From positions 62,001-126,000 of the forward strand of contig JAHRHZ010000221.1 of assembly GCA_024137785.1 (NCBI GenBank): a DNA stretch of 64,000 nt. The letters are read 5' to 3'. Numbering within the stretch: position 1 is the stretch's first letter; every line of letters starts with the position of its first letter. This document shows, in pieces, positions 1 to 64,000 of the stretch. This DNA is from Ginglymostoma cirratum. Lineage: Eukaryota. The position numbers and the translations under genes are program-made. The notes beneath the pieces are model-generated. The model saw only the letters and a list, made by a program, of their open reading frames with translations. It was not told where the DNA came from and ran no database searches.

Positions 1-1099
1 TAGAAATTCCTCCCAGGGAGTGAGACAAAACAGGCAGTTTTCTGGCCTGCCACTCCTCCTGCCCAGTGCCTGAGCTTGAATTCCAGGGTCTGACCTGAAA
101 TTGAATGCCAGGTGCAGTGTGGAACAGGCGGGTGATCCGATTACCCCAGGTTTCCCTCACCGCCTGTGAACAATTTCTTGGCTGCAGTGTTTGACTGTAA
201 CACGGACTGTGTGGTGGGAACATCCCTGATCATAAACACAGAATGAGTCAGGAGTCAATTTTGCTGGAGTGAAACACCTCAGTCTGTGTGATTCCAATTC
301 CCATTCTTTCTCATCAGAAAGATATCAAACTGTGGACAAATATTTCTTGTACTTGGGTGATTTTAGATGTGTTTCTGCAGTTGTTCTTGTTCAGCCTCTT
401 GTCTGAATTTGCTCTCTGGGTGCGCTCGACTTCCTTTCTCATCTTGCTTTTTGTCTTTCACCATCTTTTCTTCCTTTTTTGTTACTTCCTTTCCTTTTTC
501 TTGGTCTCTCCATCTCTTCCCCAGTTTTCATTACTCGAACTTTATCTTTCTCCTTTCTCACCCTCTCTGTCCTACAATTCCAGAAGGACAGTCCCACCAC
601 CTATCAATGCGGTTACAGCTTGAACATTCTGGAAAGATGTTGAAAGGATCAGTTCAGTATGAGGAGTGAGGTCTGCAGTAGGATGTTGATGCTGGACTGT
701 AATGGACTGGATGAGGCCCATTATAATGTATGGTGTGAGCTCCTGTTAACATTGAAAGACATTTCAAATCTCTCAGCATTAATTATTGAGGATCTAGGAG
801 CTTTTAATTTGATAACTTCTGTGGTAGGGAAAAGGTATTTAAAATTCTGAATGACATTGAGAAAGTGGATGGAGGATATAAGGGAGCAAATTAAAAGCCA
901 GACTACCACTGACACATTACAGTCCAGTCAGCCTGATGGCACAGCTGAGGAAATTTTTCAGAACAGTAATTCAGGATAAAATTGATGGCAACATCATTTC
1001 CTCAGGGTGTTCCAGTGATCTGTTATGTTCTGCCTGAAAGGACAGCAGGATCAGGTTCGGCTGTAAAGATCAAACTGGAATTGGATTGATGTTGAAAGG

Positions 1100-2375
1100 A
1101 AAACATTTGACAGCCCTCTGGGACAGTAACAGGGGAGTGGGATTGTGTGGTTAGTCACACCAAAGAGTCACCATGCACTGATATTTATAGCATGGACAGA
1201 GGGGAACCATCAGATGTAGCCTCTGGATTTTCAGAAGACTTTTGAGAAGTTACCACTCTGGGGATAAATAATTAGACTTGGGGGGAAATATACAAGTACG
1301 GATATAGAATCGGTCACGAGGCAGAAGCAGAGATTTGGAAGAAATGTATCATTCTCAGGATGGCGGGCTGTTACTATTCGAGTACAACAAAGGTCAATGG
1401 TAGTTCCACAACTGCTTGCAGTCCATATAAATGATGTAGATGTGGGGACCAATGCAAATATTTGCAAATTTTCTGATGACATCAAATTGAATGGGAACAT
1501 GATTTGTGAGGAGGGTGTAAACAGGCTTCAGGAAGATTAAACTGGCTTGGTCAGTGAGCTAGAACTGGACTTTTCAAATACAATATAAAGAAGTCTGAAG
1601 TTATTCACTTTGTTAGAAGAAAGCAGGAAGTCTAATTTGGATGCACAAGTGTCCAAAGGGATCTGGGTGTACTTGTCCATGAGTCACTCAAACCTAGTGG
1701 GTGGGTGCAGCAATTACTTCAGAAAGGAAACGATGTGTGGCATTAATTTCAAGGGGATTTGAGTACACAAGTAAAGATGCCTTCCTGCAGTTGTCTCGGG
1801 CCTTGGTGAGACCATACCCAGAGCATTGTGCACAGTTTTGGTCCCCTTCTCCAAGAAAGGATACAGTTGCCATGGAAGCAGTGCAATGGTTGTTTAACAG
1901 ACTAATTTTTGGGATGACAGGGTTGTCTAATGAAGAGGGATTGATGCAACTGGGTCTGTTTCCCCTGGAGTTTTGAAGACAGTGAGGTGATCTTACTGAA
2001 CTTACAGAATTCCTACAGGGGCTGACAGGGTGGATATAAATAGGATGTTTCCCTTGGCTGGTGAATCTTGAACCAGGGAACCAATAATCTTAGGATCAGA
2101 AACAAGTCATTTATAACTGACAAACTGAGATGAGGAGGGATTTCTTTTTTCAGAGGGTAGTGAACCTTTTGGAATTCTCTACCCATCGGGCTGTGGAAGT
2201 ACAATCATTGATCAGATTCCAGACAGAAATCAATGCAGTTCTGGAGACTGATGACGTTGAGGGATATGGAGATAAAGTAGAAGAATGGAATCGAGGGGAT
2301 GATCAACTATTGTCTAGGATGGTGGAGCAGACTTGAGAGGCTCAGTGGCCCAGTCCTGTTCCTATGTTCCTATGT
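1100..2375 (+). mobile_element. CR1-type LINE, decayed 3' part (RT C-terminus and 3' tail)
   Basis: Broken frames with CR1 ORF2 motifs (DFQKTFEK, KFSDDIKL, GFEYTSKD..LVRPYPEHCAQFWSP, LGLFPLEF); ends in the short repeat CCTATGTTCCTATGT. Confidence 0.85.
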
Positions 2376-2419
2376 CTGGATTCACACACAGTGAAAGGAT
2401 TGACAGGCCACTGGGTGTC

Positions 2420-3420
2420 TTCTGTCTTAGATAGAGAAAGCTGAGGGGTGACCTAATCAAGATGGTTAAAGTTCTGAAAGGGTTTGATTAAATGAAGTAC
2501 AAAGAGAATGGTTCGTCTTGTGGGGAAGACCTAAGGCAAAATAGGGCATTCAGTCCATTGAGTTTGCTCCACCATTCAAAGTGATTATGACTGATCTGAT
2601 CATCCTCAACTCCACTTTCCTGCCTTTCCCCCGTAATCCTTGATTCCCTTCCTGATTAAGAATTCTGTCTGTCTCAGTCTTGAATATACTTAATGACCCA
2701 GCCTCAACAGCCCTTTGCAGTAAGGAATTTCACGGATTCACTTTCTTCTATGAGAAGAAATTCTTCGTCATCTCTGTCTTAAACTGCATAACTAGAGGCC
2801 ATCAATATAGGACAGTGCCCACAGAATCTCTTTGGAACTTCTTTAGCCAAAGAGTGGTGCGAGTGTGAAGTTGTTAAAGTACAGAGTGGTTAAAGTGAAG
2901 AGTAGAGATAGATTTAAAGGGAAGCTAGACAAGCCCATAAAAGGGAAGAGAATGGATGGTTATGATGGTGTAGACAAGGATCCATCTGCTCCCTCCACCA
3001 CGAACCCTTAGTGACGGCAGTGTGCACTATCTACACAACACACTGCAACAACTCACTAAGGCACCTTCGGCAGCACCTTCCAAACCCACAACCACCAGCA
3101 TCTAGAAGGACAAGGGCAGCAAGTGCTTGTTCCTATCCAGTCTGCACACCATCTTGAAAATTATTGTTGGACATTTACTGTCACTGGTCCCAAATCCTGG
3201 AACTCCCATTCTAACACGCGAGCATATCTGTACACTAAATGGTCAGCAGGGGTTCAAGAAAATGTCTCACCATCACCTTCTCCGGGGCAATTAGGAATAG
3301 GTAATAAATACTGCATCAGATAGCGAGTTCTCAACCTAGGAATGAATAGAATAAAAGGAGGCTCGAGTGGAGTATAAACACCAGCATGGACCGATCAGGC
3401 CAAATAGACACATTCTGTGC
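2420..3420. mobile_element. Mosaic of nested LINE 3'-end fragments in both orientations
   Basis: CR1 3' motifs (CTGAGGGGTGACCTAAT; minus-strand 3' end about 2545-2790) and a second LINE tail (TCTAGAAGGACAAGGGCAGC...GGGCAATTAGG) that recurs at about 50350 and, inverted, at about 33900. Confidence 0.65.
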
Positions 3421-3504
3421 TGCATATTCTGTCAAGCTATCAAAGCTCATTTATGGCATTCGCCAAAACTCCTTGTCATTTGCTTGAAGTAGTTGCAAAG
3501 GAAA

Positions 3505-3850
3505 TAATTTGTATTTGTGTAGCACCTTCCATGAGTTCAGGATGTACCCAAGTAGTTTACAGCTTTTGAGTATATTTGAAGTGCTGTCAGTTTTCTAAAG
3601 GCAACTTGTGCAAACCAGGACCCAATGAACAATAGGATACTGACCAGATAATGTGTTTTTAATGATGTTGGCTGGGGATAAATGCTGGACAGCACATTGA
3701 GGAGTCAATTCAATGTCTGATCTAAAAGATCAGTCCCCCAACAGTCTAGTTCTCCCTCAGTAATATCAATCTAGATTTGGTGCTCAAGAATCCGCTAAAA
3801 CCTCCAAACTTTTGCCTTAAAGTGAGACTGCAACCACTGAGCCACTGCTG
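3505..3850 (-). mobile_element. Deu-domain SINE (SacSINE1-like), degenerate
   Basis: Similar to copies at about 10625-11030 and 18290-18600; resembles the recalled shark DeuSINE consensus. Confidence 0.55.
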
Positions 3851-4849
3851 AGTGAACAGTCATTGTCTGTTTTACACCAGGGACAAAAGTGAACATATCC
3901 TGCTCAACTCTTGCAAAGAAAATAACACCAGGCCGCACCCCACCCGCCTCCGGCAACTTCACTTCCTAAAACTCTGAACCATTCTGAATCTGTTGGACCT
4001 TGAGTTCTAATGGACCAGAGTATCCTTTGCCTCTGGATGATTCAGAATTACACAAAGACCTGACATGAGGTTTCACCAATTACACACTGAGGGTGAATGT
4101 GGTCTTGGCTGCAGAACACATCAGGTTACATTGAATCACCCGTGTGTTTTACAGCTGCCCAGATTTTCAATCCCATTGAGTACAGTTGGAAAGTCGCCAG
4201 GGCAGATTATAACCTGGGCTGAGATTCACACTCAGTAAAATCACTCAAGGACAGGTTCACCCTGAATATCACTTTATAAATTCCAGCTCTCTGCTGATAC
4301 AGGTATGTTCATCATTCTCCTCATTACTGCTGTACTTCAGCACAATGCTGACAGCATCAGGAATTTATCAAAGTTATCCCCAGATCCACGTCCTGACCAC
4401 CATTTCCCAACACTGTTTGATCCACTGATGAACCACGAACTACACTTACTGCCCACTGGTGCCAGGATGTGAAAGACCGTCACCTGTAAATGATGTTGAC
4501 TGATACGATCCTGTCAACCACACTGAGAAAGTCCAGCAGCTACACAAGAATCTGTGCAGAGAGAAATAGAATTAATATTTTGTCAAGTGCTTTCACCCTG
4601 AATTCTGAAACCTACAGCTGATTGATTTAGTTTCACTGTTTTCTCAAAATGCCTGAATTTATATCGTGCCTTTGGTAAAACTTTCCACAGCCAATCAACT
4701 ACATGTGAAGTGGAGTGATCAGTGGAATGTAGGGACCACAGCAACCAATATCTAGTTAAACAGCAATAAGATCATGAGATAATTAACCATTTTCAAACTC
4801 ACTGAATCAAATGGAATATTGACTTTGCACCCAAGCAGTCCGTTGAAGC

Positions 4850-5710
4850 CTGTGGGACAGGTGTATATCTGCTGTTCCCCTGAATAATGCAAGATTCCTG
4901 CCTGATAAGATGGGCTGTCTGCTTTGACCTCCATTTTGCAGCTGCCCAATGTTTTCCCAAGGTAACTTCAATAATAATTTCTTTATTTACCTCCCCACCC
5001 TGCACCAGCTCCCCCTTTCCACTGACAATCACCAACTATTCATTGGCTTTTACCAGTTGTTTGTCTGATTTTACACACACGTCCAAAATCTTGCAGCATA
5101 GAAGCTCAGTCATTAACTCTAGACAGACATTCATTGATTTCGAGTCACTCTTGACATCAAGGGACAATGAAATAAGATGAAATATGACATTGAAGTCGGT
5201 GAAAATCTAAAGGCCTGAATCACAACATTAAGAGTCTGTGGTTGTACATATTTCTCTGTACAATTGAAATATTACCCTTCCTATCCTTGTCCTGTCCCTA
5301 GTGTGACAGATTCCCTTCTGCAAGGAACCTTAAGATTGTATTAATCTGCCACTTTCTCCAGTGTGTGTGATCTGGTGCCAGTCCATGCAAATCAACAGTC
5401 ATAGCCATCTCAATTTGCCAGGGTAGGATTTGTACTCACAGCCTCTCAGACAATATATTTCTACAAGTCCTGATTCCTTTCTTGCTCGTATTGCCATTTT
5501 CTCCGGGTTAGAAATGTTACTTGTTTAGATTCGATGGTATTTTAATCTCTCAATCACTCTCACCTCAAAACAAGTCTTGCTCTAATCATAATTTTGGAGC
5601 AATATTCCTCCTTTTATGTAAATTACCATTTGGTGCTGTCTGTTCTACAACAAATTAATTGATTCGTTAATCAGTTTGTGTTTTCAGTTAATTTCTCATG
5701 TGGAGGACTG
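4850..5710. promoter_or_regulatory. Candidate J-C intronic enhancer motif cluster
   Basis: CAGGTG 4858-4863; CCATTTTGCAGCTG from 4931 (YY1-like core plus E-box); TGTGGTT 5237-5243 (RUNX); octamer ATGCAAAT 5385-5392; TCATGTGG 5696-5703 (muE3-like). Motifs only, no functional evidence. Confidence 0.3.
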
Positions 5711-5947
5711 TGACTCAGACATTGGGACACTCCCTCAGCATGTGCTCAACTCTGAAATGAGTTTGAATCCATGATTTTGATGTGAGAGTGCGACCCAACT
5801 GAGTCACAAATGACATATAAATGTGTAAACTCTGTGTGTAACAGTGTAATTGTTTTCAGAAATAGTGGTTGTAGCTTTAACCCAATCTCTCCAATTTCAT
5901 CTAATTGCCATGAATGTATTTACTGATTTTGTCTATTTACATTTCAG

Positions 5948-6280
5948 ATGTCCAGATCAAACCTTCAGTTTATCTTTCCAGTACTTCCTGTGACACAAGC
6001 TCCAATCAAGATAAGATCAGCCTCCTCTGTCTGGTCAAGGATTTCCAGCCCAGGAACATCCAACAGACATGGTCCAGCAACAATAAAGAGATCACAACTG
6101 GATTCAATAAGTATCCAGCAATCTTGGGGCAAAATATGAAGTACACAATGAGCAGTGTGCTCACTGTCTCTGCGTCAGATTGGAATGCGAACAAGGTCTA
6201 CCACTGCAAGGCGGGCTACAAGGCAAATGAAGTGGTGGAAGCTGTGATCACAAAGCCTTCGCCTCCACGTCAGCCTCAAT
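5948..6280 (+). CDS. IgW: IgW heavy chain CH1 exon
   Basis: Acceptor TTTCAG ending 5947; C1-set domain (LLCLVKDFQP..QTW..YHCKAGY) with the early Cys (STSCD) typical of light-chain-binding CH1; phase-1 donor GTTAGT at 6281 (alternative GTCAGC at 6269). Confidence 0.92.
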
Positions 6281-7517
6281 GTTAGTACAAGAGCTTACTC
6301 ACCATTCTAAGCCATAGTAGGATCCGGGGATAAAGTTGGAAAAGAGCCGTCAGCAACAAGTGAGGGAGGTTTCTGCCCAAAAGACCACGAATTAATTCTT
6401 GTCCCCATATACTCTGTCCTTGCTTAATGGCAGTGCTGCGGGGAGATAAGTAAAGACCCATGAGAAATCATTCCAAACAGGCTAAAGCAGGGCAACAACG
6501 TTGTCGCCTGTGATGCCACAATCCCAACATTTAGTTCTACCGAAGTCAGTGAAACTGAATTTCGGGGCGGTGGTAAGGGGCAGGGTGGAGTGGGGGTGGG
6601 GGGTGGGGGGGGCGCGGGGTGGAGGTGTGCGTGCGGGGGTACAGAAAAGAAATGCCACAATCTCTGTACAGTTTCTGATCCAGCTCCAATATTAGAGGCC
6701 CCGCTCTTCACCCTTTAGCACATCACCAATTTATAACAGCATACAGGAAAGGAGGCTATTAAACCCATCAGATCTGTGCCAGCATTATCAGAGATGCAAA
6801 ATTGTTCCACTCCTCTGCCTTTATCCATGATCCTGCAAATGTTTTGTATTCTAAGTAATAATCCAATTCTCATTCAAAAAATACACTTGAATGCCAGCCT
6901 CTCCCAGGGAGCGTGTTCCAGAATCAAACAAATTGCTAGGTTTGCAAAGAAAAATGCCCTCATGCCAGTCTGGATTTATTGTATCACTTATCAAGACTGA
7001 TCTTCCTGCAAATGGAAACAATTTATCTCGATCTTTTACTTGTTTTTTATCTCCCAAAATCTAGCAGTGTGGAATCTCAGTCATTAAGATCAAGACAAGA
7101 GATTGATAGATTTCTAGATAGTCTTGAAATCAAGGGATATGGGGATAATATGAATATGGCATTGAAGGAGCTGCTGAGGCATGGCACATGAACAAGGGAA
7201 GGCCAGTCAGCTCCTTGAGACTGCACCATCATTTTATTAGATCATGGCTAATCTCCACCTCAACTTCCAGTGACCTGCCTTTACTCCAGATCCCAGTAAA
7301 ATGTGATGCTGCACCTAGCAGTTGGTAGGTATGGTGCTAGCTCTCCCTACGACAGGTCACTTTGACATGCATGATTATTCTCATCAGGCTCATTATTCCC
7401 AGGCAAATCAAGGTCAATATGGAAGGCACTGGCATTGTGATGGTTTCTTTAGATTTTGGGAGAAGTGTTTGCATCTTTTCTGTTTCATGTCATCTGAAAT
7501 ATTGCAACATTCCACAG

Positions 7518-7823
7518 CTCCCCAGGTCTTCTCTGTTGTTCCATCCTGGGAGATGGTCTACAATCAAACTACTGCTGCCCTGGGGTGCATACTATCTGGA
7601 TTCTATCCTGACAGTGTACAGGTTTCCTGGTTTAAAGCCGGAGTGCCAATCTCCCAATCGGGTGCCAAACTCCCTTCCACCAAGGGAAAAGGTGATACAT
7701 TTGAAACAGTCTCTTATCTGACTGTACAGGTGGCGGATTGGAAAAAAGGGGATGAATTCACTTGCGCAGTGTCCCATGAGCCGACAAGCTTCAGGACCAG
7801 GATCAACATGAAGTATCGAGAGG
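7518..7823 (+). CDS. IgW: IgW CH2 exon
   Basis: Acceptor CCACAG; PQVFSVVPS..LGCILSGFYPDSVQVSW..FTCAVSHEP; phase-1 donor GTAAGT at 7824. Confidence 0.93.
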
Positions 7824-8296
7824 GTAAGTAGACTCTGGGAGGGAGTAAGGATACCCTATCAGAAATTCAAACTTCTAATAATCGAATGCGCGAGCACTTG
7901 CTCACAATTTTTGAATCACTGACATTGATTGTAGGGACAGGGGAGATATTTAGTATTTTCTGTTTTGATATTAAAGCCACATCTAAGTGGACTATTATAA
8001 CATGAAGCACTAAGCCTATTCAAACCCTCATTCGATTTTACTTGATGTGACTGCAATAGAAATGAAAATGGGGCGAGATGTCAAATGGTCTTCTGAAAAC
8101 ATTCACAGTTCAAATCACCTTCGGTTTCCTCCCACTGCCATCCGAGTGCTGTTTTATCAAGGAAATCTTTCCAATGCTGAATTTATATGAATTACTATGA
8201 TCTACTTCAACCGTCTCCTGAGGGAGCCAATCCCTGACATAGGGGAGGAGAGGTAAAAATGTATAACATTTAAATTTGTATCTCTTCCAATTCCAG

Positions 8297-8466
8297 GTGA
8301 AAAGCCTCCACGTCCAGGTGGAAATACTGTTCACACTTGTCCTCCTTGCCCTTGTTCTGAGTCTCCGCCCGTCCTGCTCTACCATACTAGCCTTAATGTG
8401 ACCCTCAGAAATGGTGAAAAGCACCAATATAAGTGTGCCAATCAAATGTGTAAAATAAAGTTGTGA
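8297..8466 (+). CDS. IgW: IgW cysteine-rich secretory tail exon 1 (short, 2-CH secreted form)
   Basis: Acceptor TCTCTTCCAATTCCAG; in frame with the CH2 donor; [56 protein letters not shown]; AATAAA at 8454-8459. Matches the known Cys-rich tail type of short IgW/IgX. Confidence 0.88.
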
Positions 8467-9161
8467 GTTCATTGTGAGTGGAACTGGCTGTTGAATTTCA
8501 TTACAAGTCATCTGACAGGTTCCAGTTAGTGTTTCCCAGCCAAACTACTTATCTAAGTGGTCACTTCTTGGTGACATGTACTGAGTTAGGTTGCAAGTTC
8601 CTGATCCCACTGTTTGACCCTCGCCTCTTGGCTCCGACTCAGGTTGACAAGAATTTGGAAATTATTTGTCACCCAGAGGGGACGTTACCTTGCTCCAATA
8701 AAATAGGAGCTTGAGCGCTTTCTTCAACGATTTTAGTCCTGAGGCAAATTGTTAATTCGGGACATAAGGACTGATCTGGTGTCCTGTACAACTGGTAGGT
8801 TTTGGGTGTAAACAAGGGACAGTAAAATGAGAGATGTTCCCTTCAATCCTGGATACTGACAAAAGTCAATGAAATGTTCTCAATGTTGATAAGGAGTTCA
8901 AATTGACAAAGCTTTTTTTTTTAAACTTCTCCACAAAGGTAAATGGAGTGAAATGTCCCTAACCCTGTGATTTCAACATTTACCAATGATAAGGGGAATA
9001 CTTCTGACCCTGTGTGGTTTGATTGTGGGTGAGCAAACATTAAGAATTGGTCACTAATATACAGATCAATGCTAATCTGGAAGGAAATTGCTCAAATCTT
9101 GCTGAAAGACTTGTGACAGAAATGGAACGTTTGAGGTTAATAACACGTGATCCTGCCACTT

Positions 9162-9889
9162 ATTTCATCCAGCTCCAAAACTTGTTATCTCGGATTCTCC
9201 AGCATCTGCAGTTTCTATTATCTCTGATACAATTTTAACCCCACTGCGAAGCCTCTTCTAAGGATGCCTACCCTGAAGAAGTCACCCTCCTCCCTCCGGA
9301 CAAACCTCAGGGGATCTCTCTCCCACTGCAACTCTCTCATAATCTCCTCTTCCCTATCCATCTTCTATCCGCCTCCCCCTCTCTCCCTTTTTATTTCAGA
9401 ACCCTCTTTCCCTCCCCCATTTCTGATGAAGGGTCTAGGCCCAAAATGTCAAGCTTTCCTGCTCCTATGATGCTGCTTGGCCTGCTGTGTTCATCCAGCT
9501 CCACAACTTGTTGTCTCGGATTCTCCAGCATCTGCAGTTCCTATTATCTCTGATACAATTTTAACCCCACTGTGAAGCCTCTTCTAAGGATGCCTACCCT
9601 GAAGAAGTTACCCTTCTCTCTCCAGACAAACCTCAGGGGATCTCCCTCCCACTGCAACTCTCTCATAATCTCCTCTCCACCTATCCTCTCCTCTATCCAC
9701 CTTCTATCCGCCTCCCCCTCTCTCCCTATTTATTTCAGAACCCTCTTCCCCTCCCCCATTTCTGATGAAGGGTCTAGGCCTGAACCGTCAAGCTTTCCTG
9801 CTCCGATGATGCTGCTTGGCTTGCTGTGCTCATGCAGCTCCACACCTTGTTGCCTCGGATTCACCAGCATCTGCAGTTCCTATTACTTC
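9162..9889 (+). mobile_element. Penelope-like element pseudo-LTR, tandem of about 2.2 units (period about 339 bp), with 14-bp target-site duplication
   Basis: Direct repeat units; TGATCCTGCCACTT flanks at 9148-9161 and 9890-9903; hammerhead-like CTGATGA-stem-(G)AAA motifs at 9423 and 9762; inverted copy of the same family at about 44720-45005. Confidence 0.8.
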
Positions 9890-10624
9890 TGATCCTGCCA
9901 CTTTACTGGACATCAGCTCCATCTACAGCCAGAAGAGTCGGTACCTGGTGTTGATGAATGGTTTGATGGGGACACAGATACAGTAATCATTTCTCTTTGC
10001 AAGTATTAACTCAATATGATATAGAGAGAGAATAATCAGTGTGGATCAAAGCACACACCACAGTTATGGTTTGCACAGTGAATGTTCAGAACACACAGGT
10101 TGCTGCAGGATATCTGAAGTGATAATGATTCTTTGAGAGACAAGTATAAAGAAGAACATGTGATGAATTCAATGAATGATTACCCTCAAGTCTAATAGCA
10201 TTTGAATGAAATTGGACAGCATGGGGATCATGTGCTGTAGAAATGATCTCCAACATGCAACAAGAGAGAGCTAATCGTTACTCCCTGTGATACATCCCAA
10301 GGTGGTGGAAGACCAGAGAGGAATTGCTACTGAGTCAAAAAACGCTTGGCCAATGAGATGGTTTTAAAAGGTGTCATGAAGGAGGAGAGAGAAAGAGAGA
10401 GGATAGGTCACTGAGAGATAGGGAGTGAGTTCCAGAGATTTGGACCTGGCCACCAATGCTTGGCTAAAGGGATTATAGGATTTACAAGAGATCCAAAGTG
10501 TACAGAGTTTCCAGATTATTGTAAAGCTGAAGAAGATGACAGGGAGAGGGAAGGCCAAGGCAATGGAATATTAGGATTAGAATCATAAAACAGAGGCTTC
10601 CAGTGCTGACTCCAATGAGAGAAA

Positions 10625-11030
10625 GAAAAGAAAGATTTACATTTATATATCTTTTTCACAATCACAAGACATTCTAAAGTCCTTCACAGCCAATTAGGTA
10701 TTTTAAAGTGTAGTCACCCTTGTGATGTAGGAAACATTACAACCAACCTGCACAGAAGAAACTTCCACAAAAAAATGTAAGAATGACACAGTAATCCACT
10801 TTTTGTGATGATGACTGAGTGATAAAATTGGCCAGGACATCGGCAATAGCTCTCCTGCTTTTCTTCAGAATAGTGCTCTGCCATCTCTTACTTCCACCTG
10901 AGACAGCGGTCGGGACCTGATTTTCATTTCTCAACCAAAGCAACTCCCCATGGTCTGCCCTGAACTGCTAGCTTTGAATTTTGCATTCAAGTGGATTATG
11001 ACCCCGACAATGCCAACACAGAGGCGGCAG
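10625..11030 (-). mobile_element. Deu-domain SINE (SacSINE1-like)
   Basis: AAGTGTAGTCAC..GTAGGAAAC..TTGGCCAGGACA..TCCACCTGAG motifs shared with other copies in the window. Confidence 0.6.
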
Positions 11031-11542
11031 TGTCATGGGTGAAAGAAGTGGGCTTCTCATTGATTTGGCGTACTTAACATCAGAAATCAATCCACTGTCA
11101 CACTCAATAAGAAGAATTTGTTCAATTGTTCATTTTGCTGAGTAGATTGTATCTCTGTCTCACTCCATTTCACAAATCAGAGATTGCATTTATTAATATT
11201 GTTGTCTCTGAAAACTGCTCAGTCCACAAGTCAATTGCAGGCCTTGCATGAAATCTTGATCACAGACGTAGGAAGCAGATTTGAAATGGATCTGGCTCAT
11301 TCTTAATGCAGTGACTGTACATTCTTGATCAAAACTTGCAAACGGAGAATTGCAAAACATGTTTTAAATAACCCTTGGATTTTCTAATGGTCGAGTATCT
11401 GCTGCAGATTTTCTGAATTAAAAAAGACTCTAGTTCAATGCCACTTCTGTCCCCATATTTCATTGTTTCTAATGATAGCAAAGCCTTCCCTAAACATGAG
11501 AAAATATCAATTCTTCTGAACATTTTCCTTTCCCATTCCCAG

Positions 11543-11845
11543 AAATGACTGTCTTTCTCCAAAATCCTTCAATCAAAGAGCTTTGGATCAACAAGACCGC
11601 AACCCTGGTGTGTACAGCAGTGTGTTCTGATTCCAGCCGGGTCCGGGTCACCTGGAAAGTAAATGGGAGACAGAGAAGTAAAGGGGTTACAGCTCAGCCA
11701 CAGAGAGAGGAAGGCACCCAATACATCGTCGTCAGCCAACTCCGAACCACAGCAGCGGAGTGGGAGAGTGGGGTAGAGTTTGTGTGTTCTGCTCAAAGTG
11801 GTCCCTCATCCTCACCAGTGTCAAAGCGGTCAAGGAGTGTAAAAG
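11543..11845 (+). CDS. IgW: IgW CH3 exon
   Basis: Acceptor TTCCCAG; MTVFLQNPSIKELWINKTATLVC..W..FVCSAQ (homologous to IgNAR C2); phase-1 donor GTGGGC at 11846. Confidence 0.92.
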
Positions 11846-11935
11846 GTGGGCAAGAGATCAAAAATTACATATCTGACTTTGCCAAGCTTGAAGTAAAGAG
11901 TTTAACACCTTCTTTGTTTTGCCTGTCTGTTCCAG

Positions 11936-12253
11936 TTCTGCAAAAAAGTCCCGAGGTCAGACTGCTGCCTCCACCGGCCCAAGAGACCAAGAATCAGAGC
12001 AGAGTTACACTCGAGTGTGTAATCACTGGATTCTACCCAGACCTCATACAGGTCTCCTGGGAGAAGGATAGCAGCCTGATCTCCTCCAATACCCGTGCTG
12101 GCCTCACTGCTCTGGAGCAGACGGGGACATTCAGTGTCAGGCACTACCTGACTGTGAGCACAGAGGAGTGGAGGAAAGGTTCAGTCTTCACCTGTGTAGT
12201 GTCTCATCCACCATCCAACTTTACCAGCAGTAAGGAGGTGAAGAATGTTCAAG
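11936..12253 (+). CDS. IgW: IgW CH4 exon
   Basis: Acceptor GTTCCAG; PEVRLLPPP..LECVITGFYPDLIQVSW..FTCVVSHPPS; phase-1 donor GTAAGT at 12254. Confidence 0.93.
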
Positions 12254-12890
12254 GTAAGTCCTGGGCCTGGTGCCAAGATTGATATCATTTATCCTTGGAG
12301 AAACTCTCCTCACACCAGTTTGTAAAAGAAAAAATTCTGGGCCTGAGTGGAGCTCCATATTCTCTACTGCAGGACAATGGAGGTGAAGATATGTGTTACC
12401 AACATCATTAACTCTTTCAGTTTGAGACAGAAACAAAACCCTTCCTATTCCAGGTGGGAATGGTGGATGCTCTTGTTCTCTCTGCATGGCAAGGTTCCTG
12501 TGTAAGGCTAAATTTGACATCACTTTCTCTGAAGGCAATATGAATGTGACCAACAAATGTATGCAATCCATTGATGTGGGTTGATTGTGAATTGAATCAC
12601 GTTGATCTGGTGTAAGAATGTTGTTCCATTGCAGTGATGTTGGTCATAAGCTTTCCTGCTCCTATGATGCTGCTTGACCTGCTGTGCTTATGCAGCTCCA
12701 CACCTTGTTATCTTGGTCATCAGCGTAGTTGCTGAGAGAGAACATGAAAATCTTGCTGGGTGTTGTCAAGAACCGTAAACCTTGAGAACCTTTGATCTTT
12801 GAAATGCAAACTGTTCTACTCGAATTATAATCAGAATTAGAGTTGTCTTTATGATCATGTGCACTTGAATGAGTGACGTGAAAAATTTGC

Positions 12891-13330
12891 AAAGTCGCCG
12901 TTTATGGTGCCATCTTAGGTACAGGAGACCAAGGGACAGATACTTAAGTATTTGTTAGAGAATTGAAAGATTGAAAAAAAAGTCCAGCACAGGAATACAA
13001 AGTTTCAAAAAGAACTCGCATTATTCAAAAAGACCAGCATAAGAATAAAAAGGTTTTTTAAAAAGTTACCAACATACAGTCTTTTTCACCAAGTCCGTGC
13101 CAGCACCTAGTCTCCAGACTGCACCGGGCAAGTCTCTAGTCCACATAAGGCTTGAAAACTCCAAACCTCGCTTTCAGTCTGCAAGGGCCTTGCCTCCCTG
13201 GTGGTGGCCTCCAGTCCGGGTCTCGCCCCTGGGACTTGCCTCCCTGCACTGGCCTCTGGTTCGGGACTCTCATCCCGTGCCGGCCTACAGGCTGGGCACC
13301 CCCGAGACACAAGTCCTCGAAGGATTGTTT
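12891..13330. repeat. Interspersed repeat, copy A (direct repeat of 14918-15420)
   Basis: AAAGTCGCCGTTTATGGTGCCATCTTAGGTACAGG...GCCAGCACCTAGTCTC...; GC-rich internally repetitive end; probably the 5' end of a minus-strand LINE. Confidence 0.75.
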
Positions 13331-13739
13331 ATGGAAGGATTGTTTATAATTTGGCAATTGAAAGAATTGCCTTGATTTAGGTTAATAGGTCAGCACGACA
13401 TCGTGGGCCGAAGCGCCTGTACTGTGCTGTATTATTCTATGTTTCTATGTTCATCTGCTTCACCATCTCGAGAGAGAGGCTGACCCAGAGATGAACCAAT
13501 TGATGGCTGAACATTTCTTTTGAAAAGACATTCCTGCCGAGTCATTTTCTCTAATCTTACCATTCTGGACAAGGTGAAGCAGCTTTACATCATCAACATG
13601 ATCTGGTTCATTTATAATTCTAAACAAGCATGATGGAGCAGAGTTTCAAGGCTGTGGTATTGGTGTTCCCACTTTACCAGCGCAGGGGAGGAGAGGTAAA
13701 AATGTACAACATTAAAATTTATAAATCTTCCAATTCTAG

Positions 13740-13900
13740 GTGAAACGTTTTCATGTCTAAGTGGAAATCCTCCTGGCACTTGTCCTCCTTGCACATTTGC
13801 ACCGGAACTGCTCTACCATACTAACCTCAGTGTGACCCTCAGAAATGGTGAAAAGCACCAATATAAGTGTGACCAACAAAAGTGTCAAATAAAGTTGTGA
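13740..13900 (+). CDS. IgW: IgW cysteine-rich secretory tail exon 2 (predicted 4-CH secreted form)
   Basis: Acceptor TCTTCCAATTCTAG; in frame with the CH4 donor; [53 protein letters not shown]; AATAAA at 13888-13893; clear paralogue of 8297-8466. Confidence 0.85.
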
Positions 13901-14917
13901 ATTCATTCTGAATGGAAGTGGCCATTGAATTTCATTACAGGGCATCTGGCAGGTTCAAATCCAGCCCATGGTGTCAGAAGTGTAAAAACTGTGAGAAGTG
14001 AGAGCTCTCGTTCGTGTTTCCCAGCCAACCTACTGTTTGCTGAAGTGGTCACTTGTTGGTGACCTGTACCAGGTGAGGTTGCAAGGTCCAAAACCCACTA
14101 TTTAACCCTTTCCCCTTGGCTCTGACTCACGTTGACGAGAATTTGAAGAATATTTGTCACCCAGAGGGACCGTCACCTTGATCGAATAAAATAAAAGCTT
14201 GGCCTCTTTCTTCAATGATGTTGATCCTGAGGCAATTTGGTAATTCAGAATATGAGGGCTCAGCTGGTGCTCTATACAAATTTGTATGTTTTGCGTGTAA
14301 ACACAGGACAATAAAATGAGAGAAGTTCCCTTCAATCCTGGATACTGACAACAGACAATGAAAGTTACTCGGGGTTGACAAGGAGTTCAAATTGACAAAG
14401 TTTTTTTAAACTTCTCTACGAAGGTAAACGGAGTGAAATATCCCCTACCCTGTGATTTCACCATTTTCCAGTGATAAGGGGTTGTGTGGCCCTGTGTGGT
14501 TTGATTGTGGCAAAGCAAATATTAATAATTGGTCACTAAAATAATGATCAATGCTAATCTGGAAAGAAATTGGTTAACATCTTGTCGGAAAGACACATGA
14601 GAGAAACAGAATGTTTGAATCCTATCACTGTCCTGAGCATCAACTTAAATGCAGTGACAGGAGTTGGTACCAAGTGTTGATAAATAGTTTTGATTAGGAC
14701 ACAGATACAGGAATCATTTCTCTCTTCAAGTACGAACTCAATATGTTATAGAGAGAGAACAATCAGTGTGGATCAAAGCAGGCACCACAGTTGTGGTTTG
14801 CACAGTGAATGTGTTTGTACATTGACCATGTACAGAATACACATTTTGGTGCAGGATATCTGAAGTGATGATGATTCTTTGACAGATAAGTATAAAGAAA
14901 AGAAATGAAAAATTAAC

Positions 14918-15420
14918 AAAGTCGCTGTTTACAGTGCCATCGTAGGTACAGGATGCCTGGGTAGATACTTAAGTATTTGTTAGAGAATTGAAAGAATAAA
15001 AAATCAAGTCCAGCAAAGGAATACAAAGTTTTTGAAAGGAACTTGCATTACTCAAAATGTCCAGATAAGAGTAAAAAGCTTTTTAAAAAGTACCCAAATG
15101 ACAGTCCTTTTCACCGAGTCTGTGCCAGCACCTAGTCTCTAGACTGCACTGGGCCAGTTTCCAGACCACACGAGACTTGAAAACTCCAAGTCTTGTGTCC
15201 AGTCTGCAAAGGCCTTGCCTCCTCGGCGGTGGCCTTCAGTCTGGAACTCGCCTCCTGGCAACTGCCTCTGGTCTGGAACTGTCCCCAGAATGCAACTCCC
15301 GCACTGGCCTCCAGACCAGGCTCCCCCGGGACTCGCCTCCAGGACACTCCTCCTTTGCTGGCCTGGTCTCAGATATGCCTCCAGGATTCATCATGACTTC
15401 GTCCAGTCTTGGAGTTGCCT
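14918..15420. repeat. Interspersed repeat, copy B (direct repeat of 12891-13330)
   Basis: AAAGTCGCTGTTTACAGTGCCATCGTAGGTACAGG... colinear with copy A. Confidence 0.75.
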
Positions 15421-15917
15421 CCTCCATTCTCTTGGAGTAAGTTCAGAGGATGTCATTAAGAATGTCATTCTGATGCTGTAATAGTTATGTTTTACATTGC
15501 ATCCCAGAGTTACTTCGTAACACATACAGAAGAGTTGTGCGTTTTGGGTGCAATGTGCCTGAAAAGTGACGAGACCATGTGCTGAACTGTGGGATAACTG
15601 AAATGACTGATGGTTTGGAAATCAGTAGCAATGGGGAAAATTATGAAGAGTTTGGTGAATCATCCAATTTCTTCTTCCATGACTCAGTACAGAACAGGAT
15701 GTACATGCTGTGCAAAAATGACCCCCAAACTGTAGCACAAGGGGGATTTTTTTGTCACTTCCAGACACACAACAATCAAAGATTAATTACTGCCTTTAAT
15801 AGAACCTAGCAGGCTATTAGTTTTATATCTAATGATGAGCATGAATTGTCAGCCGTGCAAGTGACACCCACATCCCACTGGGGAGTGAGGAAGTAATAAT
15901 TGTCATTCTCCTCCCAG

Positions 15918-16238
15918 ATGAATGTTTGGACACTGGAATCTCAGTCACCTTAAGCAAGCCTCCATTTGCAGAGATCTGGAGGAACAGAACAGCAACCATT
16001 CTGTGTGAGGTACTTTACCGTGATTTAGAGGGAGTCAGGGTAACCTGGAAAGTGGATGGAATCATGAGACAAGATGGAGTGAAGACCCAGGGTCCCAAGA
16101 AAAGTGGACATAAAGAGATCATCTTCAGTAGACTGACAGTCCCTGCTGCAGAGTGGGAGAGTGGGGTCGAGTATATGTGTTTGGTGGAGGACAAAAATTT
16201 GCCAACACCAGAGAAGAGGTTCATCAGGAAATCCCAAG
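15918..16238 (+). CDS. IgW: IgW CH5 exon
   Basis: Acceptor CTCCCAG; DECLDTGISVTLSKPPFAEIW..ILCEVLY..YMCLVEDKNLPTP (homologous to IgNAR C4, with N-terminal extra Cys); phase-1 donor GTATGT at 16239. Confidence 0.93.
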
Positions 16239-17292
16239 GTATGTGTCGATGGAACTGTGTGTCTGATCTTAGAAAATGAGGTGATTTATTGCCAGAGTGC
16301 CAAGCAGCTTGTCACAGGCTGTCACAGTCCGTTACAAGCCCAGAGATGTGTGTGATCCCAATCAAGAAACTGACCAGATAAAGCCTCAAAGCAACTCAGC
16401 AGCCTTGGTTTGAATCACACTGGTTCCCAGGGGATGGGATCATGGTGATAGGATAGTCAGAGAGGGATTAGCAGTTTTGCAACATTTAATATTCCATCAA
16501 TCCAGCACTGGATTGTAACGGAGAGTGTCAGTCTGAGGTGTAGGCTGAATACGAGCAAATACATGGAGAAGAAAAGGAGAAAGAGCAGGGAGCACCAGAT
16601 TAGAATAATGCATGAAACCTCCCTGTTGACATCAGGAAGTGGTTCTCTGGTGTTTCTCAGAAAACTGTGCCATTTTAGAAGATGCTATTTGGTCGATCAT
16701 GTCATTGCCAGTTCTCTGAAATAGCTATTCAAATGATTCCATGCATGATCTGCTCCAACTCAGCAACCTTCCAGTTGTCTATTTTTCAATTTTTTTTGTC
16801 CGATTCCCTGGTGAAAGTTACCGTTAAATTTGCTTCCATCCTCTTTCATGCTGTGCATTCCAAGTCATCGTAAGTTGTGGAGCAAATCAAATTCAATTAT
16901 CAACCCATGGGTTCATTTCCCTTTCCTCTCAAATGTCTGTTCTGACTTGCCTGTCACTGGAAAAAGATTTTCCATATCTATTCCATTCGAATCACTGATG
17001 ATTTGAAGGACTTTGATTAATTGCAAGAACAGCCCAGCTGCATTAATGATGTTGACACTTTTTGCGAAAAAGGGGACCCCCACCCACAGTGAGAGAATCA
17101 ACAGGATTGAAGATCCCATCCTTGCACAACGTTCCCAAAAAATCAACATGGAAATAAATGCTTTTAGTTTCTGATCTCAGAGGAGTTCCTGGGGATGCAA
17201 ACGTTGCTTACTTTTGTCCAAGAGACAAATGTGTTGGGTGAATTCAGGTCGAGTGAACGATGAAGTCTAACCTCTGTTTTGTCTGTTTGCAG

Positions 17293-17675
17293 ATGATATT
17301 AAGACTCACCCTCAAGTCTACCTCCTGCCCCCTTCACCGGATGAGATGGAGACTGCTCATACTGCGACCCTGGTTTGCCTGGTCACTGGATTCTCTCCCG
17401 TAGATATCGATCTGGCTTGGATGGCCAATGATACCCTTCTGAAGACAGGGTTCATTCATCAGCCAGTGACTGAGGATGGCAGAGGAGGCTGGAACTCAGG
17501 CAGTCGCCTGACGGTCTCTACAGAGGAGTGGGACAGCGGCACCACATACTCCTGTGTGGTGGGACATGAGTCAGTCACAACAAATGTATTCAGAAGCATC
17601 AATAAATATCACAGCAAACCCAACCTGGTTAATGTCTCACTTGTTTTGACTGAAAGTTTTAACTCCTGTTCATAA
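17293..17675 (+). CDS. IgW: IgW CH6 exon plus IgM-type secretory tailpiece (long, 6-CH secreted form)
   Basis: Acceptor TTTGCAG; HPQVYLLPPSPDEME..LVCLVTGFSP..YSCVVGHES; tailpiece HSKPNLVNVSLVLTESFNSCS* with NVS sequon and penultimate Cys. Confidence 0.95.
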
Positions 17676-17977
17676 TATCGGCTGATTCAAACAGTCAACC
17701 ATTTATCTAATCCCTGTAAATGGATGATTAACACAACCAGAAAACTGTTGTGAGCACTTTGAAACCTCTATTCTGGTAGCAGTGCACTTCCAACATGAAC
17801 AAAATTCAATGTTGCTCTGTACTTGAGAGAAGAAAAAATCTCCAAATCAGACAATATCGTTTTCTCCGGATGCCTGAAATCCTCAGCTCCTTCTGAAACA
17901 ATTCTTTTTGTGCTCGACCTGATCATGTGTCAAACACGTGGGAATGTTATTGTATGTCAATGTACTGATCAAATTTC

Positions 17978-17983
17978 AATAAA
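17978..17983 (+). terminator. Poly(A) signal of the long secretory IgW mRNA
   Basis: AATAAA about 300 nt after the stop codon, followed by GT/T-rich downstream sequence (about 18004-18035). Confidence 0.7.
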
Positions 17984-18289
17984 TCTGACATGAAAAAAAA
18001 TCAGTGTTAGTTTTGAGTGATCATTGTTTGTGTTTAGGGAGAATATAAATGAACAATTTGGGACATGAACTGTGGTAGATGCAGAATGTTCTGAGGGAAA
18101 GGAATTTTGGATCTTTACTTTCCAAAGCCCCCCGACCCTGTTGTCATTTCCTCACCATACGCCTTGGTTTATTGTAGACTCATTGATGTGACCAATTGCT
18201 ATGATTAGTCCACACTTTAATTATCATTGTGTCATATGAGCTTGACAGTTTTGGTTTCTCTCGATTTCTCAGTTCCAAATTGCACGCAG

Positions 18290-18600
18290 TAAGTTCCTAC
18301 AATAATAACTTGATAATGATCAGATAGATCATCTGCTTTTTGCTGTTGGTTGAGAGTTAAATGTTTACTGGCTGAGACACTTAAGAGAACCACCCAGCTC
18401 TTCCAATGTGGCCATGAGGTCATGTACATTAACCTGAGGGCCATTGTTTTTTATTTCATCAGGAGCTATCTCCTTCCACACTTGCAGCACTTACTCAGTC
18501 CTGCATTGGAGTGGAAACCTAGCTGAAGACCTCCAGGATGAGTGGTGAAACCTGAATCCACAATCTACTGACCCAGAAACAAGAGTACTAGATGCTCAAT
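18290..18600 (-). mobile_element. Deu-domain SINE, degenerate
   Basis: Similar to 10625-11030 and 3505-3850. Confidence 0.5.
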
Positions 18601-19029
18601 CACATTACAATGATCCATGAATTATAGGCTTGAAGGCTCATTTCATCCCTCCCATCACCACTCACAAATCTTTGTGTTATTGAGCAGATGTTCTGTTCTA
18701 CAACTGATATTACAAGGTAGCTTCATTCTGCCTGTATAATATTAGGGCAATTAAAACATTGCATAAAATCAAAAAGAAATACATTTTTGGAGTTATATAG
18801 GATACCGTTCAGACTTTGGGGATAATCCCAGAGTGCTGCACAATAAACCTGTTTGTTTGCTGGTCATTGAGTGTTATTGGTGCCAAGATATCAGAATATT
18901 GTGTTTTAAAGCCTGTAGAAACTGATGAAATATCGAACAGCATTGTAGGTTTGTTCAGTCCATCCTCATCAGTGGTGTCAGCCTTTGATTTTTTTACTTA
19001 TAAATTTTGTGCCTGATACTGCATCTCTC

Positions 19030-19120
19030 ACTAACACCTGAAGAAGGAGTGAGGCTCAGAAAGCTTGTGTTTTCAAATAAACCTGTTGGATTATCACCTA
19101 TCGTGTGATTTCTGACCTTG
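19030..19120 (+). mobile_element. Penelope-derived short repeat with hammerhead-like motif
   Basis: AACAC-CTGAAGA-A-GGAGTGAGGCTCA-GAAA-GC-TT-GTGTT followed by CAAATAAACCTGTTGGA; related inverted-repeat copy at about 38060-38230. Confidence 0.7.
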
Positions 19121-19508
19121 GATAATGGAACAAAGAAATGGAGAACCGACAGAGTTGTGTGACAGAAGGATTAAGATTTTGGAAACAATTTAATGTTCAT
19201 CTGTTGTTTGTTTGTGCATATCTTTGAGAGAAACACTGAGTGTGACTAAGAGAAAGAGAAAAACTATGAGAGAAAAACTATCAGTGAAGGATAAATGGAA
19301 GGCAGTGAAAGAGGGAGAAAAATAGAGGCAAAGATAGAGACAAAATCAGAAAATGACAGAAAGATTGTCTAAAAGTTCACTGCTCCCATGCAGCTCTGCC
19401 ATGGTTTCCTCCTTAACTGTATCATATTCAAACTACTGAGAAGCTGTTAACCTTGACAAAATGTTCACAGTCAGCTTTGACAGCCGTAATCTTTCTTTGT
19501 TTTAGCAG

Positions 19509-19648
19509 TCCCTCCAGATGTGAAAGGAGAGGAATGGAAGGAAGAGGTGGAAGATATGGATGGAGATGACAACGTGCTAACAGTTGCTGCCTTTGCCATT
19601 CTCTTTATTCTTAGTTTTCTCTACAGCACCTTTGTAACTGTTGTCAAG
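19509..19648 (+). CDS. IgW: IgW transmembrane exon TM1
   Basis: Acceptor TTTTAGCAG; VPPDVKGEEWKEEVEDMDGDDNVLTVAAFAILFILSFLYSTFVTVVK with the conserved antigen-receptor TM motif (F..LF.LS..YST.VT); phase-0 donor GTAATC at 19649. Confidence 0.93.
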
Positions 19649-20284
19649 GTAATCGGACATTAACTACCAAATCAGCAATGACCTATACTGACTATATGTG
19701 TAAAGATTATGTTCGATTTATCAACATAATTTATTATGTGGCTCTGAGATTCTAGCTATCACATTAGAATTAAGTTAAGAGTTGAATGTGGAACCTTTCA
19801 CACTTTGAAGTTTTTGTCTCCACTTGGTCTCTGGGTCTTCATCCACCAATGATGGAGGTCAGGCCCATGGGCCTTGTGTTCCAGAATAAAGTCAGGCATC
19901 CTAGCATTTAGATCTATCTCCCACAATAAGGTGAGGCCAGTTGACCTGAAAAACCCATCTGTGAGAATAAAGAAACTTTTATCTTCACTTGCAGTTTCTT
20001 GCCCACCCCAGCCAATTCACTATCCATGCTCAAACACTACCTTCAACACCATGGGCTCTTATTTTCTGACAGCCTTTTGTGAGGTACCTTGTCCATCTCC
20101 CAGAGTAAGGGAAGACCACTTGTCCATTTGGATCCATCTCCCAGAACAAAGAATGACCATCTGTCCTTTAGGGTCAGTCTACCAGGATCAGGAAAGAACA
20201 CCTGTTCTTTTGGGTCTATCTATACGTTTGGTTCAGACTGCCTCTGCCACACAATTGTACTTTATTCTGCTTTCTGTATTACAG

Positions 20285-20296
20285 GTTCAGCAGTGA
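20285..20296 (+). CDS. IgW: IgW TM2 exon (cytoplasmic VQQ-stop)
   Basis: Pyrimidine tract then TTACAG|GTT CAG CAG TGA, giving tail KVQQ*, analogous to KVK of membrane IgM. Confidence 0.8.
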   Translation, partial: VQQ

Positions 20297-21550
20297 CCAG
20301 CAGATGGATAAGACTCAGATTCTGACTACTTCAAGATGCGAATTGCCCGGAAATGTCATTGTAATTTTTGGGAATGGAGCTTTCCAACTTGCAATGGAAT
20401 ATACTTAGCTACTGCACTGCAACAGCTCATTCTGGGAAATCAGACTTCAAGTGGACTGCGGAGGATTGAAATGTGGAATTGGGAGGGAAGCAGAAGAGGT
20501 GATGAAGACGAGTGGGGAATGGTGATCAGGAGCAGGAGAGTGAGGAATGGGGGAGAGCGGAATGTGAGTCAAGATGGAGTGTAAGTGCAGGGATGGAGCA
20601 TGGACGGCTGATTCTTTAGGCCTTGTAAAAAATACCGTAGCAGTAAATGTTATTAAAATTCTGCCTGCAGCTTTTAAAAAAGGGTTTTCTCTGATGTAAA
20701 AGTTTTGGTGTGATATTAAATCAGTAAAAATGAAAAAAAATAAGTGCTGGTCTGATGAGATGAACAGAACTCAGGGAGAATGACCAAAGTTACTGCGCAA
20801 ATACAGCCAAGGACTTGATGGTGGAGCAGATCCACAGTCCTGTATATGAGCAAATACCCAGTTATTGGGAGACACAGTCCACAGAACCAGATAGCAGAGA
20901 TCCACAGACTAATGAATGAGTGAATATTCTGCAGTACAGAGAACAAACTGAATGTTTCTGTCCAGTGACATAAACAAGGTGACACGACTTGGATGAAATA
21001 TTTTGTGAGAGAATTCCTGGTGGGAAAAGTTATGGGAATTCCCCAGCTTTCTAACCAGAGGAGTGTTATATCCCAGAAATAGATATTTGGTGAATTCTTT
21101 ATTCATTTGTTAATGGGGTGCTGGTGTTGCTGACTAGGTCAGTGATTTTTGCCTAACTCTAATTGCCAGGGAGAAGGTACGGATGAGCTTTCTTCTTGAA
21201 CCACTGCAATTATTTAACTATAGGGGCTGATCGTAAGCGGGTTCCAGGTTTTGGACACAGTGACAGTGAAGGAATGGTGAAATGGTTCCAAGTCAGGATG
21301 GTGCGCAGCTTGGACGTCAGATTTCAGGTGATTGTGCTCCCATGCATCTGCTGCCTTTGTCCCTGTCAGTGCCAGAGATTGCCAGTTTGCAAGGGACTGT
21401 CAAAGGACTCCTGGTGGGTTGCTGATGTGCTTCTTGTAGATGGTACACACTGCTGCCACTGTGTGTTGGCTATGAATGGAATGAATGTTGAAGATAATTG
21501 TTGAGAAGGGAAGGTGATACCTCAGTAGCATTATCATTAGACTATTAATC

Positions 21551-21881
21551 CAGTGATAAGCACTGCTGCTTCACAGTGCCAGGGACCCAGGTTTGATTCC
21601 ACCCTTGGGTGACTGCGTGTGTGGAGTTTGCACATTCTCCCCATGTCTGTGTGGGTTTACTCTGGGTGCTCCAGTTTCCTCCCACAGTCCAAAGATGTGC
21701 AGATTAGGTGTACTGGCCGTGCTAAATTGTCCACAGTGTCCAAAGATGTGCAGGCTGGATGGGTTAGTCACAGGAAATGCAGATTTATAATGATAGGATA
21801 GTGGGGTGGGGCTGGGTGGGAGGTGGGTCTGGCTGGGACTCGATGGGCCAAATGGCCTGCATCCACACTGTAGGGATTCTA
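21551..21881 (+). mobile_element. HE1-type V-SINE nested in another tRNA-derived SINE
   Basis: tRNA-like head, then V-domain TGTGTGGAGTTTGCACATTCTCCCCATGTCTG..TCCTCCCACAGTCCAAAGATGTGCAG; host SINE halves at about 21520-21550 and 21882-21940. Confidence 0.85.
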
Positions 21882-22369
21882 GACCCAGCAAATGTTCTGG
21901 GGATATGGGTTCGAACCCTGTCATAGCAGATTCTGGAATTAAGAGTTGGACGAGAACCATGAAAAATATGATCTTGGGGAAGAAGAATGCAGGACCAGGA
22001 CTCAGCAGGATACGGAACAGAAATAAATCTCTGTTAAGCTTCCCAAAACCATTTTTGAGTGAATTCTCTATCCGCAGTATGGTCATTGCTGGAATACACC
22101 TCTCGATCAGATATTGAGGATGATTCACAGCCTTACTGTAGGAGGGAAAGCACTGATGAGAACAGTGATTGGGAAACCAGATTCCACACCAGGTACTCAG
22201 GGAAGTTTTCAATCCTCTGCATGAATGGAATCAAATCAGTAGAAAGTGTGAGAGCATAATCAGAATAACGTATTCGGTTCTTGGTCCCAGGTGTGAGGGA
22301 ATTCCACCAGTAAAAATAAGAGGGTATGGACCAAGGGCCAGCTATTGGTGGAGATAGGAACTTTGCAAC

Positions 22370-23170
22370 AGTAACAAATCATTCAGCCTGTCGATCATGG
22401 TAAATCATTCAACTAAATAAAGTGTCATCATTCAACACTGTAGCACTTCCATGCACTAACTCCATATTCCTGAATATCATAAGCCTCCAGAAATCTATCA
22501 ATTTTTACTTTGAACAACTCAAAGAATGAGCTTCCATAGTCGTTGGGTTAATGAATTCCAAAGATCCACCATCCTATTCCTGAAGAAACTCTACCTGATC
22601 ACAATTTTCAATAGTCTACCCCCATGCTGCGATTACGTCCCTGATTCTAGACTCACCTGCCAGGAGAAGCATTATCCCTGACATGCCTTTTAAGAATTTT
22701 GTAACTTTTAGTAAGTTCATCTGTCATTTATCAAAGCTCTGGAGAGTACTGCCCCATTTCCTCAATCTGGCAAATTGAAACAATCCCACCATCATGGGAA
22801 TGACTCTGGTGAACCTCTGTTGCAATCCTTCTCTGGCAGGTATATCCCTCTTGAGATAAGGAGACCAGTCTATCAGCCTCTGCTTATAACTCAAAAGCTC
22901 CAGTCTCAGTAGCATCCTCTACATCTGCACACTCTCCAATTTAATAATATTTTTCTTGTAGCTTGATGACCATAACTATACATTGTACTCCAAAAATGGC
23001 CTCACCAATGTCCTGTTGATGTCCACGCTCCTTTATTCAAAGCTCTGACCAATGAAGGCAAGCATGCTAAACACCTTCATCACCCTGTCTACCTGCCATG
23101 CCAAGGCACTAGGTACCTGAACTCCTATGTGTCTATATTCGACAACACTCCCTAGGGCCTTCCTATTAAC
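22370..23170 (-). mobile_element. CR1-type LINE fragments
   Basis: Minus-strand peptide WSPYLKRDI..GLQQRFTRVIP and CR1 3' motifs. Confidence 0.7.
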
Positions 23171-23184
23171 TATGTCTGTCTAGC

Positions 23185-24400
23185 AATAGACAAACGGGAG
23201 CCTGGAAGAACACAGCAGGCCAGGTAGCATCTGGAAGAAAGGAACAGTCAACATTTCGAGTGTTACCCTTCTTCAGGATTGGATGTGGGTGTAGGGGGAG
23301 CTGCAGATAAATGGCAGGGGGAAGGGGTGGAGGCGTTATGGTGGTGATAGGTGGTAGTAGGTACCACTGGTTAGTCGATGGGAGGGTGGCTGGAAGGGGG
23401 TGTCAGAAGGTGGAATGGAAGGGAGGAGGTGGGTCTGGGAGGGGAGGCAGGGGACAGGTGGCAAGGTTTTTGAAATTGGAGAACTCAATCTTGAGTCCTG
23501 CGGGCTGTAAGGTGCCCAGGCAGAAGATAAGGTGTCGTTCTTCAAATTTGCGTTCCGAGTTGCTGCGACATTGGAGGAGGCGGAGGACGGACATGTTGGA
23601 GGGGGAGTGGGACGGGGAGTTGAAATGGGCAGTGACCGGGAGGTTAGGTTGGCCATTATAGGTTAGGTAGAGATTTCAGAGAAATTGTAACCTAGTCTAA
23701 ATTTGGTCTCATCAATGTAGAGAAGACCACATCGGGAGCACCAGAGGACATGCAGGTGAAGCTCTTTCTCACTTGGAAGGGCTGTTTAGGTCCCTGAATG
23801 GAGGTGAGGGAGGTGGTGTATGGGCAGGCGTTGCATCTTTTATGGTTACAGAGGAAGGAACCAGGCAGGTTGGAGTGGTTGATGGAGAGTGTGGCGCGAA
23901 CTAAGGAGTGGCAAAGGGAATGGTCCTTGAGGAAGGCAGAGAGGGGTGGGGAGTGGAAGATGCTCCAGGTGGTGGGGTCTAATTGGAGTTGGCGGAGATG
24001 TTTGAGGATGATACGTTGGATGCAAGAGGCTGGTGGGGTGGAAAGTGAGGACAAGGGGGACTCTATCTTTATTATGTTTGGAGAGGGGTGTGGTGGTTAA
24101 GAGCTGTGGAGGGGGATATGGAGGAGGCGTGGTTGTGGGCTGTCTGGATGACAGAAGGGGGAAAAGAGCAATATTTGAAAAAAGCAGACATTGGGATGGG
24201 AGGAGATGTAGTCTAGGTAGCTGTGGGAGTCTGTGGGTTTATAGTAAATGTCAGTACATAAGCAGTCGCCAGAAACGGAAACGGAGAGGTCAAGAAAAGG
24301 GAGGGAGGTCTCTGAGATAGACCATTTGAGGTGGGTGGAAGTTGTTAGCTAAGGGAATTTCAACCCCCACTAACAACTTCCGACCCACGCTCAAATTCAC
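23185..24400 (-). mobile_element. Penelope-like retroelement (Neptune type): RT C-terminus, Zn-linker, GIY-YIG end, pseudo-LTR
   Basis: IQRIILKHLRQLQLDP..CNHKRCNACPY..FTC and RKFEERHLIFCLGTLQPAGLKIEF; hammerhead motif on the minus strand at 23247-23279. Confidence 0.85.
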
Positions 24401-26199
24401 GTGGCTCAAGTATGAATGAATTCCCCTGCAAACACACTCATTTGGATACATAACAGAACATACACAAAAATCAAGTTTTGGAGGAGATTCTTCAAAGTCC
24501 CTGTGAATTCTCTCAAAGCAGATTCAATTCAGGAACAGATATTGGTCCGGAATGTGGAATAAAATTTTCATGTTTGGGGAAGTCTCACCAGTCCAGTAAA
24601 TATGCCTAAAGCCCAGATATTGGGAAGTGAGGAATTGAGTGAGATTCCAGATTATACACACAACAGAATCAATTCAACGTTCTGAGGATAAATCATCACA
24701 TGACCATTGAGTGCGATTCAGTACGAAACCCATGTCACTCTGGTGAATAGATTCCAGATTTTGACAATAATTAGCAGATACATTGCATGTGGGAAGATGG
24801 GCCCAGTATCAAATGTTGGGCAATATTTCAATTTCCATATAGAAGAGAATTTGCTGAAAAGGATCACTGGGGAAATACAATCCAGGACAAGGTAATGGAC
24901 ATATACACTCTAGTAGAAAAGATTCCCAATTCTGTGAAATGGGAATTACTTCTCTGTGTTACTGTCACTGGTGGAATAGATTCCAAATCCAGATATGGGG
25001 ATAGGACCCACTGTCAAAGATGATGGAATTCCTCCGACAGACAGACAGTGGGGGAATACATAGCAGTATAGCATACTGTGGGAAATTCCCCATCTGAGAA
25101 ATTATGGGATACCCCACATATTAGGGAATACAATCCAGGAACAGTTATTGGGTGAATGCAGCTCAGGTCCAGAAAAGACAGATGATTCCCAGCATTAATG
25201 TAGCCATCAATTCCCACCCCACCGCTCCGACCCTCAAAGCATATGAATTGGGCGCACAGTACCCTCAAAAATCATATAAGAGGATTTACAGTCCCAGACA
25301 GGAGGTAAATCCACCTGTATAATGAATTCAGGAATGCATTCAAGAAGCTTATAATGGGAAAGATTTCCGAGTACGTTTCTGGCAGTGGTTCTCCAGCATA
25401 TTCCTTGTGATAATACACATCAACATTTAAAATTGGGAGAGATTCCTATTCAGACTATCAGGAAATCTTCCTTCACTCATTGGGAATTGACCTCATGATA
25501 ACCTTAGAGATCCCCTGGCCTACTTTGGAAGGATTGTCTCCACTGCACTTATTCTGAAAATACACCCTAGGTTAAGAAATTACGGAAGTAAGCTGGTGCA
25601 ACTGGGAAGAAGTCCTCACAATATACATCAATGGATTACACCCCAATGCCATATATTGGGGAATGTACCTCAGAATGAGGTAATATAGAGAAGCATCTAG
25701 ACAAGTACATGCATGAGATAGGTATGGAGGGATATGGACTAAATGTAGAGAAAAGGGACTAGTTTAATTGTGAAAACTGGGTGGCATGGGCAAGTTGGGT
25801 CAAAAGGCTTGTTTCCACACTGTAGACCTCTTTGACTTTATGACTGCATCTCAGGGACAGATATTGAACCATGCAACCCAAGTTCTGGAGGTTCCAGAAC
25901 CCAAGTGGAGGAGGTTCTCAGACGCACGGATAAATGAATTTCTAACCGAGCTGATTCCTTGAGGGAAGCAGACTGCAAAAACCAGTATATAGGAGAAGAA
26001 TCCCAGGTCCATGTAAAAGGAAATCTATTTTGTACAAAGAGGTGGAGAAATCACCCAAGGGCTACAACTGAAACTATGTTGGTTGGCTGGAGGACAGGGG
26101 TGGGTGGGAGAAGGCTTGAGGTTTCGGGGAGGGTGATGAAATTCGCAGTTCGATGAAAGAGCTAATTTCCCCAAATAGAGACATTGTGAAAATGGAGTA

Positions 26200-27500
26200 A
26201 ACGTGGTAAATGGTGAGTTGATGAGGAACCATCATTATGGATTCCCACAGGGAAAATCATGTTTAACTATCTTGCTGGAGGTTTTTGAAAAGGGAACCGA
26301 GAGGGTTGATGAGTTTAATGCTGTTAAGGTGGGGCACATGAACTTTCAGAAAGTGGTTCCTGCAAAGACACACAACAGACTTGCAAGGCAAGTTGTAAGT
26401 CATGCAATAACATTGTCAGTAACAACATCGATGCAAAATTGGCTGAGTATTCGGAAACAGAGAGCCACAATCAGTGGACATTTTTCACGCTGGAGGAAAG
26501 TTTGTTGTAGAGTCTTCCAGGACTCCGATTTTGGACATTCGCTTTACAAATATTGATGATCTCAATCTTGGTGCGGAGGGGGCAATTTCAAAGGTTGTAG
26601 ATGACATAAAACTTGAAAGAATTGCAAACTTTGAGCAGTACCGTGTAAAACTCAAAAAGGACACGGAAAAGTTGGTGGAGTGGGCAAATGGGTGGCAGGT
26701 GACTTTCAATGTAGAGAAGTGTAAGGTGATACATTTTGGTGGCAAGAATATTGAAAGACACCACAAAATAGGGAATGCAATTCTATGAGGATGCAGAAAC
26801 AGAGGAACCTTGGTGTATATGTGCAGTGAAGATTGAAAGTGCAGGACAGGTAGAAAGAGCAGTAAGGAGAGAAGACAGCATTCCTAGCTTCATTAATAGG
26901 GGCATAGAGTCCAAGATTAAGGTGGTAATATTCAATGTGTATAAGACACTTTGCAGGTCACAGCTGGAGAACTGCACACAGATCTGGGCACCACATTACA
27001 CGATGGATGTGAAAACATTGGAGAGAGTGCAGAATTGGTGTACAAGGATGGTTCCAGGGATGATAAACAATTATGAGGATATCTTCAGGAGACTGTTCTC
27101 CTTGGTGAGAAGAAAGTTAAGAGGAGATAAAACAGACCATTTCAAAATCACGAGTAAGCTCGACAGCATACATAGGGAGAACGTGTTCCAGCTCGTAAGA
27201 GGGACAAGAACAAGAAAAGTGCATAGACTTAAAGAGATCTACAAAACAAGCAAGAGCGAATTGAAGACAGGTTTTCTTTCACTCTGTGAGTTGTTAGGGA
27301 ATAGAATGCACTGGCTGGAAGTGTAGTGGAGGCAGGTTTAACTGAGGAATTCAAGAAAAGACATTGAATGACTACTTGAATAAATATAATGTGCATGGAT
27401 ATGGGAAAATCCAGGGGATTGGCACCAGGGAATGATGATCGTTTAGTGATCTGGTGCAGGCATGATGGGCTAAATGGCTTCCTTCTACACAGTGACATGT
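26200..27500 (+). mobile_element. CR1-type LINE RT fragment
   Basis: HYGFPQGKSCLT, VDDIKL, WQVTFNVEKCKVIHFG, YKTLCRSQLENCTQIWAPH; frameshifted. Confidence 0.9.
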
Positions 27501-27929
27501 CTTTGGAGCAATTCTTTCTCACTTTGCTCCACAGTTTTTTAAAGAATAAAAAGATATGGGCTTTCCAGGCTTCCACCCTGAAGACAATGAAATGTCATTT
27601 CATAAAATGACTTTTCTTTACAAAATCTGTGATATATGATAATGTAGTGCCCAGAACTGTACACAATGCTCCAGGTGAGGTCTAACCAGTGCATTCACAA
27701 GGAAATCTGCATGTTTTGAAAGCAGATAATTTGCTACCCAGTGTAAACCATATTTGTGTACCTGTGGGTTACAGCAATATGCAGATGAACTGGAGCCATG
27801 GACATATTTAGCAGTGAAGCTGACTGGCTTGTGGCTTAGTCACCAAGGTCCTCTGCCTGCCAACAGATATGTGATTGGTTATCAGGGAGCTGAACAGTTT
27901 GGGACTGTGAACACAACAGAGAGGGGAAG

Positions 27930-28135
27930 GAACAAAAACAGAAATTGCTGGAAAGGCTCAGCAGGTTTGGCAGCACCTGTGAAGAAAAAAAAATCAGAGT
28001 TAATGTTTCGGGTCAGGTGACCTTTCTCTGAGGAAGGGTCACCTGACCTGAAACACGAACTCTGATTTCTTTCTTCACAGATGCCGCCATACCTGCTGAG
28101 CTTTTCCAGCAACTTCTGTTTTTGTTCCTGATTTA
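27930..28135. repeat. Palindromic (head-to-head) Penelope-derived element
   Basis: About 95-bp inverted arms AACAAAAACAGAAATTGCTGGAAAGGCTCAGCAGG... and ...CCTGCTGAGCTTTTCCAGCAACTTCTGTTTTTGTT; related copies at about 46000-46200 and 53550-53830. Confidence 0.85.
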
Positions 28136-28199
28136 CAGTGTCTGCAGTTCTTTCAGATTTTAAGACAGAGAGAGGTTGGTTCAGATCAGGAGAGAAACT

Positions 28200-29525
28200 A
28201 CCAGGTCTGCAGCAGTCAGGAGTTCCTTCTCTCAGTTATGTGCAACAAATCACTGTAAATGTGAAGAAACCATCTTATCTTTCCTTCAGCAGTTGTTGCA
28301 GCAGTGATTTTTAGATGATAAGTCAGAGATCTTTTATAAGTGAACTGTTCAGTGCCCCTTACAAACCAGTGGAAGCATTCGGGAAAAGAAAAGCCGAAGA
28401 GAAGCCTTTGAATCAGCAAGAACCAACCCAAGAAATCTCATGAACAAAGACGATGGAATTGTTTCTCCAGTTTCTCCTCTGCCTATGTCTTCATTTTACC
28501 CCGTTTGTGTTTAAGTCTGCGTTTGTGTCTGTGAGTGTGAGGGGGGAGTTTATAAGGCGGTTTGGAGTTTTAATTAGTAGAGTTAAATGCTAACAGTTAT
28601 ATTGATTTATCTATGTCAAAAATCTAATTACCTGCAAGACGCAACGGTTATTGCTCATGACAGAAACCTGGTCTGTGCTTTCTATCAACCCTGGTCTGAA
28701 ATCAGGCAGTCTGGAGCTTTACTTTTGAAAACTTGAACTTTTGCAAAATTTCCAAGGATAGGGAATCTCACTACGCCAGTGAGTTGTCACAAAGTCTGGG
28801 GATTCTTAGCCGTGATTTGACTTGAAACTGAGGCAATGGGGGATTTGGGTACGGTGTTGGTTAAGGAAGACACCAGGTTCTGTGCCTGGTTTAAGACTTG
28901 GCACTGGCAATGGCAAAGTATTTCCTGCAGGTGGCAGACTTGACCCTGGTACTCTTCACGGTATTTTCAAAACCTGGTTGGTTGGCCTGGTGAATAAGGA
29001 CAAGACAAGAAAGGCATAATAATTCAAGTACTAGAATAGCGCTGAAATTTAGAAGAAATACAGAGGATGCTGAGTATTTCGTACATGAAACGTGGGAATC
29101 AGGACATATTCAGTTACAGTGGCTGGAGTATAAGGAAAGAATGAAGAAACGAGAGATGGCAGAAAAGGACAAAGAAAGAGCAGAGAAATATAAGAAAATG
29201 GAGATGGTGATGGAAATGAAAATACATTTCCCACTGCTGATGCTGCACCTGAGGCTGAAGGAATTCCAGAGTGTTATTGGATTAAAAGCAGAAGTTTGTT
29301 GACCAGACCTGCTGATGAAGAAGAGATGGTTGTTTATCGTCAAAGGTATAACCAGATATCATGAGGAGATATTGTCAGTAGCACATGGAGTTCAAATGGC
29401 ATAAAGGAATACAGACAGCACAGGTATCAACACTCAGGTATTTTACATGGCCAGGACTCCATAAATATGTACTGCAGTACGGTAAAACATGTCAGATATG
29501 TCACATAGTCAGAAAAGTCCACCAA
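28200..29525 (+). mobile_element. Highly decayed Gypsy LTR-element remnant
   Basis: LTR-like segment ending GTTGTCACA at about 28790; integrase zinc-finger remnant (LSVAH..YFTWPGLHKYVLQYGKTCQICH) at about 29370-29520. Confidence 0.55.
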
Positions 29526-30428
29526 TAGAACAAAGAACAAAGAATAAACAAAATTACAGCACAGGAACAGGCCCTCCGGCCCTCCGAGCCTGCACCGATC
29601 CGGATCCTCTATCTAAACCTGTCATCTATTTTCTAAGGGTCTGTATCCCTTTGCTCCCTGTCCATCCATGTAGCTGTCCAGATACATCTTAAAAGACACT
29701 AACGTGTCTGCGTCTACCACCTCTGCTGGCAACATGTTCCAGGCACCCACTGCCCTCAGCGTAAAGAATTTTCCACACGTATCTCCCGTAAATTTTCCTC
29801 CTCTCACTTTGAACTCATGACCCCTAGTAATTGAGTCCCCCACACTGGGAAAAAGCTTCTTGCTATCCTCTTTGTCTATACCCCTCATGATTTTGTAGAC
29901 CTCAATCAGGTCCCCCCTCAATCTCCGTCTTTCTAATGAAAATAATCCTAGTCTACTTAACCTTTCTTCATAGCTAGCGCCCTCCATACCAGGCAACATC
30001 CTGGTGAACCTCCTCTGCACCCATTCCAAAGCATCCACATCCTTTTGGGAATGTGGCGACCAGAACTGAACGCAGTACCCTAAATGTGGCCGAACCAAAG
30101 TCTTATACAACTATAACATGACCTGCCAACTCTTGTACTCAATACCTCGTCCGATGAAGAAAAGCATGCCGTATGCCTTCTTGACCACTCTATCGACTTG
30201 CGTTGCCACCTTGAGGGAACAGTGGACCTGAACACCCAGATCTCTCTGTGCATCAATTTTCCCCAGGACTTTTCCATTTACTGTACAGTTTGCTCTTGAA
30301 TTAGATCTTCCAAAATGTATCACCTCGCACTTGCCCGGATTGAACGCCATCTGCCATTTATCTGCGCAACTCTCCAATCTATTTATATTCTGCTGTAATC
30401 TCTGACAGTCCCCTTCACTATCTGCTAT
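29526..30428 (-). mobile_element. CR1-type LINE 3' portion, relatively young
   Basis: ADKWQMAFNPGKCEVIHFG, YKTLVRPHLGYCVQFWSP, LGLFSLERRRLRGDLIEVYKI; (AGAACAA)n tail. Confidence 0.93.
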
Positions 30429-30429
30429 T

Positions 30430-32817
30430 AAAATACTTTTATGGCGTAAATTTGTCGGGGTAACAGATCAAAAACTTCTGCTAGAGCCACTCAAAAAGGA
30501 AAAGGCCATGCCACCCACAGCTTCAGGTTGAATTCTGGGGTGGGCTCTCATTCTAAGTGCATACATTTACAAGTTGGAACAACATCTGGGATGCCAAGTA
30601 GAAAATGTGGATGCCTTGAGCTGCCTTCTGCTGGCAGATATGCCACTGGTGGCGCCACCACTGGAAGATTCCGTTCTGGTTTTAAACTTTCTGGTCACCC
30701 TTCAGGTTACCACTGACAATATCAGACTGTGGATGTAAAAACATCTCGACTTGGCAGAACTAAAACAGCTAATGGTGACTGGGGAAACAAAAGGGTCATT
30801 ACAAACAGAAGTGAAACCTTTTTGGACCCACTAAGACTAGATCACCATGGAGGACGGTGTTTTATTATGTGAAGCAACAGTGACTGTCCCGAGCAAAGGT
30901 TGTGCCAGATGGAGCTGAGCTTCACCAAGGTAATCCAGAAGTGTCCAAAATGAAGGTGTTGGTGAGAAGTTATATCTGCTGACCAGGATTGATTGCAGAC
31001 ATAACTGAATTGGTTAGGCATTGCTCAGAGTGCCAACAGGACAAAGTTTACCCCCAGCAGCTCCCCACATTCTTGGAAATGGCCGTGTAAATCCTGGTTA
31101 CATGTTGACTGTGCTGGCCCTTTCATGGGCTCAATGTTCTTAGTCATTGCGGAGGCCCACTCGAAGTGGCCGGACATGAATCAGGTTCATTCCTCAAACA
31201 CAGGGATGAAGATAGAAAAGATGAGAGCATCTTTTGCAATACATGCGCTGAAAGAAGTGTTGGTCACAGACAATAAGCCATCATTTACAGTGAGGAATCT
31301 GAATATTTCCAGAGGTCAGATGGCATTAGGCAAATAAGGACAGCTCCACACTATCCATAGTCCAACAGTGTCCTGGAAAGAGCAGTCCAAACTTTAAAGG
31401 CAGGCTTAAAGTAACAACCCACAGCTTCACTCAATACCAAACAGTCCCGGTTCCTGTTTGATTATCAGATCACCCCTCATGCAATTGCAGGAATAACTAC
31501 AGCCGAGTTGCTAATGGGAGAAGACTCCACCCTTAGTTAAATCAGATGTTTCCGGACCTGTGGGGGAGGGTGAAACAGCATTAGGAATGCCAGTATCAAG
31601 TGCCAGACTCCGCTAAAAGAGACAGTTTACTACAGGGGATGAAGTTCTGTGCAGGAGCCACATGGACAGGACCAGAAACGTATAAAGTTTAGGTGAAACT
31701 ACGGTGAAACACGCTCAAATTGGCACCAAAATGGGAGAATTACGCCAAACGACAGAGCGCAACTCGCGAACAACTCTACTTCCAACATAGATACCTCAGG
31801 AATCAGGTATTAACATGCAGTGTGAGATACAAACCACCCACCAATAACCCATAAGCCTGCAAAACAGCAGAACAAAACGGCCGTAGGATCGTAAAGGCAA
31901 CGATAAACGACGCGCACAACCGGCTCTACAGATACAACAGAGAAATTACGCGCCAAAAGACTTTATTCCTGGAAGCTACCAACCAGGACTGGACCACGGA
32001 CCTGGAACAAGCCATCAACATCAGCCAACAGACCACAAGAGCCAAGAAAAGACAGGCTTTTCAGGACGGAAGTGAGGTAAGCCAGCTCAACAGACTCCAG
32101 AGTTTAAAAACCATGCCGGAAAACACAACAACACTTCATCGGAGGCTGCACTGATGATGTTACTCAGCTGGGTAATGAAACATCTGCAGAACAACAAGAA
32201 ACCAGCTCAGCGAGCCAACTAACCTCAAAGTTCAGGTAGGAGTGACGGTCCTGAATACACTTGTGGACCATATGAAAGCCACAAATTTCCCAAGCAAAGT
32301 CAGGAAGGCTGTCAGAACTCTTAGGTTTTCCCTCTCCGTCAAGTATTTAAGGGACCTCAGAATCTGAGATGAACACGGCTGACGCCTTTGGACACGGCAT
32401 TGACGCCTTTGCTACCAGAATAAGACAGAGAATTTCTCTCAAGGGTCTCTGGGCAAAAAGGTGAGACCCTGTGCATTATGTACGGTGCCTGTATCTGACA
32501 CTGAGGAACATAACCTGGTGCTAAAACGCCCAAGGTGGCATGACCAAAGAAAGGACTGGCCTGTGGCCTCGGATTCAGAGGGGAAAGAATGCAATGATTG
32601 TAATGAGGTCAGCCAGGTGATCATCGTAGAATATATGCTCCCTGTTTGGGGATGTTAATCTGGTTCAATCAGGAAGACCTGGCTGACAGATAAAAAACTC
32701 GAGTGTCAGACATTCTGAGAGCTGGCTCTGAGGGAGCTGGATCAGTGTCAAGGACCTTCCACATGTAAATAAAGCATGATCTGGTGCCAGGATACCGGCC
32801 TCTGTGGAGTTATTTCA
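30430..32817 (+). mobile_element. Gypsy LTR retrotransposon remnant: RNase H end, integrase, PPT and 3' LTR
   Basis: GWALILSAY..NVDALSCL; HVDCAGPFMGSMFLVIAEAHSKWP; polypurine tract AGAGGGGAAAGAA 32577-32589; LTR TG..CA 32590-32817 containing AATAAA. Confidence 0.88.
31695..32226 (+). mobile_element. Internally deleted Penelope-like element inserted in the Gypsy element
   Basis: N-terminal PLE-like peptide (..REQLYFQHRYLRNQVL..KATINDAHNRL..), hammerhead motif 32146-32189, flanking AAAGTT(T/C)AGGT at 31684-31694 and 32227-32237. Confidence 0.75.
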
Positions 32818-35800
32818 GTCCAGGTTCTTGTTGCATTTGGATATGTACTGCTTCAGGATCTGAGGAGTCGCGAATGGTGCTGAACATTGATTGCAATTAT
32901 CAGCGATCATCCCCACTTCTGATCTTACGATGGAGGGAAGTTCATTGATGAAGCAGCTGAAGGTGGTTAGGCCGAGGACACTACCCCAATGAAATCCTGC
33001 AGAGATGTCCTGGAGCTGAGATGACTGACCTCCAACAATCGCAACCATCTTCCTTTATGCCAGGTATGATTCCAACCAGTGGAGAGTTTGCCCCTAATTC
33101 CCACTGATACCAATTTTGCTAGTGGCGGGGCGGGGCGGTGTCTTGATGCCACACATGGTCAAATGCAGCCTTGATGTCAATGGCTGTCACATTCCCCTTA
33201 CTTCTGGAATTCTGCTTTTTGGTCTACGATTGAAATAAGGCACGAATGAGGTCAGGATTTGAATAGCCCGGGCAAAACCCAAACTGGGCGTCACTGAGCA
33301 GGTTATTGCTATGCGGGTGCCGTTTAACAGCATTATTGATGACACCCTCCATCACTTTATTGATGATCGAGAGCAGAATATTGGGGCGGTATTTGGGTGG
33401 ATTGGATTTGACCCGGCTTTGTGTGCACAGGACATACTTGGGAAAATCTCCATATTGTTGGGTAGATGTCAGTGTTGTAAATGTACTGGAAGAACTTGGC
33501 TCGGGAAGTGGCAGGTTCCAGAGCACAAGTCTTCAGTGCATCTCCTGCCGTTTACCCATATCCCTGTGTGCCATTTCTATCCATTTTTCAATTACATTCA
33601 TGAGAGAAACATTCTCATAAACTAAAAGACTGTAATATGTCCCAAAACCATATAGAGGAAAGATGTCTTTTGTTTTATTCAGCTGTGGGATATGGGCGTC
33701 ACTGGCTAGACAGCATTTATTGCCCATCCCAAGTTGCCCTTGAGAAGGTGTTGGTGAGCTGCCTGCTTGAACCGCTGCAGTCCACCTGCTGTGCGTTGAT
33801 CTACAATGCCATTAGGGAGGGAATTCCAGGATTTTGACCCAGCGACAGTGAAGGAATGGCGATATATTTCCAAGTCAGGATGTGAGCAGCTTGGTGGGGA
33901 ACTATATCTACTGCCCTTGTCCTTCTAGATGGAAGTGGTTGTGGGTTTGGAAGGTGCTGTCTGAGGTGAATTTCTGCTGAGCATCTTGTTGATGGTATAC
34001 CCTGCTGCTACGTCGGTAGCAGCTGAGCGTCGCTGGTGGAGGGAGTGGATGCTTGTGGATATATTGCCAACCAAATGGGCTTTGCCTGGATGGTGTCGAG
34101 CGTCTTAAGTATTGTTGGGGCTACACTGATCCAGATAAGTGGAGAGTATTCCATCATAGTTCTGACTTATGCCTTGTAGATAATGGACAGGCTTTAAGGA
34201 GTCAGGAGGTGAGTTACTCACCAGAGTATTCCTAGCTTCTGACTGCTCTTCTAGCCACTGTGTTTATGTGGTGAGTCCAGCTGACTCAATTGTAACCCAC
34301 AGGATGTTGACAGTGGGGCATTCAGTGATGGTAACACCGTTGAATGCCAAAGGGTAGTGGTTAGATTGTCTCTTATTGGTGGTGGTCATAGCCTGGCATT
34401 TGTGTGGCACGAATGTTGTTTGCTACTTGTCAGCCCAAGCCTGGATACTGGCCAGATCTTGTTGCATTTTAACATAAACTGCTTCAGTATTCGAGGAGTT
34501 GTGAATGAAGCTGGACAATGTGCAATGATTGATGAACACCCACACTTCTGCCCTCATGATGGAGGGAAGTTCATTGATGAAGCAGCTGAAGATGTTTAGG
34601 CCTAGGACACTAGCCTGAGGAACTCCTGCAGAGATGTCCTGGAGCTGAGGTGATTGATCTCCAACAACCACGACCATCTTCTTACATGTCAGGTATTACT
34701 TCAACCACCGGAGAGTTTGCCCCCTGAGACTCATTGATTCCAATTTTTCTAGGGCCACAGGCGGTTGAATGCAGCCTTGATGTCAAGGGCTGTCACTCTA
34801 GACTCCCCTGTGGAATTCAGCTCTTTTGTCCATGTTTGAACCAAGGCTGTAATGTTGTCAGGAGGTGAGTGGCCCTGGCGGAACCCAAATTGGGCATCAC
34901 TGAGAAGGTTATTGCTGAGCAGGTTATTGCTGAGCAGGTGCTGCTTGATAGCACTGTTGATGACGTTTTCGATCAATTTACTGATGATCGAGAGCAGGCT
35001 GACGGGGCAGTAATTGGCCAGGTTGGATTTGTCCTGCTTTATATGTACAGGACATAGTAGGGCGATTTTCAACATTTCTGGGTAGATACCAATGTTGTAA
35101 CGGTACTGGAACAACTTAGCTTGGGGAGTGGCAAGTTCTGGAGCACAAGTCTTCAGTACTATTGCCGGAATGTTGTCAGGGCCCATAACCTTTGCAGTAT
35201 CCAGTTTCTCCAACCATTTCTTGAAATTATGTGGAGTTAATTGGATTGGCTGAAGACTGGTATTTGTAATGCTGGGGAACACTGGAGAAGACTGGATCGA
35301 TCATCCATTTGGCACTTCTGGCTGAAGATTGTTGCAAAAGCTTCAGCCTTATCTTTTGCATTGACATGCTGGGCCTTTCCATCTTGAGGATTGGAATATA
35401 TATGGTGCCTTTACCTCCTGTGAGTTGTTTAATTGTCCACCACCATTCACGACTGGATGTGGCAGGACAGCAGAGCTTAGGTCTGATCTGTTGGTTATGG
35501 CATCACTTGCTGTTTATGCTCAAGTAGTCCTGACTGGTGGCTTCACCAGGTTAATACATCATCTTCGGTTATGCCTGCTGCTGCTCCTGGCGTACCTTCC
35601 TGCACTCTTCATTGAATCAGGGTTGATCCCCCGGCTTGATGGTAATGGTTGAGTGGGGGATATGCTGGGCCATGAGGTTACAGATTGTGCTGGAATACAG
35701 ACCTGCTGATGTTGATGGTGTACAGTGCCTCATGGGTGGCCAGTCTTGATTTGCAAATACGTGCAAAGTCTGTCCCATTTATGATGGTGATAGTGCCACA

Positions 35801-36480
35801 CAACACAATGGAGGTGATTCTCAATGTGAAGGCGGGACATCATCTCCACAAGGACTGTGCAATGGTCACTCTTACCGATACTGTCATGGACAGATTCATC
35901 TGCAGCTAGCAGATTAGTAAGATCCAGTCTAGCAGCTATGTCCTTTAGGACCCGACCAGCCTGATCTGTAGAACTGCAGCCAAGCCACTCTTGGCGGTGG
36001 ACAGTGAAATAACCCACCCTTGTATATTGTGTGTCCTTGCTGTCCTCAGCGCTGCCTCCAAGTGTTGTTCAACATTGAGGATAACCGATTCATCAGCTGA
36101 GGGACGATGGTATGCGGTAATCAGCAGGAAGTTTCCTTGCCCACCTTTAACCTGAAGCCATGAGACCTCAGGGGCTCCAGAGTCAATTTTGAGCAGTCCC
36201 AGAGCAACTCAGTCCTGACTGTATACCACTTTACACTCACCTCTGCTTGTTCTGTCATGTCGGAGAGACAGGACAGATCGCGGGATTGTGAGAGTAGTGT
36301 CTAGGACATTGCCTGTAAGGTTGATTCCATGAGTACAGCTTAACTAGGCTATGAGACAGCTATCCCAACTTTGGCAAGAGCCCCCAGATGTTAGTGAGGG
36401 TGGACAGGTTGTTTCCACTGCTGTCTCTTCCGGTGCCTAGGTTGATGCCAGGTGATCTGTGCAGTTTCATTTCTTTGACT
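32818..36480 (-). mobile_element. Non-LTR retrotransposon (CR1/L2-group LINE), two decayed copies
   Basis: RT motifs KLDTAKVMGPDNIP..NYCPVSLLSIISK..QFGFRQGHS..ALDIKAAF, GVPQASVLG; endonuclease-region remnant at about 35700-36300. Confidence 0.88.
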
Positions 36481-50741: not shown

Positions 50742-51055
50742 AGGCTGTGAGCTGAGAATTGAGAATGGGGACAGTCCTTGTACTGGCCGAGTGGAGGTTC
50801 ACTATGATGGACTGTGGGGGACTGTGTATGATAGTGACTGGGACCTGGCAAATGCTACTGTAGTTTGTCGGGAGCTGGACTGTGGGACCGCGCTCTCTGC
50901 CCCAAGCGGGGCTCACTTTGGACCAGGATCCGGACCAGTTGTGACAGGGAAATTTTGGTGCAGTGGGACTGAGAGTGCTCTGCGGGACTGTCCATCATTG
51001 GATTGGGGTCAATACAACTATTCACACGCCAATGATGCTGGTGTCATCTGTTCAG
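50742..51055 (+). pseudogene. SRCR domain 1 exon, CD163/WC1-like
   Basis: LRIENGDSPCTGRVEVHYDGLWGTV..VVCRELDCG..CSGTESALRDC..DAGVICS; donor GTAAAA; first codons out of phase with the CAG acceptor (apparent 1-nt deletion). Confidence 0.88.
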
Positions 51056-51618
51056 GTAAAAATCGACTGCTGTTTCTATCTCGTTTTATCACAACCTGTC
51101 TGAATCCAGAAAGGGATGCGATAATACAACGACAACTGTCCAATAATTATGGCCATCGTCATAATCAAATCACTGTTTCAATCCGTATCACTATATAATG
51201 CGTCGAATACTTGAAAGTAATGGCAGAGGTGATTATCTGTTTCTCTTTACACTCCAGTGAAGAGGCAGAAGTGGTGACCACTGTGGTTTCACTTGAAGCT
51301 GCACTCATACACCTGCAGTGCTGGAACTATCAAATATAAAAACCAATGACTAATAAGATTCTACACTGCGTGGTGTAGCAGAGTCAGTTTGTGTCATTTA
51401 TCTGAGTCTGAAATTCTCTTTCTTGCAAAAAGCCGAGGATCAGAAATCCTGGGGTGAACAGAAATGAGTTCGACAGGGCACCAACCCGACACAGACTGAT
51501 GGAACATTTCACACGTGAATGTGATAAGTCTGTCATTAATCAGATGAATGTTCATCTGTAAATAATATGAGTTACCACTGTTGCAATTTCTTATGATTCG
51601 GTGATTTTTTTTTGCTAG

Positions 51619-51934
51619 AGCACAGAGCTCCGCGGTTGGTGCCCGGAAATTCCCAATGCTTCGGCAGGCTGGAGCTGCAGTTCGGCGACACTTCGATAAC
51701 AGTGTGTGGTCTTGACTGGGATTTGAAAAACGCCAATGTGGTCTGTGCACAGCTTCATTGTGGAGTGGCCTTAACTGTGTCAAGTTCTGCTCATTCTGGA
51801 GGCAGTAATATGCTGATGAGTAATGAGATCTTTGAATTATACGGACAATGAGAATCAACTGGTAAAGTGCCCTCGGTCATCATCCGTTCGCCAGGATTGC
51901 AGTGGACACAACAACGTCACCCTGATATGTTCAC
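51619..51934 (+). pseudogene. SRCR domain 2 exon, frameshifted
   Basis: PRLVPGNSQCFGRLE..VVCAQLHCG, +1 frameshift at about 51838, then NENQLVKCP..DCSGHNNVTLICS; donor GTGAGT. Confidence 0.88.
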
Positions 51935-54660
51935 GTGAGTACAACCCGAACGAAAAGAAAAAAAAATTCGCCTTCGGGTTTCGAAACGTGACGGCGCTGG
52001 CATTCCTGACATTGCTTTGATGGTGTCAATTCTAAACTCATCCTGACAGCTTCTAATGGCGACGTGTACAATTTGTAATGTGGTAAAATACACTTGCAAT
52101 TATTGGAAATTTAAATGCCACGAAATGTTGTGTACCTGACAAGGAATCCAAAGACGATCCTTTTGGTTCGTTTACCTTACGTACTAGTTTGAATTTATCT
52201 TACCTTAATGTCACTGTGAATTTTTCAACAGTCTCTACATTATCAGTTGTCTGTTTCGCTATCATTCCAACCTGTGGTTTCCCACTTGACCCAAACTGGA
52301 ACATTTGTGCCCCTTTCTCTTTCAAAGACCAGGAAACGGGAGCAGGTTTTTTTTTTAAGTTTTCCTGGCTTGTAGAAGCTACTCATATTCTGGGAGGCCT
52401 CTAATTGCTCCAGCTCCATTGTTTCAAGACGGACTGCAGTTGTTCAATCCAACTTTGTCAAAATTAAAAGTCTGTCCGTGATTGTATTGGAGTATCGTTC
52501 AACGGCACTTCCTCAAGGACGACGGCACTCTTTTTGAATTGCACTTAATTGGAAACAATGAATAAGTTGCCTTCATAAAGTAAATATTGATAACTTTTGC
52601 CAATGTCGTCTCACTGGACGCTGCATCCATATCTGGAACAGCTCAGTTGTCTGAACGGCTGGATGTGATGCATTACGAGGACAACAGCGTTAGTTCATTC
52701 CCCCCACAATCTGAAGTTGCCATGAATGTCCTAACATTCTTAACTCGTCCACTGCCTGACAAGTAGACATCATCAGGTTAAGTCACTGACAAGTCGTCTC
52801 TGTCTAAAGGCAGAGCAGCCTTATGATCCTCGGAAGGAGCATCCGAAGAGTCACAAATATGTCAGCAGAAAATACATACATGATTAACACTTCTTAAATA
52901 CATTGGCATGTAATCAAGGCGCGAACGTTTTAAAAAGAAAACGTGCATTCGCCCAGCAGTAATGCTACTGAATGAAGTCCTCAATTTGCAAAAAAAATCT
53001 ATTAACCATCTCATTCTGTCACATGACTTTTGGCCATCATCATCTCCCTTTTGAACAGAGACAAGCAGCTTCTATTTTTCTCAGAATGTTAATGGAGTTT
53101 GAAACTCCGTTCACAAGAATTTAGTGCAGATTGTGATTTGCATTTTAGTCACGCAGAAACCTTCTGCATTTTCGATGGATGATTGAGGTCAGGTTTCTGG
53201 GTAAGGAGTGGAGGAGCAGACGTGAAAGGGGAACAGGAACGGTCCCTCAAAACCATGACCTTCTTCAATGTTCACTTATATTTGAAGGAGTAAATGCTCA
53301 CTCAGGCATCTGAGTTCCTCACCCAGAAAAAGAAGTGTGATTCTACAGCTGATGTAATTTTGCCGGTAGAATAACCAACAACGTGAGAAGTCAAATGGGT
53401 AGCAAGAGTATGCCATTATTTTGTGATACTCAGTATTATAACCAGAAAATCTTACAGACAGGCGAACACCGTAGGAAAGAGAGGAATTCATTTTCATATG
53501 CAGCTCAAGTGATGCATTACAATGACCCATGTCGTGATACTGATTTTCTTTCAGTTCTGGGGAAGGGTCACTGGACCCGAAAAGTTAACTCTGTTTTCTC
53601 TTTGACAGATGCTGCCAGACCTGCTGAGCTTTTCCAGCAACTTTGTTTTTGTTCCTGATTTACAGCATCCACAGTTCTTTTAGTTTTTACCGATTTTTCT
53701 TTCTTGTGGATTGAAGGGGTTTGCATGCAAATTTGCCACTGATTTATACAAACAGATATTGCTGGAAAAACTCAGAAGGCCTTGCAGCAGCTGTTGGAGG
53801 AATCAGAGTCAACGTTTTAGTTCAGTGACGCTTGTTGAGAACTGTGCTCCAAAATGGCTGATTGGCGTGAAATCGTCGCTTTGGCCCTGAACAGTGCGGA
53901 AGGAAGATGTCAAAAGACTTGTTCGAGCTTCTCCACGTGCAGGTGAAGTTGGCCTGGCAAGAAGTCGGTTATTGGGAATCCTTTCCGACTTGAGCAGGAT
54001 ATCATTTGGAAATGATGTCCTTGGAAACCTGCAGCATTTAGTTTTGATGGTGACATGCATTTGACAGCGTGATCACTAAATTAACCAGAAACAGTTATGC
54101 ATAATCCTTTGATAATCTAATATCTTGTACTGGAAGATACGAACGAGCGACAGTTGATCCGTTGGGGTGGGAGCGGGAATACGAGAAATGAATGCACCTA
54201 GATCCTAGTGCAACTTTGGTGAGAGAATGTTTATTGGAGAGAATAACTCTGACATGTTGGCAGCATATCGGGAGTTTTTACCTTCAGAACAACCATGTCA
54301 AAAACAGTGAAGTTAGGAGCACTGAGCAAATTCTCACAGACACTGCCTTTGACGTTGTATGGTCAATTAGGCATGATGGACTGAGAATAAGCAGGAATCA
54401 TTTCAATTCCCTCCTTCTGACTTCGACCAGACAGCTGCCCAAAAACGGTTATGGGCTGTTGATAGGACACTTCATTGCGCATTTTTCCCATATTAACAGA
54501 ACGTGTTGTTCCACACTTCTTCCAAACGTTTGGAAGAGAAATGTGATGGTATGGATAAAACTTTGTGAAAGGTTATCGGATAAGCCATGCTTCATGATTT
54601 TTTTTCCAAGTGATGTACTTTTCTTTGATTGTTAGTTCTTAAAAGTCTCCAGTCAGTTGA

Positions 54661-55009
<349 letters not shown>

Positions 55010-55699
55010 GTGAGAAGTCGCTTTACATTTCAACCTTCTGAGAAATATCAAACCAAATACCTGTCTGCCGAGAATGTACATCACTTGTTCTTCAGTGTCA
55101 CTCAGAACAATCATTTAACTTCAGTGTGACAGCAGTCGTGGGCCTGACGGATGAGTGTGAGAAACTGAGTTTTTTTTTGCAAGATACAAGCCACAAGCAT
55201 TTTATGACCCAAAATTAAATCTGACACATGTCCAGCAGAGAATGGTTAGCATGGAGAGTGGTTAAAGTCTTGATAAGAATGGTGTGTTTCAACGAACTTT
55301 ATTCAATCCATAGAGATTTTGGTGTTTCTGGAGGATTGTCTGATATTGTCCAGTACTACGGAGTCCAAAAGAACAGAACGAAGTTCGGAGATGATGCACA
55401 AGAAGACGGAGTTTGTGTAAAACAGTGCTCTTGAGACGATTAGCATGGGAAACAGCGACAATAATGTTATATGTGGCGTGGGGTGTCAATAGTGGGTGGT
55501 GTGATTCGGGGCAAGTGAGAAGAGCCTGAAGAAATGATACCAGAACACTGATGTTAAAGCGTCAAGGCCACAATTGCCATGTGACCAATTTAGATGATCA
55601 GCTTCATGGATGCTTGATAATATGACTTAAGCTAGCTCAGGGAGAAATATTTGATTTGAGTTAAAATTTCCATCAAATGTTAGTTGGGCGATTGGACAG

Positions 55700-56225
55700 G
55701 AAATCACTGAAATACAGATGTCTGAGAAACGGTTGCACGATAGCTGATCAGTAAGCTCCCAGATGAAACGTAAATTGTTGTGTTGCTAAATAGTGAGAAG
55801 GATAGCCATAGATTGCAGAAATATGTAGACAGACGCTGGGAAAGGCACTCATTGGTGAATGAAATTCAACACATATAAGTGCAAGGTGGCTTACTTAAGC
55901 ATGACAAACCAAGGGAAGGTTCAGTATGAATAGTCATTGGACGCTGAGGCGCAGCTATTATCAGAGGGAACTTGATGGGCATGTCCTCCAGTTCGTTACA
56001 ACACAGAGACATTCAGATAAAGTGGTTTGGAAGGAATATCGAATACTTGCCTTCATCATCTGAGGCATGAAGTATAGGAGTATGGAGCTCATGCTGAGAG
56101 CGTCTTTAACTTCTTTTCGGCCAAAGGTAGAACAGTGAATGTGGCTCTCGAATCTATATTAATGGAGGGAAGCTGTTGCACTGGAGAAGAGTTTACCAGG
56201 ACTTTGCTTGGGCTGGAGCATTTTA
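55700..56225 (+). mobile_element. Decayed CR1-type LINE fragment in SRCR intron
   Basis: Remnants of CR1 motifs (GATGAAACGTAAATTG, AAGTGCAAGGTG, GAGGCATGAAGTATAGGAG). Confidence 0.6.
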
Positions 56226-56891
56226 ATTTTGCTACCAGTTAAGGTATCTATTATTACATTCGCCCCCAGCTGCAGAAATTCTTTGTTCACAGCGTCTTAA
56301 TATGTTGTAGATGCAGAACGTGTAGATCCTAACGAGCTGCAGCAAGTTTGGCCTTTTGCTCGTTAAGAATTTAACAGGTCGAACAGAGGCGCTGGTAAAT
56401 GATTTTCCAAACCACAATATCGATAATTTTCTCTGAGAACTCCCTTTCTCCGAACCTGTCCTTGTCGTATCCTTAACAGCTAACACTTGGCCATGTTTTT
56501 GGACAATTCAGCTTCGTCTGAAGATTGGAGTGGTATCGCTCCTGTTCATGTGTTGCGGTGTTTTGTTCTGCTGGATGTCTCAGTTATAAGCGGTGGAGGA
56601 AGTATGGATTTATATCGGAAGAACATAATATTATGGGTTATATAAAGTGACAGTCAATGGTTCAAAAGAGTGTTGGGGCGGTGATAAAATAAGATTTGTT
56701 GAAATTTCTATGGCTGTGCATTCTTGCTGAAAGGATTGATTTAATCTCATGATGTTGTAAGATATTCTGTTTCAAGATTTTATTACACGCGACAGGAAAA
56801 TGCAAGACTCACTTTACCTCAATCAAAAAGCTATTGAACGAAGAAGAAAGTCGGTGCTGAAAGTATAATAATCGATTTTATTGTCGAACAG

Positions 56892-57210
56892 AACATGTCC
56901 AGTTCAGGCTATCAGATGGTGGAAGCCCCTGTGCCGGCCGAGTGGAGATCTACTACGATGGAATGTGGGGTTCGATTTGTGATGACTTTTGGGATGTGAT
57001 AGACGCTGAAGTGGTTTGCAAACAGCTGGGTTTTGGAAATGCACTGGACGTGACACTTCCTTCCTCCTATCGACCGGGGTTAAGGCCCAGTTTGGTTGAA
57101 AAATGTGAAGTGTTCCGGAAACGAATCGTTTCTCTGGGAATGTCCTTCAGCGCAACTGGATCACCAAGTTGACTGCTCTCATGAAGAGGATGTGAGAATT
57201 ATGTGCTCAG
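56892..57210 (+). pseudogene. SRCR domain 4 exon, frameshifted
   Basis: [40 protein letters not shown] (Cys replaced by Phe), frameshift at about 57083, then [31 protein letters not shown]; donor GTGAGA. Confidence 0.9.
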
Positions 57211-58202
57211 GTGAGACCGCACTCGGTGTTGTTATTCTCCACCAATGGCATAGACGAGGCTTCATACGGGCCGCTTTACAGTGAACTGGGGAGTATGAAC
57301 AGCAGAGACAGCAATTGATCACAATGCCCCTTCTCAAGACCATGCTGCACGAGTGATCACAGATATTATTTAACCGACATTAAAGTCTCCTTCTATGGAT
57401 ATATTCCTTTATCAAATACATGCCAAAATAAGTGTTAAGGAAGAACTTATGTTTCATTATAAGCAGCCCGGATGAAGTAAATATTTCCCAAAATGTCCAC
57501 CAGGGACATTATAACAAACGTCTATTTGTTATCTTTGGTTTTGTAGCCAGAAATATCATTCCTGTCTGTGTATCCTTCGATCACTCTGTGGTTCTTTCTC
57601 GGGTCGTTTCTTAGTTTGCAATGAGCGTATACCCTCTTGCCCTTTTAACCACATTTCGCCATCTTAGACGTGGCTGAATCCAAATATTATCACTTGTTGG
57701 TCGCCCACACTGCCCATTTATTAACATGTACTTGCCTTTTGCGCGATCTGCCTGCACGGAAAATTTGATCCATAGTTTGTTGTCAGTTTGAATGTGTGCA
57801 ATTGTCTTAGGGTGAGCAAATCCAAATCTACCAAGATTAAACAGCCGTAGCATCAGTCCCAGTTCCACTAGATTACCACTTCCACTCTTCTGCAAATCTG
57901 ACAAACTTCTTTGACCTCAGTCGTTTTTTTTTTGCTGCCAGTTTCTTCTCTACAAATTTGAATACTCAATCCTTTCAAGATTCTAGTAATACCTTGTTGT
58001 ATGACTTTTAAAACTCCATGAATGATGCATCTTCTGCACTGGTTCTACTTTGTATGTCTGTAACTTCTTCCAATCGTATAATAAGGCATTTCATGCATCA
58101 TATTCATTCAGAAGATTTCAGTTGAATGCCAAAGGACAGTCACAGCTATGCACCGAAGACATAAACAATCTATCAATTGGATATCTGTTGTTGTGTGAAC
58201 AG

Positions 58203-58520
58203 AATACAAGGAGATGCAACTGGTGAATGGAAAGCATCGCTGTGAGGGGAGAGTGGAAGTGTTCCAAAATGAGACCTGGGGGACAGTGTGCTCGGAAAGT
58301 CTGGATAACCATGATGCAGAAGTGATTTGTAAACAGCTGCACTGCGGTGTCCTCCAGTCCATTGATCATAACGCTCAGTTATTTGGAGCAGGAACAGGAC
58401 GTATTTGGCTTGATGAGATCAAATGTCTTTCAGGCGAGTCGACCCTGTGGCATTGTCAGAGAAATCCGTGGGGGCAACACAACTGTGAGCACAGAGAAGA
58501 TGCCGGCTTTGTTTGTTCAG
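58203..58520 (+). pseudogene. SRCR domain 5 exon, splice donor lost
   Basis: Complete 8-Cys group B domain MQLVNGKHRCEGRVEV..HNCEHREDAGFVCS; the expected donor reads CTAGCT instead of GT. Confidence 0.9.
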
Positions 58521-58641
58521 CTAGCTCAACAAACACTCTCAATGTTTCGGTTTCATATGAAATTCATCATTGATGAATTCTTTGCAATTATACAAGGCAG
58601 CATCTAACGAAGATAAAATTCTCTATAATCTCTTCTTTAAG

Positions 58642-58758
58642 GACAGGAAAGTGAATCCATTTCCATACCTGTTGTCGTCTGCTTAACTTTAGGAGTTCTG
58701 TTAAACCTAGATTTGATCGCACTACTAGTGGTAATGTGGAGAAAATTGCAAATGAAAG
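58642..58758 (+). pseudogene. Transmembrane exon of the SRCR receptor
   Basis: TTTAAG acceptor; QESESISIPVVVCLTLGVLLNLDLIALLVVMWRKLQMK; phase-1 donor GTGAGC. Confidence 0.75.
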
Positions 58759-59650
58759 GTGAGCCTCACACTTACCGAATGAGTCAGCACTCAGTCAGTT
58801 TTCTTGTTCATTATAGTGTTGGAGCCGTAGATTGTTGTTGCACTTTTCCATCAGTCATTCTATATGGTGACGAATGTGAGGTCATTTCTGGCTATTTGTT
58901 TTTTTCAAGGGGCTTTACCCAATGAAACGCCAGATATCAATTTAAGGCAAGTATATAATACTTTAATAAGAACTTTTTGAAGCTGAAAGAAGATGGAAAT
59001 TGGGTCAAATATTCATCAAATCCCTCAATACCTGTGGATCTAAACAGAATTAACGTTTGATGTGGTGTTATACCAAATTATTTTCAACCTCGACAGCTGT
59101 GGGAAGGTTACAAATGAATAGTCAGGATATAGGTGCCGGCAAAAAAAATTCTCAGATAACAGAAAACTTATTAGTATTTTAAGGGTCCAGATCCGAAACG
59201 TCAGCTTTCCTGCTCCTCTGATGTTGCTTGGCCTGCTGTGTTCATCCAGCTCTGCACCTTGTTACATCTGTATACTTTTGATTGCTGTGTATAAGTTAAA
59301 CTGAAGGCAAAGTGAAAATTATAGAAAATGATGATTATTCGTGTTGATCGTCATTGCCCTCTCGTGGAAAATCATTCCCAGTCAAATGTTTTTCAACCAG
59401 TGTAAAGTATAAAGATGTTTTAATCGGCCAGTCAAGGGAAATCAGTTGTTGGATGACTGAAAGTAAATATAAAAAGGCGCTTAATACTCTCACCGATCGT
59501 AGGTTCTGGCATCAGCACCCAGAACCGAAAGAACTGTTAAGGAAAACTAACTGTGAATAAATAAGTCCAGGAAGTGAGCGGACCTCTCAATTAAATTGAA
59601 AGACACATTGCCACACGCAAAAACTCCACTTTCTTTGGTTTGTTTTCCAG

Positions 59651-59764
59651 TAAATTATGCTTCCATCGACTCAATCAATCGCATTGAATACTACACCAGC
59701 CACAGCTTGAGTGATAATAATCCGGTATCAGAAAATCCTGAGTTGATCTCCAACAGTATTCCTG
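59651..59764 (+). pseudogene. Cytoplasmic exon with tyrosine motifs
   Basis: TTTTCCAG acceptor; VNYASIDSINRIEYYTSHSLSDNNPVSENPELISNSIP; phase-1 donor GTTTGT. Confidence 0.6.
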
Positions 59765-60865
59765 GTTTGTATGCGTTCACTTTCTGTCAGTTCACTTCCA
59801 TCCTTCACTCCAACTGCCTTTCCAAATTTAAAGAAGGCAACGATTACAAGACTGAGGATGACACTGTCAACACTCGCTGTTTAATGAGCAGTGTCAGTTA
59901 GAAAGAAAGTCGCTGGTTTGTTATCACATGGTCATGGGCAAAGTCCGTGCCTGTTTGAAACAGCCACCTAACGATTCTGATCCCATTTCCAAGCACACGA
60001 CCCATAGCCTTGTATGGCATGGTATCGCGTTCGTGCCATTGAGTACTTCTTAAATTTAATTCGCCTATTTTGCCCACCACCCTTGCAAACGGGGAGTCCC
60101 AGATTCCCACCAGCTTCCGAGTAAAATCAGTCTCATTTTCAACCTTTTGAATTCTCTCTTCCCATCCCTGAAATCTATGCCCCGATCTTTGATCTGTCCA
60201 AAATCAGAGAGAAATTACATTCTGTCTAACTCCAACTTCGCCCTTCATAATTGCATGCAGCACAATACTGTCCACCCCTCAGTGTCCTCAGATCGAAGGA
60301 AAATATATGAATGAAGGAATAGTACCTATTCAGCCCGTTGAGTCTGTTCTGTTATTCGATGAGATTATGGCTGTCTGCGGTGTGGCTTAAATCCAGGTAC
60401 CTTCCTTCGGCCTATATCGATTGATACCTTTGATTAACAAAAAAAAAACTGTACCCCATTTAAAATTAATAACTGATGTTAGCATCAGTTGCTTTTTGAG
60501 GAAGATAATTCGAAATCACTCCCAGCCTTTGTTCTTCCATGGTATCTCCTGAACGGCCTGGCCATAAATCCGAAAACGCGAATCTTCAACAAATGATAAT
60601 ATTTCATCGTTATCTGTCCGTTCTTTTTGTTTTTAGTATCTTGGAGAAATCGATTCGGTTGCCTTAACCTTCTAATTTCGACATAAAAAGACTTAATGTG
60701 CTGCTTATCTTTGCTCATGCCGTGTCGCCAATGTCCTCCGAACTAACTAACTCTTCAAGTCCCACCTTTCCACACTCGTGTTATATTCCAGTTAGAATCT
60801 CCTCTTCCACCTCTTGGTGTTGTGTGTTACAGTTTGCGTCAGTGATGATCATCTTTTCCTCCAAG

Positions 60866-60997
60866 GTCCAGATCATGGCGATTATAATGTTATTGAGATT
60901 GAAGATGCTGAATCTCAGGATTTCCAGGCTCATCTGGACAATGATCCCGATGAACCTCTCACATTAACAAATGCTGATTATGGTTCTTGTTCAGTTG
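60866..60997 (+). pseudogene. Acidic cytoplasmic exon
   Basis: CTCCAAG acceptor; GPDHGDYNVIEIEDAESQDF..ADYGSCSV; donor GTGAGT; DYxxI resembles the DYDDV motifs of WC1/CD163L-type tails. Confidence 0.6.
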
Positions 60998-63779
60998 GTG
61001 AGTAGATTTACAGCTACTCCCATCTTAATTACAGTCACTCTCATCATAACCAGTGCGCTGTGCTTTCGGACTGCCTTAATTCCTATCCATTCTGGAATCA
61101 ATATTGTATATATTGGAAATCGAAAAACAACATAGAGAGATAGCAGAGGTTTCTCTCCACAAGCTGTCATTGTGAAAGAGCTTATTTACTGAACAGGGTT
61201 CTCTATTTAAAGGCAATGAAGTTTTGACTCTTCTTAAAAAAAGAACGTCGATATCAATTAGACATTACATTTTTGTCCGCTCTTTGAATGGCCAAAACTT
61301 TGTTTCCGAAATGATGAATGACAAGTCTGCAAAACTGCTTTGCCAATCGATCGCAAATTGCATGACTGTGAAATATGGAAGGTGGGGTTTTATGTGTTCA
61401 ACATTTTAACTGTTGCAGTTGTTTGTGCTGATTGGTAAGACAGACACAGGGGATCTTTAGTTTTAAAATAAAAAAAAAGGAGAGCTTGGTTTGACGTGGT
61501 TGTTCTGTGTAAGTGCACGCACAATAGTTCCTGACGTGAAATGAGTGTCTCTGACTTGAACATTGTAACTGGCTATAACTCATGGGCATCTTTGTCACTA
61601 AAATGCAGACTAACTCTTTAGCTGCTCTGCCATTTTCAAATGCATAGTGGAGCAAGCTACTCCAAAATTCCAGCTTCTTTTATTGACCATTCTCTCCTTT
61701 ATTCACGAGACCCAACTGAAGTCCTTTCTCGTTTAATTATCTTTCGTGAGATCTGTCTTCCAAAATGTAGCTTCCAACACATTGCCAACCCAGCAACTGC
61801 ACCCCGTTTTGTTCCTTTCCCTCTTTAACGTCATTTCATGCTAATCTTTGTCAAGCATGAAATGTGTTCAATTTCACCAATTACAGATCCAAGTTATGCA
61901 ATATTAGAATATATAATACTCAAATCACAAATGAAATCCGAAATGATTGCGAAAATTATTATCAACCTGACTGAGGGCTCACTACCAATGGAGACACAAT
62001 TGAAAACAGAAAGGCAGGAAGTTTAGAGGGGATATGATGTAAACAATTATTACCCGGCCAGTGTTGTGTGTCTGGCATACAGTGTCTGTGAGATAGGTCA
62101 GGCGGGATGACTGCAAACTTTCAAAATATACTTGCACGTGTACTTGATGTGTTATAACATTGAACGCGACGGTCATGGCGCAGAGTCTCATGTGAGACTT
62201 GTTCAGGTAGTAGCTTGTTTTTGGCAGCGCACACTCTATGGACTGACAGGGCTTTTCTGTACTGCATGATTCAAATTTTATAAGACGCAGCCTTTGACAT
62301 GGCAACATAATCCTACTGAACTTCAAGCCAGATATGTCCATCTCTCAAAGAAGCCAAATTATAATTCAATCATCTCAGCTCGGGGCATCACATGCATTGG
62401 ATGTTGTTTAAGTGCGAGCTCTGACGGCCGCTCATAAAATCCATTCTTTTGCATGCATCCATGATGCCTTCTGAACTGAAATGCACCTAAAGTGCGACAC
62501 AAATTTTACAGCAAAAAGATCCAACCGTTAAGAGCTACCTTTTCCAATTGGTTAAAACGTTTCTGAAAAAGGGGGGAGAGTGCGTTGTCCTGGAGATCTG
62601 TAGAGTTGTGGAATGCTTTCAGCATAATGTAACGTTGAAAGTCATCATAAAAAGCGTGGCACATGTCTATCAGTCAAAAGAATCGATGCTTGTGATGAGA
62701 ATTTTCTAATTAAAGAGGAAAATAACATGTTATCGCATCACAGAGGCCATTTAAATTATTTTACCAGAGCAAAATAAATCATAAACTTTTCTTTACGTTG
62801 TACTTCTTACCAACACCTCAAATGCAAACTCTTGCATGTCCAATGATCTACTTTTGTAATTGTTCTTCTCTGTTGTACTTTAAGATAAGGCACAGCCCGC
62901 ATGCGCCCGTTAAGTTCTCACAAATCAGAGGTCGTAATTAATGTCTCGTTCGTTTAGTGAGATTTTCGAATGTTGAATGAATATTGTCCGAATGATGACA
63001 CCTCTGCTGCTCTACAAGGTAGATTCCAGGCTGTCCTTCACATCCAGCTGAGAAATCAGGTAGAGACACACTTCAACGGTCCTTTTGAAAGATCGCCCTT
63101 CATCTTTATGACATTGAAGAGGCAGACATAGTCTTTTTTCCCAATTTCCCTGAAGTTTAGAGCTTCAGCTGGGGAATGACAGGTTCTCGTGATGTAAATA
63201 GAGTCACAGATGACATGACCTCGGTGAACTCCATCTACTTTCTTTATCATTTCAGGTAAATGTTAGAGTCTATTTCATCTTGGGACGAACTGAGGCAAAG
63301 AATATTGCTCAAAGTCTTCCATTCTGACTTCCAAAGTGCTGAAGATTTTTTTTCATAAAATAAGCTGCCCATGATTGTAACTGAGCAGGATTTGCTTTGC
63401 TTTGAACTAATTATATTTGTATGCACTTCCATGTTTTATGTGATTGTGTAACAATGACTTAAAAGGGAAAGTAGACTGAATACATTAAGATTATTTTTAT
63501 GGTTGTAATAATCACGTAATTCATTTCTCTATTCGAATTAATTGATTCTCAAATGGAGGTGACGTCCCTGTCGTTTCTCAATGAGCTATTTTAAGGAATT
63601 CGATGTGTGATTGATTTGCTTTTTCAAACCTCGTTCGGGAGGGTATACAACTTGTTGATGAACTGGGAATCTTTCTGTAAGTGGTGATGCACAGTGTAAA
63701 TTGAATTTCATCAATAAAAATGCAGTGATTTCATGTTTGTTTTGGAATTCTGTGCCTGTTTATAGACGTCAGTCCCAAA

Positions 63780-63930
63780 GTGAATGTGTGTGAGTGTCAG
63801 TGAATGGAAATGTGAGTGTGTGTTTGAGTGCGTGTGTGCGAGTGTCAGTGAGTGAGCGAGACTGAGTGCAATTATCTTTAATCACGTAACTGTGTGCGTG
63901 ACTAATTGTAATTGTGTTTGTGTGAGTATT
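63780..63930. repeat. GT-rich simple repeat
   Basis: Direct reading. Confidence 0.7.
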
Positions 63931-64000
63931 TTGGGATGTTTAATGAAGGAGGCAACTAAATGGCAAATCTTGGAAACATTAAGGGATGGACCGATATCTG

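Follow-up and report, generated by a model that had tools for sequence, protein, structure and literature searches.

The window, 64,000 nucleotides of nurse shark (Ginglymostoma cirratum) DNA, carries one complete constant region of a nurse-shark-type IgW (omega) heavy chain, within which two alternative secretory tail exons, tail A and tail B, differ by 19 non-synonymous changes and a single synonymous one. The departure from the reference provided by their co-duplicated non-coding flanks consists of too few synonymous changes, and a rate above neutral is confined to the N-terminal linker. We consider it somewhat probable that the 19:1 ratio arose by divergence of a weakly constrained linker, similar to a hinge, in front of a conserved core, with weak constraint and not adaptive drive presumably governing the linker. 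Adaptive evolution of the linker is hinted at by the data but unproven.

The exons are arranged in the order C1-C2-(tail A)-C3-C4-(tail X)-(tail B)-C5-C6/tailpiece-TM (Table 1). Pfam C1-set matches six exons in the cluster, and the introns are phase 1 throughout. The C2 and C4 donors have the same phase-1 sequence, G/GTAAGT (slash, exon boundary); the former can join tail A or C3, and the possible partners of the latter are tail X, tail B, C5, and the TM exons. A classical tailpiece is contiguous with C6 (17293-17672; 6C isoform). The nurse shark IgW clusters represented by cDNAs AGY29600.1 and AAT02198.1 have the same exon order, with a B-type tail behind C4 and an A-type core behind C2, and nurse shark IgW C domains are 88–96% identical to those of this cluster (95/101 residues for C2, 101/106 for C5, and 117/125 for C6). 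This cluster differs from the known ones in its extra tail-like exon, tail X, between C4 and tail B, and its tail A has a longer linker (EKPPRPG, TVHTCP) than the published IgW-short cDNA. Nurse shark IgW clusters with two interspersed secretory exons were reportedly described by Zhang, Du Pasquier and Hsu in 2013 (J Immunol 191:3410); tail X or the linker variants may already appear in the figures or supplements of Zhang et al. 2013.

Table 1. Coordinates of the IgW exons, tails, and duplicated segments in the window.
Feature	Position	Strand	Basis or remark
C2 exon, C1-set Ig domain	7518..7823	+	Pfam C1-set E=1.4e-19
Duplicated block, copy 1	8241..10153	+	self-BLAST; ~50 nt of intron with acceptor, tail A, 3'UTR, poly(A) signal, downstream DNA
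Tail A, secretory terminal exon behind C2 (2C isoform)	8297..8466	+	translation, tail profile
First 21 nt of tail A	8297..8317	+	sequence; split Gly codon, EKPPRP, first base of next Gly
A/B indel region, 9-nt difference	8350..8373	+	8 codons in A (PCSESPPV), 5 in B (TFAPE)
AATAAA poly(A) signal, tail A	8697..8702	+	kept in duplicate at 14185
C3 exon	11543..11845	+	Pfam C1-set E=3.2e-13
C4 exon	11936..12253	+	Pfam C1-set E=2.4e-19
Tail X, degenerate tail-family member	12454..12584	+	external profile E=7.1e-07, third best of 2,219 ORF fragments
Duplicated block, copy 2	13684..14899	+	self-BLAST; acceptor, tail B, 3'UTR, poly(A) signal, downstream DNA
Tail B, secretory terminal exon behind C4 (4C isoform)	13740..13900	+	translation, tail profile, cDNA match
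Two overlapping AATAAA poly(A) signals, tail B	14185..14195	+	sequence
C5 and C6 exons	15918..17672	+	Pfam C1-set

Tail A and tail B each form an exon of their own after a C1-set exon, with an acceptor of compatible phase, a stop in frame, and a dedicated poly(A) signal. The phase-1 AG/GT acceptors lie at 8296/8297 and 13739/13740; tail A comprises 55 codons plus a TGA stop (first full codon at 8299), and tail B 52 codons plus TGA (first full codon at 13742). Once the C2 or C4 donor is spliced to a tail, polyadenylation at the AATAAA of that tail would end the message early and yield 2-domain or 4-domain secreted IgW in place of the 6-domain form. Two reviews (PMC4279169, PMC5192425) describe 2C, 4C, 6C, and 8C secreted IgW forms generated by alternative splicing, the 2C form with a long Cys-rich tail. 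Each tail contains five cysteines, the last of them 5 residues from the end, and a sequon (NVT in A, NLS in B); the CPPC motif would form inter-heavy-chain disulfides. The mu/alpha-type tailpiece, which also ends C6 here, likewise terminates a secreted heavy chain and has cysteine(s) and an N-glycan sequon in its C-terminal peptide. Assignment of tails A and B to that type was nevertheless rejected, because they are separate 55- and 52-codon exons that are not contiguous with a C domain; they also have their own poly(A) sites and 52–55 residues versus ~20, and the mu/alpha tailpiece has its Cys at the penultimate position. Neither Pfam nor profile comparison linked the Cys-rich tails to the C6 tailpiece, and tails A, B, and X matched no Pfam family.

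Both tails are of types already known in the nurse shark and present in GenBank as cDNAs. In AGY29600.1 (secreted IgW), C4 runs directly into a tail identical to tail B at 51/52 residues, and AAT02198.1 (IgW short) consists of C2 plus an A-type tail in which tblastn finds the C-terminal 31 residues of tail A (8371-8463) unchanged. Splicing of these tail types is seen in cDNAs from other clusters, from C4 to a B-type tail in P0014 and from C2 to an A-type tail in P0006. It is highly improbable that either tail is a nonfunctional copy under free drift. RNA depth would fit such a copy, as all three tails lie at intron level in one poly(A) RNA run (14–31 per strand) versus ~170–190 for C3 and C4, and C3-to-C4, spanned by 137 reads (X21), is the sole joint of this cluster among those listed for the run. 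However, the tissue of that run is unspecified, nurse shark cDNAs end in both tail types, the acceptor, frame, stop, and AATAAA are intact in both exons, and the core is conserved.

Membership of a wider tail family was established with a profile built from 10 tails outside the window. Searched against 2,219 ORF fragments, it recovered tail B (E=9.2e-24) and tail A (E=1.2e-21), followed by tail X (Table 1), with the next best fragment at E=0.25. Tail X, located 200 nt 3' of the C4 donor, encodes G-GNGGCSCSLC...NVT..KC... and a stop, and its RNA depth is not above intron level in the one RNA run. A two-tail profile searched against 1.84 billion proteins recovered the IgW tails of horn shark and sawshark, and word searches brought in skate, sawfish, and nurse shark tails. 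In horn shark (P83742/P83743), sawshark, clearnose, thorny, and little skates, and sawfish, the IgW/IgX short-form tails behind C2 have a core in common with the tails here, which reads C-x-x-C...P-x-[LF]-[LIV]-Y-[QH]-[TS]-x-[LV]-x-[VA]-[TS]-[LF]-x-x-G-x-x-x-[QH]-Y-x-C-x-x-x-x-C-x-I-K. Such a tail behind C4 was found in none of the proteins retrieved from other species. The C-terminal module, LLYHT and the 25 residues that follow, recurs in sharks, skates, and sawfish and is maintained by purifying selection. Tails of other species differ from those here in linker length, Cys number, and sequon presence; among the 13 tails compared, the linker measures 10–28 residues, the cysteines number 4–7, and the sequon is absent in two.

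Tails A and B sit inside a co-duplicated block of ~1.2 kb. Self-BLAST aligns 8241-9134 with 13684-14618 (77.1% over 951 columns) and 9892-10153 with 14619-14899 (78.4%), and copy 1 is split by a two-copy SINE-like insertion at ~9135-9891. In the preferred reading, tail B arose when the tail A block was copied to the site behind C4. The non-coding flanks of the two copies differ at 161 of 970 aligned sites (0.166; JC 0.188), with 12.5% mismatch upstream of the exon and 18.2% in the 3'UTR.

Over the 47 alignable codons (Nei-Gojobori, 3-codon indel excluded), comparison of the tails gives Nd=19 and Sd=1 (CTT/CTC) on N=111.3 and S=29.7 sites (pN=0.171, pS=0.034), and the differences fall 9/9/2 by codon position. 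The initial annotation had given these counts as approximate, and they are correct. Its other observations were also borne out: 12 of the 19 non-synonymous differences cluster near the N-terminus (codons 2–12); TCPPC, LLYHT, and a further 13-residue stretch are unchanged, including 41 consecutive identical nucleotides; and the five cysteines are kept, one of them moved, and the sequon is shifted. The 'strong excess' that it claimed stands with respect to synonymous sites in two tests, a neutral simulation with the flank spectrum (P(S<=1)=0.011–0.018 for 18–22 differences) and a pairwise codon-model LRT over the 47 codons (omega 7.4–8.4, p=0.007–0.013), but the N:S skew is not significant by Fisher (p=0.075) or binomial (p=0.056) test; all of the dN/dS tests concern two DNA sequences and 20 differences. 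Composition bias fails to explain the skew, since the synonymous fraction expected under the flank spectrum is 0.25. With respect to the co-duplicated flanks the excess disappears for the whole exon, where the expectation of ~18.5 non-synonymous differences compares with the 19 counted (P(>=19)=0.48; simulation 0.31–0.34). Total mismatch is 28/161 (0.174) versus 0.166 in the flanks, and a dN above flanking divergence, set beforehand as the expectation under diversifying selection, is not obtained for the whole exon (JC 0.194 versus 0.188).

The start of tail A is unusual. Its first 21 nt close with an in-frame internal CAG/GT and are identical to the preceding 21 nt at 13/21 positions at a shift of 21, with no more than 9/21 at any of 12 other shifts; a hand count with flanking bases included gives 17/23. 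They have the appearance of a tandemly duplicated acceptor region. In a relative's contig, from run X12, 21 nt are deleted at this point (8292), and the tail of the nurse shark A-type cDNA P0006 begins at GGN, with 15 residues of the window's tail A missing from it (7+6+2, read from the alignment). Tail B has TAA in place of the internal CAG.

The quantity that is low relative to the flanks is silent change, at 1 of ~30 synonymous sites (P=0.03) and 2/47 third positions (P=0.010). We consider it quite improbable that this shortage is the whole matter, arising by chance or from nucleotide-level homogenization or constraint in the exon, with the amino acid change needing no special cause. About 5–6 synonymous differences were expected and 1 was seen; taken piecewise, the shortage is within chance (hand Poisson, not significant; linker 0 versus 2.1 expected, core 1 versus 2.8). 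Short-tract gene conversion of the core is a candidate cause that would fit the 41-nt identical run, but an identical run of 37 nt occurs in the flanks as well, and exon-adjacent flanks are no closer than distant ones, so there is no conversion tract. Splicing-enhancer or polypyrimidine constraint on an alternative terminal exon is a further candidate. Within the first 21 nt, five of the seven differences exchange C and T and leave the stretch pyrimidine-rich, but loss of the internal AG in tail B makes constraint on this stretch doubtful.

The two parts of the exon behave differently. The N-terminal 12 codons contain 12 non-synonymous and no synonymous differences (pN 0.447 versus 0.166 in the flanks; P(N>=12)=0.0005 in a simulation at the uniform flank rate), and the C-terminal 30 codons have a pN of 0.096 (omega ~2, p=0.5, not significant). 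LRTs on linker partitions picked post hoc gave p=0.001–0.005. These linker values, together with the whole-exon LRT and simulation, favor episodic positive selection, in which one or both copies underwent adaptive remodeling of the linker after duplication, with purifying selection later preserving the result; possible drivers are fit to a different upstream domain, altered disulfide pairing, and protease escape. A purely unconstrained linker would also change at third positions, so the absence of any such change among 12 differences in 36 nt (P ~0.002, hypergeometric, by hand) counts against that condition and in favor of selection. Such selection is possible, if on the unlikely side: the whole-exon dN equals the flank rate, the Fisher test falls short, the DNA sequences number two, and the linker partition was chosen post hoc, with 25 of 935 36-nt flank windows equalling or exceeding its divergence. 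In addition, several indels in the linker render site homology and single-hit models doubtful, and Cys number and sequon vary across the family. The fast change of the linker and a nominal omega >1 partly support the initial proposal but fall short of showing diversifying selection.

Polarization splits the A/B changes evenly, with five on the A lineage, six on the B lineage, and eight ambiguous, a symmetry that fits the weakly constrained reading. Outgroups suggest N-L-N-V-T as the likely ancestral sequence, from which a single N-to-S change in B would shift the sequon. With this one change, two of 13 tails lacking a sequon, and Cys numbers of 4–7, the proposed 'compensatory retention' of structure is unneeded. 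Between two clusters tail B differs at 1/52 residues, whereas the C domains of the same clusters differ at 6.5%. This near-identity speaks against ongoing diversification, and because it includes the linker, the linker must be constrained to some degree today; conservation after an earlier change is also what episodic selection would leave.

Under the preferred reading of a weakly constrained linker on a conserved core, each tail would consist of two modules that differ in constraint. The Cys/Pro-rich N-terminal linker would resemble an antibody hinge in being short, of low complexity, and tolerant of both length change and replacement, and the probable source of its first 7 codons is a splice acceptor and polypyrimidine tract that were duplicated. 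Its divergence, at or above the neutral rate, may have proceeded partly by indels and possibly by multi-nucleotide events, and with a chance-level synonymous shortage would give the 19:1 ratio. Because the linker varies in length and is prone to indels, codon models that allow only substitutions are unsafe there.

A precedent for positive selection is the primate IgA1 hinge, the model behind the initial interpretation, for which adaptive evolution across many species was reportedly documented by Sumiyama, Saitou and Ueda in 2002 (Mol Biol Evol 19:1093; cited in PMC10435986). Like the tail linker, that hinge is a short Pro-rich segment in which replacement exceeds silent change and length changes are frequent; the IgA1 case draws on many species, whereas the tail case draws on two paralogous exons with borderline statistics, from sequence alone. 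It is doubtful, but conceivable, that copying of the tail behind C4 set off a brief adaptive burst in the linker (a moved Cys, a shifted sequon, and three codons lost), after which both tails were frozen across clusters. If so, the 2-domain and 4-domain secreted IgW would have been separately tuned for covalent assembly or protease resistance, an independent and far older parallel to the evolution of the mammalian IgA and IgG hinges.

The two-tail stretch belongs to a single constant region of an immunoglobulin heavy-chain gene, on the + strand, in which six exons match Pfam C1-set (E 2.6e-09 to 1.1e-19) and every intron is in phase 1. Every exon was searched singly, with no joined-exon queries. 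Exon-wise identity of the C domains with IgW cDNAs of the nurse shark (Ginglymostoma cirratum) is 88-96%, and the window therefore holds an IgW (omega) cluster of this species or one very closely related to it, distinct from the clusters of those cDNAs. Tail A, the secretory terminal exon of the 2C isoform, and tail B, that of the 4C isoform, are each followed by AATAAA ~230-285 nt downstream. Elsewhere in the window, several long ORF fragments at ~50686-58922 (+) resemble, by eye, scavenger-receptor Cys-rich (SRCR) domains with a hydrophobic segment after them, which suggests a neighbouring SRCR membrane-protein gene. Many ORF fragments on both strands of ~26000-42500 are, by eye only, like the reverse transcriptase of LINE-type retroelements.

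Exons of the IgW constant region and its secretory tails
Feature	Position	Strand	Basis
C1 exon	5948-6280	+	Pfam C1-set
C2 exon	7518-7823	+	Pfam C1-set
Tail A	8297-8466	+	After C2; AG/GT acceptor, TGA stop
C3 exon	11543-11845	+	Pfam C1-set
C4 exon	11936-12253	+	Pfam C1-set
Tail X	12454-12584	+	External-tail profile E=7.1e-07 (ORF fragment 12426-12581); phase-1 acceptor, stop
Tail B	13740-13900	+	Behind C4; AG/GT acceptor, TGA stop
C5 exon	15918-16238	+	Pfam C1-set
C6 exon with contiguous tailpiece	17293-17672	+	Pfam C1-set
IgW transmembrane (TM) exon	19511-19651	+	tblastn: 47 aa at 78.7% identity with the C-terminal end of P0015, a 4C membrane-form protein

Both tail types are expressed exons already on record, as two nurse shark cDNAs demonstrate. 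AAT02198.1 ('IgW short') carries an A-type tail ending in ...[21 protein letters not shown]...KIKL; tblastn shows full identity with it over the 31 C-terminal residues of tail A (8371-8463), and in an alignment read by eye it is without EKPPRPG and TVHTCP and has F where tail A has SES. In the 595-aa AGY29600.1 ('secreted IgW heavy chain'), V-C1-C2-C3-C4 is continued directly by a B-type tail that is identical to tail B at 51 of 52 residues, the sole difference being L6P. This cDNA led us to reject a dead tail exon, a reading that we consider very improbable. Two word searches recovered these cDNAs together with short forms from skates and sawfish, one picking 9 proteins out of 414 candidates and the other 3 out of 18. 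When tail A was the sole query, for which the candidates were proteins of 30-96 aa only, a word search found no relatives. A two-tail profile run against 1.84 billion representatives gave four matches at E<=1e-3, two of them genuine: the horn shark 'IgW chain C region, secreted form 2' (P83743) and a sawshark 'splenic IgW, short secretory form-like' protein. P0003 and P0004, the remaining pair, are unrelated repeat proteins and were discarded. Published reviews describe 2C, 4C, 6C and 8C secreted IgW forms from alternative splicing, the 2C form with a long Cys-rich tail (PMC5192425, PMC4279169); a selection test on IgW is not among the analyses reported in PMC5278576.

Reads from four runs were aligned to 8001-14000 at 85% likeness, paralogous reads included. 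In the poly(A) run X21, the C3 and C4 bins reached ~170-190 reads per strand and the C3-to-C4 joint was read 137 times; depth per strand was at intron level over tail A (14-18), tail X (17-21) and tail B (21-31), and no tail splice joint was among the joints listed. Such depth, from reads that include paralogues and a tissue that is not stated, does not show the tails to be silent. Tail use is shown by cDNAs of other clusters, and in this particular cluster it is putative.

Tails A and B lie within a copied block, in which 8241-9134 matches 13684-14618 and 9892-10153 matches 14619-14899. The copy begins ~50 nt 5' of the acceptor and takes in the poly(A) signal as well as the 3'UTR, and its two matching parts are separated in copy 1 by a two-copy SINE-like insertion. 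The initial annotation had proposed the co-duplicated intron as a neutral reference, and these flanks served as that reference: 161 of 970 aligned non-coding positions differ between the copies (0.166; JC 0.188), with mismatch in the four segments from 0.125 to 0.182. The SINE-like repeat is high-copy; its two tandem copies at 9164-9893 inside block 1 are 90.6% identical, and further copies lie at 12648-12724, 44730-44955, 47061-47282 and 59181-59263. It attracts enormous read depth in every run, relatives included, and the reads of run X22 match on this element only. A 364-nt element occurs as two copies, 82% identical, on either side of the tail B block (12879-13242 and 14906-15268), and may be an interspersed repeat or a trace of the block's insertion.

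Nei-Gojobori counting over 47 codons, with the 3-codon indel left out, returned exactly the 19 non-synonymous differences and 1 synonymous difference first counted by hand (N=111.3 and S=29.7 sites; pN 0.171, pS 0.034), distributed 9/9/2 over codon positions 1/2/3. Their N-terminal clustering was also borne out, with 12 of the 19 non-synonymous differences in codons 2-12, and the invariant blocks, the five Cys in each tail and the NVT/NLS sequons are all as originally described. The verdict on chance for the 19:1 skew depends on the test used. Fisher's test gave p=0.075 and a binomial test p=0.056; neutral simulation with a flank-derived spectrum expected 25% synonymous change and gave P(S<=1 | 18-22 differences)=0.011-0.018; and a pairwise Goldman-Yang-type likelihood on all codons gave omega 7.4-8.4 (LRT p=0.007-0.013). 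The C-terminal 30 codons had omega ~2, which is not significant (p=0.5-0.58), and N-terminal partitions, which were picked after the data had been seen, had unbounded omega (p=0.001-0.005). Composition or mutation bias, with Pro codons hit by C-to-T change, was rejected, since simulation from the flank spectrum still predicts 25% synonymous differences. Gene conversion of the exon core was likewise set aside: no tract was seen, near flanks are as divergent as far ones, and a 37-nt identical run occurs in the flanks too. The ratio is real and mildly surprising, and we regard chance or nucleotide-level effects as improbable sources of it.

The excess of replacement read earlier as diversifying selection is present in the linker, the N-terminal Cys/Pro-rich first 12 codons, which exceeds flank divergence, but the exon as a whole does not. 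Whole-exon mismatch (28/161=0.174) is equal to the flank level, and there is no surplus of non-synonymous changes over the flank rate across the whole exon, where neutrality predicts the 19 seen (P(>=19)=0.48 and, by simulation, 0.31-0.34). The shortfall relative to the flanks is in synonymous change (1 of ~30 sites, P=0.03) and in third-position change (2/47, P=0.010). Divergence above that of the flanks is confined to codons 1-12, where 36 nt carry 12 mismatches; at least 12 mismatches were found in 25 of 935 sliding 36-nt windows of the flanks (maximum 14). The reading that we favour, with modest confidence, is a weakly constrained hinge-like linker joined to a conserved core, with no demonstrated adaptive drive. 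The 19:1 ratio would then arise because neutral-level replacement is concentrated in a hinge-like, indel-prone linker, the core is conserved and silent changes are too few.

An alignment of 13 tails places this pattern in its family. Skates and sharks alike conserve the C-terminal module, and the N-terminal linker varies in length between 10 and 28 residues. Each tail has between 4 and 7 Cys in all, and the sequon is absent in 2 of the 13, so that retention of five Cys and of a sequon, both earlier taken as features kept, are not family rules. In most outgroups the sequon region reads N-L-N-V-T, and hence one N-to-S change in tail B removes NVT and makes NLS together; tail A has S in place of the upstream N. 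The compensatory retention proposed in the initial annotation is not required, as one B substitution moves the sequon with no compensating pair of changes. Outgroups polarised the 19 aligned amino-acid differences as 5 in the A lineage, 6 in the B lineage and 8 ambiguous, which excludes a relaxed, faster-evolving tail B; neither copy is the sole fast one. Between clusters, one of 52 residues differs in tail B and 42 of 642 in the C domains (6.5%; P(<=1)=0.14). Judged from these comparisons, tail B today is at least as constrained as the Ig domains, and any acceleration was therefore early, not ongoing. That an early adaptive burst shaped the tails is a possibility that we hold to be unlikely, though a serious one.

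Indels are frequent in the linker: tails A and B differ by a 9-nt indel, and the nurse shark A-type cDNA is 15 residues shorter (alignment read by eye). In this region a substitution-only codon model may score one event that is multi-nucleotide or linked to an indel as more than one independent replacement. A contig from read run X12, of a relative or paralogous cluster, lacks exactly 21 nt at 8292, and these correspond to the opening 21 nt of tail A, at whose end is an in-frame internal CAG/GT (8315-8319); the corresponding tail B site is TAA/GT. The first 21 nt of tail A match the preceding 21 nt at 13 of 21 positions, with <=9/21 at 12 other shifts, and, counted by hand over the two contexts with flanking bases, at 17 of 23. 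The first seven tail codons are thus probably a duplicated acceptor and polypyrimidine tract. This origin would explain their pyrimidine-rich, Pro-rich make-up and why 5 of 7 differences in the first 21 nt are C/T swaps. Resemblance of the first 21 nt to the preceding 21 nt is seen in both tails (8276-8320 and 13719-13763). Between 8303-8317 and 13746-13760, 6 of 7 differences run one way, with C or G in tail A and T or A in tail B; the one-way transitions in the first 21 nt are clustered and strand-consistent, in numbers too small to interpret.

A profile built from 10 external tails only and run on the 2,219 ORF fragments of the window picked exactly three: tail B (9.2e-24), tail A (1.2e-21) and a third, tail X (7.1e-07), the next fragment scoring 0.25. 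Tail X starts 200 nt past the C4 donor at a good phase-1 acceptor and opens with GGNGGCSCSLC, like the sawshark tail; it has lost the terminal IK, the final Cys and the conserved Tyr, and the closest AATAAA is 460 nt off. It may be an older post-C4 tail that tail B functionally replaced. Work by Zhang et al. in 2013 reportedly described 'two interspersed secretory exons', and tail X or linker variants may perhaps already be described there.

Taken together, we conclude that the tails are real and that their anatomy is known from nurse shark work, in which the exons and isoforms are published. What is new is modest: a modular pattern put into numbers, the core conserved and the hinge-like linker labile; a neutral rate taken from the co-duplicated block; a probable derivation of the first seven codons from a duplicated splice acceptor; and, behind C4, a degenerate third tail-like exon. 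From one cluster sharks produce many secreted IgW isoforms, and the function of IgW/IgD is among the least understood questions of comparative immunology. If selection shaped the 2C and 4C tails, these two isoforms would differ in effector or assembly role, and the residues to examine would be known.
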